In this document: positions 1 through 64,000 of the stretch, piece after piece
How positions within the stretch are numbered: the first letter of the stretch is position 1
Layout of the letters: each line of letters opens with the position of its first letter
Assembly (NCBI GenBank): GCA_965229505.1
Contig: OZ245881.1
Span: 4,050,675-4,114,674 of the forward strand
DNA: 64,000 bases
Direction: 5' to 3'
Source of the DNA: Cyclobacteriaceae bacterium
Lineage (GTDB): Bacteria; Bacteroidota; Bacteroidia; Cytophagales; Cyclobacteriaceae
Notes under the pieces: model-generated
What the model saw: only the letters and a program-made list of their open reading frames with translations
Told to the model about the DNA's origin: nothing
The model's database searches: none
Position numbers and translations under genes: made by a program

Positions 1-651
1 ACTGTCGTAGCGAAACTCGACTCTGAGGAGATCATTGCAGAGTCTAATGAAAATGATAATTCTCAAACTGTGACGCTGACCGTCCAGGAGATTGGCTCAC
101 CCGATCCACTTGTGGTGGATTTTGCAGTAGCATCGTCCGAGGTGGGAGTTGGTGAGTCCATAAGCTTTGACCCGGCGGTATCTGGAGGTGTGCCTCCGTA
201 TACCTATTCATGGATATTTGAGGGTGGTGATCCCGGAGCTTCCACTGAAGAACAGCCAACGGTAGCTTATGCGGATGCTGGCGAATATGATGTAGTGCTG
301 GAAGTGACAGACGCAGAGGGCACGATTGCAGCAGAATCTAAAGCCTCATTCATATCAGTTGAAGAAATGGTCGAAACGGGTATTGTGGATGAAGGCACGA
401 GTCAGCTGATCTCAATCTACCCTAACCCTGTGGTTAACAACAGCTTCAAAATAGAACTTCAGGAAGGGTTACGCTTTGAAAGCCTGAATAGTCTAAGACT
501 GATATCCCTGAGTGGACAATCTATGAACATTATCCCTCGGCAGGAAGCTGGACATCTCTTCATTTCAACTCGTTCAATAGTACCTGGAGCATATGTGCTG
601 CTGTATGAACTGGAAGGGAAATTTGGTAGCACAAGAATATTGATAAGATAA
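1..651 (+). CDS. 3' part of a secreted PKD-domain protein with a type IX secretion C-terminal sorting domain. The 5' end lies upstream of the window.
   Basis: Frame 1 has no stop from nt 1. PKD-like segment PYTYSWIFEGGDPGAS...GEYDVVLEVTDAEG. The C-terminus ISIYPNPVVNNSFKIEL...GAYVLLYELEGKFGSTRILI resembles the Por/T9SS CTD. A strong hairpin terminator follows. Confidence 0.8.
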   Translation, partial: TVVAKLDSEEIIAESNENDNSQTVTLTVQEIGSPDPLVVDFAVASSEVGVGESISFDPAVSGGVPPYTYSWIFEGGDPGASTEEQPTVAYADAGEYDVVLEVTDAEGTIAAESKASFISVEEMVETGIVDEGTSQLISIYPNPVVNNSFKIELQEGLRFESLNSLRLISLSGQSMNIIPRQEAGHLFISTRSIVPGAYVLLYELEGKFGSTRILIR

Positions 652-673
652 TCGATACTCACGAAAAACAGTC

Positions 674-705
674 AAAGCTCATCTCAATGGAGATGAGCTT
701 TTTTA
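674..705 (+). terminator. Intrinsic terminator after the PKD/T9SS gene
   Basis: Perfect 12-bp stem AAAGCTCATCTC (674-685) / GAGATGAGCTTT (690-701), 4-nt loop AATG, then a T-run. Confidence 0.7.
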
Positions 706-787
706 ATGATCAGATTTGACCGAAGAAATAATTTAACTTCTGATAAAGCTCAATTCCGGTTAGGTTCATACTATAAACCAAGAAATT

Positions 788-1939
788 ATGAACAGACGAC
801 AAGCCATCTCCAAATCAGCCAAAGCCGCAGCACTACCCTTCTTTTTGCCTATGATCAATACAGGCTCATTCGAGCTGTTTGCAGGACAGGATAGACCCTA
901 CAAGAAACGGACGCTGGAAGTGATGGAGAGCAATACCATCATGGACATGCTCAGCCCACTTACCTTGAATGCTACGCAACTTTTCAACCTGATTATGAGG
1001 CCGGGCCAGTTTGAGGTGGGTGACCTTGGCAAATACAAAGAGGCAGGTATAGATGTCTATCATTTTGCGGTAGGCTTTGGTGGGCCTAATGCTTATCAGG
1101 ATCTGCTCAAGTACTTCGGTAGCCTCAACGGCTTCATTGCCAATAATGGTGAGCAGCTTATGCGCATCGATAGCATTTCTGATATCGACCGTGTCAAGTC
1201 CAGCGGCAAAACGGGTATTCTTCTGGGGGTTCAAAATGCCGAGCACTTTACTAAAGTGGAGGATGTAGACGACTTCTATGGGCTCGGTCAGCGCATCTCC
1301 CAACTTACTTATAACACCAGAAATAGAATAGGCAATGGTTGCACGGAGCGGGTTGATGGTGGTATCAGCGATTTTGGCTTTGATGTAATCAAACGGATGA
1401 ATGAAGTGGGTATGGCAGTGGATGTTAGTCACTGTGGCGACCGCACCACCATGGACGCTTTTGAGGCGAGTAGCAAGCCGGTGCTCGTCACGCACTCCAA
1501 TGCCCGGGCGCTCAACGATCACGTTCGCTGCAAGACAGATGAGGCGCTCAAGGCTATGGCTAAATCCGGAGGAGCTATCGGGATCACAGGTATGCGGAAT
1601 TTTGTGAAGGCCACCGATCCGACCACCATCGAAGATGTGCTCAATCACTTCGACTATGTAGCCAGGCTCATTGGCGTGGAGCACGTCGGCGTAGGTAGTG
1701 ACATAGACTTGTACGGGTATGATGCTTTACCTGCAGAAGAGCTGGCCAAGCTGCGTAGCAATCGCGATAATGAGAAATACAAGAGCCGCGAACGTTCAGA
1801 TATTGACCTGCTTAATCACCCCAAACGTATGTTTGATTTGACCGAGGGTTTGATCGGGCGTGGTTACTCTGACCAGGACCTTGCGGGTATACTTGGCGGC
1901 CATTTTAAGAGGGCCCTATCGGAAATCTGGAAGGCATGA
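788..1939 (+). CDS. Membrane dipeptidase (peptidase M19 family) with a Tat-like signal
   Basis: N-terminus MNRRQAISKSAKAAALPFFLP. M19-like motifs VDVSHCGDRTTMDAF, VLVTHSNARAL, HFDYVARLIGVEHVGVGSDID. Confidence 0.85.
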   Translation: MNRRQAISKSAKAAALPFFLPMINTGSFELFAGQDRPYKKRTLEVMESNTIMDMLSPLTLNATQLFNLIMRPGQFEVGDLGKYKEAGIDVYHFAVGFGGPNAYQDLLKYFGSLNGFIANNGEQLMRIDSISDIDRVKSSGKTGILLGVQNAEHFTKVEDVDDFYGLGQRISQLTYNTRNRIGNGCTERVDGGISDFGFDVIKRMNEVGMAVDVSHCGDRTTMDAFEASSKPVLVTHSNARALNDHVRCKTDEALKAMAKSGGAIGITGMRNFVKATDPTTIEDVLNHFDYVARLIGVEHVGVGSDIDLYGYDALPAEELAKLRSNRDNEKYKSRERSDIDLLNHPKRMFDLTEGLIGRGYSDQDLAGILGGHFKRALSEIWKA

Positions 1940-2088
1940 TCTCTAAAAATTTCAAACGTTTGCATAGATTTTAAGTGAATTATTAAAAATTCAACAATAA
2001 TACCTTGATTATGATAAATATCATGTAAATCTATCTTTTGGGTATTGAATTGGTGGAATATGAGCCCTACATTTGCCATATGTAGCAT

Positions 2089-2289
2089 TTGATTTTTTCA
2101 CCTATGTTGTTCCTCCACGACTCTCAGCAAATACAATTTTTTAAGTTCTATAAGCAACTCAAGCAAGAGGCGCCAAACAGAAAAAAAATCAAAGAACACA
2201 GAGAGGAATACTACAGAAAAGGGCAGGAGTATGGCTTCTGCAACGACGAGATTCACGAGATCATCAACGAATACCTAAGCGAGCACTAA
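2089..2289 (+). CDS. Small hypothetical protein. The more likely start is the ATG at 2104, giving 61 aa.
   Basis: ORF followed 28 nt later by a clean intrinsic terminator. No recognisable domain. Confidence 0.3.
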   Translation: MIFSPMLFLHDSQQIQFFKFYKQLKQEAPNRKKIKEHREEYYRKGQEYGFCNDEIHEIINEYLSEH

Positions 2290-2316
2290 ACTAAACTTCT
2301 ATTGATAGCGATTAAG

Positions 2317-2343
2317 TCCCGAAGTATCTTCGGGATTTCTTTT
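2317..2343 (+). terminator. Intrinsic terminator
   Basis: TCCCGAAG (2317-2324), loop TAT, CTTCGGGA (2328-2335), then TTTCTTTT. Confidence 0.7.
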
Positions 2344-2346
2344 GCC

Positions 2347-2402
2347 TATTAGTTAGACAAAAATGAAACTAATTAATTACATTCACGTTTGTCTAACTAA
2401 TA
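2347..2402. promoter_or_regulatory. 15-bp perfect inverted repeat upstream of PadR gene 1 (candidate operator)
   Basis: TATTAGTTAGACAAA (2347-2361) and TTTGTCTAACTAATA (2388-2402) with a 26-nt spacer. The -7-like box CACGTTTG (2384-2391) straddles the inner edge of the right arm. The PadR ATG is at 2458. Confidence 0.5.
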
Positions 2403-2457
2403 AAATATTAGGTAAATACGATTGGCCGTGGGCTTTTCGCTTTACCAGTTGTCAATC

Positions 2458-2793
2458 ATGAAAGGATCTTATCTGGGTGAATTTGAAGAGCTCGTACTAC
2501 TCACCGTGGGCTCGTTGTACAAAGAGGCTTACGGAGTTGCCATCATGGATGAAATAGAATCTCAAACCGAGAGAAGCGTCAATGTCAGCGCTGTGCACGC
2601 TGCTTTGAAGCGACTTGAAGCCAAGGGTTTTGTCAATTCTCATATGGGAGGCGCTACCAACGAAAGAGGAGGTCGCCGCAAGCGCTATTTCGAACTGACC
2701 CTTTCTGGTAAGAAGGTACTCGATGAATCTATGGCCTTGCGGACACAGCTCTATAGCAGGATACCCAATATATCATACAGTTTTAGTTATTGA
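2458..2793 (+). CDS. PadR family transcriptional regulator
   Basis: MKGSYLGEFEELVLLTVGSL..AYGVAIMDEIE...VSAVHAALKRLEAKGFV...GGRRKRYFELT is a typical PadR winged helix. The stop overlaps the next start (TGATG). Confidence 0.85.
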   Translation: MKGSYLGEFEELVLLTVGSLYKEAYGVAIMDEIESQTERSVNVSAVHAALKRLEAKGFVNSHMGGATNERGGRRKRYFELTLSGKKVLDESMALRTQLYSRIPNISYSFSY

Positions 2794-5387
2794 TGCAACA
2801 ACAACCACCCCGATGGGCTGATCGGTTTCTACGCTGGTACTGCAATCCGGAATTGCTGGAAGAAATCCAGGGTGATATCTACGAGCTGTACGATCGGGAG
2901 GTGGCACAACATAATGTGAGGAGGGCGAACCTCAGGTTCATATGGAATGTGTTCCGCTTTTTTCGCTGGTCAAATATCAAGAAGTCAAACTCAGAATATC
3001 AATCAAATCAATTAGGCATGTTCAAAAACTACTTTGTCATCGGAATCAGGAATATCAGGAAGCAATGGAGTACTTCCTTGATCAACATCCTTGGGTTATC
3101 AATAGCCATTGGCCTGGCATTAACCACCTTTATTTTTATTGATCAACAGCTTAACATGGATTCCTTTCATACGAAACGGAATAGTATTTATCAGATCATC
3201 AATACCGTCCAGGAAGGCGACAGTGACCTGGCCCGCTGGGGAGACTCACCTATTGTGCTGGGACCTCAGGCTAAGCTCGACCATTCGGTAATTAAAGACT
3301 TCACACGGATCGAATTCCGCTACGGCAACTTGAGGCGGGGAGACTATGTCTTCAACGAGTTTATGGCCTTTGTCGACCCTTCCTATATGAAGATGTTCGA
3401 CTTTCCCATAAAATATGGCAATCGCTCTGCACTTGAGGAAAAGAAAAATATTGTCATCGGCGAAGAAACCGCGATCAAATACTTTGGAGAAGAGAATCCG
3501 ATGGGCCAGCCCATGTCTATCAAGTTTGCCAATGGCGTCATCCAGCAATATGTGGTAGGAGCTGTCATGGACAAGCGTCCTGATAATGCAAGTTTCGGAT
3601 ACGAAATCATGCTGCCAATGGACAATTTCTTCGATCTTCGATTCAACGATAATTATGATTGGGCATACTTCACAGATGCTACATTCATAGAGCTACAGGA
3701 GGGAACTGATCCTAAAGCGCTAGAAGAACTGCTGGCTAGCTATAAGGAGCTTCAGAATCAGTCTGACTCCAGATGGACTATCACAGATTTTGAATTGATT
3801 TCCTTAGACGGACTGGGTACTGAGGCCTTTGATATTCAAGAGTCAGTCGCTAGTGCTGGACACCCGGCTGGTAGAATTGCGCTTGGAGGACTATCAGTTA
3901 TTCTATTGCTATTAGCGTGTTTCAACTATATGAATATTGCGGTAGCCTCAGCGACCAAGCGACTAAAGGAGATTGCTCTGCGCAAGGTTATGGGTAGTGA
4001 CAGAAGACAGATCATCTATCAATTCATGCTAGAGAACTTTATCCAGGTGATCCTCGCAATGCTAATAGGTGTACTGCTGAGCTATTATTTCTTATTACCC
4101 GGTTTCAGCTATCTGGTACCGATCAACGTACCTTTTGTATTTTCATCATGGGGAGCAATGGTTGGATTCTTTGCTTCATTGTTGTTTGTAATAGGCGTGT
4201 TGTCAGGAGGTTACCCTGCGTTGTATATCTCGAGATTTCAACCCGTCTCGATATTTCGCGGTAAGGAGAAGTTCGGCTCCAAGAGCATCTTCAGTCGAGT
4301 ATTACTCGGATTTCAATTCTTCTTTGCATTTTCTACGATAGTAGGTAGTTTCATTTTTGTAGACAATGCCAAATTCATGGCGGAGCGCGATTGGGGATAC
4401 GATCCGCAGGGTGTTTTATCCATACCCGTAGCGAATAATCAGGAATATCAAAAGCTTAGAAAGGCCGCTGCGGAAAAGCCGGAAGTTTTGTCAATCACTG
4501 GCGCACAAACTCATATTGCGCGGAACTCTACTTACACGACAGTGAGTAACCTGGATGCCGACTTTAAGGCGTATGTCTATCGGGTAGGACCTGAATATGG
4601 CGATCTGATGGGACTGAAGTTGAAGTCCGGTCGATTCTTTGAGAATGACAAGGCGAGTGATATGTTGAATGGCACTTATGTCAATGAGAGATTTGTAAAG
4701 GAGTTAGGATGGGACGACCCTATCGGGAAAACCTTCACCTACGATAGTAGCCGCTACAATGTCCTCGGAGTAGTTGAAGACTTTCACTACTATACCTTTT
4801 GGGTGGATATCGAGCCCGTATTCTTTCTCATGGTTCCGGAAGATGATTACAATTATCTGGTGGTGAAAAGTGACCCTGAAAAACTAGTTGCGGTTGATAA
4901 TTATCTACTAAGCGTTTGGCCATCCATTTCTCCTAACGATCCTTATGACAAGGCCTATCAGGAGGATGCCATGAACGGCTTTCATGAGGAAAATCGCGCC
5001 AACATTGTTATCATCAGCTTTATCGCAGGCCTGGCGATAGTACTGGCATGTCTCGGACTCTTTGGACTATTGAGCTTCAATATTAGTAGGAGACTGAAGG
5101 AGTTCAGCGTCAGAAAAGTGTTGGGTGCTCAGTCAGCAGAAATCATTAGAGTTGCCGGCAAGGAATATGTATGGGTGCTCACTACAGCTTTCTTGCTCGG
5201 TGCACCAGCTGGTTTTTTCATGATTACACAGCTGATCAATATGATCTATCCCGATCCAAAGCAAGCCGGAGCATTGCCTTTCATTATTGCGGTTTTGATA
5301 GTATTAGTGACTGTCGTTATTACGATTAGTGGTCAGATTATTCGCGCAACACGCGTGAACCCAAGTGAAAACTTGAGGGCAGAGTAG
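2793..5387 (+). CDS. MacB/FtsX-like ABC transporter permease with an N-terminal cytoplasmic prefix domain. No ATPase gene is adjacent.
   Basis: About 864 aa. Prefix PPRWADRFLRWYCNPELLEEIQGDIYELY. Two FtsX-type TM bundles, each preceded by a large extracytoplasmic domain. C-terminal ATRVNPSENLRAE. Paralogue at 44081-46729. Confidence 0.85.
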   Translation: MQQQPPRWADRFLRWYCNPELLEEIQGDIYELYDREVAQHNVRRANLRFIWNVFRFFRWSNIKKSNSEYQSNQLGMFKNYFVIGIRNIRKQWSTSLINILGLSIAIGLALTTFIFIDQQLNMDSFHTKRNSIYQIINTVQEGDSDLARWGDSPIVLGPQAKLDHSVIKDFTRIEFRYGNLRRGDYVFNEFMAFVDPSYMKMFDFPIKYGNRSALEEKKNIVIGEETAIKYFGEENPMGQPMSIKFANGVIQQYVVGAVMDKRPDNASFGYEIMLPMDNFFDLRFNDNYDWAYFTDATFIELQEGTDPKALEELLASYKELQNQSDSRWTITDFELISLDGLGTEAFDIQESVASAGHPAGRIALGGLSVILLLLACFNYMNIAVASATKRLKEIALRKVMGSDRRQIIYQFMLENFIQVILAMLIGVLLSYYFLLPGFSYLVPINVPFVFSSWGAMVGFFASLLFVIGVLSGGYPALYISRFQPVSIFRGKEKFGSKSIFSRVLLGFQFFFAFSTIVGSFIFVDNAKFMAERDWGYDPQGVLSIPVANNQEYQKLRKAAAEKPEVLSITGAQTHIARNSTYTTVSNLDADFKAYVYRVGPEYGDLMGLKLKSGRFFENDKASDMLNGTYVNERFVKELGWDDPIGKTFTYDSSRYNVLGVVEDFHYYTFWVDIEPVFFLMVPEDDYNYLVVKSDPEKLVAVDNYLLSVWPSISPNDPYDKAYQEDAMNGFHEENRANIVIISFIAGLAIVLACLGLFGLLSFNISRRLKEFSVRKVLGAQSAEIIRVAGKEYVWVLTTAFLLGAPAGFFMITQLINMIYPDPKQAGALPFIIAVLIVLVTVVITISGQIIRATRVNPSENLRAE

Positions 5388-5416
5388 TTAATAGTGGGGG
5401 TAGTCATGGACTTTGG

Positions 5417-6643
5417 CTACCTCTGCTTGCTCAGTACCTTCACTACCTCGATCACCTTATCCACTTCATCTTCAGTATTATAGACGGAAATACCCAATCG
5501 CGTGACGCCACCTCTTTCCGCTAGGCCGAGACACTCTACGGCTCTCAGCGCGTAGAAATGTCCATCCCAGGCACAAATATTATGATTGGCTAGGTGCTCG
5601 CATACCTGAGTAGGATCATAGCCATCTAGCGTGAAGGATAGCGTAGGTGTCCTGGTCGTATCCGAAAAGTCTTGTCCGATGATTGTTAAGCCCTTGACAC
5701 TTTTCAAGCCGTTAAATAGCCTGCTCGCCAATGTAAACTCATGGGCGCTAACTTTCTGGTAAGCATCGGTAAGCTTAGCTCTTAAGTCATCGCCTTCCCC
5801 CAGGCTAGCCAGAAAATCTATAGCACCGATCACACCTGCCATCGCCGCATGGTTGAGCGTACCCGTCTCAATGGAGTAGGGGGCAAACTGATCTGCCGTA
5901 CGCAACCTGTCCGTAGGTAGCCGATCCAGTAATCCAGGTTTGCCGTACAGTACCCCAATATGAGGCCCGTAGAATTTATAGGCCGAGCATAGCAAAAAGT
6001 CACATCCAATAGCCTGCACATCAATTGAGAAGTGAGGAGCATAATGCACCGCATCAAGCAGCAACATAGCGCCCACTTGATGGCTCAGTGTTCTCACAAG
6101 TGTATAGTCATTGACTGTACCCAATGCATTAGACGACATACCCATGGCTACTAGTCTGGTGTTCTCATTCAACTTTTCTTTTAAGTCATCATAGTCAAGC
6201 ACTCCTCCTGGTAATAGTTTCACCTCACGCACGGTTATGCCATGATCCCTGAGTGTAAGCCACGGTCCGCGATTAGCCTCATGATCGAGCTGGGTAATAA
6301 GCACTTCATCACCAGGCTGAAATATCCGTGAAAAAGCACGAGCCAGTGCATAATTCAGAGTAGTCATGTTTTGACCAATCGAGATACAAGACTTGCTTTC
6401 GGCGTTGAGCATAGTAGCGAGGTGCGACCGCATCATATCCAGCTTTTGGTCAGTCTCTTTGGTGGTGGTGAATGCACCGTGCGCATTGGCATTGGACCGC
6501 TTGTAGTAGTTGCTGATGCCACGTATCACCCTATCGGGAACCTGTGTGCCTCCAGGGCCATCCATGAAAATCAACGGTTCGCCTTTGACTTTCCTTTTAA
6601 GTGCCGGAAACTGCTTTCGGATTTCTTCAATGTTGCTGAGCAT
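5417..6643 (-). CDS. Class V aminotransferase-fold PLP enzyme (cysteine desulfurase-like)
   Basis: 408 aa. Putative PLP-lysine context LLCSAYKFYGPH. LDAVHYAPH and the overall SufS/CsdA-like pattern. Confidence 0.8.
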   Translation of the reverse strand: MLSNIEEIRKQFPALKRKVKGEPLIFMDGPGGTQVPDRVIRGISNYYKRSNANAHGAFTTTKETDQKLDMMRSHLATMLNAESKSCISIGQNMTTLNYALARAFSRIFQPGDEVLITQLDHEANRGPWLTLRDHGITVREVKLLPGGVLDYDDLKEKLNENTRLVAMGMSSNALGTVNDYTLVRTLSHQVGAMLLLDAVHYAPHFSIDVQAIGCDFLLCSAYKFYGPHIGVLYGKPGLLDRLPTDRLRTADQFAPYSIETGTLNHAAMAGVIGAIDFLASLGEGDDLRAKLTDAYQKVSAHEFTLASRLFNGLKSVKGLTIIGQDFSDTTRTPTLSFTLDGYDPTQVCEHLANHNICAWDGHFYALRAVECLGLAERGGVTRLGISVYNTEDEVDKVIEVVKVLSKQR

Positions 6644-6958
6644 AGTTGTAATATTCTTTACTACAAGTTAGACGAATCATTTGTATCATTCCAACATGAA
6701 AAATTTATGTTGCTTTAAATTAACACCTGTCTTGACTACCAAGGCTTCTCAATAAAGTCGCTAACAATCCCTCTCATAGAGAGGCTTAGGGAGAGGTAAT
6801 TAAAAAAATAGACTTGATTGAGTTGCCTTGGTGGATATGTAAAATCAATTGACCCTTAATCTTGATCAGTCATTCAGTAAGAATGAACGAAAACATTGTT
6901 GTATAATCAATAAATCTTTATCTTGTAGTCATTATGACTATAAGATAACTCCTCCATT

Positions 6959-8449
6959 ATGCCCTATTTTCTTGGAATCGATTTGGGTAGCTCCTCTGTC
7001 AAGCTTTCGATACTGGACGGCAGTCTTGGGCGATCCGTTGCTCAGGTAACGTACCCGAATGAAGAGATGGTCATTTCAGCTGCTCAGCCTGGTTGGGCAG
7101 AGCAGGATCCCAATCTTTGGTGGGAGTGCATTGTACAGGGATGCAGGCAGCTGACACAAAAGGTTGACATGGCCAAGGTTGAAGCTATCGGTATTTCGTA
7201 TCAAATGCATGGACTGGTCGTGGTAGATGTTGAAGGAAAGCCGCTGCGTCAGGCGATCATTTGGTGTGACTCCAGGGCGGTGGAGATAGGCCAGAAAGCT
7301 TATCTGAAGCTAAACAAAGACTATCTTCATAATCAACTGCTCAATTCACCAGGAAATTTCACAGCTTCGAAGCTGGCATGGGTTAAGGCAAATGAGCCTG
7401 ACATCTTTGAAAAGGTAGATAAGCTGATGTTACCAGGCGACTTCATTGCCTATAAACTGACCGGCCAAATCCAAACCACCTCGGGAGGTCTAAGTGAAGG
7501 TACGCTCTGGGATTTCAAGGAAAACCGAATTTCAAAAGAACTCCTTCAATACTTTGGCCTGGAGGAGCGTATGATTCCTGAAGTTGTTCCTGCAATTGGT
7601 GTGCAATCCAGCGTTTCGAATGAGGCCGCTCAATTGCTTGGCCTTAGGGCTGGCACATCGATCTGCTACAGAGCAGGTGACCAGCCCAACAATGCCTTTT
7701 CATTGAATGTGCTCAACCCTGGAGAGATAGCTGCCACAGCGGGTACGTCTGCCGTGATCTACGCTGTGACGGACAAGCTCGCAGGCGATCATCAGCAACG
7801 GATCAATACATTTCAGCATGTAACCAATACCTCCGAGGCTATCCGCAATGGTCTTCTGCTGTGCATTAACGGTTCGGGTATTAGCTATAGTTGGATCAAG
7901 AAACTGCTCGGCGATCTCGACTATCCTGAGCTCAATGATATGGCTCACTTGGCACCTACAGGGGCGGATGGCCTGTTGTTTTACCCATTCGGGAATGGTG
8001 CAGAGCGACTCTTACAAAATCAAACTCTGGGAGCTCAGTTCGTAGGGCTCGACTTCAATAGACATGGCAAGGCGCACATGATCAGAGCACTGCAGGAAGG
8101 AGTGGTCTTTAGCATGAAGTACGGCCTGGAAGTTATTGAGCAGTTGGGTGGAGAGATAAAGACTATTCGTGCTGGCAAGGCCAACCTCTTTCTCAGTGAA
8201 GTATTTCGACAAGCATTTGTCAATACAACACAAATTCCTCTCGAACTCTATGATACTGATGGAGCGGAGGGAGCCGCTCGCGGTGCAGCATTAGGTGCAG
8301 GATTCTACAAAGATGCGGATGAGGCATTCGCAAGTCTAACTTTAATTGAGCGTATGGAACCCGATTCTGGTAAGGTAAAGGAGTATGAACCGTGCTATCA
8401 CAACTGGGTAAGCTATCTGGAGAAAACGATACTTAGTAATAAAATCTAA
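6959..8449 (+). CDS. xylB: Xylulokinase (FGGY carbohydrate kinase)
   Basis: N-terminus [18 protein letters not shown]; QMHGLVVVD; FGNGAERL. Lies immediately upstream of xylA. Confidence 0.85.
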
Positions 8450-8459
8450 AACCAAAACT

Positions 8460-9788
8460 ATGAAACCGATCATCGGAAATACAGAATACTTTAAAGGCAT
8501 AGGAAGTATAGTATATGAAGGCAAGGAATCAGACAACCCCTTCGCGTACAAGTACTACGATCCCACAAAACAGGTCTTGGGCAAGAGCATGCACGAGCAT
8601 TTCAAATTTGCGGTAGCGTACTGGCATACCTTCTGCAATACGGGTGGAGATCCATTCGGGCCCGGACCGATGGTGTTCCCATGGTCTGTTGCCTCTGATC
8701 CGGTGCAAGCAGCCTATGACAAGATGGATGCGGCTTTTGAGTTTATCTCCAAGCTTGGCTTGGGATACTTCTGCTTTCATGATTATGACTTGGTAGATGA
8801 AGCTGATTCACTAAAGAAGTCTGAGGATCGACTTCAAAAAATAGTCGAATATGGACAGCAGAAGAAAAAGGGATCTGATATCAAAGTGCTTTGGGGTACC
8901 GCGAACCTATTCTCTCATCCAAGATATATGAACGGAGCTGCGACCAATCCTGATTACCGGGTGGTGGCGCATGCCGGGGCGCAAGTAAAGAATGCTATAG
9001 ATGCAACGATAGCGTTGGGAGGTGAGAATTATGTTTTCTGGGGCGGCAGAGAGGGCTACATGTCGCTGATCAATACAGATATGAAACGCGAGCTAGATCA
9101 CATGGCACGATTTCTACACATGGCCAGGGACTATGCGCGATCCCAGGGCTTCCAAGGCACTTTCTTTATCGAGCCTAAGCCTATGGAGCCATCCAAGCAT
9201 CAGTACGATTTTGACTCAGCTACCGTAATAGGCTTCCTGCAAAAGTATGGGCTTGACGAAGACTTCAAATTGAACATAGAAGTGAACCATGCCACGCTGG
9301 CCAGCCATACCTTCCAGCATGAGCTGCAAGTTGCAGTCAATGACGGGATGCTGGGCAGTATTGATGCTAATCGGGGAGATTACCAGAATGGCTGGGATAC
9401 GGATCAGTTCCCCAATAATATCTACGAGATCGTCGAAGCACTCCTCGTCATCATCAGAGGAGGTGGCTTGCAAGGAGGAGGCGTCAACTTTGATGCGAAG
9501 ACCCGCCGCAATAGCACGGATCTGGCTGACATTTTTCATGCTCATATTGGGGCGATAGACCTTTTCGCAAGAGGATTGCTTATTGCTGAAGCCATTATTC
9601 AGGACGGCCAATACGATGGATTGATGCAATCGCGATATGCGAGCTTCGACAATGGAGAGGGAAACAACTTCGAGAATGCTAAGCTGACATTATCCGATCT
9701 TCATAGCCGTGCACATGAGCAGGGAGATATTCCGCAGCTATCTGGACAGCAAGAGCTATTTGAGAACCTGGTTAATAAGTTTATCTAA
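8460..9788 (+). CDS. xylA: Xylose isomerase
   Basis: 442 aa with hallmark motifs [49 protein letters not shown]. Confidence 0.95.
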
Positions 9789-10116
9789 AGGATTGTTTTT
9801 TACAAATGACCAATATTAAAACCAGATATAGTGTGGATAATTAGGTGAATAACCTGTTGATCGTTTGTGTAAAAGTAGGATAGCCAAAATATTGTATTTG
9901 TAAAGTTCTGATATACTTTAGTAACACCAAGAGAGAGATAAAGAGCTGAAGCGAAAGTTTCGGATCGAGGAGGGGAAGCAGCATCAAATTACGGTTTGTT
10001 ACTGCGAAGCTTCGAAATCTTGAAGGCGGAAAGGCTGGCAACAGTTGGGAAGTCTACAGGCTTTGAACAGTATCTTGGCAGTGGGCTGGAAGCTACGGCA
10101 GCCAGCGGACTGGAGA

Positions 10117-10160
10117 GGGTAAGTTGATTCGCAAGAGGAAGCTTACCCTTTTTGTTTTTG
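10117..10160 (+). terminator. Plus-strand intrinsic terminator embedded in the 3' end of the convergent gene
   Basis: GGGTAAG (10117-10123) / CTTACCC (10142-10148), then TTTTTGTTTTTG. It sits about 330 nt after the xylA stop, and no hairpin lies directly after xylA. Confidence 0.55.
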
Positions 10161-11138
10161 GTTTGTCAATGAGACTCTCATTCCCATCCATCTTCTGACT
10201 CTTGTCTTTATAATGTGCAGACACTCCCCCAAATGAATACAACAGGCCCAAAGTGATTGATATTTTTGATACAAGTCCATTTTAGATAACGATCCTTTTT
10301 CAATTAGCTTTTTTGTTCTCTCAAGTTCTTGATGTAGACGCCAGTAGTGTGTTATTATCTCGACCTTCCGAAGGTGATAAACTTTTCTGTATCTGGTTAA
10401 GTCTGCTTTAAAATACTTAGATGCGTATTCTTTATTCCCCTCTGCAAAATACATTGCCATACTTTTTCCGTAGGACTTTAGTCCAGGTATTAGATATTTC
10501 AAACTAGGGTTGTTAAAATGAGAAACCATTACCTTGTCGGCAAAACCCATTTTGTAACCCTTGAAATGCAGGTGCGCTCCTAATGCTGGTTCCGCAAAAT
10601 GTTCGAACTGACTCAAGAAACCATTTTCTTTTAGGAAGACTGACCTAAGGATTCCAAAGCCGCGAACGGTGATTTTGTTCCACGAGTCTTCTTTAGATCT
10701 TCTTTCAAAGTCCTCATCAAAAATCCTCTGTTCCATTTCAGCCAGGACAGTTTTGTTGATTCCATCACTTTTGCAACAGGCTAGCGCAACGTCGTGTGTA
10801 GCAAAGTAATTGCATAGTTCAGTCAGACAATCATGGTATGGTATACAATGAGACTCTGTTATGAAAACCAATTCTGAGGAGGCATTCCTTACTCCGACAT
10901 TTGCTAGTTCGAGAAGATTGGCTTTTGGTTCAACTATGAACTTATCGATAGGCCTCAGCGAATCAATAATTTTCTTATCCAATGTCGTGTTTTTTCCATC
11001 GGAGATAAAAATGATCTCAAAAGACCTTTGATCAAATTGGACATGATTTACCCAACGATCCGCTACTTCAGGAGCTATACCTCTGTGGTCTGGTAAGGGG
11101 ATTATAACTGTGACCTTCGTTTGCTTGGTGCCTGACAT
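10143..11138 (-). CDS. Glycosyltransferase family 2-like protein (low-GC orphan gene)
   Basis: N-terminal VTVIIPLPDHRG...EIIFISDG...ANVGVRNASSELVFITESHC resembles a GT-A fold start. The C-terminal half is unrecognised. The gene is markedly AT-rich relative to its neighbours. Confidence 0.5.
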   Translation of the reverse strand: MSGTKQTKVTVIIPLPDHRGIAPEVADRWVNHVQFDQRSFEIIFISDGKNTTLDKKIIDSLRPIDKFIVEPKANLLELANVGVRNASSELVFITESHCIPYHDCLTELCNYFATHDVALACCKSDGINKTVLAEMEQRIFDEDFERRSKEDSWNKITVRGFGILRSVFLKENGFLSQFEHFAEPALGAHLHFKGYKMGFADKVMVSHFNNPSLKYLIPGLKSYGKSMAMYFAEGNKEYASKYFKADLTRYRKVYHLRKVEIITHYWRLHQELERTKKLIEKGSLSKMDLYQKYQSLWACCIHLGECLHIIKTRVRRWMGMRVSLTNQKQKG

Positions 11139-11188
11139 GATTCAAAGGAATCAATCTTTGTTGAAATTCCTTACAACTTTAAGAATTC

Positions 11189-11686
11189 TCAATCAATATG
11201 TACTACACTACCTACTAAGTCTTCGTAGAAGTGATGCATTCGATACATCTCTTCAGCGCCCAGTTTCTGTCCGGCTTGAGCCACAAAATACATTATGATG
11301 GCGATGACGCCACACACTGGAATGGTCCACAAAATTGGTGCTTCCTGATCGAGCATCAATTGTGAAGTGCCTGCCATCAAGCCAAACAGGGCCAAAATAC
11401 CAAGAGCGACATAGCCAAAAAAGAATATCGCCCAGACGGTAGGGTTGGGGCCATACAGCCCCCTGATGATGGTACCTTCTGTGCTTTCTTCGAACGAAAG
11501 GCTCAACTGTGGAGACCAAAAATGCTGATCTACAATAGGAATGGTTAGCGTGATATGATCCTGGACTGAGGTAGCGGTAAAACGATCAACACCTGTTTCC
11601 AGACGTGCTAACAGTCTCGACTGTAAGTCTCTGCTTGGCTCTTCCGTCAGTTGCTTAAATCTCGGCCTGATTCTCAAACTACTCAT
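11189..11686 (-). CDS. Hypothetical membrane protein
   Basis: 165 aa. Soluble N-terminal half (HFWSPQLSLSFEE), then two predicted TM helices. Confidence 0.55.
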   Translation of the reverse strand: MSSLRIRPRFKQLTEEPSRDLQSRLLARLETGVDRFTATSVQDHITLTIPIVDQHFWSPQLSLSFEESTEGTIIRGLYGPNPTVWAIFFFGYVALGILALFGLMAGTSQLMLDQEAPILWTIPVCGVIAIIMYFVAQAGQKLGAEEMYRMHHFYEDLVGSVVHID

Positions 11687-11786
11687 GCGACGAATATGCC
11701 AATTTTGTTTCTGAATTATACTGACGGTTGTCAGTTAGATGCTTAGAATCCAAAGTTTTAGTACATTCATTGTCAAACATTCGACT

Positions 11787-12704
11787 ATGAAAAAATACCT
11801 TATCCTTCTATTGACCGGCCTCTCCTTTCTTTCTACCCGGGCACAGACCAACGAGCTATGGCTATCGTCGAAAGTAAAGAACTACTTGCCTCATATGACG
11901 GTACCGGAGGTGGAAGACCTTCTCACTCGTACCGATATGGTGATTATTCCGGTAGGCGCTATAGAACAACATGGCTATCACTTACCGCTGGGAACTGATT
12001 TTTTGAATGGTGTAGAGCGATGTAAGCTACTGGCTCAGGAAAGAGATGTGCTGGTAGCGCCTATTTTGATGGCAGGTCAGAGCCCTTATCACATGGGGTT
12101 TGCCGGTACGATTACCCTTTCTGCAGAGACCATCATGAAGGTGCATCTGGAAGCGGTCGAAAGTCTGATCAGGCATGGGTTTAAGCGGTTCATGATCCTC
12201 AACTCTCATGGAGGTAACCGCGCCATTTCTACCCTCCTTGTTGATCAGATCAATCAGACTACCGCAGGCATAGCTGTGGATATGGGCGAGGCGATCAGAC
12301 CTTTTAGTATGCCTGTTGAAGTGGAACTCACTGATGTATTTGATCGCCATGGAGGAGTCTGGGAGACCTCCAGTTCTCAATACCTGATCCCGAGCCTCGT
12401 ACAGATGGACAAGGCAGTGACTGCCGAGTTGACTTTACCACCACATATGGCCCAGATGCTGCCAGAGGTAGTTGATGGTGACCGCACGGCCTTGCTGGTT
12501 TTTTTGGCAGAGGGTCTCAAAGCGGAGGAAACTGGTAAGGGCACCTCCTCCAAAGAAATGTCTACCACGGGAGTTTGGGGTGTTCGAGACTTGAAAGAAG
12601 CCTCTGAAAAGCTTGGTGGGCTGCAAACTGACAATTTCGTACAGGCAAGTGTGCAATTCATAGATAGGTGGAATGAGTTGCGGCCTTTTGGCACGGATAA
12701 ATAG
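11787..12704 (+). CDS. Creatininase family amidohydrolase with an N-terminal signal peptide
   Basis: MKKYLILLLTGLSFLSTRAQ signal. The motif IIPVGAIEQHGYHLPLGTD is diagnostic of the creatininase family. Confidence 0.8.
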   Translation: MKKYLILLLTGLSFLSTRAQTNELWLSSKVKNYLPHMTVPEVEDLLTRTDMVIIPVGAIEQHGYHLPLGTDFLNGVERCKLLAQERDVLVAPILMAGQSPYHMGFAGTITLSAETIMKVHLEAVESLIRHGFKRFMILNSHGGNRAISTLLVDQINQTTAGIAVDMGEAIRPFSMPVEVELTDVFDRHGGVWETSSSQYLIPSLVQMDKAVTAELTLPPHMAQMLPEVVDGDRTALLVFLAEGLKAEETGKGTSSKEMSTTGVWGVRDLKEASEKLGGLQTDNFVQASVQFIDRWNELRPFGTDK

Positions 12705-12781
12705 CTTGTGTGAAGCCAGTATTCGTATACCAATCTCATTAACATTTTTCATATCTTCCTACCGGAATCATTTTATCAAGT

Positions 12782-14476
12782 ATGGCCTACCGAATATCTA
12801 AAATCACCTCCCGACTTGTCAGGCTCTATGACGCCAAAGGCAAGGAAAATGTGCTCACCCCTCCAGAGTACAAGCCTTTTCTCCAGCGACCGATGGAGTT
12901 TTTGATCCTGATTACCCTTCTAGCTGCTATTCCTACCGGAATCATGCTCGGGTGGATGTGGACATTATGGTGCCTTTTGGGGGCATTGTTTTTATTCTCC
13001 ATCAACGATTTTTTTATTCAGGATGATCATACCCTTATCAGAATTTATGGCCCGCTCGGTCGGTTTAGATACGTATTTGAAAATGTATTTAGAGATAAAT
13101 ACCTTCAGTACTTCAACGAAACCAATACTGATGGACGACCAATTCCTAAGATAGTCAGAGACTATGTTTATCAGAAAGCGAAAGGCATCAAAGCATTAAG
13201 CAGCTTTGGGACTGAGCTGGATATCTATGATACCGAGAATACAGCCTACAGTCGTATACTTCATACCAACTTCAGCTCACACAGTGAGACTACTTCTTAC
13301 GGGTTTGAGGTGGGTGCACATCGCAAGAATGTGAAACCCTTTCTGGTAAAAAACAGCATCAATATCTCTGCCATGAGTTACGGTGCACTCAACTACAAGG
13401 CGGCAGAGAGCTTAAGCCTGGGAGCAAAGGGTGTCGCCTATGTCAACACTGGTGAAGGTGGCTGTGGGCCCCACGCCATCGCAGGTAATGATACCGTGCT
13501 CCAGCTAGGTACAGGCAAGTTTGGTGCGGGCAAGGATGTGGTACTGCCAAATGGCCAACATTCGCGAGCGCTGGATGAAGATCTGCTCAAAGAAACTATC
13601 AGGGATCACCCCAACATTGGGATGGTTCAATTGAAGATATCACAAGGCGCGAAACCGGGCATTGGAGGCCACCTCCCGGGCCCTAAGGTAACGCCCGAAA
13701 TAGCCGCAGTGCGTAAGGTAGAGCCCTGGAAGACATTGGTCAGCCCTCCTCAGCATGTGGAGCTCATGGCCACTACTTCTAAGGAAGGGGTGCAAAAGCT
13801 GATGGACTTCTGCAAGCATATCAGATCACTGACCGGTTTGCCGGTAGGCATCAAGCTATGCGTCGGCAAGCTGTCTGAGATCGACTTACTCGTGGAAGCG
13901 ATGAAGTCAACTGGCGAGGGGCCTGACATGATCCAGATCGATGGTGCAGATGGCGGTACTGGCGCGGGACCCAACATGTTCGTCAACTATGTGGGCTATG
14001 GTGGTGCAGTGGAGACTTTGGCGTATCTGCATCGCCGATTGGTAGGAGCGGGTATTCGCGATCAGGTACATCTCAGTGCGTCAGGGAGAATTCTCACGCC
14101 TGCGCATGCGGCCTATGCTTTCGCCTATGGTGCAGATACCATCGAGACAGCCAGAGCGGCGATGCTGGCAATTGGTTGTATTCAGGCATTGAAGTGCCAT
14201 ACCAATCACTGCCCTACCGGAATCACCACCAACAGCAAGTGGCGCATGCACGGAATAAACATCCCTGAGAAGTCAACACGCATCCACAAGTACCTGACCG
14301 GCTTTCATCATGACATGCTGGAGCTAACGCAAATCCTGGGACACAGCGATCCCAGAGATATCAAGCCTGAAGACCTCCGGGTCATGACCAACAAAAAGTT
14401 CTTTAGCAGTCAATTTGAAGATGACCCATTCGGTATGATGATGCCGGCTCCTGACTCGGATCATTGGAAGAGTTGA
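12782..14476 (+). CDS. FMN-binding glutamate synthase family protein (GltB FMN-domain-like) with an N-terminal TM segment
   Basis: ISAMSYGALN, GEGG, QLKISQGAKPGIGGHLPG, IQIDGADGGTGAGP motifs. Confidence 0.85.
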   Translation: MAYRISKITSRLVRLYDAKGKENVLTPPEYKPFLQRPMEFLILITLLAAIPTGIMLGWMWTLWCLLGALFLFSINDFFIQDDHTLIRIYGPLGRFRYVFENVFRDKYLQYFNETNTDGRPIPKIVRDYVYQKAKGIKALSSFGTELDIYDTENTAYSRILHTNFSSHSETTSYGFEVGAHRKNVKPFLVKNSINISAMSYGALNYKAAESLSLGAKGVAYVNTGEGGCGPHAIAGNDTVLQLGTGKFGAGKDVVLPNGQHSRALDEDLLKETIRDHPNIGMVQLKISQGAKPGIGGHLPGPKVTPEIAAVRKVEPWKTLVSPPQHVELMATTSKEGVQKLMDFCKHIRSLTGLPVGIKLCVGKLSEIDLLVEAMKSTGEGPDMIQIDGADGGTGAGPNMFVNYVGYGGAVETLAYLHRRLVGAGIRDQVHLSASGRILTPAHAAYAFAYGADTIETARAAMLAIGCIQALKCHTNHCPTGITTNSKWRMHGINIPEKSTRIHKYLTGFHHDMLELTQILGHSDPRDIKPEDLRVMTNKKFFSSQFEDDPFGMMMPAPDSDHWKS

Positions 14477-14491
14477 CGAATCAACTACGTC

Positions 14492-14947
14492 TTAATCACC
14501 CATGCCTGTAGGTTGGGTTTGGATTTCATCGTACCAATAGACAGGAAAGCTGTAATGATTCATTGCTAATGTCTCAACCTCTTCACGCAATCCTGGTTTC
14601 TTGGGAGGGCTTGGATATAGCATCGCCAAACCAATTGATTCAAGTTGATCTGACTTCATGTATTCATCAATATACTTGTGAAGCTGACGGCCATGTCTCC
14701 ACAAGTTCTTTCGAATATTCTGAGGCTTGATTTTGTCCCAGTCTGTAGCCTTAATCTCCATAATCATAATAAAGTCATCAGGGTAGGTAACAAGAATATC
14801 CATTCGACCTGACTTAGTCTTTGCGTAGGATAATGCTTCGAATCTTACATGAGCTTCCTTTTTTGGCTGACCATCAGAATGTTCCAGATAGTCTTGTTGG
14901 ACGATCCTCTGAAAGATTTTACCTCGTTTGAGTTGATCAGGTTCCAA
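14492..14947 (-). CDS. Small hypothetical protein with a PD-(D/E)XK nuclease-like motif (TTG start)
   Basis: GKIFQRIV...GRMDILVTYPDDFIMIMEIKATDW gives D (14798-14800) ... E-I-K (14750-14758). The only in-frame start after the upstream stop is TTG at 14947, 13 nt after the upstream gene's stop. Confidence 0.5.
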   Translation of the reverse strand: MEPDQLKRGKIFQRIVQQDYLEHSDGQPKKEAHVRFEALSYAKTKSGRMDILVTYPDDFIMIMEIKATDWDKIKPQNIRKNLWRHGRQLHKYIDEYMKSDQLESIGLAMLYPSPPKKPGLREEVETLAMNHYSFPVYWYDEIQTQPTGMGD

Positions 14948-14960
14948 AGCTAACTAAGTA

Positions 14961-16136
14961 CTAATCTTCTTTCCATTCAAAAGAGGATTTGGCCCACTCC
15001 AGGATGCTTTCTTCTTGATATTCTAAGTTGGCCTCATCATACCTCTGTCTCATTTTTTTTATGAAATATTCATAAGGATCCGGCCTTATTCCTTTTGTTA
15101 AATTCCAGGGAATGTTTTTTATCATCTTATAATCTATGAAATAACTGAGGGGAAGTTTATCACTGTCTTTCTCCTTCTCTTTCTTCTTTTCCTTATCACT
15201 GATACTATTGTCTTGCCACCATATCCATCCAGCCTTGAAAAAGGAGTTGTAATAAATCATAGCTTGTTCGTGATTAGAGAGTTGTGCTCTGATCATTTTT
15301 ACATAATCGTATTTCTGCTCGTAAGACAGTAAACTTGAGGTAACAATAAACTTCATCGTCTGGTATAGATGCCTATAATAATGACCAAGTTTAGAGGCAT
15401 GTCCATCAAATGGATAATAATGACACTCAAGTTTGACTTTCTTCATTGATCTATGACCTATCTCATAGTATGGTCTTGGTTCCTTAATGCTTGATTCATA
15501 ATGAGTAAAAAGTTTGGAATACTTATGCTGGTTTCTTTTTAGAATTCTGAGACATCTAAATAAAAAAGGAGTATGAACCCGATGATGATAAATAATACTG
15601 CCCTCAATCATATCTCCAACTCCGAAGAATAAGATGGAATATGCCAGATCAGTAATCTCTTCATCGCTTGCATTTACTTCTGGTTGATTAATGAAACCGG
15701 CTCTAGCAAGCCTATTCCACCATCGTCGTTCAAACATTATTGTTAAATAAATAAATCGAAATTCTTGGTACATTCTTACTATAGCCTTTCGACCAGACGT
15801 GACTCCTCCGATATCTATTTCTGAAACATTCTCCTTGTGGAGTCTAAGCATCTCATAGAACTTATTCTCAAATCGCTCTAACTGAATATCCTCGCGCTGC
15901 TGTTGATTTGCTTTGTATTGAACCCAAAAGGCTATGAACGTAAGTCCTGAGGCAACAATAGCTACAAATGGGCCTAATATTCCGCCCAGAGTACTACCAA
16001 TTAGTCTACTGTTGTCACTGAAGCTGAAACTAACCCATTTCCATTGAGTGATGGCGTAGGGTAGGAAAAGTATAATTACTATTAGGATTATGAATAGAAT
16101 AAGGAATAATCTGAATCTTCTATCCCACGTTTTCAC
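14961..16136 (-). CDS. Two-TM membrane protein resembling the 'putative phage abortive infection protein' (putAbiC-like) family
   Basis: N-terminal TM helices (FRLFLILFIILIVIILFL; GGILGPFVAIVASGLTFIAFWV), then ERFENKFYEMLRLHKENV, YPFDGHASKLGHYYRHLYQTMKFI and IRAQLSNHEQAMIYYN, which I recall as signatures of that family. The GTG start overlaps the upstream stop (GTGA). Confidence 0.6.
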   Translation of the reverse strand: MKTWDRRFRLFLILFIILIVIILFLPYAITQWKWVSFSFSDNSRLIGSTLGGILGPFVAIVASGLTFIAFWVQYKANQQQREDIQLERFENKFYEMLRLHKENVSEIDIGGVTSGRKAIVRMYQEFRFIYLTIMFERRWWNRLARAGFINQPEVNASDEEITDLAYSILFFGVGDMIEGSIIYHHRVHTPFLFRCLRILKRNQHKYSKLFTHYESSIKEPRPYYEIGHRSMKKVKLECHYYPFDGHASKLGHYYRHLYQTMKFIVTSSLLSYEQKYDYVKMIRAQLSNHEQAMIYYNSFFKAGWIWWQDNSISDKEKKKEKEKDSDKLPLSYFIDYKMIKNIPWNLTKGIRPDPYEYFIKKMRQRYDEANLEYQEESILEWAKSSFEWKED

Positions 16137-19100
16137 CCAACACCCCCTTCCACTATCTTAATCTCCTCCTCTGTCAATCCATAGAGATCATAGACTAACC
16201 TGTCGATTTCTTTGACTAAGGTTTCTCGTTTGTTTTGAGAATCGACTAGCGTCATATTTATCAAACTCTCAACCTTTTCATCGAGCAGTTCTTTTTGTTT
16301 GCTCGAGGCTATGGGTATCGGTATCTGTTCAATATATGAGATTTTGAGCCTTGCAAACCCACCTCTTACAAAGTCGCATATGCTGCTTAAGAAAAGTTTT
16401 GATACACTTGAATTAAGGACTCCATAGATCATTTTGCTAGATGTAACAATCATCTGATTATTGTCATTGCCGTAGTACCCACTTTGATCAAAAGCGAAAG
16501 ATGTGATATCCCTACTAATTCCTGGCCACAGTATCTTCTCCTTCTCAAACTCATCATAATAATCGCAAGCCCTTAGTTCCCACCAGTACTGACCTTGATC
16601 GTAGCGTGCCTTTGCTTTAGTTTCAAATCGCAGCAGGTGCTTCATGATGGCAGGATATTTATTCTTCATCTTACCCAAAGCTTCCTTTTCTTTCAAGTCA
16701 CCAAACCAAGTTTTTGTGTCTCCATTTTTGATCAGGATAAGATGATGATCACTGCTTGGCTGCTGATATCGTTTAATATCTCTACCTGCCAGGAAGGGTT
16801 TGATCACTTCGGCGCTGGCAGGATCTTGTTTAATTAACTTTTTCCGAGTGGCAGTATCAATTACAAAAGCTTCGTTGAGGCCTGTTTTGATACCGTAGAA
16901 TATTTTTCCTTCCACATATTTCCCTAACGGCTCACCTGCCGACCTCAGCTTGGCTAGTAGTTTTTGGACTTTGCTATCGGTGAGTGTCCAGCCTTCATCA
17001 CCTAACTCCTTCGTCAGTACATCTAGACTATTGGCCTGGATATGCTCGTCCATGTTTTTATCAAAATCGAGCGAGGTGAAGTTGACTGCTCTAAACTCGG
17101 GTGTAGGCGTGGATTTGGTTAACTCCATAATAAGCGGGTAGGTAGTTGCCTCTTCAAATACTGGCAAATCTCCAAAATCAAGGAGTTGATGGATTTTGTG
17201 AGATTTCACAAATGAGCGGAGCTTTTTACCATAGCCTGCTCTCATCCATTTGTTAGGAATGATGAAGGTGAATGCGCCTTGATCACGAAGTAGCTTCATG
17301 CCTAGTTCTACAAAATAGACATAAAGGTCAGCAGTGCCTGAGTATGTGGTGTAATTCACTGACAAGTGAGACTTGATGTCAGTGAGTTCCTCCTGTCTGA
17401 TATAAGGTGGATTACCAATTATCATATCAAAACCTGTAAAATTACCTGCATCATCAAGTACCTCTGGAAACTCAAACCTCCATTCAAAAGCATTTTCATA
17501 AAGTTTGTTGGCCTTTATGTCTTCTAGCTCACTCGTCAACTTCTCGATTTGGGCTTCCAGTTTCTCTACTTCCTTTCTCCGCTTTTGACTGGCTTTGTCT
17601 TTACCATAGTTCTGCTTGGGCTCGAATAGCATCATCCTGAACCCATCGCTTCCGCGTCCTGTAAGCTCATACAACTTTGCGCCAAGCTTAGCGATTTTCA
17701 CCTTTCTTGGATCCGAGTAGTTTCCAATCTCAGTTTGAAAACTTGACTTGATGTCATTTATCAGCTTTTCAATTTGCCGTTTTTCATCCTTTGACTCAGC
17801 GTGATGATAATTGTGAATGGCTAATTTATAAGTTGTGATATTCCATTTCCCCTTACTTTTCTTTAGCACCTGCTTTAGATCTACATCTAACTCAAATCGA
17901 CTGATCAATGAATTACCCGTCTTGATATTGATATCGATATTGGGGAGGGTCTCTAGCTCTGTAGCATTTTTGTAGTAGGCGTTTTTGAGTAGTTCAATCC
18001 AGAGTCTAAGTCTGCATATTTTCACAGAGTTGGTATTGATATCCACGCCGAAGAGACAATTCTCGATGATGGTCTGCTTTTCATGAAACAGCGCCTCTTG
18101 TACGCGCTGCTTTTCTTTATTGCCTACTACATAATCGAATAGTTCCCCTTCAGCTTCTACAATTAGTTCATCGTTCTCGATAGAGACCTCATAGTCACGG
18201 AGTGTTTTGCCATTGCGATCTAAGAGTATCTTTAGTTCAGATTTTATGGCAATGAGTTCATTGAGTGCTGATACCAAGAAGTGACCAGAGCCCACAGCTG
18301 GGTCACAGATCTTCAGGCTGTTGATGATCTCGTTGGCACCTTGCTTATCATCCCGGTCTATACGGTCGTGGAGTTGATCAAAACTATCCAGCGACCATCC
18401 TTTGGCCTCATTAAACTTCTGCACCACTGCCCTACGTATTGTCTCGCGGCACATATACATGGTGATAAAGCCTGGGGTGTAGAAGGAGCCGTCTTTGTAC
18501 CCATTGATCTTCTCGAAGATCAACCCGAGTACCGAGGCATTGATCAATGACTTGTTCTCTTCTTGGATAGCCTCCTTGCCCTCGCTACTAAAGTCGTATG
18601 CCGCCAGAAATTCGAAAAGATAGGTGAGCGTGTCTTTCTGGCCTGTCAGTTTTTTGCCTTTTTCACTTTTGAGTACCGTATGAGGGTAAAGGTCGAGCTT
18701 CAGGTCATTATTGAGCTGTGTGATCTCAAGTATCTCCTCGAGACCTGTAGGCTCAAAGAGCGAGCTATTCAAATAGGGTACATGCGCATACTTCTCTTTA
18801 TACCGGTCATTTCGCTCTTCGGACTTCCTTGCCAACACCCCAAAGAAAAGACTGGCTAACGTATCAAAGTTGGGTACAGTGGTGATGTCTAAAAACCGAT
18901 ATTGCTTATCTCCTTTATGGTATGCCACCAATTGGGACTCCAATAGTTTTAGAAACAGAATCCTGTTGATCCAAGTAATGCAGAGCTCCAGACCGACATT
19001 GTATAGCTGATCGCCTGTAGAATGTCCAAAATGGGAAGGTTGATCCAGCATCCTTATTCTATCCCGCTCGTCCATGACCATGATGGCATTTTCGAGAAGT

Positions 19101-19936
19101 GACCCCTCATTCCGTTTTCCTTTCTCCTTGCGTCCAATTACTTTCTTGCCTTTCTCCTTAATCTCTTCTAATCCAATGATATGCAGTAGCTCATGGTAAA
19201 ACTGCTTGTTGAGGCTATTGCTATCATTGGCAAAGGGCAGCTTAAGCAGATGTACCGGAGAGAGTAGTTTGTATAGAGAGATGAGGTTACTGCCATCAGA
19301 TTCGTTAACTAGCTCTTTCTTATACTCACGAAGGTCAAACCATGTATAGGTTAGTTGATCTTTGACCTGATCAATAAAAGGTGCAGCAATGTCTTTGTAA
19401 AAGAGGTCGGTGCTGGAGCCGTCTTTCTGACCGGAAGTCCACTCCCGATAGGCCTTTTCCAGTTTTTTATTGCTGTAGAAATGACGGTAAAACTCTGAGG
19501 CATCAAAGATGAACCACTCATAGACATTAGTAACTATTAGGTGGCGGATGTCTTTATTCTCATCCTCTATGCGCTCTCTCAGGTAGTAAAGCAACAACTC
19601 TTGAAGTGCCTTAGCATTAAGCTGCTTTCGCGAAATCATTTCTGACTTATTGCTTGGCTTCTTGACTTCCAACAGTACTGCTGCTGGACTTTTTGGACTA
19701 TTGTCTTGCCGAATGACCAGATCTGTATTTCCTTTAGTGTTGATCCGATGCTGATCCTTATACCACGTTTCGTTAAGAAAACTAATCATGTCATTCTTGA
19801 CATGTTCTTCACTCTCAGATTCATCAAGTTCTTGGAGTAGCTTGTGAAGCTGATTGCGAAATATCTCTATGGATGTCTTAAGGACTTTTTGCCTTCGATA
19901 CGCCTTATTGAGGGATTTGGCCAGGCTTTTCTTCAT
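16133..19936 (-). CDS. Type IIG restriction-modification enzyme: N-terminal PD-(D/E)XK nuclease, gamma-class N6-adenine methyltransferase (Eco57I-like) and TaqI-like C-terminal specificity domain in one 1267-aa chain
   Basis: TDLVIRQDNSPKSPAAVLLEVKKP (D 19721-19723, EVK 19661-19669). Motif I ICDPAVGSGHFLV (18278-18304). FEWRFEFPEV...FDMIIGNPPY (NPPY 17402-17413). YGIKTGLNEAFVID (16856-16897). Confidence 0.85.
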   Translation of the reverse strand: MKKSLAKSLNKAYRRQKVLKTSIEIFRNQLHKLLQELDESESEEHVKNDMISFLNETWYKDQHRINTKGNTDLVIRQDNSPKSPAAVLLEVKKPSNKSEMISRKQLNAKALQELLLYYLRERIEDENKDIRHLIVTNVYEWFIFDASEFYRHFYSNKKLEKAYREWTSGQKDGSSTDLFYKDIAAPFIDQVKDQLTYTWFDLREYKKELVNESDGSNLISLYKLLSPVHLLKLPFANDSNSLNKQFYHELLHIIGLEEIKEKGKKVIGRKEKGKRNEGSLLENAIMVMDERDRIRMLDQPSHFGHSTGDQLYNVGLELCITWINRILFLKLLESQLVAYHKGDKQYRFLDITTVPNFDTLASLFFGVLARKSEERNDRYKEKYAHVPYLNSSLFEPTGLEEILEITQLNNDLKLDLYPHTVLKSEKGKKLTGQKDTLTYLFEFLAAYDFSSEGKEAIQEENKSLINASVLGLIFEKINGYKDGSFYTPGFITMYMCRETIRRAVVQKFNEAKGWSLDSFDQLHDRIDRDDKQGANEIINSLKICDPAVGSGHFLVSALNELIAIKSELKILLDRNGKTLRDYEVSIENDELIVEAEGELFDYVVGNKEKQRVQEALFHEKQTIIENCLFGVDINTNSVKICRLRLWIELLKNAYYKNATELETLPNIDINIKTGNSLISRFELDVDLKQVLKKSKGKWNITTYKLAIHNYHHAESKDEKRQIEKLINDIKSSFQTEIGNYSDPRKVKIAKLGAKLYELTGRGSDGFRMMLFEPKQNYGKDKASQKRRKEVEKLEAQIEKLTSELEDIKANKLYENAFEWRFEFPEVLDDAGNFTGFDMIIGNPPYIRQEELTDIKSHLSVNYTTYSGTADLYVYFVELGMKLLRDQGAFTFIIPNKWMRAGYGKKLRSFVKSHKIHQLLDFGDLPVFEEATTYPLIMELTKSTPTPEFRAVNFTSLDFDKNMDEHIQANSLDVLTKELGDEGWTLTDSKVQKLLAKLRSAGEPLGKYVEGKIFYGIKTGLNEAFVIDTATRKKLIKQDPASAEVIKPFLAGRDIKRYQQPSSDHHLILIKNGDTKTWFGDLKEKEALGKMKNKYPAIMKHLLRFETKAKARYDQGQYWWELRACDYYDEFEKEKILWPGISRDITSFAFDQSGYYGNDNNQMIVTSSKMIYGVLNSSVSKLFLSSICDFVRGGFARLKISYIEQIPIPIASSKQKELLDEKVESLINMTLVDSQNKRETLVKEIDRLVYDLYGLTEEEIKIVEGGVG

Positions 19937-19980
19937 TGGTGGTTATGCGTATCTTTTAGAGTAGTTAATATAGCATAGAT

Positions 19981-20011
19981 CAAAATCAATGACGAGTTTC
20001 TTGATAACAAG
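19981..20011 (-). promoter_or_regulatory. Candidate Bacteroidetes-type promoter for the R-M/Abi operon
   Basis: On the minus strand: CTTG (20011-20008), 19 nt, TGATTTTG (19988-19981). The consensus is TTTG-N19-21-TAnnTTTG. It lies about 45 nt upstream of the ATG at 19936. The match is imperfect. Confidence 0.3.
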
Positions 20012-20147
20012 TGAACTGAAAAAACTGCTGATTCAGATGAAGAGCGCATTAGAGGAATGGTTTTCAAAGTTTAGTTTTTCTGCTGAGTATCAATGAATAG
20101 AAGGGGTCTAGGGCTGTTATTTATCAGGAGGTAGTTACAGTTCAAAG

Positions 20148-20231
20148 TTTTCATAGGCATAAAATGAAAATTTCATGCCTATGAAAATAATATTTCATGC
20201 CTACAATTTTTTGAAGAGATAGGCATGAAAT
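20148..20231. repeat. Two tandem hairpins built from four copies of the ATGCCTA/TAGGCAT core
   Basis: IR1 is TTTTCATAGGCAT (20148-20160) / ATGCCTATGAAAA (20175-20187). IR2 is ATTTCATGCCTA (20192-20203) / TAGGCATGAAAT (20220-20231). The array sits directly 3' of the HU-like gene stop (20234) and upstream of the R-M operon. Confidence 0.6.
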
Positions 20232-20233
20232 GA

Positions 20234-20617
20234 TTAACTCTTTTGATAGCTGGCCGATTTTCGCATTGCCTGGAGCTTTTTGCCAGGTGTGAAGATGACT
20301 TTATTACCCTTGATCGACGAGGCATTGACCTCTTCTGGAGTATCAACACCATTACTGCCCACAGACATCCTGAGACTTCCCAGATCACCCAATCGGACGA
20401 TTTGACTGTTGGCTAGTTGGTCAGTGGCCACATCGACCATCGCATAGAGCACTGCCCTGATATCTGCACCACTGACGGTGCTGATCTTTTCGATGCTCTT
20501 AGTGAGATCATCGATATTGACTTCACCGGTCATTACTGCGGTTGCGTAGAATTTTTTCTCCCCGCCACCCGCTACACCTGGTTGGCCTCTTTCAATTACT
20601 TTGTACTTAATAGGCAT
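20234..20617 (-). CDS. Bacteroidetes-type HU-related DNA-binding protein
   Basis: 127 aa: MPIKYKVIERGQPGVAGGGEKKFYATAV..GEVNIDDLTKSIEKISTVSGADIRAVLYAMVDV...VRLGDLGSLRMSV, typical of the HU_rel/HU-HIG family. Confidence 0.8.
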   Translation of the reverse strand: MPIKYKVIERGQPGVAGGGEKKFYATAVMTGEVNIDDLTKSIEKISTVSGADIRAVLYAMVDVATDQLANSQIVRLGDLGSLRMSVGSNGVDTPEEVNASSIKGNKVIFTPGKKLQAMRKSASYQKS

Positions 20618-20906
20618 GATAGATAAGATTTAGTTGCAACATACTATTTATCTCATCTCTATTAGCTAGGACTAGTCTCGTGTTGAAAAAAATGAAACTA
20701 GTGTAATGAATCTATGCAAAACTGATTTATCAATCAAATAATATTTATCTTTTTTAAACATGATGATTGTTTGGTAAACTCTTACTGATTGTCTTGGTAC
20801 CCTACGACTTGAAACTGGAGTTACTTCATAAGTAGCCTGCAATTCGAATGACATCTAGCAACTCGAAACTTCCATTTATCTAATCTTGCAGGGTACTTTT
20901 GCAGCC

Positions 20907-21509
20907 ATGACTTTACTCTACGGGATAGACATCATCGGGACTTTTGTTTTTGCAATCAGTGGAGCGCTAGCCGGAACAGAAAAGAAGTTCGATCTCTTTG
21001 GGGCTTCTGTAATTGCGCTCGTGACAGCTCTTGGAGGAGGGACTATTCGCGATGTGCTGATTGGCAGCCATCCCGTCGGCTGGATGAATGATCTGAACTA
21101 CCTGTTGGCAGTGGCCATTGCGATTGGGGTGAGTGTGTTGTTTAAGCGATACGTGGTGCGGTTGCGTAAGACACTTTTCCTTTTTGATACGATTGGCATT
21201 GGTGTTTTCACCATCCTGGGCTTGCAAAAAACCCTGGCCTTGGGTTTGTCACCCATCATTGCCATCCTCATGGGGATGGTCTCTGCTGTTTTCGGTGGAG
21301 TCGTCCGTGACGTCCTTAGCAATGAGGACCCTTTGATTTTCCGACGTGAGATTTACGCCACTGCTTGCCTGGCAGGCGGGTTGGTTTATGTACTACTTGA
21401 CACGTTAGCCGTTCGCAGTGATGTCACGATCATACTGACCGTCCTTTTGATTATAGGCTTAAGGGTACTGGCGGTCAAGCGTCATTGGTACCTGCCAGTG
21501 ATCCGCTAG
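20907..21509 (+). CDS. Trimeric intracellular cation channel / UPF0126 (YadS-like) membrane protein
   Basis: Two repeats of the UPF0126 motif (IGTFVFAISGALAG...GGGTIRDVL and GIGVFTILG...GGVVRDVL). Confidence 0.8.
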   Translation: MTLLYGIDIIGTFVFAISGALAGTEKKFDLFGASVIALVTALGGGTIRDVLIGSHPVGWMNDLNYLLAVAIAIGVSVLFKRYVVRLRKTLFLFDTIGIGVFTILGLQKTLALGLSPIIAILMGMVSAVFGGVVRDVLSNEDPLIFRREIYATACLAGGLVYVLLDTLAVRSDVTIILTVLLIIGLRVLAVKRHWYLPVIR

Positions 21510-22201
21510 TACTCAAACGTAAAGCCCTTTTGCATGAGGGCATCATACACCGCTTTGTCAAACTTATAAAGGTTGGCGGCTCGATGCGCCACAGCCGTTT
21601 GCTTTTCATGGCAGTCAACCAGCAGGCCCATCTTCATGATCTTTCGACGAAAGTTGGGTTTATCGAGGGGTACGCCGAGTATGCTTTCATAGAGCGATTG
21701 CAATTGATGCAGGGTGAATTTTTCCGGTAGGAGGTTAAAGCCAATAGGCTCATGGCGTACTTTGTACTTCAGCTGCTGGATGCAAAAATCAATGATTTCC
21801 TGGTGGTCGTAGGGGAGGTCTTCAATTTCCGATAGGGTAAACCAGCGGGCATCCGAGGCGGTAAAACCGGGGATAAGATCATAAGCATCCGGTCGAACCA
21901 AACTATAGTAAGCGATAGTGATGACGCGCTTGTCAGGATACCGATCAAGACTACCAAAAGCCTTGACCTGCTCCAAAAAAATATCCCTGACGCCAGTAAG
22001 GTCAAAGAGTATCCTGTAAGCGGCCTCATCCAGTCCTTCATTATATTTTATCCAGCCACCGGGAAGTGCCCATCGACCTTTACTGATACCCTCGGCATGT
22101 TTGACAAGCAAGGTCTGCAGACCATCTTTATGAAGGCCAAAAATCAGGCAGTCAATAGAAAGTTCGTCAATGATTTGATCAGGAAATGCTTGTTTGGCCA
22201 T
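21506..22201 (-). CDS. NrtR-like transcriptional regulator (Nudix-fold sensor domain plus C-terminal winged helix)
   Basis: Nudix-like GGWIKYNEGLDEAAYRILFDLTG, where the catalytic REUxEE is replaced by RILFDL. C-terminal LLPEKFTLHQLQSLYESILGVPLDKPNFRRKIMKMGLLV is typical of the NrtR DNA-binding domain. Confidence 0.7.
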   Translation of the reverse strand: MAKQAFPDQIIDELSIDCLIFGLHKDGLQTLLVKHAEGISKGRWALPGGWIKYNEGLDEAAYRILFDLTGVRDIFLEQVKAFGSLDRYPDKRVITIAYYSLVRPDAYDLIPGFTASDARWFTLSEIEDLPYDHQEIIDFCIQQLKYKVRHEPIGFNLLPEKFTLHQLQSLYESILGVPLDKPNFRRKIMKMGLLVDCHEKQTAVAHRAANLYKFDKAVYDALMQKGFTFEY

Positions 22202-22444
22202 CTGAAGGACAAATTAACATGGCGTGCTGAGAATACCCATGACTAATGGTGATTTTGACCATATGGAGCTTATACTCCTTTGACATCAAATTGCTTAGCT
22301 TCGACCGATGGCGGTTAACGACAATAAATTAACCACTCAGCATATAAATGACCAATAGGTGTAATTTTTTAGTTCATATCTTAGTTTTGCGCGTTGTTAT
22401 GACTGGCCTTAGGCTGAGCCGGGCATTAACCTAAACTCAACAAG

Positions 22445-24970
22445 ATGATTTTTATGCTTCGTATATGTGCAGTGCTCGTATTGTTACCTGCAATCCTCGT
22501 CGCACAAGCACCCAAGAAATACAACGCCGCAGAAATTCAGGAGCTATTGGAGAAGCTCAATGTGCTGGGCTCTGTGATGTATGTTGCCGCGCATCCTGAT
22601 GATGAAAACACGCAGATGATTGCCTACTTCGCCAATGAGCGCAAGTACAGGACAGCCTACATGTCAGCAACAAGGGGTGATGGTGGTCAGAACCTCATCG
22701 GACCTGAGATTAGAGAGCTGCTTGGGTTGATTCGTACGCAGGAGCTGTTAGCTGCTCGGCGGACAGACGGAGGACAGCAGTTTTTTAGCAGAGCCAATGA
22801 TTTTGGGTATTCCAAAGATTCAGACGAAACCCTAAATATTTGGGATAAGGAAGAAGTGCTCTCCGACTTTGTTTGGAATATCCGCAAGTTCAGACCAGAT
22901 ATCATTGTGACCAGATTTGCACCGGAGTGGGGTGGACATGGACATCACACCACATCAGCCATCCTCGCCCTGGAGGCTTTCGATATTACCAATGACGCTT
23001 CGGCATATCCTGATCAGCTGAAGCATGTCCAACCATGGCAGCCGGAACGGATGTTTTGGAATATCAGCTGGTGGTTTTTTAGAAATAGCGATACAGAATT
23101 GGACACCACGCAAATGGTATCCCTGGATATTGGTGAGTATAATCCCTTGCTGGGAAAGTCTTACAATGAGATAGCCGCTGAAAGTCGCTCACAACATAAG
23201 AGTCAGGGATTTGGCTCGACAGGTAGCCGTGGTACGGATGTGGAATATCTGAAATACTGGAAGGGTTCTGAAGCGCAAAATGACCCTTTTGAAGGAATCA
23301 ATACTACATGGTCACGGGTGAAAGGTGGCGAAGAGGTAGCGCTATATACCCACAGGGCACAAGACAGCTTTGATCCGAGTAATCCAGCCGCTGTTGTACC
23401 CGATTTGATTGCTGCGGCCAAGGCACTTGAAAAACTGGATGACGACTTCTGGAAGCAAATCAAGCTTGCGGAAATAAAGACGCTGATCAAGGCATGTACT
23501 GGTATGTATATGGAGGTTAAAGCCAATGAATTTGCTGCCGTACCTGGTGACTCTCTCGGCATTAGCTTTGAAGCAATCAATAGAAGCAACGCAAAAGTAA
23601 AACTGACCGACCTTCGAATCGATCAGCTCAATTTACAACCTAAAAGACTTGATCAGCAGCTTGATTACAATCAGCCATTCAATATGGACCTCAACGTTCA
23701 ACTGCCAATGGATTTGCCGAACAGTCAGCCCTATTGGCTCATTGAGGAAGCGTCGCTAGGCATGTACAATGTGCCTGATCAGCTGCTTAGAGGCCTACCG
23801 GAAAATGAGCCGTCGGTGACTGCCGAAGCTACGGTTGAAATAGATGGCTACTACCTCGACTACCAGTTGCCACTGGTCTATAAGAGAAATGACCCTGTCG
23901 ATGGTGAGGTGTATCGACCATTCGTGATCACGCCACCTGTTTTCATGAATATCAAAGAAAAGGTCTATGTCATGGCCAGTGGTGCTACGAAAGAAGTCAC
24001 TGTCAAGGTCACTGCCGGCAAGGATAATATTAGCGGAAATACCTACCTGGTCTTACCAGAAGGCTGGACCGCAAATCCAGCTTCCTATGATTTCTCGATG
24101 GATATCAAGGGAACCGAACAGGAGTTTGTCTATGAAGTTATCCCTCCCAAAAATCAAAGCGAAGGAGAAGTTCTAGCCGAAACCAGGATGAACGGCACGG
24201 TCTACAACTCTAGTCTGACGACCATCGAGTATGACCATTTCCCCATCCAGACCCTGTTCTCAAAATCCACTGCTAAGGTGGTGAATATTGACATTGTCAA
24301 AAGAGGTCAAAACATCGGCTACATCATGGGGGCTGGTGATGAGATACCAGCCAGCCTCAGACAGATTGGCTACAATGTGTGGGAGATGAAGGATGAGGAC
24401 ATTACAGACGAAAATCTGGCCGGACTGGATGCGGTGATCATGGGTGTACGCGCCTACAATACAGAGGCGCGTCTAAAGTTTCATCAGGACAAGCTGATGA
24501 ACTTTGTCAAAAACGGAGGTAATATGATTGTCCAGTACAATACCAATCGTCGTTTAGTGGTGGACAACATTGCTCCCTATCCATTGACGCTATCTCGCGA
24601 TCGTGTGACTGTGGAGGAAGCTCCCGTACGCATCCTGGCGCCAGATCACCCTGTGATCACAGGCCCAAATAAAATCACCGAGGCTGATTTTGACGGTTGG
24701 GTGCAAGAGCGCGGACTGTATTTCCCCGATGAGTGGGACGAGCGATTTGTGCCTATTCTTTCCAGCAATGATCCTGGAGAATCTCCGAAGGACGGAGGGC
24801 TCTTGGTGGCCCAATATGGAGAGGGCTACTATATTTACTCGGGATACTCATGGTTTCGTGAGCTTCCGGCAGGAGTATCTGGTGCCTATCGTTTGTTTAC
24901 TAATATGATTTCGATAGGCAAGGAGCCTGCTTTGCAAGAGCAAAACAATATTGACACAGGAAAATTCTAA
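22445..24970 (+). CDS. PIG-L/LmbE family deacetylase, large multidomain secreted form
   Basis: Signal-like N-terminus. MYVAAHPDDEN and HHT motifs of the PIG-L family. 841 aa. Confidence 0.8.
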   Translation: MIFMLRICAVLVLLPAILVAQAPKKYNAAEIQELLEKLNVLGSVMYVAAHPDDENTQMIAYFANERKYRTAYMSATRGDGGQNLIGPEIRELLGLIRTQELLAARRTDGGQQFFSRANDFGYSKDSDETLNIWDKEEVLSDFVWNIRKFRPDIIVTRFAPEWGGHGHHTTSAILALEAFDITNDASAYPDQLKHVQPWQPERMFWNISWWFFRNSDTELDTTQMVSLDIGEYNPLLGKSYNEIAAESRSQHKSQGFGSTGSRGTDVEYLKYWKGSEAQNDPFEGINTTWSRVKGGEEVALYTHRAQDSFDPSNPAAVVPDLIAAAKALEKLDDDFWKQIKLAEIKTLIKACTGMYMEVKANEFAAVPGDSLGISFEAINRSNAKVKLTDLRIDQLNLQPKRLDQQLDYNQPFNMDLNVQLPMDLPNSQPYWLIEEASLGMYNVPDQLLRGLPENEPSVTAEATVEIDGYYLDYQLPLVYKRNDPVDGEVYRPFVITPPVFMNIKEKVYVMASGATKEVTVKVTAGKDNISGNTYLVLPEGWTANPASYDFSMDIKGTEQEFVYEVIPPKNQSEGEVLAETRMNGTVYNSSLTTIEYDHFPIQTLFSKSTAKVVNIDIVKRGQNIGYIMGAGDEIPASLRQIGYNVWEMKDEDITDENLAGLDAVIMGVRAYNTEARLKFHQDKLMNFVKNGGNMIVQYNTNRRLVVDNIAPYPLTLSRDRVTVEEAPVRILAPDHPVITGPNKITEADFDGWVQERGLYFPDEWDERFVPILSSNDPGESPKDGGLLVAQYGEGYYIYSGYSWFRELPAGVSGAYRLFTNMISIGKEPALQEQNNIDTGKF

Positions 24971-24973
24971 TTG

Positions 24974-25102
24974 ATGAGTGTAGAACAAGAAGAGGGCAAG
25001 CCTCCATTTTTTAGCACCTGGAGAGGGCTTTACATATTCGTATTGGTCTGGTTGGTTGCGTTGATTGGTTTGATGTATTGGTTTACAATTTCTTTTAGAT
25101 GA
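24974..25102 (+). CDS. Unannotated 42-aa single-TM peptide, apparently translationally coupled to the symporter gene
   Basis: My translation is MSVEQEEGKPPFFSTWRGLYIFVLVWLVALIGLMYWFTISFR. The ATG is 3 nt after the PIG-L stop. Its TGA (25100-25102) overlaps the symporter ATG (25099-25101). It is below the ORF-track length cutoff. Confidence 0.45.
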   Translation: MSVEQEEGKPPFFSTWRGLYIFVLVWLVALIGLMYWFTISFR

Positions 25103-26802
25103 ACACTATAGATCTAGTAGTACTGTTTTCGACACTTGCGCTGATCGTGGGCTATGGTGTGTGGAAGACGCGCGAGAACAGCAATATTGAAAGTTACCTT
25201 CGGGGAAACAGTAGCATGAAGTGGGGAACGATTGGTCTATCGGTAATGGCCACTCAAGCTAGCGCAATTACTTTCATTTCTACACCAGGGCAAGGATATC
25301 AGGATGGTATGGCATTCGTGCAAAACTATCTTGGCATGCCTATCGCCCTGATCATTGTCGCGACGGTATTCATACCCTTGTACTATCGACTGAAGGTCTA
25401 TACCGCCTACGAATTTCTAGAGAATAGATTTGATATAAAAACCCGAATCCTCGGAGCTACACTATTCTTAATTCAACGTGGATTGGCGGCAGGTATTACC
25501 ATTTATGCCCCGGCGATCATCCTGTCTTCAGTGCTTAAGTGGGATCTTAACTTTACTATTCTTTTGGTGGGCGGCCTTGTAATTATCTACACAGTGTCTG
25601 GAGGTACTCGCGCGGTGAGCATAACTCAAAAACAGCAAATGGGGGTTATTCTTATTGGAATGGTGGCGGCATTTCTGGTAATGCTCAACTACCTCAGTGA
25701 GTACGTGACCTTTGGGCAGGCACTCGGGATAGCAGGCAATCTTGGTAAGCTAGATGCTATTGATCTGGATTTTGATCTGGAGAAGCGATATACAATCTGG
25801 TCAGGTTTGGCGGCCGGTATTTTCCTGCAGCTGTCTTATTTCGGTACAGACCAGTCGCAGGTGGGACGCTACCTGGGAGGAAAGAATATGACGGAGAGTA
25901 AGGTTGGCCTCATGTTCAACGCCATGTTGAAGATACCGATGCAGTTCTTCATTCTACTGGTAGGAGCGATGCTTTACGTTTTTTACATTTTTTACGTGCC
26001 ACCTGTACACTTCAATCAAACGCTGCTGCAAGGAGCGAAGGAGGAGAATCAAAGAAGATATCAGAGCCTGGAGAGCTATCATTTGGATATGGGGCTTCAG
26101 CGCCTCGAATCTGGGGAGTGGATGGCCATGGCACTGAGACGCGATGATCCCGTCATGCTGGATGCTGCCACGAAGAGCTTCTATACATGGGATGCCGAGA
26201 TGAAGAAGGCAAGGACAGAGATGGAAGGCCTGATCATAGCAGCTGAGCCAGAAGCTGAAATGGATGACTCTGACTATGTCTTTCTAACCTTTATTTTGAC
26301 TTTTCTGCCGACTGGACTGGTGGGCCTTTTGATTGCAGTGATTTTCTCTGCGGCGATGAGTTCTACTTCTTCGGAGATCAACGCCTTGGCATCTACCTCA
26401 GTGGTGGACTACTATAAACGGCTTTTCAAGAAAGATGGCAGTGATAAACACTATGTGGTTATGTCAAAGCTGCTCACCTTGATCTGGGGTTTAATAGCAA
26501 TCACCTTTGCCATTTTCGCCAATAACTCGGAGAACCTTATAGAGGCGGTGAATATCGTAGGATCCTTATTTTATGGTACGATACTCGGTATTTTTCTGGT
26601 CGCCTTTTTCTTCAAGTTCATACAGGGTACGCCGGTATTTGTTGCGGCACTTATTGCTCAGGCCACAGTGATAGCATGCCATGTCCTATCGGTAAATGGC
26701 GTGATTGGCCTAGGGTATTTGTGGTATAATGTTATTGGCTGTATGTTGACGATCATCCTCGGCATAGCGCTACAGCCGATACTTGGCAAGAAGACAGCAT
26801 AA
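25099..26802 (+). CDS. Sodium:solute symporter (SSS family)
   Basis: 567 aa with about 13 or more TM helices. SSS-like motifs GTIGLSVMATQASAITFISTPG, GGTRAVSITQ, SAAMSSTSSEINAL. Confidence 0.9.
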   Translation: MNTIDLVVLFSTLALIVGYGVWKTRENSNIESYLRGNSSMKWGTIGLSVMATQASAITFISTPGQGYQDGMAFVQNYLGMPIALIIVATVFIPLYYRLKVYTAYEFLENRFDIKTRILGATLFLIQRGLAAGITIYAPAIILSSVLKWDLNFTILLVGGLVIIYTVSGGTRAVSITQKQQMGVILIGMVAAFLVMLNYLSEYVTFGQALGIAGNLGKLDAIDLDFDLEKRYTIWSGLAAGIFLQLSYFGTDQSQVGRYLGGKNMTESKVGLMFNAMLKIPMQFFILLVGAMLYVFYIFYVPPVHFNQTLLQGAKEENQRRYQSLESYHLDMGLQRLESGEWMAMALRRDDPVMLDAATKSFYTWDAEMKKARTEMEGLIIAAEPEAEMDDSDYVFLTFILTFLPTGLVGLLIAVIFSAAMSSTSSEINALASTSVVDYYKRLFKKDGSDKHYVVMSKLLTLIWGLIAITFAIFANNSENLIEAVNIVGSLFYGTILGIFLVAFFFKFIQGTPVFVAALIAQATVIACHVLSVNGVIGLGYLWYNVIGCMLTIILGIALQPILGKKTA

Positions 26803-26810
26803 GCATCGTA

Positions 26811-27410
26811 TTGAAACTTCCGATTGACTTTTACCTGAGAGCAGATGTAGTTGAGATAGCGAAGGATCTACTTGGAAAAACCCTCGTGACTAATATCGAT
26901 CATACCTACACCTCGGGCATGATCGTAGAGACGGAAGCCTATTGCGGTAGCAACGATAAGGCTAGTCACGCCAATAATGGCAAGCGAACAGCACGAACTG
27001 AAGTAGCCTTTGGAACCGGAGGAGTAGCCTATGTGTACCTTTGTTACGGTATCCATCATCTCTTCAATGTGGTGGTTAACGGGCAGGATAAGGCCGACGT
27101 GGTGCTCATCAGGGCTATCCAACCTCTGGAGGGAAGTGAAGCGATGGCACTCCGGCGAAATATGTCCGCCGAGAAATTCCAGCTGACAGCCGGGCCCGGT
27201 GCATTGACACAGGCCATGGGTATCAAGACGGCCATGACCGGCACTTCACTTTTGGGCGACAGCATCTGGATTGAGGATGGCGGTATTGCGGTAGCGAATG
27301 AAATGATAAAAACAGGAACAAGAGTAGGTGTGGGATATGCCGAGGAGGATGCATTGAAACCTTGGCGGATTAGTATTAGGGATAATCCATGGGTAAGCAA
27401 AGCAAAGTAA
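26811..27410 (+). CDS. mpg: DNA-3-methyladenine glycosylase (AAG/Mpg family), TTG start
   Basis: GMIVETEAYCG..D.ASHA, GVAYVYLCYGIHHLFNVV, LIRAIQP motifs. Confidence 0.85.
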   Translation: MKLPIDFYLRADVVEIAKDLLGKTLVTNIDHTYTSGMIVETEAYCGSNDKASHANNGKRTARTEVAFGTGGVAYVYLCYGIHHLFNVVVNGQDKADVVLIRAIQPLEGSEAMALRRNMSAEKFQLTAGPGALTQAMGIKTAMTGTSLLGDSIWIEDGGIAVANEMIKTGTRVGVGYAEEDALKPWRISIRDNPWVSKAK

Positions 27411-27411
27411 G

Positions 27412-28335
27412 ATGTCAATAGCGATCATAGCGCCAACAAGAGATACTACTATTTGGAAAGACGGAATGCTCTCTTTAGATCTGACGCTGGATATCCGAAC
27501 GTATCCCGAACTTGGGGACCGTGAGGAAATTACCTGTGCGGTGGTGTGGAATCATCCTCGTGGAATATTGGCGGAGTTTCCGTCACTGAAACTGATCTGC
27601 TCGATGGGGGCGGGGGTAGATCATATCATCTCTGACCTTGACATACCGGCTCACGTACCGATTACGAAGATTGTGGATGATCGCCTGAGCTTTTCGATGA
27701 GCAACTATATCGTCATGGCAGTACTCCACCGCCATCGCAGATGGGACAAGTACATGCAGGATAAGGCCCATCAGGTGTGGGATCAGGCAGCTAATCCCGA
27801 GATTGACATACAGATTGGCATTATGGGGTTTGGCACGCTAGGTCAGGATGCAGGGCAGAAGTTAACCGCACTTGGGTTTGAAGTGCATGGCCTTAGCAGG
27901 AAAAAAGTCACCTTCGAAGGCATACAGACCTACGGCGAAGAGGAACTCAACCTATTTCTTAGCCGTATCAATGTACTCATTTGTCTCCTTCCTCTCGTAC
28001 CCGAAAATGTAGGAATCCTCAACTATGAACTTTTCCAGAAAATGAACCACGGAACCTACCTCATTAATGTAGCCAGAGGCAAACATCAAGTAGGTGAGGA
28101 TATCAAAGCAGCGTTAGATGAAGGCTTGCTGTCAGGAGCATTCCTTGATGTATTTGAGGAGGAGCCACTACCGAAAGGTCACTGGATGTGGTCGCATCCT
28201 GACGTGCAAATCAGTCCACACAATGCCAGCCTCACCAATCCCACAGCTGCCATTCCGCAGATCGTGGATAACTATCGACGGGCAATGGCAGGAGACAAAC
28301 TTGCGAACCAGATTGATCGAGAGAAGGGATATTAG
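27412..28335 (+). CDS. ghrA: D-2-hydroxyacid dehydrogenase, glyoxylate/hydroxypyruvate reductase A-like
   Basis: Looks collinear with E. coli GhrA as I recall it: VVWNHP, MGAGVDHI, IGIMGFGTLG, LINVARG, LDVFEEEPLP, ISPHNAS, and the ending REKGY. Confidence 0.75.
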   Translation: MSIAIIAPTRDTTIWKDGMLSLDLTLDIRTYPELGDREEITCAVVWNHPRGILAEFPSLKLICSMGAGVDHIISDLDIPAHVPITKIVDDRLSFSMSNYIVMAVLHRHRRWDKYMQDKAHQVWDQAANPEIDIQIGIMGFGTLGQDAGQKLTALGFEVHGLSRKKVTFEGIQTYGEEELNLFLSRINVLICLLPLVPENVGILNYELFQKMNHGTYLINVARGKHQVGEDIKAALDEGLLSGAFLDVFEEEPLPKGHWMWSHPDVQISPHNASLTNPTAAIPQIVDNYRRAMAGDKLANQIDREKGY

Positions 28336-28381
28336 AATAGTTTCTGCTTAAATTGTGATCTCACCAGATCCAATTTTGAGC

Positions 28382-29641
28382 ATGAAAAAGACAGCATTCT
28401 TTCTGATATTCATCGTTGCACTATGCGCAAGCAGCGTGAGTGTGGCACAAGAGTCTACAGCCAATTTCAATTGGCAGGAAGCCACCCAAGCCTATCTGGA
28501 CACCATGTCCCCGGAGCAAAAGGCTAAATCCGACTCGTACTTCGAAGGTGGCTATTGGCTCATGCTTTGGAATTTCCTCTTTGGGCTGTTCGTAGCTTGG
28601 CTGCTACTCGCCAAAGGACTGTCAAACTGGATGTATCAGAATGCTCAGAAGATTTCTGGTAAGACTAACCTCGTTAACCTATTCTATGTCATTCAGTACA
28701 TATTGGTTACTTTCCTGATAGGCTACCCGCTGAGTCTTTATGAGGATTTTTTCAGAGAGCATCAGTATGAGTTGTCTAACCTGACTTTCGGGGCATGGAT
28801 GGGTGAGCAAGCGAAAGGCTTGATCATAAGCATTATCCTCTTGAGCCTACTGGTGATGCTCCTGTATATGGCCATGAGAAAGGCAAAGGAGCAATGGTGG
28901 CTTTGGGGTACCGGAGGCAGTTTGATCTTTTTGTTGATCATTATGTTTTTAGCACCGGTGTTCCTCGCACCGCTCTTCAATACCTACTACCCGCTCAAAG
29001 ACGAGGTAGTCAAGGCTGACATTCTATCCATGGCAAGGGCCAATGATGTGCCCGTCGATAACGTTTACCAGTTTGATGCGTCAAAGCAGAGCAAGCGCAT
29101 CAGTGCCAATGTAAGCGGGATAGGCAGTACCATCAGGATATCACTCAATGACAACCTTCTCAACAGATGCAGCAAGGAGGAGGTGAAGGCGGTAATGGGT
29201 CATGAGCTGGGTCACTATGTCCTCAACCACTCTTACAAAGGCATCATGAGCTTTGGAATACTCATCTTATTATGCTTTGCTTTTGTGCAGTGGGCTTACC
29301 AGAAAATGATCGAGAAGTACGGTGCACAATGGCATATTGACGGCATCTCGGATATCAGAGCATTTCCACTGTTTGTAGCATTGTTCAGTGTTTTCTTCTT
29401 CTTAGCCACGCCATTTACCAATACGATTATTCGCACGCAGGAAATGGAGTCTGATATTTTTGGACTGAACGCCGCACGTGAGCCGGATGGTTTTGCTTCT
29501 ACCGCAATCAAATTATCTGAGTACCGCAAGATTGACCCTGGCTATTGGGAGGAGATTCTCTTTTTTGATCACCCTAGCGGAAGGGTCAGAGTAGAGACAG
29601 CCATGAAATGGAAGGCTGAGAATCTTCAAGGCGGAAATTAA
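28382..29641 (+). CDS. M48 family (Ste24/HtpX-like) zinc metallopeptidase
   Basis: HELGHYVLNH zinc motif, multiple TM helices, downstream E (MESDIFG). Confidence 0.85.
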   Translation: MKKTAFFLIFIVALCASSVSVAQESTANFNWQEATQAYLDTMSPEQKAKSDSYFEGGYWLMLWNFLFGLFVAWLLLAKGLSNWMYQNAQKISGKTNLVNLFYVIQYILVTFLIGYPLSLYEDFFREHQYELSNLTFGAWMGEQAKGLIISIILLSLLVMLLYMAMRKAKEQWWLWGTGGSLIFLLIIMFLAPVFLAPLFNTYYPLKDEVVKADILSMARANDVPVDNVYQFDASKQSKRISANVSGIGSTIRISLNDNLLNRCSKEEVKAVMGHELGHYVLNHSYKGIMSFGILILLCFAFVQWAYQKMIEKYGAQWHIDGISDIRAFPLFVALFSVFFFLATPFTNTIIRTQEMESDIFGLNAAREPDGFASTAIKLSEYRKIDPGYWEEILFFDHPSGRVRVETAMKWKAENLQGGN

Positions 29642-29763
29642 CACTTGTGGTGGCTAAGGCCTTCTCTTTATTAGTGACAAATATCATCAAGTACCAAAAG
29701 GCCTCCTAATCCTTTGCTAACTCCGCTGGGAAACTTTAATTTCAAATAGACAATTGAAAGCCC

Positions 29764-30591
29764 ATGAATATCCTCTGTCCAATCGACTTTTCTGATACCT
29801 CACTTAATGCACTGGAGTATGCCGTAAGAATAGGAGAGAAGCACGACGCTCGCCTCATTATGCTTTATGTTTTCAGCGAAGAGGAATTTAATAAGCGGCT
29901 AACCACAGAGGAGGTTAAGTCCTTTGGAGAATACAGCGATGAAGCCAGTAGTCAGTTGGTAGAAATTGCTAAAAAACTAGGGAAACGTAAAAAGGGCTGT
30001 CAGATCGATTGGAGAGTGGAGCCGGGCAAGTTCATGCCGGCTGTCAATCAGATCATCAATGATGAGGGAATTGACCTATTGGTCATGGGTACTAAAGGAG
30101 CTAGTGATGTGTTTGATGCATTTTCGGGTACGCAAACAATAAAAATCATCGAAGAAGTAGAAATACCGGTGCTGGCCGTACCCAAAAATGCCAACTACGA
30201 AAGAATTGATCATGCCGTCTATGCCTCGGACTATGCAGAAGAGGATAAAATTGCTATTAAATCCATGATCGAGCTGTTGGCACCTTTCAAGCCTAAATAT
30301 ACCATCCTTCATATGTCCAGGAAAGATAGTACCGTGAGTCAGGCCATCTACGATGAAAACAGACAGGAACTAGATGCTTTTCTGAAAGAATCCAATCTGG
30401 AATATCATCGATCTACCTATGAATCCAGTGTGGCATTGGGTATTGACGAATTTATGATGCGGGAAAAAGCTGAGTTGTTAGCTGTACTAATGGAGAAACG
30501 CAATTTCATCGAGCGCATATTTCACACAAGTGTGACCAGGAAGCTTTCTTATCTTATGGACTTTCCACTGCTCGTATACAAGAAAGCCTGA
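29764..30591 (+). CDS. Universal stress protein (tandem Usp domains)
   Basis: MNILCPIDFSDTSLNALEYA; DLLVMGTKGAS; second repeat with ILHM. Confidence 0.8.
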   Translation: MNILCPIDFSDTSLNALEYAVRIGEKHDARLIMLYVFSEEEFNKRLTTEEVKSFGEYSDEASSQLVEIAKKLGKRKKGCQIDWRVEPGKFMPAVNQIINDEGIDLLVMGTKGASDVFDAFSGTQTIKIIEEVEIPVLAVPKNANYERIDHAVYASDYAEEDKIAIKSMIELLAPFKPKYTILHMSRKDSTVSQAIYDENRQELDAFLKESNLEYHRSTYESSVALGIDEFMMREKAELLAVLMEKRNFIERIFHTSVTRKLSYLMDFPLLVYKKA

Positions 30592-30648
30592 TTCTGATCG
30601 TAGTTACTCAATAGGGAAGAAGTGACGATTGGGATATGGCATAAAAAA

Positions 30649-30671
30649 GCCCCGGTTCCTGAGGCCGGGGC
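30649..30671. terminator. GC-rich hairpin between the usp and ompA-family genes
   Basis: GCCCCGG (30649-30655) / CCGGGGC (30665-30671). It has an A-run upstream and no T-run downstream, so strand assignment is ambiguous. Confidence 0.4.
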
Positions 30672-30807
30672 AACACAATATTCATACCCTAAAGACAAAG
30701 TCCTAAATATTTTTATAATTCAAATGTATAGTGAAATAGTTATGTTTCAAAACTAAAGTAGTGATAAAGTAAAATTTAATATTAAAATAATTATAAATAC
30801 TGAGCCG

Positions 30808-32418
30808 ATGGAATTGGCTAATTTTGAGCTTATGAGGTTAAAAGTATGTCTGATTTGGTGTGTAAGTGCTTTATTGTCTTTCGACGCTTTAGCACAGTTT
30901 GAGGTATTTACTGCCCAGCAAAATATGGGCACGGAGATTAACTCACCTTACTACGAGATCAACCCTGTGATGAATGCAGATGGCAGTGCGCTCTACTTCA
31001 ACCGTCGATACCATCCCGGGAATATCGGAGGGGTCGACGATCCTGCCGATATATGGATAAGTGAGCTACAGGAAGATGGATCCTGGACGGTGGCCAGAAA
31101 TGCCGGTGAACCTCTCAATGACGAAACCGAGAACCTATTGATTGGTTTTATGGATGATGGAAAAGCGTTACTCACACATCATCAGAATGGTTTTGCCTTC
31201 TCTTATTACCTCAATGGGCAATGGCTCAAACCTTCGCCGTTTAATGTACCCTTCTTTAGCAATAGAGGGCCTGAGAAATGGGGCTCGGTATCCCAAAACG
31301 GCCGCTATATCGTATTTGCGATAGAGTCGTTTGGTACCTATGGGGTAGAGGATCTCTATGTAACCCAACTGCGACCGGACGGAAGCTGGTCCTCCTTGAA
31401 AAACCTGGGCAATGTGATCAATACCCGATTTCAGGAGGTCACTCCTATGCTTGCACCTGACAACAGGACTTTGTTCTTTGCGAGCAATGGACATGATGGT
31501 ATCGGCAGTTTCGATATATTCAAATCAGAACGTCTTGATGATAGCTGGAGGAAGTGGTCTGAGCCTGAGAACCTTGGAGCTTTGATTAACACCGATGGAG
31601 CAGATATGAGCTTTAGCTTTTTGCCAGATAGTGAATACGCCTTCATGACATCTACGATAGATAGTGAAGGTTATAGCGACATCAAGCGGGTGCGGATAAG
31701 TTCCAAGTTTAAAATCGATACAACCAAACTTGAGCGCTCAGAGCCGGTGGCTGTGAGGACACTTCCCAATCCTGAAGAGACGGCAACAAGTGAATTATCG
31801 CTAGATGATATCATGTACTACAGCGGAGTGATCCTTAACAGAAAGGATAGAAGTCCCATTGTCGGAGACGTAAGGTTTGAAGGTGATGGTGGCTTGGTCA
31901 TCGAAGCAAAGAGCTTTGTGGATGGACAGTTCAAAGTGGAACTTCCCAAAGATCATATATGGGAGATGACTATAGTGGCTGAGAATTATCTGAAAGTAGA
32001 TAGCACATTTGAGGTAGGTGAGTCCTATGATGAGCAACAAATCAATGCTTTCTACCTGGAGCCGTTGACTGTTGGTAACAAGATTCAGTTAAGCAATGTG
32101 CTGTTCTATAGAGGATCGGCCAACCTTGTCGAAGGATCAGAGAAGGAGATCCAGCTTCTGGCGGAGACCATGCGCCAAAATCCGAGAATGGAGATATTCC
32201 TGGAAGGCCACACGGACAACCGTGGCAACTTTGACCTTAACCTTGAACTCTCGCAACAGCGCGTAGCTGTTGTTCAGGATCAATTGATCAGAATGGGAGT
32301 GGATGCTTCCAGAATTGATGGAAAAGGCTATGGAGGAACCAGGCCAATCGCCAGCAACGATGCAGAACGTACCCGTATGCTCAACCGCCGTGTAGAGTTT
32401 ACGGTAGTCAAAAACTAG
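30808..32418 (+). CDS. OmpA family protein with TolB-like beta-propeller repeats
   Basis: Repeated 'SP..s.DG..LYF' type units. The C-terminal OmpA domain has LEGHTDNRGNFDLNLELSQQRV and NRRVEFTV. Confidence 0.8.
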   Translation: MELANFELMRLKVCLIWCVSALLSFDALAQFEVFTAQQNMGTEINSPYYEINPVMNADGSALYFNRRYHPGNIGGVDDPADIWISELQEDGSWTVARNAGEPLNDETENLLIGFMDDGKALLTHHQNGFAFSYYLNGQWLKPSPFNVPFFSNRGPEKWGSVSQNGRYIVFAIESFGTYGVEDLYVTQLRPDGSWSSLKNLGNVINTRFQEVTPMLAPDNRTLFFASNGHDGIGSFDIFKSERLDDSWRKWSEPENLGALINTDGADMSFSFLPDSEYAFMTSTIDSEGYSDIKRVRISSKFKIDTTKLERSEPVAVRTLPNPEETATSELSLDDIMYYSGVILNRKDRSPIVGDVRFEGDGGLVIEAKSFVDGQFKVELPKDHIWEMTIVAENYLKVDSTFEVGESYDEQQINAFYLEPLTVGNKIQLSNVLFYRGSANLVEGSEKEIQLLAETMRQNPRMEIFLEGHTDNRGNFDLNLELSQQRVAVVQDQLIRMGVDASRIDGKGYGGTRPIASNDAERTRMLNRRVEFTVVKN

Positions 32419-32443
32419 CAGCTCGCAGGCCAAGTAGATTGGA

Positions 32444-33256
32444 CTAATCTACGATCTGAAGCCCGTGCAACTTGCTCACATCAAGGCTCGGTTTGTTCGG
32501 AGCTGCGAAGCTGAGTCCATAGAGGCCGATTCCTTTCCCTGACAGCTGTGCCTGGAGTTGTGGGTTCGTAGAGGCTCTGTAGATTTTATACTTGAACGCT
32601 CCGTCCTCAAAGACGCCTAGTTTAGCATCCGTAAATGCAGGTGCAATATCAAGAAGACTGGTGTATTTGCTTAAGCTGTCTTTGAAGTCCAACGCCAACT
32701 GATGTATGGCCGAAACACCCAAAATACCATTGGCGTGCTGTGTAGCTGTGCCTGGCAGTTCTCCCTTGGGTGTGTAATCCGACCTGAGGAAGGGTAGGTC
32801 GGCTATATAGGGTGCGAACATCTTCCAACTGACTTTACTGCCATCGGGCTTCTTTCGACCAGCATGCAGCATATCTGTAAGGAAGATACCTTCTTTTTGA
32901 ATGCGTGAATAGGCCGATGATGGATCATCTACTAGCAAACAAAAATCGGTCACCCCCTCTGGCTGTTCGATGGCTCTATTGTAGAAGCGATAGGCGACAC
33001 CATATTTGGGGGAGTACTGCCATTTTTTGAAAAGTTTGCTGCCATGGAGCATCCTAAGCACTTTGGCACTAAGACTCTTCCGCATGGTCAGCAGCTCTAT
33101 GAAGCTACCATCTTGAAAGAATATGAGGTTGTTTTCTGAAACTCCTTTGAAGTGAACACCTCCGGGCGTTACAGTGAAACCTTGATCCTGGAAGTCTATA
33201 GTAGCTTGTGGCAGGTCGTGTACGACGTGCACCACATGATCGAATTTCGTAGACAT
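32444..33256 (-). CDS. VOC/glyoxalase-like domain protein
   Basis: FDHVVHVVHDLPQATIDFQDQGFTVTPGGVH...NNLIFFQDGSFIELL matches the Glyoxalase_3-type N-terminus. Confidence 0.6.
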   Translation of the reverse strand: MSTKFDHVVHVVHDLPQATIDFQDQGFTVTPGGVHFKGVSENNLIFFQDGSFIELLTMRKSLSAKVLRMLHGSKLFKKWQYSPKYGVAYRFYNRAIEQPEGVTDFCLLVDDPSSAYSRIQKEGIFLTDMLHAGRKKPDGSKVSWKMFAPYIADLPFLRSDYTPKGELPGTATQHANGILGVSAIHQLALDFKDSLSKYTSLLDIAPAFTDAKLGVFEDGAFKYKIYRASTNPQLQAQLSGKGIGLYGLSFAAPNKPSLDVSKLHGLQIVD

Positions 33257-33336
33257 GAGTTGGGTTTTGAGTTTGACTCTCTCAATTTACGCATTACGAA
33301 CTAACTGGTTATCAACTGCTGTACCAGGAATCAAAT

Positions 33337-35043
33337 TTAATAGCCAACTGCCACGCCACCATTTCTCGTGTAATCACTCGCTCCTTCCAGTGTACCATCG
33401 CTCCTTACCAGAATACAGTCCATCTTTCCGATCTGTCCTCGTTCTGTGATCTCATGTCCCATAGCAGCAAGACCTTCTATGGTTTCTTGTCCAAAGGCGT
33501 CTTTTTCCAGCATGACCACATCAGGTAGCCATTGATGATGATATTTCTTTGCATTCACAGCTTCCTGCATAGTCATGCCATGATCTATTATATTGACGAT
33601 AGTCTGATATACAGCGGTAATGATCGTACTGCCGCCCGGGGTGCCCACCACCATCAGGAGCTCACCATCTTTTTCTACGATAGTAGGTGTCATAGAGGAA
33701 AGCATTCGCTTTTCAGGTTGGATTGCGTTCGCGTCATTGCCAATCAACCCAAACTGATTGGGAACACCGGGCTTAGCGCTAAAGTCATCCATCTCGTTGT
33801 TAAGAAAGAAGCCCGCGCCATCTACCAGCACTTTGTTGCCATAGTAGCTATTCAGCGTGGTGGTGATGGATACTGCATTCCCGGCTTCATCTACTATGGA
33901 AAAGTGGGTGGTCTCGATACTTTCGATGACGTCTACTTGGCCTTCTTTAATTTCAGCTGAAGGTGTTTTTTGGTCAGGACTAATGTCAGAGAACCTATCG
34001 GAATTGTAATTCGCGCTGAGTAGCATATCTACCGGAACATCATAATGGTCAGGGTCGCCGAGGTAGGTGGCGCGATCTGCGTAGACCCTACGCGATAGCT
34101 CCACCATGGTGTGCAGGGTCTCGGGCGAGTTGTGGCCCATGCTCTTGAAGTCATAGTTAGCCGAACCCTGGAACAACTGTAGGAGGGCAACACCACCACT
34201 AGATGGGGGAGGCATAGAGATGATCTTGTGTCCTTTATAGTCACCGATCACAGGCTTTCTCCATACGGCCGTATAGGCATCCAGATCTTCCTGGGTGATA
34301 AGCCCATTGCCCTCTTTCATCTCGGCAAGGATAAGCGCTGCAGTTTTACCTTCATAGAAGCCAGCCCGACCGTTATCACGAATCAAAGCCATCGTTTCGG
34401 CAAGTCCCTCATGGATAACTGTGTCTGTAGGTTGCCAGTCTCTCACGAGATAGGAGTCTGGCCCATTGTACTTGGCAAAGGCTTCCTGCATCCTCATGAA
34501 ATTAGCAGCTCCACGTTCCTCTGCGACATAGCCATTTTCTGCTAAGTCTACGGATGGCTGGACAAGTGTCGCCCAATCGATTTTCCCATATTTTGCATGA
34601 AGCTGCACCATCCCGTCCACAGAACCTGGCACACCAGCAGCAAGATGACCTACTCGACTAAGATCTGTAATCACCTCACCATTTTCGTCCTGGTACATGG
34701 TTTCGGCAGCAGCAAGAGGGGCTTTCTCACGAAAATCTAGTGCGTCGGTTGTCCCGTCACTCGTTCTGATCACAGCAAAGCCACCACCTCCGATGTTACC
34801 AGCCTCCGGATAGACCACTGCTAGCGCAAATTGCACAGCAACCGCAGCGTCAAAGGCATTGCCACCCTTCATCAAAATATCTTTTCCAACTTCACTGGCC
34901 AGTTGATGCACAGATGAAACCATGGCTTTTTCACCAATTGTCCCTGTGAGTGTGGGCTGTTCATCTTCAACTCCCGAAGGATTGGTGCAGCCTATTAAAA
35001 CAAGTAAAATGATTGACCAGGAGAGGAGGGAGCTACGCAGCAT
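33337..35043 (-). CDS. ggt: Gamma-glutamyltransferase
   Basis: Autoprocessing site ETTHFSIVD. GGGGFAVIR, PPPSSGG, GTPGGSTII. Signal/lipobox-like N-terminus. Confidence 0.92.
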   Translation of the reverse strand: MLRSSLLSWSIILLVLIGCTNPSGVEDEQPTLTGTIGEKAMVSSVHQLASEVGKDILMKGGNAFDAAVAVQFALAVVYPEAGNIGGGGFAVIRTSDGTTDALDFREKAPLAAAETMYQDENGEVITDLSRVGHLAAGVPGSVDGMVQLHAKYGKIDWATLVQPSVDLAENGYVAEERGAANFMRMQEAFAKYNGPDSYLVRDWQPTDTVIHEGLAETMALIRDNGRAGFYEGKTAALILAEMKEGNGLITQEDLDAYTAVWRKPVIGDYKGHKIISMPPPSSGGVALLQLFQGSANYDFKSMGHNSPETLHTMVELSRRVYADRATYLGDPDHYDVPVDMLLSANYNSDRFSDISPDQKTPSAEIKEGQVDVIESIETTHFSIVDEAGNAVSITTTLNSYYGNKVLVDGAGFFLNNEMDDFSAKPGVPNQFGLIGNDANAIQPEKRMLSSMTPTIVEKDGELLMVVGTPGGSTIITAVYQTIVNIIDHGMTMQEAVNAKKYHHQWLPDVVMLEKDAFGQETIEGLAAMGHEITERGQIGKMDCILVRSDGTLEGASDYTRNGGVAVGY

Positions 35044-35155
35044 GATTCAACTTTTTGACAATGATACAAATAAGTTGTGTTGTCATCATCCATAAATGCC
35101 ATCCATGATGAACCGTGAAGCTAGCAGAGTGCCAGCGTTATCCAATCATATGAGA

Positions 35156-35335
35156 TTAGGGCACCTTTTTCCTGACAATCTTAGTGCGTTTTTTGTATCT
35201 ATCTTTTTTTGGATTGAAATAGCTAAATCTTGACTTGGGTTTAACTGTCTTGACAGAATGCGAATATTTGCCACATGCGGGCAGTAGAAATAGAAGTAGA
35301 ATGGAATAGATGAAGTACTTTCTCAGATGCCGCAT
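35156..35335 (-). CDS. Unannotated 59-aa putative lipoprotein with a highly basic tail
   Basis: My codon-by-codon translation is MRHLRKYFIYSILLLFLLPACGKYSHSVKTVKPKSRFSYFNPKKDRYKKRTKIVRKKVP. It has a positive n-region, a hydrophobic core and an LLPAC lipobox-like site. A perfect TAATTTTG -7 box (minus strand, 35351-35344) lies 8 nt upstream. It is one residue under the ORF-track cutoff. Confidence 0.4.
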   Translation of the reverse strand: MRHLRKYFIYSILLLFLLPACGKYSHSVKTVKPKSRFSYFNPKKDRYKKRTKIVRKKVP

Positions 35336-35378
35336 AGAGCCTTCAAAATTAGGAGTGCTTAGTCAACTAACAGTCAAA

Positions 35379-35404
35379 CCGGAAGATTATTTTGAACCTT
35401 CCGG
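35379..35404 (-). terminator. Candidate terminator hairpin downstream of sulP
   Basis: Minus strand: CCGGAAG, 12-nt loop, CTTCCGG, then TTTG. The T-tail is weak. It lies about 210 nt after the sulP stop. Confidence 0.35.
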
Positions 35405-35616
35405 GCATACCAGCAATAAAAGAGTCGACTTAGCTAGTCTCTAGCTTATACACATCCTTGCTGCTGGCTGATTAGCTTAATCTCGGAAATGATATCTCGA
35501 AACTTGATCGTTTCTTGAAGTCATTGATGGCCTCCGTTAATCATTATCAAACTGATGCATATGGAGGTATTATTTCTGAATGAGGATTCATAAACAAATC
35601 TTTGATTCTTAACGCA

Positions 35617-37197
35617 TCATTTTTTGGGGCTTAATTTTAAGAATTCAGTATAGCTATCAGGATTTTCGACTGTTCCTCTGTCAGTTCGTAGGTTTACAGT
35701 TATTTTTCTTTCCTTAGCTTTTAATGCAAAATCTTCCAAAATTTCGACAATATCATTATCCACATATCGCGTATTCGTGATGTCAAGTTCTAGATAGCTG
35801 TTTTCAGGTAGACCATCTAATTCTTTTAGAATGGCTGCTTTATTTAAGAAATTCACTTCTTCAGCTAAAGTCATTTTTATTCTTCCATCATCTACATCTT
35901 CTCCTTCGATGTGTAAAAAGTGCGAATTTTGAAAGCTTTTGATTAAAATGACTATAAAGCCAACTCCCAATCCTAATCCGATTCCCCAAAGAAGGTCGAT
36001 GAACACTATACCTAGTATGGTCACCATAAATGGTACAAACTGCTTCCAACCTAGATCATACATTGTTTTGAATAATGCTGGATTTGCTAGTTTATATCCA
36101 ACAATTAATAGAATAGCCGCTAACACGGATAGGGGAATCATATTTAATAACCCTGGTATGACTATCACTGATGTTAATAGTAAAAGCCCGTGTATAATAG
36201 CCGACATTTTAGTTCGTGCACCAGATTGTATATTGGCTGAACTACGCACAATTACCTGAGTAATCGGCAAACCGCCGATCATGCCAGAAATAATGTTTCC
36301 CGTTCCTTGTGCGAACAGCTCTCTATTGGTAGGTGTCACGTTCTTATGAGGATCTAACTTATCGGTAGCCTCAACACATAACAAAGTTTCTAAACTGGCT
36401 ACTAAGGCTATTGTAAATGCAACCAACCAGACGCTTCCATTTGATATGACTGAGAAGTTTGGAAAACTAAACTGACCAATAAAAGAATCTACATTTTCCG
36501 GAATTGGTACGCTTACTAAGTGAGAACTTGCTATACCTAATACTTGACTTCCTTGTGTTACTGCATAAAATATAATGCCTACGACAACCGCTACTAATGG
36601 CCCTTGAATAAGCTGGAAAATCTTACCTTTTTTAGATAATACTTTATCCCAAAGTATCAGGATTGCTAATCCAATTAGACCGATTAAAGCTGAACCAGGA
36701 ATGATGTTGTCCAATGAATTAATAATTTCTGAAAAGGTATTTTCTCCATCGACTTGAACGAAAGAAAAATCACCCTCCGGATCATGATCATAGCCAACAA
36801 AATGAGGGATTTGCTTCAATATTATAATAATCCCAATTCCAGTTAGCATGCCTTTAATAACTGATGATGGGAAATAATATCCAATGATTCCCAATTTTAG
36901 AACACCAAAAAGTATCTGAATAACACCTGCAAGTACAACAGCCACTAAAAAACTTTGGTAACCACCCAGACTATCGATAGCAACCAATACGATGGCAACT
37001 AAGCCTGCTGCCGGGCCACTTACACCAATATTAGAGCCACTTAGGAAGCCAACAACTATTCCTCCAACAATACCTGCTATTAATCCGGCGAAAAGAGGCG
37101 CTCCACTAGCTAAAGCGATACCTAAACACAATGGTAGTGCTACGAAAAATACAACTACACTAGCGGGCAAATCATTTTTTAGATAATGCAAATTCAT
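35617..37197 (-). CDS. SulP family inorganic anion transporter with a C-terminal STAS domain
   Basis: 526 aa. DLPASVVVFFVALPLCLGIALASGAP start typical of SulP. TM core. C-terminal STAS-like LAEEVNFLNKAAILKELD...LELDITNTRYVDNDIVEILEDF. Confidence 0.9.
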   Translation of the reverse strand: MNLHYLKNDLPASVVVFFVALPLCLGIALASGAPLFAGLIAGIVGGIVVGFLSGSNIGVSGPAAGLVAIVLVAIDSLGGYQSFLVAVVLAGVIQILFGVLKLGIIGYYFPSSVIKGMLTGIGIIIILKQIPHFVGYDHDPEGDFSFVQVDGENTFSEIINSLDNIIPGSALIGLIGLAILILWDKVLSKKGKIFQLIQGPLVAVVVGIIFYAVTQGSQVLGIASSHLVSVPIPENVDSFIGQFSFPNFSVISNGSVWLVAFTIALVASLETLLCVEATDKLDPHKNVTPTNRELFAQGTGNIISGMIGGLPITQVIVRSSANIQSGARTKMSAIIHGLLLLTSVIVIPGLLNMIPLSVLAAILLIVGYKLANPALFKTMYDLGWKQFVPFMVTILGIVFIDLLWGIGLGLGVGFIVILIKSFQNSHFLHIEGEDVDDGRIKMTLAEEVNFLNKAAILKELDGLPENSYLELDITNTRYVDNDIVEILEDFALKAKERKITVNLRTDRGTVENPDSYTEFLKLSPKK

Positions 37198-37869
37198 TTA
37201 TTTTTTCAGTTATGTGCTTTTTTATAAATAGTATAGTTAAAAAAGGCTGATAAATCAGCATCTTGAAAAAGTTCAATTGCGAGGCTCTACACCTTGCTGA
37301 TGTTGTTTGAAGTTACCACACAACTAACTTTAGAACTTCCAATAATTTTGAACATCGCTCAGGTTGATAATATCAAACTCAAAAAACCACCCATCTTGCT
37401 GGTAGTTCGTATTGTAGTTCATTTAATGAGCTTCCGGCTTTAATCATTGTGATGTGCGAAGTTCAAAATTGTTCTCTTTACTAGACTTACTGATTGAAAC
37501 ATAATAAGGTTTCGGAAATATGACAAGTGAAGAGAACCCTTCTTCGTACGGTAATGTCGAGCTTATTTAGAATTGTACCTTGCCGCACTCCGGGCCTTAC
37601 TGATCATTAGTGATTTCCCCTAGCAATATAAGAGTTATCCCTAGTCTATGCTAAGCATAACTACTTGATCTGTAAATCCTAAGACGAATATTGTAGAGTA
37701 TGGATTGAAATATAGTTGTGTAACTAATGAATTGTTCTCTGCGGCTTGGATAATTGCACATATTTTAGAATATTTAAGGACAAAGCAGTGAATTCTTCAT
37801 TCTTTGTTTTGTTCACTGAGTGTTTCAGTGTTTTTTGACCTAATAACCAGCTAGTAACTAATACCAAGA

Positions 37870-38679
37870 ATGGCCAACAATTTAGACCTGCGCGAACCAG
37901 AGGTTCTTGATATTCCCAAAGGATATAGAGCATATAAAATCAAAGGTGTCGATCACACCATCATTGCGAGGAAGGGAGGACCTACCGCGGATCAAATCAA
38001 AAATCAAGATTCCTATCTTGAATTAAGGAACAATCAAAAGGAGTTTGGAGTGGCCTCTATTTTGGCCAAGTCACTACGAGACTCAATCCCTTCGGAGCTC
38101 TACAAGATTTCTGAGAAGTACGTTTCAGGAAAATTGACTGCTCAATTCCGAAACTTAGCCAAGCTAGAAAAAGGTACGACCGGTACCAGGTCATTCATAC
38201 TTAGTGATCATGCCGGCGAACTTCAAGGTTTTGATTTTAATCCAGACAGTCCATTTCCCGGGGCATTCAGTGATCGCTTTTTCATAAGGGAAGGGTCGCA
38301 TCGTGGACATGCCATACTACATTTTCCAGAATTTATTCCTTCTCAGATGTTTGATGCACCTGAGGGTACTACCAACTTTAAAATCAGTGCACATATAGTT
38401 TCCCTTTCTGATTTCTACTTTGACGAGGAGGTAGGGGCATATTATCCGGCTAATCCTGAGTTTCAGGGCAAATTTGGATCCTTTGAAACACAGATGTTAC
38501 CGTTATTGAATTTCCCGGTTCAGCCGATGACGGGTCAACTGTCTGTCAATCAGGGACGATCAGTACCTATGAAGACTGGCATTTTCTTGATAATGGCAAT
38601 TCGCTTCTTTAGGTATGCAGATTCGAAATTCGAACAGCTCAATCATGGAAGCAGCATGCGCATTCTGCGCACATTCTAG
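37870..38679 (+). CDS. Hypothetical protein with no recognisable domain
   Basis: 269-aa ORF with normal GC and no signal peptide. Its stop overlaps the convergent thioesterase stop (CTAG). Confidence 0.5.
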   Translation: MANNLDLREPEVLDIPKGYRAYKIKGVDHTIIARKGGPTADQIKNQDSYLELRNNQKEFGVASILAKSLRDSIPSELYKISEKYVSGKLTAQFRNLAKLEKGTTGTRSFILSDHAGELQGFDFNPDSPFPGAFSDRFFIREGSHRGHAILHFPEFIPSQMFDAPEGTTNFKISAHIVSLSDFYFDEEVGAYYPANPEFQGKFGSFETQMLPLLNFPVQPMTGQLSVNQGRSVPMKTGIFLIMAIRFFRYADSKFEQLNHGSSMRILRTF

Positions 38680-39125
38680 ACGGGCACAGGCATCCTTGTT
38701 TTGATAAGATTGGAGGCTGCTTTAGCCAAGACCTTGTCGCCTTTTTTCAGCCAGGCTTCCATGTGAATGACGTTAGAACCTTTCCTGACAACTTGAGCCT
38801 CGCAGGTCACAATGTCACCTGTTTTCGCGCTAGCTAGAAAATCAACGTTGAGGTTGATAGAGGTAAACATAAACTCGTTATTCAAGGAGAAGACTGTTGC
38901 TCCCATCACATCATCCAGCATCGTCGAGGCAATCCCTCCGTGCAGAATGGCTCCCGGATTCGTCATTTCCTGGCGTATTTCATATTCCCATGCAAGGTTT
39001 CCCTCTTCTGCCTTTATCAGTTTCCCATTGAGCCACCTTCCGATTGGTGACGGGCTATTGTTGGAAGTTTGACCAATATTCGCCTTGAAGAAGGCAAGCG
39101 CTTTATTCTCCATTTTTTTAATCAA
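38676..39125 (-). CDS. PaaI/hotdog-fold thioesterase
   Basis: LHGGIASTMLDDVMG and the overall 4HBT/PaaI pattern, 149 aa. Confidence 0.8.
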   Translation of the reverse strand: MIKKMENKALAFFKANIGQTSNNSPSPIGRWLNGKLIKAEEGNLAWEYEIRQEMTNPGAILHGGIASTMLDDVMGATVFSLNNEFMFTSINLNVDFLASAKTGDIVTCEAQVVRKGSNVIHMEAWLKKGDKVLAKAASNLIKTRMPVPV

Positions 39126-39152
39126 TTAAAGACATTGTAGGTTATAAACTAG

Positions 39153-40238
39153 ATGAGTGAACTAAAATCATATGATCCGATACACCTGAGCCACATGCGT
39201 CATGAAGGTGATGAGGTGGCCGATAACGTTGTTCGTAATTTATTTGAGATTGGATACAATCCCATGGTTGAACAGGAATACAATGCTTACCAGTTCAACG
39301 ATCAACCGATTCCAACATCTTTTCCATCATCCTTGGTAGCATATTTTGATCATCTCAAAAAACAAGCGCAAGGGATACCCGACGAGAACTTGGTGCCTGG
39401 GCAAGCCTTTTTTGCGAAATATGCTCAAGAGCTTCTGGCCATCCTGGGGTTGCTGTCACTTCCATATTGTTATGCAGCGGCTGACGGTGCACAGGTATTA
39501 TATAAGTCGAAACGCATCCGTCAGTCGCCGGAGAAGCGCCTACTGGAAACGGCAGCCTTCGTGTTTGACGTGTCTGAAGCGAATGCCTTCTTGAAAGGCG
39601 GGAAGGGCATTGTATCTGCTGGAAAAGTAAGACTAATGCATGCGGCCATCCGCTACCACATCGTTAAGTCGGGTCATTGGAGTGCGAGCTTTGGTACCCC
39701 AATTAATCAAGAAGATATGGCGGGCACCAATCTGGCATTCTCGCTCATCTCTATCAGAGGTTTGCGCAAACTGGGTTATCAGGTCACGGTGGAGGAGGCT
39801 TGGAGTTTCATTGATATGTGGAATTCTATCGGTCGCTTTTTGGGTGTAGATGATACACTATTGCCGTCAGATACACGGGAGGCTTTTAACCTCGAGAAGG
39901 CCATTGCTAATCGTAACTTCAGAAAATCAAATGAGGGAGTTGAACTGACAAAAGCCCTTCATGACCACATGAGAATGAGTTTTTCTGATGCCAGCCCCAT
40001 AGATCCTGCAGCAATTACTGCTTATTTGGTTGGCGACAAGGTGGCTCCAATGTTAGGTCTTGAGACTAGTACTATTCTGCCGAGATTGATGGAAGGTATC
40101 TCTGGTCTGAATGCCACCAAGTCGCTTTTGCGCCATGATGGTGCGCAAAAATTGAAACAAGCAAAAAAATTATACGAGACTCAAATATCAGGTAAGACCC
40201 TTGAGCCGTTCAGATTATTGAATAATCTTACGGATTAG
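39153..40238 (+). CDS. DUF2236 / MpaB-like oxygenase family protein
   Basis: VRLMHAAIRYHI and the surrounding helical pattern resemble the DUF2236 family. Assignment is by eye only. Confidence 0.5.
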   Translation: MSELKSYDPIHLSHMRHEGDEVADNVVRNLFEIGYNPMVEQEYNAYQFNDQPIPTSFPSSLVAYFDHLKKQAQGIPDENLVPGQAFFAKYAQELLAILGLLSLPYCYAAADGAQVLYKSKRIRQSPEKRLLETAAFVFDVSEANAFLKGGKGIVSAGKVRLMHAAIRYHIVKSGHWSASFGTPINQEDMAGTNLAFSLISIRGLRKLGYQVTVEEAWSFIDMWNSIGRFLGVDDTLLPSDTREAFNLEKAIANRNFRKSNEGVELTKALHDHMRMSFSDASPIDPAAITAYLVGDKVAPMLGLETSTILPRLMEGISGLNATKSLLRHDGAQKLKQAKKLYETQISGKTLEPFRLLNNLTD

Positions 40239-40265
40239 TTAACTTCCTTCTGAGGGTCAGACTTA

Positions 40266-41462
40266 ATGTTCAAATTCCTAATTAGCAGTATTCTGCTGTT
40301 TTTAGTGCCAATGATCGGGACTGCACAAAACCTTGTGGCTAACTATAGCTTCGAGGATTTTCGCATTTGTCCCACTACGCTTGACCAGCTCCGATTCACT
40401 CGTTACTGGATGGGGTTTGGTACAGCCGACCCATCACCTGATCTCTTCAATCGATGTGCAGAACGTGGGCAGATGGGGGTTCCCTTCAACTACTTTGGTG
40501 AGCAGGAGCCTAAGACTGGCGATGGGTATGTAGGCATGATCAGCTATCTGAAGTCTAAGAGTGGGAAGAGCTGGAAGCTAAAGTCAAACCATCGAGAGTT
40601 TCTCGTCACCAACTTACTTAAGCCACTGGAAAAGGATAAGGAGTATTACCTGGAGATGTCAGTAAGCTTAGCAGAAAACTGTGAGTACGCACTTAGTAAT
40701 ATGGGTATGCTTTTGTCAAAGAGCGCACCACCCATAGATTGGATGCCTATTGAGTACGCCTATTTCAAGCCTCAGATCATAAGCGACCCATCCAAACCGC
40801 TAGACAAAACCAATGAGTGGATGACGATCTCCGGGACATACACAGCTGATGGTGGAGAGTCAGTGCTCACCATTGGAAACTTCGACGCAGACAAAGTGAC
40901 CACCATTACCAAAAATGGCAAGGGTCAAAATTTGTTTGCGCAAACCATGGAGGTGCCTAAGAAGGACAGACCTATGATCTCTTATTACTTTATCGATGAC
41001 GTCATTGTCAGGCCTGTAATCCCTGAGGAGCCCATATTCGTGGCAGACGTCACACAAGATCTTCCTCCCGCACCGGCACCTATCAAGTCAGAGTATTTTG
41101 GTGACATAGCCGAAGGGGATAAAATCGTTTTGGACAACATCTATTTTGAGTTTGATCAGTCGGTATTGCTTCCTGCATCTTATGATGAACTCAATGAGTT
41201 GGGAAGGTTTCTGGTTCAAAATCCCGAGGTGCGCATCAGGATCTCTGGTCACACCGACAACATAGGAACAGCTGAGTACAACTTTCGTCTTTCTCAGGAC
41301 AGAGCAGCTGCCGTAGTGAGCTACCTATCGGTAAATGGCATAGAGCTGGAGCGACTGGAGTCTCGCGGTTTTGGCAGTGAGTACCCCGTCGACACTAACG
41401 ATACCGACGAAGGGCGTTCGAAAAACCGTAGAGTGGAATTCGAGATTATTAGTGCGAATTGA
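40266..41462 (+). CDS. OmpA family protein with an unknown N-terminal domain
   Basis: Signal peptide. C-terminal OmpA domain ISGHTDNIGTAEYNFRLSQDRA...NRRVEFEI. Confidence 0.8.
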   Translation: MFKFLISSILLFLVPMIGTAQNLVANYSFEDFRICPTTLDQLRFTRYWMGFGTADPSPDLFNRCAERGQMGVPFNYFGEQEPKTGDGYVGMISYLKSKSGKSWKLKSNHREFLVTNLLKPLEKDKEYYLEMSVSLAENCEYALSNMGMLLSKSAPPIDWMPIEYAYFKPQIISDPSKPLDKTNEWMTISGTYTADGGESVLTIGNFDADKVTTITKNGKGQNLFAQTMEVPKKDRPMISYYFIDDVIVRPVIPEEPIFVADVTQDLPPAPAPIKSEYFGDIAEGDKIVLDNIYFEFDQSVLLPASYDELNELGRFLVQNPEVRIRISGHTDNIGTAEYNFRLSQDRAAAVVSYLSVNGIELERLESRGFGSEYPVDTNDTDEGRSKNRRVEFEIISAN

Positions 41463-41530
41463 CCGCTCGTAATAAGAGTCTTGACTGGTGGCTGGAATGT
41501 TCCGAGTTTCTAATTTCAAATGCGACTAAC

Positions 41531-43255
41531 ATGAAAAGACTTCTACTTCTAATTTCAGCTACTTTTTTTACTTATAGCTTATTGGCCCAGTCCTATGACC
41601 TGGTGATACTAAATGGAATGGTCATGGATGGTTCGGGCAATCCCTGGTACTACCAGGACTTGGGTATTAAGGATGGCAAGATTGTCAAGCTTGGGCTCCT
41701 TAAGGAGTCAGATGGGAAAGAAAGTATTAATGCTAAGGGAAAAATCGTGTCTCCCGGATTTATTGATATTCATTCTCATGCTGACGGCAATCAAGGTGAT
41801 GTCAATGGCATCAGAAAAGATAATCCCATGATGAAGGCGGCCCACAACCTCGTCATGCAAGGAATAACGACCGTAGTGGTCAATCATGATGGCAGGAGCC
41901 CTGAGTCTATAGCTGATCAGATTGCTCAGCTTGAGCGACAAGGGCATGGGCCCAATGTCGCGGTGATGGTTGGACACAATAGCATCCGATATAGAGCACT
42001 GGGGGAGGACTTCAGACGACTGGCAACACCAGAAGAAATTAAGAATATGCAGCGCCAGATTATCGAAGGGATGAAAGCCGGGGCATACGGTATGAGTGCA
42101 GGTCTGGAGTATGTGCCTGGCAGATGGTCGAATACGGAAGAAGTGATAAGCCTAGTCAGTACGGTCAAACCGTGGGGAGGTGTCTATATCGTGCATGAAC
42201 GAGCCTCTGGTTCCGATCCCATGTGGTTTTTACCTAGCCGGGATATGCAGAAAACTACGATGCTGGAAAACATCGAGGAGGTTATTGCGGTAGCTGAAGC
42301 TACGGGAGTGACCTCAAGCGCAACCCACGTGAAAGTGAAAGGAGCGGACTATTGGGGAGTATCTACTGCCATTGTCAACCTTATCCAAACAGCACGAAAC
42401 CGTGGCGTAGATGTCTGGGCAGATCAATATCCATACAATACTACAGGTACAGATGGTAACACCGAGCTTATTCCCGGATGGGCGATCGAGAGAGACCGCT
42501 GGCGGTCAAGCCTCACAGGTAGCTCCGATGACAATACCGGCCCTGAGACTACATTCAAAGATGCACTAACCAAAGTGCTCGAAGATGATGATCAACGAGC
42601 GCAATTGTTTCTGGATGTTAAGAGGGAAATTGAGCGTCGTGGGGGCCCGGAGAACATTATTGTCTTTGACTATCCAGACAAGTCCTTCATCGGTAAGTCT
42701 GTACTACAACTTTCTCAGGAACTGGATATATCATTAGTCGAGGTGGCGGTCAAGCTGCAACGTGAAGGTTACCTTGACCGACCAGGAGGCGCAAGGTTAC
42801 GTGGCTTTTCCCTATCGGAAATGGATATTGAAATCCTCGCGCAGGCACCATGGTTGATCACTACCACCGATGCAGGTATTTCACCTCCTGAGAAACCTCC
42901 GGTGCACGCCAGATACTATGGAACCTATCCTCGGAAGATCGCCCATTACGCAAAAAATAGAGGTGTGATCTCAGTGGAGCATGCGGTGAGATCATCGACC
43001 AGCCTGCCTGCGCAATTCATGGGGTTTAAAGATCGGGGCATGATCAAGGAGGGCTATGCAGCGGATATAGTGATCTTTGATCTGGAGGATATCAAAGACA
43101 AAGCTACTTTCGTCAACCCACATCAATATCCCGATGGTATTGAGCAAGTGTTGATAGGAGGTGAGTACATGGTCAAGGATGGGAAGCTGACAGAGAATTT
43201 ACCCGGTAGGGTGCTTAAGAACACCGAGAGCTTCCGATATTTGGGTGGACTGTAA
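41531..43255 (+). CDS. N-acyl-D-amino-acid deacylase (D-aminoacylase) family amidohydrolase, secreted
   Basis: Signal MKRLLLLISATFFTYSLLAQ. DLVILNG.V.DGSGNPWY; SPGFIDIHSHAD; GYAADIVIFD. Confidence 0.8.
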   Translation: MKRLLLLISATFFTYSLLAQSYDLVILNGMVMDGSGNPWYYQDLGIKDGKIVKLGLLKESDGKESINAKGKIVSPGFIDIHSHADGNQGDVNGIRKDNPMMKAAHNLVMQGITTVVVNHDGRSPESIADQIAQLERQGHGPNVAVMVGHNSIRYRALGEDFRRLATPEEIKNMQRQIIEGMKAGAYGMSAGLEYVPGRWSNTEEVISLVSTVKPWGGVYIVHERASGSDPMWFLPSRDMQKTTMLENIEEVIAVAEATGVTSSATHVKVKGADYWGVSTAIVNLIQTARNRGVDVWADQYPYNTTGTDGNTELIPGWAIERDRWRSSLTGSSDDNTGPETTFKDALTKVLEDDDQRAQLFLDVKREIERRGGPENIIVFDYPDKSFIGKSVLQLSQELDISLVEVAVKLQREGYLDRPGGARLRGFSLSEMDIEILAQAPWLITTTDAGISPPEKPPVHARYYGTYPRKIAHYAKNRGVISVEHAVRSSTSLPAQFMGFKDRGMIKEGYAADIVIFDLEDIKDKATFVNPHQYPDGIEQVLIGGEYMVKDGKLTENLPGRVLKNTESFRYLGGL

Positions 43256-43264
43256 TACACCACT

Positions 43265-43666
43265 ATGGATATCGGCATTTCTACACCGGCACTACTTTTT
43301 CCGGCCATCACACTGCTATTGTTGGCATACACCAATCGATTTTTGGCAATTGCCAGCCTGATCAGAAGCCTGCACAAACGCCATCAGGAGCAACCGAGTC
43401 ATGCCTATGTCGTCCAACAGATCGCCAACCTAAGGCTCAGAATGGATTTAATCCGGTATATGCAGGCTGCCGGGATTTTGAGTTTTGTAGGATGTGTGCT
43501 GTCGATCTTCGCGCTATTTCTTGGTCTGGAGACGGAGGGCTATCTGGCCTTTGGTGCCAGCCTTGTGCTACTACTAATCTCCCTTTTCCTGAGTTTTTAT
43601 GAGACGCAGATCTCCACTAAGGCCCTCAATTACGAGTTGCGCGACATGGAAGAGCCCAAGTCTTAA
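43265..43666 (+). CDS. DUF2721-like membrane protein
   Basis: LLFPAITLLLLAYTNRFLAIASLIRSLH and three TM segments. Confidence 0.65.
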   Translation: MDIGISTPALLFPAITLLLLAYTNRFLAIASLIRSLHKRHQEQPSHAYVVQQIANLRLRMDLIRYMQAAGILSFVGCVLSIFALFLGLETEGYLAFGASLVLLLISLFLSFYETQISTKALNYELRDMEEPKS

Positions 43667-43673
43667 CTATTAT

Positions 43674-43732
43674 TTTCGTATATGTAGAACATACTTCTGT
43701 TCCTTCCGTATATTTGTTCTACATATACGAAA
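43674..43732. promoter_or_regulatory. 18-bp perfect inverted repeat upstream of PadR gene 2 (candidate operator or RNA hairpin)
   Basis: TTTCGTATATGTAGAACA (43674-43691) / TGTTCTACATATACGAAA (43715-43732) with a 23-nt spacer. A perfect -7 box TATATTTG (43709-43716) overlaps the inner edge of the right arm. The PadR ATG is at 43744. Confidence 0.5.
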
Positions 43733-43743
43733 TAGATGCACAT

Positions 43744-44088
43744 ATGAAAGGCACACATCTTGGCGAGTTTGAAGAGATTATACTCCTGCTGGTAGGAGTA
43801 TTGCAGGACAATGCTTACGGTTTGGCTCTCGTGGATGCTTTTGAGCAACAAGCGGGTAGGCGAGTAGCTATCGGAGCTGTCCACTCGGCACTCAGTCGCC
43901 TATCGGAAAAAGGCTTTTTGGAATCGGAGATGACAGGAGCAACCACAGAGCGTGGAGGTCGTCGTAAACGGATATTCACCATCACCGCGACTGGAAAACA
44001 TGCGCTTGTCAATGCAAGGGATCTGAGGGTATCACTGTGGCAGCAAATCCCTGATTTATCTTTAGGACGACTTTCGTTTGATGTTTGA
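43744..44088 (+). CDS. PadR family transcriptional regulator (paralogue of 2458-2793)
   Basis: MKGTHLGEFEEIILLLVGVL..AYGLALVDAFE...GAVHSALSRLSEKGFL...GGRRKRIFTIT. The gene overlaps the next gene by 8 nt. Confidence 0.85.
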   Translation: MKGTHLGEFEEIILLLVGVLQDNAYGLALVDAFEQQAGRRVAIGAVHSALSRLSEKGFLESEMTGATTERGGRRKRIFTITATGKHALVNARDLRVSLWQQIPDLSLGRLSFDV

Positions 44089-46729
44089 ACATCGCGAGCC
44101 ACCGAAATGGGCTGATCGCTTATTAGAATTTTTTGTCAAGGGCGATCTTCTGGAAGAAATACAAGGTGATCTCTTTGAATACTACCAGCGACTCGGTGAT
44201 CTCCCCCAATGGAGATCCAAATGGATCTATACTTATCATGTCATTCATTTTTTGCGACCCTTCGCACTCAAGAAATTAAGTCAAAACTCAAATAATCTAA
44301 TCTTGTTAAAATTCAACCTGATGATTGCCTGGCGCAATCTGCTCAAGCAGAAGTTCTATTCTGCGATCAACATCATGGGTTTGGCTATTGGGCTGGCCAG
44401 TGCTATCTATATAGCCTTGTATGTCTACGATGAGCTCAGTTATGACGAACATTTCGAAAACTCTGAACGAATCGTGCGAGTGGCTTCTGAGCTAGCTCTG
44501 GGGGATAATTACTGGCATTTTGCAGTGAGTCCCGATCCTCTGGCGTCAGCGTTTAAGGCTGACTTTCCGGAGATTGAAAAAGCTGCCCGATTTCGCAATG
44601 AGGGTTCTATCCTTGTCAAAAAGAGTGATGAGGTAGTGAAGCTCTACGATATGAAATATGCTGATCAGGAAATCCTTGAGATATTCAAATACAATGTGGT
44701 CTATGGTCAGCTTGAGGGCGCATTGACCGATCAAACCTCTGCGGTGCTAAGCTTGAGTTCGGCCAGGAAGCTGTTTGGTGACCAAGATCCAATAGGTCAG
44801 TCATTTACAACAGTCGGAGAAAATACGTTCCAAGTGACAGCAGTTGTGGAGGATTTACCGCCTCAGACGCATTATCACTTTGATATATTGTTGTCCATGG
44901 AAGGAAATCCAGAGGCAAATAGAGGTGTCTGGCTATCCAACAACTTCCATACCTATATGCTGCTTAGAGAGGGAGTATCCAAGTCAGATCTTGAAGCCAA
45001 GTTCCCTGATGTCTATGAGAAATACTTCGGACCTCAGCTGCAAGCCTACGCCGGGATATCATATGAGCAGGCGATGAGTAGTGGAGGACTAATTCGCTAC
45101 CATCTGCAGCCCATTGAAGATATTCATCTCCACTCTCATCTTGATATTGAGCTTCAGGCTAATTCCAGAATCGAGTACGTTTATCTTTTTTCAGCGATTG
45201 GCATTTTCCTTATTCTGATCGCTTCCATCAACTTTATTAATATCTCCACGGCTAGAGCTTCTACCAGAGCGAAGGAGATAGGTGTAAAGAAAGTAATGGG
45301 CAGTTTTCGAAAAGACCTGATCATCCAGTTTTTAACTGAGTCGGTATTTCAATCAGTCATTGCAGCTACTATCGCCTTGATTCTGGTCTTTTTAAGCTTG
45401 CCTTTCTTTAATGCTTTTGTGGATAAGGGTTTTGTCAATCCGATATTTGAAGGAATCACGCTATGGTGGAAAGTACTTATTGCTGCCTTTGTTATCGGAA
45501 TATTGGCAGGCATATACCCTTCACTTTACCTCTCCGCATTCAGTCCGGTAGATAGTATGAAAGGCAATACCGGCAAGTCGGGTCGCAAGTCAATGTTCAG
45601 AAATATATTGGTGATTTTTCAGTTTGCAACCTCGCTCACACTCATAATTGGTACCATCACGGTCTACCATCAACTGGAACATATCAAAGAACAAGATCTG
45701 GGTTATGATCGTGATCGGGTACTTTTAATTGAGAACTCTCACAGCTTGGGTAGTTCGATCGTCAACTTCAAAGAGGAGTTGATGAGTATACCTGAGGCCA
45801 TATCAGTGTCCAATACTGGCTACATACCTTCCGGTTCATCTAGTTCAGATTCAGCGTTCGAACCGATTGGAGCGGGTAATGTTGATGATCCTGTTTCACT
45901 TCAAACGTGGAGTGTTGACCCTACCTACTTTAGCACATTTGGTATGGAATTACTCGAAGGCAGAACCTTTGAATCTGGGCGACCAGCGGATTCGAGTGCC
46001 ATGATATTAAATGAGACAGCAGCGCGGAGACTAGGCTTTGAAAATGCTGTTGGAAAACGTATTAAGGTATTTGGTGATTTTACAGTGGGAGGCAAGCGGG
46101 AGTTTACCGTTATAGGTGTAGTGAAAGACTTCAACTTCAAATCGCTACACCAGGATGTTGGAGCTATGGGGCTGTACATGGGGCCATTTGCTGGCTACTA
46201 TACGGCCATCAAAACTAACAGTGAAGACTACAAATCATTGATCGATAAGGTTGAATCCAAATGGGACATGTTCTCTCCTTCGATGGGGTTTAGCTTTCAG
46301 TTTATGGACACTATATTCGACGAGCAATACAAGGCTGAAGAACGACTGGGTGAGATTTTCCTTGTTTTCGCATCTCTGGCAATGTTTATAGGGTGCCTGG
46401 GGCTTTTTGGCTTGTCAGCCTATACCGCTGAGCAGCGAAGAAAGGAGATAGGAGTAAGAAAGGTACTTGGAGCCAGTACCTCTGGCCTCATTCTTCTTTT
46501 ACTTGGAGATTTCACTAAGCTTCTGATCATTGCTATTATTCTGGCCATTCCAGTATCGTGGTTTGCGATGAATAGTTGGCTGGAGGACTTTGCCTATCGT
46601 GTGAGTCTGGGCCCAGGCATTTTCTTATTAGGAAGCTTAGTAGCAATGATTGTTGCTTGGCTGACAGTGAGCTATCAATCGACCATTGCGGCAAGGGCCA
46701 ATCCATCTGAGAACCTAAAATACGAATAG
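44081..46729 (+). CDS. MacB/FtsX-like ABC transporter permease with an N-terminal prefix domain (paralogue of 2793-5387)
   Basis: PPKWADRLLEFFVKGDLLEEIQGDLFEYY prefix, duplicated FtsX bundles, C-terminal AARANPSENLKYE. Confidence 0.85.
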   Translation: MFEHREPPKWADRLLEFFVKGDLLEEIQGDLFEYYQRLGDLPQWRSKWIYTYHVIHFLRPFALKKLSQNSNNLILLKFNLMIAWRNLLKQKFYSAINIMGLAIGLASAIYIALYVYDELSYDEHFENSERIVRVASELALGDNYWHFAVSPDPLASAFKADFPEIEKAARFRNEGSILVKKSDEVVKLYDMKYADQEILEIFKYNVVYGQLEGALTDQTSAVLSLSSARKLFGDQDPIGQSFTTVGENTFQVTAVVEDLPPQTHYHFDILLSMEGNPEANRGVWLSNNFHTYMLLREGVSKSDLEAKFPDVYEKYFGPQLQAYAGISYEQAMSSGGLIRYHLQPIEDIHLHSHLDIELQANSRIEYVYLFSAIGIFLILIASINFINISTARASTRAKEIGVKKVMGSFRKDLIIQFLTESVFQSVIAATIALILVFLSLPFFNAFVDKGFVNPIFEGITLWWKVLIAAFVIGILAGIYPSLYLSAFSPVDSMKGNTGKSGRKSMFRNILVIFQFATSLTLIIGTITVYHQLEHIKEQDLGYDRDRVLLIENSHSLGSSIVNFKEELMSIPEAISVSNTGYIPSGSSSSDSAFEPIGAGNVDDPVSLQTWSVDPTYFSTFGMELLEGRTFESGRPADSSAMILNETAARRLGFENAVGKRIKVFGDFTVGGKREFTVIGVVKDFNFKSLHQDVGAMGLYMGPFAGYYTAIKTNSEDYKSLIDKVESKWDMFSPSMGFSFQFMDTIFDEQYKAEERLGEIFLVFASLAMFIGCLGLFGLSAYTAEQRRKEIGVRKVLGASTSGLILLLLGDFTKLLIIAIILAIPVSWFAMNSWLEDFAYRVSLGPGIFLLGSLVAMIVAWLTVSYQSTIAARANPSENLKYE

Positions 46730-46781
46730 AAGATCGTTAAGGGTATCTCACAGTTCCTGTGTTTGTTGTTAAATTGCAGAT

Positions 46782-47438
46782 GTGAGATATCTCTTTCTTT
46801 TTCTTCTGGTTTTATTAGGCTATTGGTCGTTAGCCCAAGTTGAGGTAGAGGAGGAAAATCACGAAATAGATACCGCTAGTTATATTTGGGTTAAACAATC
46901 CCGTATCAATCCTTATGTGACAGCAGAGCTGGAGAGTGCGTCGCTGCTTGACAAAAGTGTATCTAACATAGCGCTGAGCTGGGGGGTACTCGTCAACGAC
47001 AGACTATCTTTTGGGACGTTCATTTCCGTGATGAACGATGAGGTCTATTTCCCTCTCATTTTCCCCAATGGTTTTGATCTTGAGATGGTGCATGGAGGTA
47101 TTCATGCGGGCTATATGTGGCCAATATCTAAGTCATTTTCTGCTGGGGCTGATGGCCGACTTGGTTTTGGTGAGATGGAAGTGGGCTATGCAGAAACTGG
47201 ATTTGACGTGTTTAGTACGAGATTTACATCAGTCAACCCTTCCTTGACGATCGATTACCAATTCTTAAGATATGCAAAGTTGACTGCCGCGTTTGGCTAT
47301 AGATTCATTAGTGGCTATGACTTCAATACAGACGAGTTTACTGATTTTGACGGTAGCACGTTTAGAATCGGATTAAAGGTTGGACTATTCAAGAGGCTGA
47401 GGTGGCCCAGAGAGGAGGAGCTATGTGATGAAGAGTAA
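46782..47438 (+). CDS. Hypothetical secreted protein (possible small beta-barrel), GTG start
   Basis: Signal MRYLFLFLLVLLGYWSLAQ. Alternating-hydrophobicity segments and an aromatic-rich C-terminal region. Confidence 0.5.
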   Translation: MRYLFLFLLVLLGYWSLAQVEVEEENHEIDTASYIWVKQSRINPYVTAELESASLLDKSVSNIALSWGVLVNDRLSFGTFISVMNDEVYFPLIFPNGFDLEMVHGGIHAGYMWPISKSFSAGADGRLGFGEMEVGYAETGFDVFSTRFTSVNPSLTIDYQFLRYAKLTAAFGYRFISGYDFNTDEFTDFDGSTFRIGLKVGLFKRLRWPREEELCDEE

Positions 47439-48513
47439 AATAATAGTTTTCAGCCTATTGTTACTGTCATCTTGCTATTTCAATGAAGAAGTCATCCCAG
47501 ATACTTCACCATGGAAGTACGGATCCCCGTCATCAGTGGGACTAAATGAGAACACGCTTTTTGATTTGGATAATAACCTTCGTCAAGGTGGGTTTGATCA
47601 GATTCGAGGGGTGGTAGCTATCAAAGATGACAAGCTCATTTTTGAAAACTACTATGATGGTGTGGATAGAGAGACACAGCAGTTCTTGAGTGGAGCGACA
47701 GTTAGCGTGATGTCGATACTTACAGGAATAGCCCTTGATAGAGGCCTGCTCGATAGTATTCAAACTCCCATTAGTGTGTTTTTTCCTGACTATCCTGCCC
47801 CCTTCAACTTTGAGCCGCTCAAAGGTGAGATTACTGTGGAGCATTTGTTGTTGATGAAGTCCGGCTTAGCCTGGTACGAGACCGGCGTACCTGCCCTCAA
47901 CCCCAACAACTCATTGAATGGACTAACTGCTTCCAGTGATTGGATTGAATATGCATTAACGCGCGATCTCGATGCAGTGCCGGGTTTGAGGTACTCTTAC
48001 AATTCTACGCATGGCACGCTGCTGGCGAAGATCCTTGAGCGTGCTTCCGGACAGCCTTTTGTTGAGTTCGCTAATGATGTGCTTTTTGATCCAATGAATA
48101 TTGCCTCGGCGAGTTGGCAGTCTGATGCCTTTGGTAATATCAATGGTGGGTTTGGGCTATCACTGAACCTCATAGACTTTGCCAAGCTTGGAGACCTCTA
48201 TCTCAACTATGGTATTTGGAAAGGACAGAGGCTTGTCTCCGAGGAGTGGGTTAAGACTAGTACGTCAGAGCAGTTTCAAATAGACCGGTTTAGCAATTAT
48301 GCTTACAGCTGGCAACTTTTCTCAGAGTTGAGTAGCTTCTCAGGCATCTTAGCAGAAAATGACACCTACTTCGCCGAAGGAGCAGGTGGGCAATACCTCT
48401 TTGTCGTACCCCACCAAAACTTCGTTTTGGCTGTGACAGCAGACAATTTTTATGAGAATGGATTTACACCATTGATCATATTCAGAGACTTTTTCGCGGA
48501 AGCGTTCCAATAA
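47428..48513 (+). CDS. Beta-lactamase-fold serine hydrolase family lipoprotein, with apparently degenerate catalytic motifs
   Basis: Lipobox LLLLSSC. Family-typical ITVEHLLLMKSGL, YSYNSTHGTLLAKILERASGQPF. The expected SxxK reads SVMS/TVSV (see finding). Confidence 0.7.
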   Translation: MKSKIIVFSLLLLSSCYFNEEVIPDTSPWKYGSPSSVGLNENTLFDLDNNLRQGGFDQIRGVVAIKDDKLIFENYYDGVDRETQQFLSGATVSVMSILTGIALDRGLLDSIQTPISVFFPDYPAPFNFEPLKGEITVEHLLLMKSGLAWYETGVPALNPNNSLNGLTASSDWIEYALTRDLDAVPGLRYSYNSTHGTLLAKILERASGQPFVEFANDVLFDPMNIASASWQSDAFGNINGGFGLSLNLIDFAKLGDLYLNYGIWKGQRLVSEEWVKTSTSEQFQIDRFSNYAYSWQLFSELSSFSGILAENDTYFAEGAGGQYLFVVPHQNFVLAVTADNFYENGFTPLIIFRDFFAEAFQ

Positions 48514-48563
48514 AGGTTGTTCCTCCATCCGTGATTATCGGACATCCTTTAGCTTTACCATAG

Positions 48564-49175
48564 ATGGCCAGGGAACTAGCAAATTTGTCGGATCAGCAAC
48601 TACTTGAGCAACTTGCTGCAGGTGATCAGGCCGTCCTTAAATATTATTTTGATGCACATTACAAAGCACTTTGTCGGCATGGCCTGAAGTACGTGCGCAT
48701 TGCTGAAGTCAGCGAGGAGATAGTACAAGAGATATTTGTCAACTTCTGGGAGCGTCGAGCCGCGCTTAAAATTAGCGGTAGCGTAAGCGCATATCTATAT
48801 AGCGCGGTACGCTATAGATGTATCAACTACATCAGAAATCAGCTTCCAAAAGAGCAGGCAATGACTGAGTCCGTCGATGTGGCGGCTGAGACTGATCTGG
48901 AGTTTGACGCTGACTTAGCGGATCAGGATCTCAAGGCTCGGCTGCAGCAGGCCATAGCTGACCTACCGGAAAAATGCCGCCTCATATTTCTACTGGCAAA
49001 GGAGGAGGGGTTGACCTACCGGGAAATTGCAGAAGAGATGGCCGTCTCAGAAAAGACCGTTGAGAATCAAATGGGGATTGCTCTAAAAAAATTAAGATCA
49101 ACACTCAAAACCGGTAGCATTAAGGATAGAAGCATAAGCGCAATATTGATTTTATTTAAGTTTTTTTGGATGTAG
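48564..49175 (+). CDS. ECF-type RNA polymerase sigma-70 factor (Bacteroidetes expansion type)
   Basis: Region 2 EEIVQEIFVNFWERR. Region 4 LPEKCRLIFLLAKEEGLTYREIAEEMAVSEKTVENQ. Confidence 0.85.
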   Translation: MARELANLSDQQLLEQLAAGDQAVLKYYFDAHYKALCRHGLKYVRIAEVSEEIVQEIFVNFWERRAALKISGSVSAYLYSAVRYRCINYIRNQLPKEQAMTESVDVAAETDLEFDADLADQDLKARLQQAIADLPEKCRLIFLLAKEEGLTYREIAEEMAVSEKTVENQMGIALKKLRSTLKTGSIKDRSISAILILFKFFWM

Positions 49176-49213
49176 TTTGGGGGTATGACTGATAAGTCTT
49201 GACAAATAGATAC

Positions 49214-50197
49214 ATGAACATTAATCAGGAAACTATTGTAAAGTGCTTGCAGAAGAAGGCGAGTATTGACGAGCAGGAAAAGCTTGAGCAATGGTTGAAT
49301 GAAAAGCCATCAAACCAGTCTTATTTCAATCAAATTGAGTCTGTTTGGAATGCTGCCGATTGTATTCCCTCGGAAGCAAATTTCGATAGCAATAGAGGGT
49401 GGGATTGTATCTATTCCAAAATCTCTACTTCCCAGGATGATACTGTTGTTCCTATGTGGAGTAGGTCCTGGATTAGAGTGGCAGCTTCAGTGGTACTTGT
49501 GATAGGAGTTGGCTTGGGAGTCTATTTTCAGTTAGTTATCCCTCCAGCTGAGGAGATGGCAATGATTGAAAGATCCAGCGCTGGTGTTGTCGAGGCAGTA
49601 CGGTTGCCAGATGGTTCACTGGTTACTCTCATGCCATTTAGTAGTGTCAGCTATTCGGCTGACTTTGGAGGTGAGCGGGAAGTGATACTTAATGGTGGAG
49701 CTTTCTTTGAAGTTCAAAATACAGACGACAGACCTTTTGAGGTAATTACCGGGCAATTGGAAGTGACTGTACTGGGGACAGAGTTCCTCGTTAAAGAATC
49801 GAAACACCGAACGGAAGTGTTTGTAGAAAAGGGTAGCGTTTCAGTTAACTCAATAACTACCACCAATGGTGAAGTATTGACAGCAGACCAAGGTGTTTAT
49901 CTGGACAATTCGACAGGCGTTATCAAACCTTTTGCCCCTTCTGATAATATATTGTCATGGAAGTCAGGTGTGCTTGAATTCAACAATGTCCAATTGACCA
50001 AGGTGCTTGAAGATATCGGTAAGCATTACAATGTCTCTATAAAACTAAAGAATAACAATATTGGCAAATGCCACCTTACCTCCAGGTTTGACAATAAGAG
50101 TATAGACGAAGTGTTACAAGTACTGGAGGTTGTTTTAGATATTGACATCAACTCAAGTAATCCAAATGAGTATTTAATATCCGGCAAAGGGTGCTGA
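49214..50197 (+). CDS. FecR family anti-sigma factor
   Basis: N-terminal anti-sigma segment, a single TM (WIRVAASVVLVIGVGLGVYF), a FecR domain (LPDGSLVTL...SSVSY...REVILNGGAFFEV) and a C-terminal DUF4974-like segment. Confidence 0.85.
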   Translation: MNINQETIVKCLQKKASIDEQEKLEQWLNEKPSNQSYFNQIESVWNAADCIPSEANFDSNRGWDCIYSKISTSQDDTVVPMWSRSWIRVAASVVLVIGVGLGVYFQLVIPPAEEMAMIERSSAGVVEAVRLPDGSLVTLMPFSSVSYSADFGGEREVILNGGAFFEVQNTDDRPFEVITGQLEVTVLGTEFLVKESKHRTEVFVEKGSVSVNSITTTNGEVLTADQGVYLDNSTGVIKPFAPSDNILSWKSGVLEFNNVQLTKVLEDIGKHYNVSIKLKNNNIGKCHLTSRFDNKSIDEVLQVLEVVLDIDINSSNPNEYLISGKGC

Positions 50198-50214
50198 AAT
50201 TGACATAACTTTGG

Positions 50215-50243
50215 AAAAAAGCGATCTTTTAGATCGCTTTTTT
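50215..50243 (+). terminator. Hairpin with flanking A/T runs between fecR and the TonB-dependent receptor gene
   Basis: AAAAAA GCGATC (50221-50226) TTTTA GATCGC (50232-50237) TTTTTT. It ends 14 nt before the receptor ATG (50257). Confidence 0.6.
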
Positions 50244-50256
50244 CGTTTTGGAGTTA

Positions 50257-52875
50257 ATGGTTTTTTCAGTGCCGCCAATCACCGCACTCAGGTTCGTCGT
50301 TTTATTCCTACTTCTCTCCTTTGGGACAACAGCACTGCTGGCTCAAAAATCTTCTGTTTCCATAAAATCCCAGGAATACTCTGTAGCTGAACTCATTGTT
50401 GAATTGGAGCGTCAAGGTTACAGTTTTTCCTATGCCAACGAGTTTTTGGAAATGAATAGGGTGCTCAGTGTTAGCGGAAATGACATCACTTATTTGATTG
50501 AGTTGATATGTGGAAATGAATTAGATTATAAGCTTACAGGTAAAGATGTACTGCTCTTCAAAGCTCCCAGGAAGAAGTATACGATCAGTGGGTTTATTCG
50601 GGATCGATCGGATGGTGAAGCCTTATTGGGTACTACGATCAGAGTGCTGGGTTCTGCTGAAGGAGTCGCGACCAACGACTATGGTTACTATGCATTATCC
50701 CTATTCCCTGGCGAGTACAAACTAGCGATAGAATATGTAGGCTATGAACCCCTGATGCTAGATGTTAACCTCAAGACAGACACACGAATAGAGGTCAAAC
50801 TTGTACCTGTTAATCTAAAATTGGATGAGGTGATAGTGACTGCCTATGAGCCGGATCACGAGATCACCGGCATTCGCACTAGCGTGAATAAAATAGACAT
50901 GCAGCTAGTAGGTGACATTCCCTATTTGCTTGGTGAGGTAGATATCTACCAAAGCGCATTATTACTTCCTGGTATAAGGAATATCGGAGAGGATGCCTCG
51001 GGTCTCAATATCCGCGGAGGTGCCGTTGATGAGAATCTGATACTGATAGATGAGGCAGCTATCTACAGTAGCAACCACTTCTATGGTTTGATTTCAGTCT
51101 TTAACCCGGATGCCATTAAGGATGTCACCTTCTTCAAAGGAGATGTACCCAGTACCTATGGAGGTAGAGTTTCTTCAGCCATTCATGTTAGACAAAAAGA
51201 AGGTAACGATCAGGAAATGCAGCTATCTGGTGGCCTGGGCCTGGTCAGTGGGCGCATAATGCTCGAGGGACCGCTTAAGAAAGACGAAAGTAGCTTTTTG
51301 ATCTCGGCGCGATCCAGCTTTTTTGACTATGTCTCGGCGATTTCGGGACTGGATGATAGCCGCACCAATTTTCAAGATTACAATGCCAAGGTCAACTGGC
51401 GTCCTAATGATAAGAACCACTTTTATCTCTCCGGCTATATTGGAAATGATAACAATAATGATGGTCTACTGATCAACAGGCAGTGGGGTAACCGTACCGC
51501 GACTGGTCGGTGGAATCACGTATTCTCCAATCGACTTTTTAGCAACTTCACATTGAGCTACAGTGACTATAAGTATGAGGTGTCCAATCCTGAGGAGTCA
51601 GGGCAGTTTGTTGGATCTTCTAATGTTAGAAACTACACCTCCAAGACTGATTTTACATGGTTTGTTTCACCAAGGTCTACCTTGGAGTTTGGCAGTGGAG
51701 CCATCTTTCACCGACTCAATCCCGGTGACCGCTTACCGCTGAATGATGATGGATTTAATAACCCAATCTCTATTGATTCTGAGCATGGGCTTGAGCCGTA
51801 TATCTACGCCAACTTCCAACAGAACCTAGGTGAACGTTGGGTGATGTACTACGGTCTGCGCTATTCCTCTTTTTACAATTTCGGCCCTGAAGATGTTTAT
51901 ACCTACCTGCCCAATCAGCCGAGAGAGCGAGGCAATATTATCGATACTACTACCTACGCTAGCGGGGAGTTGATCAAGGCTTTTCAAAACCTTGAACCTC
52001 GAGTTTCTATCAATTACAATTTCGGATCTGGCAATACCATCAAGGCGAGTTATAACCGGGCTAATCAATATATCCACCTGATTTCTAATACCATTACTCC
52101 TTCTCCGACTGATATCTGGAAGCTGAGCGATACGCATATCGACCCTTCGTACTCTGATCAATATACGCTCGGATATTACAAACTTCTACCGGCCCTGAAT
52201 CTTGACTTTTTTGCAGAAGCCTATTACAAAACCACCAATAACATCATCGAGTATAAAGAAGGTGCCGATTTGGTGTTGAACGAGACCATAGAAACAGAGG
52301 TGATACAAGGGAATGCCAGGGCGTATGGCCTGGAGCTATATTTAAGAAAAAAAGTAGGAAGATTCAGAGGTTGGCTGAGTTATACTTTGTCCAAGTCGGA
52401 ACGGAGGATAGATGGAGTGGATGTGTCGGAGAAGATTAACAATGGTGAATATTACCCCTCTGATTTTGACCGTACCCATGATTTTTCCCTATCGGGAATC
52501 TACTCCATTAATGATCGGTGGACGCTATCTTCTAATTTTGTCTATGCTACCGGAAGGCCCATTACCTTCCCGGAAGGCAAGTATGTTTATGATAATATAG
52601 TCCTGCCCAGCTTTAATCAACGTAATCAGCAAAGACTTACGGACTATCATCGACTGGATATCTCTGCCAGACTAGAAGGGAAGAAGATAAAGTCCAATGG
52701 TAAGCCAAAGAAAAAGGTTGACTATTGGACCTTCTCGATCTACAACGTTTACGGTAGACGCAACGCTTATTCTTACCTCTTCCGTCAGGAGGAGGGCTCA
52801 GACCAAGCGGAGGTAGTTAGATACTCCATCTTGGGCACCCTCATCCCATCTGTGACCTACAATTTCAGATTTTAA
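50257..52875 (+). CDS. TonB-dependent receptor, transducer type (N-terminal STN-like signalling domain plus carboxypeptidase-regulatory-like domain)
   Basis: STN-like YSVAELIVELERQGYSFSY. CarboxypepD_reg-like YTISGFIRDRSDGEALLGTTIRV...GEYKLAIEYVGYEP. Plug motifs, and a terminal aromatic (YNFRF). Confidence 0.85.
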   Translation: MVFSVPPITALRFVVLFLLLSFGTTALLAQKSSVSIKSQEYSVAELIVELERQGYSFSYANEFLEMNRVLSVSGNDITYLIELICGNELDYKLTGKDVLLFKAPRKKYTISGFIRDRSDGEALLGTTIRVLGSAEGVATNDYGYYALSLFPGEYKLAIEYVGYEPLMLDVNLKTDTRIEVKLVPVNLKLDEVIVTAYEPDHEITGIRTSVNKIDMQLVGDIPYLLGEVDIYQSALLLPGIRNIGEDASGLNIRGGAVDENLILIDEAAIYSSNHFYGLISVFNPDAIKDVTFFKGDVPSTYGGRVSSAIHVRQKEGNDQEMQLSGGLGLVSGRIMLEGPLKKDESSFLISARSSFFDYVSAISGLDDSRTNFQDYNAKVNWRPNDKNHFYLSGYIGNDNNNDGLLINRQWGNRTATGRWNHVFSNRLFSNFTLSYSDYKYEVSNPEESGQFVGSSNVRNYTSKTDFTWFVSPRSTLEFGSGAIFHRLNPGDRLPLNDDGFNNPISIDSEHGLEPYIYANFQQNLGERWVMYYGLRYSSFYNFGPEDVYTYLPNQPRERGNIIDTTTYASGELIKAFQNLEPRVSINYNFGSGNTIKASYNRANQYIHLISNTITPSPTDIWKLSDTHIDPSYSDQYTLGYYKLLPALNLDFFAEAYYKTTNNIIEYKEGADLVLNETIETEVIQGNARAYGLELYLRKKVGRFRGWLSYTLSKSERRIDGVDVSEKINNGEYYPSDFDRTHDFSLSGIYSINDRWTLSSNFVYATGRPITFPEGKYVYDNIVLPSFNQRNQQRLTDYHRLDISARLEGKKIKSNGKPKKKVDYWTFSIYNVYGRRNAYSYLFRQEEGSDQAEVVRYSILGTLIPSVTYNFRF

Positions 52876-53723
52876 TGAGGAGGTTGACTGTCATATCGCT
52901 TATTACGTTAGTCCTGACCGTCTCATGTGAAGATCCTATCGAGATTGATATCCCAGATGGACCGGAGCGATTGGTGGTTGAGGGTTGGATCACAGATCAG
53001 CCCGGACCATATGAGATCAAGCTATCGGTCACCAACAACTTCAATGACAGTGCTCCCAATCCCAAAGTAGAGAACGCATTAGTGAGCGTAATGGACAACC
53101 TTGGCGGTGTTTTTGAATTTGTGGAGATATCGAGCGGTACCTACGTGTCTTCTTCTGAATGGAAAGGGCAGGTCGATGTGCAGTATACCTGCATGATCAT
53201 CCTCCCGGACGGTACTGAGATTATTTCCACGCCAGAGCCACTCAATGCTGTACCGGAGATTGATAGTCTATTTTACAAAGAAGTGTTCCCAGCCAATATC
53301 GTTGATGGGATTATACAAGAAGAGTTCTTCCTGGGAAGTACGATTCAGGATCCTGCCAATATGGACAATTTCTATCGCTGGCGAATTACTCAAAACGGGA
53401 ATCCTTTGATAGATGTAGAGTCAATTATCATCTTTTCCGATCGATTTGTGGATGGAAACGACTTTCAGTTGGAGGTACCCCAATTACTATTTGGACGCCT
53501 GGATACAATCATTGTGCGTCAGGAGTCAATATCGGAGAAGGCTTTTGACTACTATGACCTCCTCATAGCGCAGGCCACCACACTCGGACAATCCTCAGGA
53601 ACTGCTCCTGCGGTCCTACGAGGTAATATGGTAAACCGGAGTAACCCTGAGGAAATAGTGCTGGGCTATTTTGGTGCTGCAGCTATTACCGCTGATACGA
53701 TTATCATAGCTCCAGACAATTAG
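52875..53723 (+). CDS. DUF4249-like lipoprotein (the usual partner of this receptor type)
   Basis: Lipobox LTVSC. The ATG overlaps the receptor stop (TAATG). LVVEGWITDQPGPYEIKLS pattern. Confidence 0.7.
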   Translation: MRRLTVISLITLVLTVSCEDPIEIDIPDGPERLVVEGWITDQPGPYEIKLSVTNNFNDSAPNPKVENALVSVMDNLGGVFEFVEISSGTYVSSSEWKGQVDVQYTCMIILPDGTEIISTPEPLNAVPEIDSLFYKEVFPANIVDGIIQEEFFLGSTIQDPANMDNFYRWRITQNGNPLIDVESIIIFSDRFVDGNDFQLEVPQLLFGRLDTIIVRQESISEKAFDYYDLLIAQATTLGQSSGTAPAVLRGNMVNRSNPEEIVLGYFGAAAITADTIIIAPDN

Positions 53724-54398
53724 ATATTGCTCACAAGTCGGAAGGAGCATTCGAAACTTAAAATTTTTCTATTTCTTATTTGGGGGTACTTCTATTCTTC
53801 CTTGACTATATACCAAAGAGCGCATGAATTATGGTTCGTTGGTTTATTTTGATGCTTACAGTTGTTGCTACTAGTTTTTTCGGATTCAAGTATTACGAAA
53901 GAGCAAAGGCAGAATTTGTGAGGAGAAAAAAATTAAGTAGCAAAACCAGTTACCCTTCGTAATCGCTTGCGTCATTAGTAAGATTTCGAACATTTCAATG
54001 ACATTCATTGTGAAGAATAAATTATCAAACGGACTGACCAGGCTGCTTACTCAGAAGCAGGTTCAGCATTTCAACAAAATCGGCGATTTTAACTTCTCTG
54101 ACCTTGATAGAGATAATTACTTTCGCCAATTTGAACATGCTCAGGTAGCAGAGATCGCCGAATACGGACTTCCCAGAGTTCGCCGATAGATCACAGTCGC
54201 ATTTCTACATAGCTAAGGCCAACTTTTAGCTAAACCCCAATCTCTTTGAAGAGGAAAGTTTGTAGTGGCATGACATGAGGCGAGAGTAGATTATGACGCC
54301 TTTATCAGGTCACAGCATAATAACTCCACCTTGTACACATCAGTCTATCCTTAATCATTCGGTTGCGTTCCAATTCGTGAATCAAAAACGCAAACTGA

Positions 54399-55535
54399 AT
54401 GAAAAAGCAATTATCACTACTTTTTATGGTCCTGGCCGGACTGACTTTTCAACTAGCCGCCCAGACCCTTAGCACTCCTCCTAACGGAAATAACCAAAAG
54501 GCCAGCGTCACCCAATACATCGGCAGTTTAGTTACTGTTACCGTTGACTACAGTAGCCCGGATGTGACAGCTCCCAACGGGACAGATCGTAAGGGACAAA
54601 TTTGGGGTCAATTAGTCCCCTACGGATTCACAGATTTAGGATTTGGCAATAGAAATCCATCGCCCTGGAGAGCAGGAGCAAATGAAAATACGACCATTAC
54701 CTTTTCACACGATGTTGAAGTCGAGGGGAAGCCGATTAGTGCAGGCACCTATGGACTTCATATTGCAGTAGAAGAGTCGGGACCATGGACAGTTGTTTTT
54801 TCAAACAGGAATGATGCATGGGGTAGCTTCTTTTATGAAGAGAGTATGGACGCACTGAGAGTGCAGGCCACTCCACAAGATACAGAATACACCGAATGGC
54901 TTACCTATGAGTTTATAGATCGCCAACCAACTGAGGCTACTCTGGCATTGAAGTGGGAAGAGAAGATGCTTCCTTTCAAAATAAGTGTACCGAACATCAA
55001 TGACCTGTATGTCAGGACATTCGAGGAAGAGCTAACCGGAGCTGCTGGCTTTGTTTGGCAAAATTGGCAGGCAGCTGCAAATTGGAGTATACAAAATGAC
55101 TATGCACTAGAAAAGGCCCTAGTCTGGGCTGATCAGGCAATCAATGCACCTTTCTTTGGCAATGAGAACTTCGGTACACTATCTACCAAAGCCAATGTAT
55201 TGGACAAACTTGGCAGGGCAGATGAAGCCAAAGAAATAATGGATAGAGCGTTGAATCATCCCACAACCACCGTCTTCCAGATTCACCAATATGGTCGCCA
55301 GCTAATCGGTAGGGGCGATGCAGATGGAGCGCTGGAAGTGTTTAAGATGAATGCGAAGCGATTCCCTAAGACTTGGCCTATAAATGTTGGATTAGCGAGA
55401 GGTTATTCTGCAAAGGGAGATTACAAAACTGCATTAAAGCATGCGAAGCTGGCTTATGAAGCCGCTCCTGATCAGCTCAATAAGGATGCGCTCAAAACTG
55501 CGATCGAGAGCCTGGAAAAAGGTGAGGCCATGTAA
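54399..55535 (+). CDS. DUF2911-like domain protein with a C-terminal TPR-like region
   Basis: Signal peptide. RKGQIWGQLVPYG...WRAGANENTTITFSHDVEVEGKPISAGTYGLHI. Confidence 0.65.
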   Translation: MKKQLSLLFMVLAGLTFQLAAQTLSTPPNGNNQKASVTQYIGSLVTVTVDYSSPDVTAPNGTDRKGQIWGQLVPYGFTDLGFGNRNPSPWRAGANENTTITFSHDVEVEGKPISAGTYGLHIAVEESGPWTVVFSNRNDAWGSFFYEESMDALRVQATPQDTEYTEWLTYEFIDRQPTEATLALKWEEKMLPFKISVPNINDLYVRTFEEELTGAAGFVWQNWQAAANWSIQNDYALEKALVWADQAINAPFFGNENFGTLSTKANVLDKLGRADEAKEIMDRALNHPTTTVFQIHQYGRQLIGRGDADGALEVFKMNAKRFPKTWPINVGLARGYSAKGDYKTALKHAKLAYEAAPDQLNKDALKTAIESLEKGEAM

Positions 55536-55562
55536 AGGTTTTTATCCGTTCATTTGATGGGG

Positions 55563-55590
55563 CCTCAGCTGTATAGCTGGGGCTTTTTTC
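55563..55590 (+). terminator. Intrinsic terminator
   Basis: CCTCAGC / GCTGGGG stem (one G-U pair), loop TGTATA, then CTTTTTTCTTT. Confidence 0.65.
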
Positions 55591-55635
55591 TTTGTCTTTT
55601 CCTAGCTCATCTTTTTTTTATTACTTTTCCCTTCT

Positions 55636-56208
55636 GTGGATTATTTGAAGCAATACAAAAGCCTGTTTGATTCCAATATACTGCTCTTGTATAAGGGTAA
55701 GATTAACTTCAATATTGTCATGGCTATTATTGAGATACTCGAGACAGGGGTGGAAGAGATTGAGGAAGATAGAGCACTGAAAAGAAAGTTTTACGCTTCT
55801 GCCACAGAAAGCCTTCAAAACATGGTGAATCATATGAAACCAGTTGAAAGCTCCTCTTACGATTTCTTCGAATCTAACTCAGGGATGATCATGGTAGTGG
55901 TGCGCGGAAGGTACTACAAAATAGTCACCGGCAATTATATTAGTAACGAGCACAAGGATAGTCTTTCGAATAAAATTGACTTGATCAATCGCCTCGAACC
56001 TGGTCAGCTTAAAGCACTGTATAAGAGAATTCTGTCTGAGACCCACATGGACGATAGTGGCAATGCAGGGCTGGGTTTGGTGGATATGGCACGCAAAACC
56101 GGACAGAAGTTACGGTATAGCATGAGTGCAATTGATGAGCATTACAGCTACTTCAACTTTGAGATCAAAATACCCAAGGAGAACTCCACACGCAGGGCTT
56201 ATGCCTGA
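55636..56208 (+). CDS. GHKL/RsbW-like small kinase, SiaB/DUF6272-like (GTG start)
   Basis: ILLLYKGKINFNIVMAII..., QNMVNH, LKALYKRIL, GNAGLGLVDMARKTGQKLRYSM (G-x-G ATP-lid-like). Assignment is by recollection of the family pattern. Confidence 0.5.
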   Translation: MDYLKQYKSLFDSNILLLYKGKINFNIVMAIIEILETGVEEIEEDRALKRKFYASATESLQNMVNHMKPVESSSYDFFESNSGMIMVVVRGRYYKIVTGNYISNEHKDSLSNKIDLINRLEPGQLKALYKRILSETHMDDSGNAGLGLVDMARKTGQKLRYSMSAIDEHYSYFNFEIKIPKENSTRRAYA

Positions 56209-56362
56209 TATTTATGCCTGCTTGCTGGTTATGTAAGAGATAAGCTTACCTAACTTCATTTTGTACTAGGGGAATCACTTAAAATCCAAAGAACTATTTA
56301 GCTTTCTTGGAAAAATTCTATTTTGTTCCTTATCTTCAAGGTGTATTAAAGTACAACCAGCT

Positions 56363-56887
56363 ATGAAAGATCTTTTCACCGAAGAAGAGAGAGTACTGTC
56401 GGGCTATCGACGGAAAATCGAAAATGAGGATATCTACCTCGAGGATGCAGAATCCTTTGCAAGCAACTACAAAGACTTAATTGATCAAACTAGAGTTATC
56501 ACACGCATCAGTGATAGACTACAGAAAAAGCTTGATATGGCTAATCAGAAGATTAAGAGCCAGAATCATGAAATAGGTCAAAAAAATGAGCTGCTTGAGA
56601 ATACGATTATTGAACTTACCAGGGCGAAGGTGAGCAAGAAGGCCTCCACCATCTTATTGACATTGGCACTGATCCTGTTCATTTCGGAGCAGTACTTGCT
56701 TGAGCCGTTCATTGAGTCGTACGTTATCATCCCGTACCTTGGAATCGTGCTCAAAGGCCTCATCGCCTTCTCGCTCAAGTTTTTTGAGACCGGAATAGAA
56801 AATTACTTTATGAAGAAGGAGCAGGGACAAATTTTGAGGAACCGTGGAAAATCACTCAAGACTAAGCTCGCTTACTCTGGGTTCTAG
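56363..56887 (+). CDS. Hypothetical coiled-coil protein with C-terminal TM helices
   Basis: ITRISDRLQKKLDMANQKIKSQNHEIGQKNELLENTIIELTRAK coiled coil, then two hydrophobic helices. Confidence 0.5.
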   Translation: MKDLFTEEERVLSGYRRKIENEDIYLEDAESFASNYKDLIDQTRVITRISDRLQKKLDMANQKIKSQNHEIGQKNELLENTIIELTRAKVSKKASTILLTLALILFISEQYLLEPFIESYVIIPYLGIVLKGLIAFSLKFFETGIENYFMKKEQGQILRNRGKSLKTKLAYSGF

Positions 56888-56927
56888 AACCTAAAATAAT
56901 ATATCTAAGAAGATGATTAATGGTAAA

Positions 56928-56956
56928 GCAGACGTTCCCGGAACGTCTGCTTTTTT
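56928..56956. terminator. Strong hairpin terminator between convergent genes
   Basis: GCAGACGTTC (56928-56937) CCG GAACGTCTGC (56941-56950) TTTTTT. Confidence 0.7.
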
Positions 56957-57854
56957 ATGTAAAGACGTTATCGATGAATTTGCCAATGCCATTGATCGCC
57001 CTTTTTGATTCTGGTAAGAGGTAAGTGAAGAAATGCCAAACGTGCATGGCGCCTTTCCATTCTTCATAGACCACCTGACTTCCCAGTTGTTTCAATTGTT
57101 CTGAAAGCACCCGGCTATCATTCAGCAACATATCTTTGGTGCCTACCTGAATCAATGTTTTTGGAAATCCGGAGAGCTGTGCATTGATTGGTGAGATATA
57201 GGGCTGATCAAGAGGGTGCGTATGGGCATACATCTTAGCGCTTGATGTCAACATATCTTCACTTAGTATGACATCCTTTTTTCCAACAGACACAATAGTG
57301 GGGCTTTGACCAGTCAGGTCTACCCATGGAGCAATTAGTACAGCTGCTCTTGGCAGGGCTAGCTTGTCTTCGAGTAGTTTGGCGATTAGCGCTACCGCCA
57401 ATCCACCGCCAGCCGAGTCTCCGGCAATGATCACCTTCTCAGAATTATGTTTTTTGATCAACCATAAATACGCATTGAGAGCATCGTCCAGTGCTGCGGG
57501 GAATGGGTGCTCTGGAGCCAATCTGTAGTCTATGGCTATAGCTTCTGCTTTGCCAGCCATGCTCAGAGCGCTGACCAGATGTCGGTGGGATTGAAGACTG
57601 CCAGCAACATAAGCACCTCCGTGCAAGTACATGATGACTCTATCTCTGGGTTGCTCAAAGCTCATCCATTCGACAGGAACGCCGTTGGCAGATAGTCGTT
57701 CTATTTTAAGCCCTTGAGGTAGCTTAAACCGCTTGGCAACATCATTGATAAGCTTTCGTCTGAGTTTGACTGGCTCGCTTGACTTTGATTGCTTGTGCTT
57801 GAGTATTCTCAGGTAGAGGCTTAGTAGGGTATGCTGAAGGCTAGCCATAGTCAT
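56955..57854 (-). CDS. Alpha/beta hydrolase (hormone-sensitive-lipase-type esterase)
   Basis: YLHGGAY oxyanion motif, GDSAGG nucleophile elbow. I prefer the ATG at 57854, which overlaps the uppP stop (ATGA), over the ORF-track start at 57941. Confidence 0.8.
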   Translation of the reverse strand: MTMASLQHTLLSLYLRILKHKQSKSSEPVKLRRKLINDVAKRFKLPQGLKIERLSANGVPVEWMSFEQPRDRVIMYLHGGAYVAGSLQSHRHLVSALSMAGKAEAIAIDYRLAPEHPFPAALDDALNAYLWLIKKHNSEKVIIAGDSAGGGLAVALIAKLLEDKLALPRAAVLIAPWVDLTGQSPTIVSVGKKDVILSEDMLTSSAKMYAHTHPLDQPYISPINAQLSGFPKTLIQVGTKDMLLNDSRVLSEQLKQLGSQVVYEEWKGAMHVWHFFTYLLPESKRAINGIGKFIDNVFT

Positions 57855-58639
57855 GCAAAGATAATGGCGATAATGCCGGCTAAGGCGCAGTATGCCGCGA
57901 AATAGATCAGCTTGCCTTTTCGCACTATCGCCAGCATCCACTTGCAGGCGATATAGCCCGAGATGAAGGCCGATAAAAAGCCGATTGCTAATACTGAGCC
58001 CTCAATTGAACCAGCACCTGCCGGGAGCTCCAGGTAATCTTTCAACTGCAACAAACTCGCACCTATGATTGGTATGAGTACCATGAGAAATGAAAATTGC
58101 GTCACTTTGGTTTTGTCGAACCCTAGTAGCAAACCAGTGGCGATGGTGGCACCTGACCTGGATATTCCCGGTAGGATAGCAATGGCCTGAGCAAGCCCCA
58201 TGATGAATGCTCCTACATAGCCTACTTCACCGTCGTGAGACTTTTTGAAGCTGGAGAAGAGGAGGAGCAATGCCGTAACGATCAACATGGAACCCACCAG
58301 CAGAAGGTTTCCTGTAAAGAATGATTCGATCGTATCCTTGAAGAGAAGTCCCACGACCATCACAGGGAGCAGGGAGATGAATATTTTGATGGTGTAGAGC
58401 CAGCTCTCATTCCATCGGAACTGTAGTACCCCCTTGAAGATGCCGAGTATCTCATTTCGAAAAACGACAATGGTACTGAGGGCCGTGGCGCCATGCACCA
58501 CTACCGCAAAGAGTAGATTGTCAGAGTCTTGCACACCGAGCAGGACATTGCCTATCTCCAGATGACCACTACTGCTCACCGGTAGGAACTCCGTAAGGCC
58601 TTGTACGATACCCAGAATGAGTGCTTCTAGCCAAGTCAT
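57851..58639 (-). CDS. uppP: Undecaprenyl-diphosphate phosphatase
   Basis: GIVQGLTEFLPVSSSGHL, PGISRSGATI motifs. 262 aa, polytopic. Confidence 0.92.
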   Translation of the reverse strand: MTWLEALILGIVQGLTEFLPVSSSGHLEIGNVLLGVQDSDNLLFAVVVHGATALSTIVVFRNEILGIFKGVLQFRWNESWLYTIKIFISLLPVMVVGLLFKDTIESFFTGNLLLVGSMLIVTALLLLFSSFKKSHDGEVGYVGAFIMGLAQAIAILPGISRSGATIATGLLLGFDKTKVTQFSFLMVLIPIIGASLLQLKDYLELPAGAGSIEGSVLAIGFLSAFISGYIACKWMLAIVRKGKLIYFAAYCALAGIIAIIFA

Positions 58640-58707
58640 GTGATTCGATTTTGGCGAAAATAGTTAATCAGAAATGGCTTGAAGATAGGTTCTGTGAATT
58701 ATTCATC

Positions 58708-59034
58708 TCAGGCGCACTTCACACATTTTTGAGCGTGTGGCATGAGCATTATTCTGCCTATCGGAATAGGCTGCTTGCACCTTATACAAACTCCAAAATC
58801 GGGCTGATCAATTTTATCCAAAGCAATAATCAGCTTTTTCTTTCTTTCTTCTGATTGCCTGAGAGATGCATCATTAATTGACTTGTTGTTGATAGCGTCC
58901 ATGCGGCTAATTCTTCCAATAGCGTTCTCTGGAGATATCGGTTTTGTCAATTCCCTGAGTGCGGAGATATCTGCCTCCAACTTTAGTAGCTCTTGCTCGA
59001 TGAGCGCTTTTATTTCTATTCGGTTTATACTCAT
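58708..59034 (-). CDS. TraR/DksA family C4-type zinc finger protein
   Basis: Coiled-coil N-terminus and CIRCKQPIPIGRIMLMPHAQKCVKC. Confidence 0.8.
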   Translation of the reverse strand: MSINRIEIKALIEQELLKLEADISALRELTKPISPENAIGRISRMDAINNKSINDASLRQSEERKKKLIIALDKIDQPDFGVCIRCKQPIPIGRIMLMPHAQKCVKCA

Positions 59035-59318
59035 GGTTCAAAGAATTAACACCAATTTTCGATACTTATGTATAATCTAATGTGTTTAGCTCATTCTTGC
59101 AATTATTGACATGAGTAGTAATGAATCAAACATTTATCATAAAAATTCATAAAGAATTTATTGATTTGTAATAAATATCGTATTTTCGAGCGTTGGATCA
59201 TTCCGATGATTCTCAACAGTCCATTAACCCAAGAGCCACTTCCTTTTAAGGCCGATCTGTCTTAAGAAAGTCCATAGAATGATATTGAATTTTTGATAAT
59301 CCTAATTACTGAATTACC

Positions 59319-60983
59319 GTGTGCGGAATAGTTGGAGTGTTTGAATTGAAGGTTGAGTCTCAGAAGTTGAGAACGCAGGTGTTGGAGATGTCTAAGAAGA
59401 TTAGACACAGAGGTCCGGACTGGTCTGGCATCTATTGTGGTAAGAAGGCTATATTGGCCCATGAGCGACTAGCTATCGTGGATATGCAGTCGGGAAAGCA
59501 GCCGCTCTATAGTGAGGACGGCAATCTTGTACTGGCTGTCAATGGAGAGATCTACAACCATCAAAAGATAAGAAAAGAACTGGGAGGGAAGTATAGTTTT
59601 CGGACCAACTCTGACTGTGAAGTGATTTTGGCGCTGTATCAGGAGAAGGGCGAAGACTTCATCGAGGACCTTAATGGCATTTTTGCTTTTGCCTTGTACG
59701 ATATTGAGAAAGATAAGTATATCATCGGCCGAGATCAGATAGGGGTAATTCCATTGTACAAAGGTTGGGATGCATATGGCAATTTTTACATTGGATCAGA
59801 GCTCAAGTCCCTGGAGGGTGTTTGCAATAGGATTGAAGAGTTTTTGCCGGGTCATATTCTTAACAGCGCCGATGGCGTAATGCGCAAATGGTACCAGCGT
59901 GACTGGATGAGCTATGAAAGCGTTAAGGATAACCAAACCAACCTGGCAGACCTTCGCAAAGCACTGGAGGATGCAGTACATCGGCAACTCATGTCTGATG
60001 TACCTTATGGAGTACTTCTGAGCGGTGGTTTAGACAGCTCAGTTATTTCAGCTATCGCCAAAAGGTATGCAGCGAAGAGAATTGAATCAGATGACACTAC
60101 AGATGCCTGGTGGCCACAGTTACACTCCTTCGCCGTTGGCCTGGAAGGATCTCCCGATTTAGCGGCTGCACAAAAAGTAGCTGATCACATAGGTACAGTG
60201 CATCATGAGGTACATTTTACAGTTCAGGAGGGCATGGATGCCATCCGGGATGTCGTCTACCATCTTGAGACCTATGATGTTACGACCATACGCGCTTCAA
60301 CTCCGATGTACCTGCTATCGAGATATATTAAGTCAATGGGAGTGAAGATGGTGCTTTCCGGTGAAGGTGCTGATGAGATTTTCGGCGGTTATCTGTACTT
60401 CCACAAGGCACCCAATGCTCAGGCTTTCCATGAAGAGACCGTGAGGAAGATTAGTAAGCTTCACATGTATGATTGCTTACGCGCCAATAAGTCCTTGGCA
60501 GCATGGGGAGTGGAAGGACGTGTGCCTTTCCTGGATAAGGAATTTATGGATGTAGCCATGCGCCTCAATCCAGCAGATAAAATGACCGGTCCGGGCAAGA
60601 TGGAGAAGTGGGTAGTGCGCAAGGCTTTTGAGGACTACCTACCGGAAAGTGTAGCGTGGCGCCAAAAAGAGCAGTTTAGTGATGGTGTGGGCTACAGCTG
60701 GATTGATTCGCTCAAAGACTTTACTTCGGCGACCATTTCTGATGAGCAGCTGGCCAATGCGAGTTACCGCTTCCCAATTAACCCGCCACAGTCCAAGGAG
60801 GAGTACTATTACAGAACCATATTTGCGGAGCATTTCCCATCTGATTCTGCGGCTTCATGCGTACCCTCTGTACCTTCGGTAGCTTGTAGCACGCCTGAGG
60901 CATTGGCTTGGGATGAGTCTTTCAAGAACATGAACGACCCATCAGGCAGGGCGGTGAAGTTAGTACACGAGCAGAGCTATTAG
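59319..60983 (+). CDS. asnB: Asparagine synthase B (glutamine-hydrolysing), GTG start
   Basis: (M)CGIVGVF Ntn-amidotransferase N-terminus. SGGLDSS PP-loop. 554 aa. Confidence 0.92.
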   Translation: MCGIVGVFELKVESQKLRTQVLEMSKKIRHRGPDWSGIYCGKKAILAHERLAIVDMQSGKQPLYSEDGNLVLAVNGEIYNHQKIRKELGGKYSFRTNSDCEVILALYQEKGEDFIEDLNGIFAFALYDIEKDKYIIGRDQIGVIPLYKGWDAYGNFYIGSELKSLEGVCNRIEEFLPGHILNSADGVMRKWYQRDWMSYESVKDNQTNLADLRKALEDAVHRQLMSDVPYGVLLSGGLDSSVISAIAKRYAAKRIESDDTTDAWWPQLHSFAVGLEGSPDLAAAQKVADHIGTVHHEVHFTVQEGMDAIRDVVYHLETYDVTTIRASTPMYLLSRYIKSMGVKMVLSGEGADEIFGGYLYFHKAPNAQAFHEETVRKISKLHMYDCLRANKSLAAWGVEGRVPFLDKEFMDVAMRLNPADKMTGPGKMEKWVVRKAFEDYLPESVAWRQKEQFSDGVGYSWIDSLKDFTSATISDEQLANASYRFPINPPQSKEEYYYRTIFAEHFPSDSAASCVPSVPSVACSTPEALAWDESFKNMNDPSGRAVKLVHEQSY

Positions 60984-60988
60984 TCGCA

Positions 60989-61651
60989 TCATTCTTTCTG
61001 CATAGCCTTTTTATCCAGCCAGTGAGCGATACCCCCAAAGGCCAGGTAAGTCACGACTGCCACTATGGCTAGTGTAGTTTTGTCTGAAGCTGCTGGAGGT
61101 CCATAGACCTGAGATCCATGCAGCGCCAATAGGAAAACAGCATAGCCGATCATGCCGTATTTCCCAACTTTGTTCGTAGGCTTAACAGCCTGTATGTAGA
61201 TGTAAAGCCCTCCAAACAGGAATAGCGCCTCCAGACCAAATGCAAGTTCGCGATAGTTCCAAATACCAAAGCCGAGCTTGGGTGAACTGTCAGACCAAAT
61301 AGGCAAATCAGGTGTATGCACTACAAGATCGACAAACCAATGTGAAGCAATAGCCAGGGCCATGGCAATTCCCGATTTGTGCCCCATCTTTAGAAGATTA
61401 GCAAATACGAAATAGCCCAAAAGAGCCCAAAATGCTGTCGCCAGGAGGCTATGTGTATAAGGCATATACTCCAGATCCAGATGATTAGTCGCCGTAAAGC
61501 CTTCGACGATGTTCATTCGCTCTATACCCATCACCACGAATGGGAAGAAGAGGATGTCCACGAATTGAGCGCCAATGAAGAGCCAACCAAGTGAGATATT
61601 CTTGTCATACTTCTTTAGGGCGAGTGAAGAAACGTAATGTCCGACGTACAT
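60989..61651 (-). CDS. Membrane-bound metal-dependent hydrolase-like protein (YdjM/DUF457-like)
   Basis: Polytopic 220 aa with His-rich motifs (GHYV, THSL, ASHWFVDLVVH). Confidence 0.45.
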   Translation of the reverse strand: MYVGHYVSSLALKKYDKNISLGWLFIGAQFVDILFFPFVVMGIERMNIVEGFTATNHLDLEYMPYTHSLLATAFWALLGYFVFANLLKMGHKSGIAMALAIASHWFVDLVVHTPDLPIWSDSSPKLGFGIWNYRELAFGLEALFLFGGLYIYIQAVKPTNKVGKYGMIGYAVFLLALHGSQVYGPPAASDKTTLAIVAVVTYLAFGGIAHWLDKKAMQKE

Positions 61652-61816
61652 AATTTAAATGGTTAGAATGCAGTAATTAGTTAAAGGCAATTCGCATTTG
61701 ATAGTGAATAAGGAGCACTTGGTATCAAGTACAAGGTATTAAGAAATTGTCAGGGCGTTACTGAGCTTCGATACCACTGTCCTAATACTTAATACCAAAT
61801 ACTCTGTACTCCATAC

Positions 61817-63313
61817 TTAGTATTTCGCTGGTCCTTTAGCCTTTGATTTTTCGATAAACTCTCGAATATCTTCATTGGCTTGCTGCAAGTCCTCGCGACG
61901 TAGATACATCATATGCCCACTGCGGTAGCCTTTGAAACTAAAGCGGTCTTTCATTTTTCCGCTAGGGTCGATTCTCCACATGGTATACTTCGCATCGAAG
62001 TACTTGGTAGCACCATCGTAGTATCCTGACTGCACCATGGTATGGAGATAAGGGTTCATCGCCATTGCTTGTCGTAAGTCATTCCCGGTCGTATTATCCT
62101 CAGAGTCCCAGGGATGAACCGGACCGAATAGATTGTACTTTACATCGGTCGGGAAGTTGAGCACATTGCGGTAATAGTAGTTGATCGCGGGAGCAAAGCT
62201 GTGCAGCCAACTCGTGAGTTCTGAATTGAAGTCTGGTCGACTACCGGCATCAGTTTCGTCAATACCCTTATACCTCGAGTCAAGGCGCCCAATTGTGAAG
62301 CCCTCTTCTCTCAGGAGTTCTTTCCAGTAGTAGTTGGTCGGAACATCAAGGTTGTGTTGCAGGAAGACCTTTTCAGAGATGCCTGAGTACATCGCCATCT
62401 TTTTGGCGGTAGCTTGTCGATCGCTTTCCTCAATAAATCCTCCTTTAGCTAGCTGTGGAAGCAGGTCGTTGAGTGAATAGTCTTCAGCTTCGTCAAGGAC
62501 TTCCAGCAAGTCCTTTTGCTGAAGTGAAGCGGGAAGCTTCTTATGATACCAAGCGGCTGCTGTAAAGTAAGGTAGTCGAAGTGCTGTTCCCAAAGGACCG
62601 TCTCTTCTACCAGCGCCCATGGCATCTATGCCCAGCTCGGTAGGAGAGACCAGAATCACACCGTTGATATACATCCACTGTCGGTTTTGCAGAGCTAGCG
62701 CCAACCCTGACACACGCGTGGTACCGTAGCTCTCACCAATCAGGTACTTGGGGGATTCCCAGCGGTTAATTCGCCCGACAAATGTGTTGATCCATTCCGC
62801 CAGGTAGGCAATATCTGCATTGACACCAAAAAACATTTCACGCTTAGCATCTGGATCCACCATTCTCGAGTAGCCGGTGTTTACCGGGTTTACAAACACG
62901 ATATCTGCTACATCCAGGATAGAGTGAGGATTGTCCTTGACCCCATAGGGTTGAACCGGAAAACCCTCGTCATCTACATTGAGAATCATCGGACCGGTAT
63001 AGGCGAGATGCATCCATACCGAACCCGAACCGGGTCCGCCATTAAAGCTGATAAATAATGGTCGTTCAGCCTTGTTTCTGATGTCTGTTCGCTCATAGTA
63101 AGTATAGTTGAGATAGGCTGCAATCGTGCCTTCATCATCCCATACGGGTTGCGTCCCCGTGGTGGCTTTGTAAGGTATCGACTGTCCCTTGATGCTCACC
63201 TGATGGGTGGTGACTACCATGGTGTCAGGCGGCAGTGTGCGGCCTTGACTATTGGACTGATGGTACCCCAATGTAAAGAGTACGGCTAATAAGTAGAGTT
63301 GAAGATTTTTCAT
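61817..63313 (-). CDS. Peptidase S10 (serine carboxypeptidase) family, secreted
   Basis: FNGGPGSGS, GESYGTTR nucleophile motif, signal peptide. Confidence 0.8.
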   Translation of the reverse strand: MKNLQLYLLAVLFTLGYHQSNSQGRTLPPDTMVVTTHQVSIKGQSIPYKATTGTQPVWDDEGTIAAYLNYTYYERTDIRNKAERPLFISFNGGPGSGSVWMHLAYTGPMILNVDDEGFPVQPYGVKDNPHSILDVADIVFVNPVNTGYSRMVDPDAKREMFFGVNADIAYLAEWINTFVGRINRWESPKYLIGESYGTTRVSGLALALQNRQWMYINGVILVSPTELGIDAMGAGRRDGPLGTALRLPYFTAAAWYHKKLPASLQQKDLLEVLDEAEDYSLNDLLPQLAKGGFIEESDRQATAKKMAMYSGISEKVFLQHNLDVPTNYYWKELLREEGFTIGRLDSRYKGIDETDAGSRPDFNSELTSWLHSFAPAINYYYRNVLNFPTDVKYNLFGPVHPWDSEDNTTGNDLRQAMAMNPYLHTMVQSGYYDGATKYFDAKYTMWRIDPSGKMKDRFSFKGYRSGHMMYLRREDLQQANEDIREFIEKSKAKGPAKY

Positions 63314-64000
63314 TTATCCGACTTTCATTTTTTTCATTTCAGTTTCAATAGCGCCTTTGTAGGGATGAAAATCTACCTGCAAAGTATGCCTGACAGATTT
63401 TTTATAGCGTTTCGCCATATGATCTGTATCCTTTTGTATCGAATTGCGCATCTGATCTGGTGAGGGCAACTTGCATTGTCCGGTGATCAGTTTGCTGATC
63501 CACTTGCTCTGGACTTCCGCCAGTGGCATGATAGCGCCTAGCGGCTGAATGAGTCCGAGGAAGAACAGTCCCTGGTGATCAGGATGGATTACTTTTTTGT
63601 ACAGCCTGATATCGTTAGTTTGCTCCACATCAAAGGCATTCATGTGCTTCAGGAATGGAAAACTAACGCGATAGCCGGTGGCATAGATAATGATATCAAA
63701 ATCTTGCTCGGAACCATCCTCAAAGCAGACGGTTTTACCTTTAAATTCTTTGATGTTGGGCTTGAAATCCACGAGACCCCTACCGGCAATATTGAGTAAG
63801 TCTTGGGAGAGGGTAGGATGCTCACTGAGAAGTGGCCGTTTAGGCTTAGGCACCCCATAGTCTTCTTGCCGTCCGCGAGCCAGCCATAGGGTAGTGGCGA
63901 GGAGCTTCCGCTGGAGCCACAAGGGTAGCCTGGCCGTGATTGGATTGGCAAGATTATCAAAAGGAATGCTCCAAATCCAGTTGGGCGTGATGTGTGCACC
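63314..64000 (-). CDS. Flavin-containing monooxygenase, C-terminal part. The 5' end is beyond the window edge.
   Basis: IIYATGYRVSFPFL and LFFLGLIQPLGAIMPLAEVQSKW are FMO-typical. By my translation the frame stays open from 63923 to 64000. Confidence 0.75.
   Translation of the reverse strand, partial: GAHITPNWIWSIPFDNLANPITARLPLWLQRKLLATTLWLARGRQEDYGVPKPKRPLLSEHPTLSQDLLNIAGRGLVDFKPNIKEFKGKTVCFEDGSEQDFDIIIYATGYRVSFPFLKHMNAFDVEQTNDIRLYKKVIHPDHQGLFFLGLIQPLGAIMPLAEVQSKWISKLITGQCKLPSPDQMRNSIQKDTDHMAKRYKKSVRHTLQVDFHPYKGAIETEMKKMKVG

Follow-up and report, generated by a model that had tools for sequence, protein, structure and literature searches.

A Cyclobacteriaceae chromosomal locus with a type IIG restriction-modification gene and two downstream genes: probably a small defence islet with a variable cargo slot

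The window, a stretch of 64,000 nucleotides from the chromosome of a Cyclobacteriaceae bacterium, contained three tightly packed, co-directional genes on the minus strand, the coordinates of which were confirmed by an ORF check. Gene 1 (16133..19936) encodes a protein of 1267 aa, gene 2 (14961..16136) a protein of 391 aa with a GTG start, and gene 3 (14492..14947) a protein of 151 aa with a TTG start. As an earlier note on this DNA had described, and as we read in the sequence, the start codon of gene 2 and the stop codon of gene 1 overlap in GTGA (16133..16136, minus strand), and genes 2 and 3 are separated by a spacer of 13 nt (14948..14960, minus strand), in which no terminator-like site was found. 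This packing suggests that the three genes share one transcript. The AT-rich region upstream of gene 1 (19937..20233, minus strand; GC 0.33) presumably holds the promoter for all three. It also includes the terminator hairpins that belong to the upstream HU gene, and a promoter search there gave consensus-level promoter-like matches only, with no excess over shuffled sequence. The upstream gene itself (20234..20617, minus strand), encoding an HU-HIG DNA-binding protein (PF18291, 6e-35), is missing from the syntenic relative L031, and L033 and L057 were the only loci in which such a gene adjoined a gene-1 relative; it is a neighbour and not a conserved partner.

Genes 2 and 3 had the lowest GC content of the neighbourhood (0.374, against a window mean of 0.447 with an sd of 0.029 in 1.6-kb windows, of which 9 of 312 were as low), whereas gene 1 (0.423) was close to the average. 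The low-GC block earlier ascribed to all three genes thus held for genes 2 and 3 and not for gene 1. The flanking genes were housekeeping genes, and PADLOC and Pfam censuses of the 42 other ORFs gave generic matches only, with no other true defence system in the flanks. The description of the setting as chromosomal and lacking an integrase, with no BREX, DISARM, or type I/III partner genes in the window, was correct; additionally, neither a tRNA gene nor flanking direct repeats were found at the locus when searched for.

The product of gene 1 contained four Pfam regions, all encoded on the minus strand. An N-terminal nuclease domain, DUF7149 (aa 4-238, 19223..19927; PF23653, 1.9e-92), with the PD-(D/E)XK motif D72...E90-V-K92, is followed by DUF7814 as a helical connector (aa 239-465, 18542..19222; PF25120, 1.9e-93), a gamma-class N6-adenine methyltransferase region (aa 536-947, 17096..18331; Eco57I PF07669 at 3.8e-43, together with MmeI_Mtase and N6_Mtase), and a TaqI_C target-recognition domain (aa 1046-1207, 16316..16801; PF12950, 1.7e-14). 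The residues D72, E90, and K92, motif I DPAVGSGHF (545), and motif IV NPPY (842) were all invariant across 24 homologues, and the protein matched the PADLOC model REase_MTase_IIG (PDLC03612) over its full length (977 bits, 5e-294). These results indicate that gene 1 encodes an intact type IIG enzyme in which restriction, modification, and specificity are combined in a single chain. The PDB sequence relatives of the methyltransferase region were M.BseCI and M.TaqI, and no solved structure was closer to gene 1 than these methylase cores. Identity to the orthologue P0177 was 86-95% over aa 1-700 and 31-58% over aa 1001-1267; the strong divergence of the TaqI_C region suggests that the specificity of gene 1 differs from that of its orthologue. 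In some gene-1 relatives, a Vsr-like DUF559 domain is inserted.

Gene 2 encodes a membrane protein of the AbiC/AbiP group. It matched putAbiC (PF16872) with 60.8 bits (cut-off 22; 1.8e-16), with the core at aa 246-303 (nt 15228-15401), as well as the PADLOC models for AbiP (2e-8) and AbiC (1e-4). Hydropathy placed two transmembrane helices near the N-terminus (aa 3-35 and 44-73), ahead of a helical soluble domain, and the AF2 model had a pLDDT of 87. The GTG start was backed by the N-termini of homologues (MKTFD...), of which 557 were collected. Close gene-2 relatives lie directly 3' of R-M genes in three of six other contexts, namely L115, where the relative overlaps an Eco57I-type methylase by 4 nt, and L116 and L129, where it follows type I operons. 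Downstream of some relatives lie small nuclease-type genes (HNH in L127 and L128, PLD in L116), and the small proteins encoded 3' of the relatives in L115 and L128 showed no relation to gene 3. In L114 and in most viral-contig loci, gene-2 relatives were solitary.

Gene 3 can be assigned to the PD-(D/E)XK nucleases by predicted fold and motif and belongs to an undescribed nuclease family. The codons for its putative catalytic residues D50, E64, and K66 fall within nt 14750-14800, and G47, R48, D50, E64, and K66 were invariant in 53 homologues. The AF2 model (pLDDT 93) has an alpha-beta-beta-beta-alpha-beta topology, and Foldseek matched it to the R2 endonuclease, Card1, N.BspD6I, and McrC nuclease domains. 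Sequence searches gave no match in PADLOC, NCBIfam, PHROG, or PDB, and only a sub-threshold Pfam match (PDDEXK_9, 17.8 bits). Since homologue N-termini (MEPxQLKRGK) fit the TTG start, the deposited call of 103 aa (P0001) is probably truncated. The identities that the earlier note had proposed for all three proteins were thus borne out, by Pfam and PADLOC for genes 1 and 2 and by fold and motif for gene 3. The gene-3 family comprises approximately 400 cluster representatives, nearly all of 130-170 aa and stand-alone, and its members follow SIR2 with HerA, McrBC, HerA-like ATPases, an SMC-like ATPase, DUF3644, or mobile-element cargo, or stand alone. The HerA-like ATPase was the only recurrent neighbour, and gene 3 has no fixed partner.

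The L031 contig, from a Cyclobacteriaceae MAG, matched the window on both flanks and along gene 1 as far as its stop codon; the protein encoded by the gene 1 orthologue at this locus was 74% identical. Where the window has genes 2 and 3, L031 carries a 1.5-kb HipA_C and Couple_hipA cassette, bounded by the same conserved stop codons, those of gene 1 and the Glu_synthase gene. In blastn, homology stopped at 16133 and resumed at 14476, with no DNA homology to L031 in the cargo segment 14477..16132. In L032, an orthologous gene 1 is joined to a HipA gene by the same 4-nt overlap. Additionally, we surveyed the position 3' of gene-1 relatives in 62 usable metagenome loci, where the next gene was co-directional and within 15 nt in 18 loci and within 16-150 nt in 16. 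The 37 downstream neighbour proteins fell into 34 BLAST clusters, including Mrr, SMEK, GmrSD (twice), TIR, FRG, a trypsin-like protease, NTase_sub_bind, a STAND NTPase, AAA_13/21, and SIR2; in L004 the slot holds DUF4062 and then McrBC. The downstream neighbours of type IIG relatives are almost always different and usually defence-like.

Six-frame HMM searches over all 133 loci, in which the gene-2 HMM still picks up relatives at 25-31% identity, detected relatives of genes 2 and 3 in no loci other than those fetched through them. The 83 loci fetched via gene-1 relatives contained no relatives of either gene, the 29 distinct gene-3 loci all lacked gene 2, and the 16 gene-2 loci all lacked gene 3. 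The only locus with both gene-1 and gene-3 relatives was L004, an island that starts with the gene-1 relative and holds the closest gene-3 relative (67% identity), with four other defence genes between them. The earlier note had read the three genes as a candidate composite anti-phage system and had named a lack of co-occurrence of their homologues elsewhere as evidence against this; in the loci surveyed such co-occurrence was absent, and with the HipA replacement this part of its interpretation was not supported, while identities, packing, and setting stood.

In a guardian mechanism, which takes up that note's idea of a second-line effector, the type IIG enzyme would keep gene 2, gene 3, or both inactive until a phage blocked or escaped restriction, whereupon they would fire as an abortive-infection back-up. 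A precedent is PrrC, which resides within the EcoprrI locus and is switched on by Stp, an anti-restriction peptide of T4 (PMC12707154). The stop-start overlap of genes 1 and 2 and the gene-2 relatives immediately 3' of R-M genes in L115, L116, and L129 also fit such a guard, but the R-M genes concerned are of unrelated types, and therefore a specific protein-protein lock is unlikely. Moreover, orthologous gene 1 carries the HipA cassette instead, gene-2 relatives also occur alone, lactococcal AbiC and AbiP act as single-gene systems, and the reported AbiP trigger is a major tail protein (PMC13064643). Together with the count of 0/83, this makes the guard unlikely. A weaker form, a regulatory or "layered defence" link of gene 2 to R-M in general, survives because of the three R-M contexts among six.

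Genes 2 and 3 could also have landed behind gene 1 as one cassette, a sensor/effector pair of membrane protein and nuclease. Their 13-nt spacing, shared low GC, joint absence from L031, and the HNH and PLD genes after other gene-2 relatives would agree with a pair; however, the two genes were not found together in either set of loci (0/16 and 0/29), the small proteins in L115 and L128 are unrelated to gene 3, and nucleases are common throughout defence islands, so that we regard a pair as very improbable. Equally hard to credit is that gene 3 serves the type IIG enzyme, for example by cutting the second strand or as a repair-type nickase comparable to Vsr beside Dcm. The co-directional array of L004 and the Vsr-like insertion in some gene-1 relatives speak for such a role, but four other genes intervene in L004, gene 3 was found in none of the 83 other gene-1 loci, its only recurrent neighbour is the HerA-like ATPase, and it is established for the type IIG family that the enzymes need no partner.

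Taken together, the locus is probably a small chromosomal defence islet, in which a vertically inherited type IIG anchor is followed by a variable 3' cargo slot with two autonomous modules, and not a dedicated three-component machine. As family membership suggests, gene 1 would be self-sufficient: TaqI_C would read a short asymmetric site, the methyltransferase would mark host adenines, and the N-terminal domain would cut unmodified incoming DNA. The slot directly after its stop codon holds quite different defence or toxin genes in related genomes, and here it would hold two horizontally acquired modules acting independently. Gene 2 would be a membrane-anchored abortive-infection protein. If it resembles lactococcal AbiC and AbiP, it probably works alone, responds to a structural protein of the phage, and would block late phage development once restriction has been evaded. 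Gene 3 is a minimal stand-alone nuclease, carried in final position by many unrelated defence operons; on its own it most likely cleaves phage DNA, either modified DNA or a particular structure. Because of the overlap and the short gap, all three genes are probably expressed from the gene 1 promoter, which would give a layered defence through co-expression and not through physical or signalling coupling. Several observations count against the islet: the GTGA translational coupling is unusually intimate for unrelated modules, gene-2 relatives directly follow R-M genes in L115, L116, and L129, the closest gene-3 relative shares the L004 island with a gene-1 relative, and the sampling is limited (six close gene-2 contexts, with metagenome contigs that are often short). 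The most interesting leftover is gene 3, as a rare stand-alone nuclease family found at the end of many unrelated defence operons.

Like the MmeI, Eco57I, and BpuSI-like type IIG enzymes, gene 1 has the whole architecture in one chain, in which a PD-(D/E)XK nuclease at the N-terminus and a TaqI_C recognition domain at the C-terminus enclose a gamma-class N6-adenine methyltransferase that carries motifs I and IV, but it differs from them as a member of the DUF7149/DUF7814 subgroup, for which a literature search found no paper. Gene 2 resembles lactococcal AbiC/AbiP in its matches to PF16872 and both PADLOC models, and AbiC in its two N-terminal transmembrane helices and helical soluble domain; the predicted AbiC/P fold had no informative structural match in a review (PMC13064643), and likewise for gene 2. 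However, lactococcal AbiC/AbiP are plasmid-borne and distant in sequence (the AbiC match being only 1e-4), whereas gene 2 lies on a Bacteroidota chromosome and is translationally coupled to an R-M gene. Gene 3 shares the core fold and D...ExK motif with the Card1/Can2 effector domain, McrC, the N.BspD6I catalytic domain, the R2 restriction-like endonuclease, and XisH, but with TM-scores of only about 0.5 and identities of 9-19%, and it lacks a sensor or DNA-recognition domain. The locus as a whole resembles defence islands and variable cargo hotspots, as well as R-M and BREX loci that carry extra defence genes within or beside them, such as PrrC in EcoprrI and BrxU/GmrSD in a BREX island, in that a conserved anchor is accompanied by changing, unrelated defence genes in the same orientation at tight spacing, and the independence of BrxU from its BREX neighbours (PMC12707154) is the behaviour proposed here for genes 2 and 3. 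In contrast to these, the slot has no integrase, tRNA gene, or repeats, its anchor is a single type IIG gene, and it opens exactly where the anchor gene stops, often with a stop-start overlap.

The three genes lie on the minus strand and comprise gene 1 (16133-19936, 1267 aa), encoding a type IIG enzyme, gene 2 (14961-16136, 391 aa, GTG start), encoding a protein of the AbiC/AbiP group, and gene 3 (14492-14947, 151 aa, TTG start), encoding a small PD-(D/E)XK nuclease. An ORF map of the window reproduced exactly the coordinates claimed in the earlier note, and direct reading of the sequence confirmed both the GTGA overlap between the stop of gene 1 and the start of gene 2 and the 13-nt spacer before gene 3. 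The GTG start of gene 2 is backed by relatives with the N-terminus MKTFD..., and the TTG start of gene 3 at 14947, which adds a conserved first helix, by relatives with the N-terminus MEPxQLKRGK. Since these homologous N-termini favor the TTG start, the 103-aa protein of the public record (P0001), apparently starting at Met49, has probably been annotated too short. Scans for simple promoter and terminator signals between the three genes found nothing beyond the level of shuffled sequence, and their co-transcription is plausible.

Gene 1 combines DUF7149, DUF7814, Eco57I/MmeI_Mtase, and TaqI_C domains (Pfam) in one polypeptide, and thus nuclease, methyltransferase, and target-recognition parts in a single chain, as is characteristic of type IIG enzymes. 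The PADLOC model REase_MTase_IIG matched residues 7-1265 of 1267 with 977 bits, and the motifs D72/E90/K92, DPAVGSGHF (545), and NPPY (842) are intact, being invariant among 24 homologues. These results support the type IIG identity proposed previously. The family is very large (>8000 matches), and its closest solved sequences are the methylases M.BseCI and M.TaqI; the literature searched held no mention of DUF7149 or putAbiC by name. Type IIG enzymes restrict unmodified DNA and methylate host DNA, and gene 1 is predicted from this family knowledge to do both. Additionally, some gene-1 relatives (P0179, P0258, and P0287) have a second nuclease-type domain of 170-230 aa, the Vsr-like DUF559 (PF04480), which separates the DUF7814 part from the methyltransferase part at about gene 1 residue 511. 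A C-terminal nuclease fusion was rejected for these proteins, since the domain is inserted within the chain rather than derived from a downstream gene by fusion.

The closest gene-1 relative (P0177, 74% identity) was found on a contig (L031) of a related Cyclobacteriaceae MAG that is syntenic with the window, sharing PIG-L, NUDIX, and glycine-transporter genes on one side and Glu_synthase, creatininase, and 165-aa genes on the other. The two share DNA homology across gene 1 as far as its stop (16133) and again from the Glu_synthase stop (14476) onward; between these stops, L031 carries a 1.5-kb HipA_C and Couple_hipA cassette where the window has genes 2 and 3. In a second copy of the same contig (L032), the called HipA gene has a 4-nt overlap with the gene 1 stop, and ORF maps give the same arrangement in L031. 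Homology that ends at the gene 1 stop, with a different cassette beyond it, indicates at the sequence level that gene 1 is the vertically inherited part of the locus and that genes 2 and 3 are exchangeable cargo. Within gene 1, identity to this orthologue is 31-58% over aa 1001-1267 (16133-16935), a segment that includes the recognition domain, versus 86-95% over aa 1-700. Sharp divergence of the recognition domain is the usual sign of a specificity change. A second segment, aa 701-800 (about 17540-17835), likewise falls to 31-58%, against 86-95% in the rest of the protein, and the pattern suggests that the recognition domain has been exchanged and the DNA specificity altered relative to the orthologue.

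The low GC content that the earlier note had ascribed to the whole block was found for genes 2 and 3 (GC 0.374) but not for gene 1 (0.423), which is near average. The window has a mean GC of 0.447 (sd 0.029, 1.6-kb windows), 9 of 312 such windows are as low as genes 2 and 3, and the flanks of the block are at 0.47-0.48. The other lowest-GC stretch (35200-37200; 35.2-37 kb) was rejected as a second foreign island because it is a sulfate permease gene; in this genome, low GC by itself is therefore poor evidence of foreign DNA. Housekeeping genes make up the other 42 sizeable ORFs of the window, which gave only generic PADLOC matches (OmpA/MotB-like proteins and a cysteine desulfurase resembling SspA/DndA). 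As for mobile-element boundaries, neither a tRNA gene nor direct repeats flank the block, and no integrase is among the families listed for the window, in agreement with the earlier observation. A gene for an HU-HIG DNA-binding protein (20234-20617, minus strand) separates gene 1 from the glycine-transporter gene and is followed by two strong hairpins (20148-20235) with the common motif TAGGCATGAAA. A conserved partnership between HU-HIG and gene 1 was rejected, since among about 75 other loci just two (L033 and L057) have it beside a gene-1 relative, and it is missing upstream of gene 1 in the syntenic L031.

A metagenome scan with the gene-1 alignment yielded 80 loci, 62 of them usable. The next gene was co-directional within 15 nt in 18 of these, co-directional at 16-150 nt in 16, co-directional but farther off in 12, and convergent in 16. 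The 37 close co-directional neighbors, including those of the additional loci L004 and L031-L033, formed 34 BLAST clusters, and the annotated ones were mostly of defense type, including Mrr, SMEK, GmrSD (twice), TIR, FRG, a trypsin-like protease, NTase_sub_bind, a STAND NTPase, AAA_13/AAA_21, and SIR2. This gene order indicates that the site 3' of DUF7149-type type IIG genes is a regular, often translationally coupled, cargo position. Five tightly coupled 3' genes have no Pfam match (L064 6775-7854, L070 4504-5055, L074 5843-7159, L084 11729-12301, and L033 11831-12370), and such genes are candidate undescribed defense genes. The 3' flank of this widespread family is a rich and easily located hunting ground for new defense genes, with several tightly coupled neighbors that lack a known domain.

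Gene 2 scored 60.8 bits against putAbiC (PF16872, cut-off 22) and matched AbiP (2e-8) and AbiC (1.3e-4) in PADLOC. Its N-terminal region has two hydrophobic segments (aa 3-35 and 44-73), and its confident, all-helical AF2 model (pLDDT 87) places helices at 6-31 and 45-106, giving an N-terminal membrane anchor followed by a soluble helical domain. Both lines of evidence agree with the AbiC-like membrane protein recognized from the sequence beforehand. In AbiC, the anchor consists of two N-terminal helices and in AbiP of one, with the soluble helical domain following (PMC13064643). According to a 2026 review, the two form the AbiC/P group and are both single-gene systems; AbiP is described there as anchored in the membrane, as preferring RNA to ssDNA in binding, and as triggered by a major tail protein (PMC13064643). 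For the gene 2 model, the PDB offers no structural match (best E = 2), as is also stated for lactococcal AbiC and AbiP (PMC13064643). An HEPN reading, suggested by the resemblance of the conserved R283-x5-H289 to Rx4-6H, was dropped because there is no PDB fold match at all. Gene 2 is predicted to work at the membrane as an independent abortive-infection protein of the AbiC/P type.

The contexts of six close gene-2 relatives and of ten distant relatives on viral contigs were compared. Of the close relatives, that of Ekhidna lutea (L115) comes directly after an Eco57I-type methylase gene, which it overlaps by 4 nt, and two (L116 and L129) come after type I R-M operons. In L128 the preceding gene encodes a Schlafen-type helicase, in L127 the neighbors are unknowns, and the relative in L114 is solitary; the viral relatives are mostly solitary. 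The Ekhidna lutea locus is a long co-directional island (314-14159) composed of genes for a PLD-SNF2 helicase, the Eco57I/MmeI-type methylase, putAbiC, two small ORF products, McrB, McrC, and a kinase-FHA protein. This makes it, after the window, the second instance in which translational coupling links an AbiC/P gene to a methylase gene. Two small proteins, one of 149 aa after putAbiC in this island and one of 143 aa in L128, were rejected as gene-3 relatives: the gene-3 HMM found nothing in either locus, a direct --max search gave 0 bits for the former, and neither has a Pfam match.

The AF2 model of gene 3 (pLDDT 93) has the alpha-beta-beta-beta-alpha-beta core of the PD-(D/E)XK fold (helix 4-23, strands 27-35, 46-55, and 59-65, helix 75-99, and strand 104-111). 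Its top Foldseek matches in the PDB are all PD-(D/E)XK proteins, namely R2 endonuclease, Card1/Can2, N.BspD6I, McrC, and Cas4, and the motif G47 R48 D50 ... E64-x-K66 is invariant in 53 homologues, with the D/E/K residues on strands 2 and 3. Motif, fold, and structural matches all uphold the nuclease identity proposed in the earlier note. The score against Pfam PDDEXK_9 (PF08011; 17.8 bits) is under the gathering threshold of 25.5, so that gene 3 is not a member of this family. No sequence match was found in PADLOC, NCBIfam, PHROGs, IMG/VR contigs, PLSDB plasmids, or PDB sequences, where the only hits were chance matches to dehydrogenases. The family comprises about 400 cluster representatives, nearly all stand-alone; domain fusions were rejected as a clue to its partner, being rare and with an Mrr nuclease domain as the sole informative case. 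From motif and model, gene 3 is predicted to be a catalytically intact minimal nuclease without a recognition or sensor domain.

A scan of species-representative genomes gave 25 gene-3 loci, and more were added by contig look-ups. The 25 loci come from Bacteroidota, Alphaproteobacteria, Acidobacteriota, Chloroflexota, Planctomycetota, KSB1, Bacillota, other phyla, and one Thermoplasmatota archaeon, and the family spans at least 10 phyla. Gene 3 is usually the last gene of a co-directional array, preceded by SIR2 and HerA, McrB and McrC, HerA-like ATPases, an SMC-like ATPase, DUF3644, or integrative-element cargo; AbiC/P and Shedu neighbors occur in further operon settings, and the gene is solitary in several loci. 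Among 251 neighboring ORFs, only the HerA-like ATPase clearly recurs as a family in unrelated loci, of which there are four (L001 3303-5476, L012 7782-10438, L020 7612-10438, and L028 5685-10502), directly upstream of gene 3 in three of them and nearby in the fourth. HerA-nuclease defense pairs are known systems, and this recurrence hints at a similar pairing. In loci L132 (754-8614) and L133, the cargo of an integrative element ends with a gene-3 relative, beside an IS element; the integrative element also carries an excisionase-like HTH_17 protein, a DUF5906 primase-helicase, and an RNase_T-BRCT protein. Given that gene 3 lacks a recognition or sensor domain and has many different partners or none, autonomous action is most likely, and its target may be phage DNA that is modified or has an unusual structure. 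Another option is that NTPase-type sensors recruit it as a general-purpose effector.

The earlier note had proposed that the three genes form one composite anti-phage system. Six-frame HMM searches over all 133 loci detected gene-2 and gene-3 relatives only in loci retrieved through them: a relative of either was present in 0 of 83 gene-1 loci, gene 2 in 0 of 29 gene-3 loci, and gene 3 in 0 of 16 gene-2 loci. The sensitivity of the search was adequate, since the gene-2 model still picks up relatives at 25-31% identity. The single exception is L004, where the closest gene-3 relative is accompanied by a relative of gene 1 but not of gene 2, with DUF4062, a Schlafen/AlbA-HTH protein, McrB, and McrC lying between the two. 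Thus, homologues of the three genes did not co-occur in these loci, an outcome set in advance as refuting the proposal, and together with the other cargo at the orthologous locus these counts speak against a single system. The exact trio was otherwise seen only in near-identical genomes and, from these comparisons of sequence, appears to be a one-off combination. The same counts contradict a functional pair of genes 2 and 3 and, likewise, a partnership of genes 1 and 3. Some weight remains with a PrrC-like guardian role for cargo beside an R-M gene (PMC12707154), as gene 2 directly adjoins the R-M locus, overlapping the gene 1 stop, and its relatives follow R-M genes in three of the six other close contexts; however, the R-M systems concerned belong to unrelated types, the pairing is not conserved, both AbiC and AbiP work without partners, and neither gene 2 nor gene 3 shows PrrC/RloC homology.

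The tight packing of the three genes suggests co-expression, which would start in the AT-rich stretch that precedes gene 1 and would provide layered defense with no need for physical coupling. The locus is a cautionary case that a stop/start overlap and a shared orientation do not prove one system among neighboring defense genes. A preference of AbiC/P-like proteins for sites behind R-M genes would, if real, bear on the co-regulation of layered immunity. Gene 3, in turn, represents a small uncharacterized nuclease family strongly tied to defense contexts.

BREX and DISARM have partner genes beside their methylase, whereas gene 1 lacks them: in agreement with the earlier reading, PADLOC found no PglZ, BrxC/BrxL, or DrmA/B/C among the other 42 ORFs of the window, and the NCBIfam PglX score of gene 1 (96.9) is far below the cut-off of 500. 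PrrC and RloC combine an ABC-type ATPase with an anticodon nuclease, in contrast to genes 2 and 3, which have no such domains. Type IIG enzymes, AbiC/P proteins, and defense islands with variable cargo are all already known. Beyond these, it is possible, although we consider it rather unlikely, that gene 3 represents an undescribed nuclease family of about 150 aa, acting as a new autonomous restriction-type defense gene or as a plug-in effector shared by sensors, and that the stop of DUF7149-type genes is a true cargo-exchange site.
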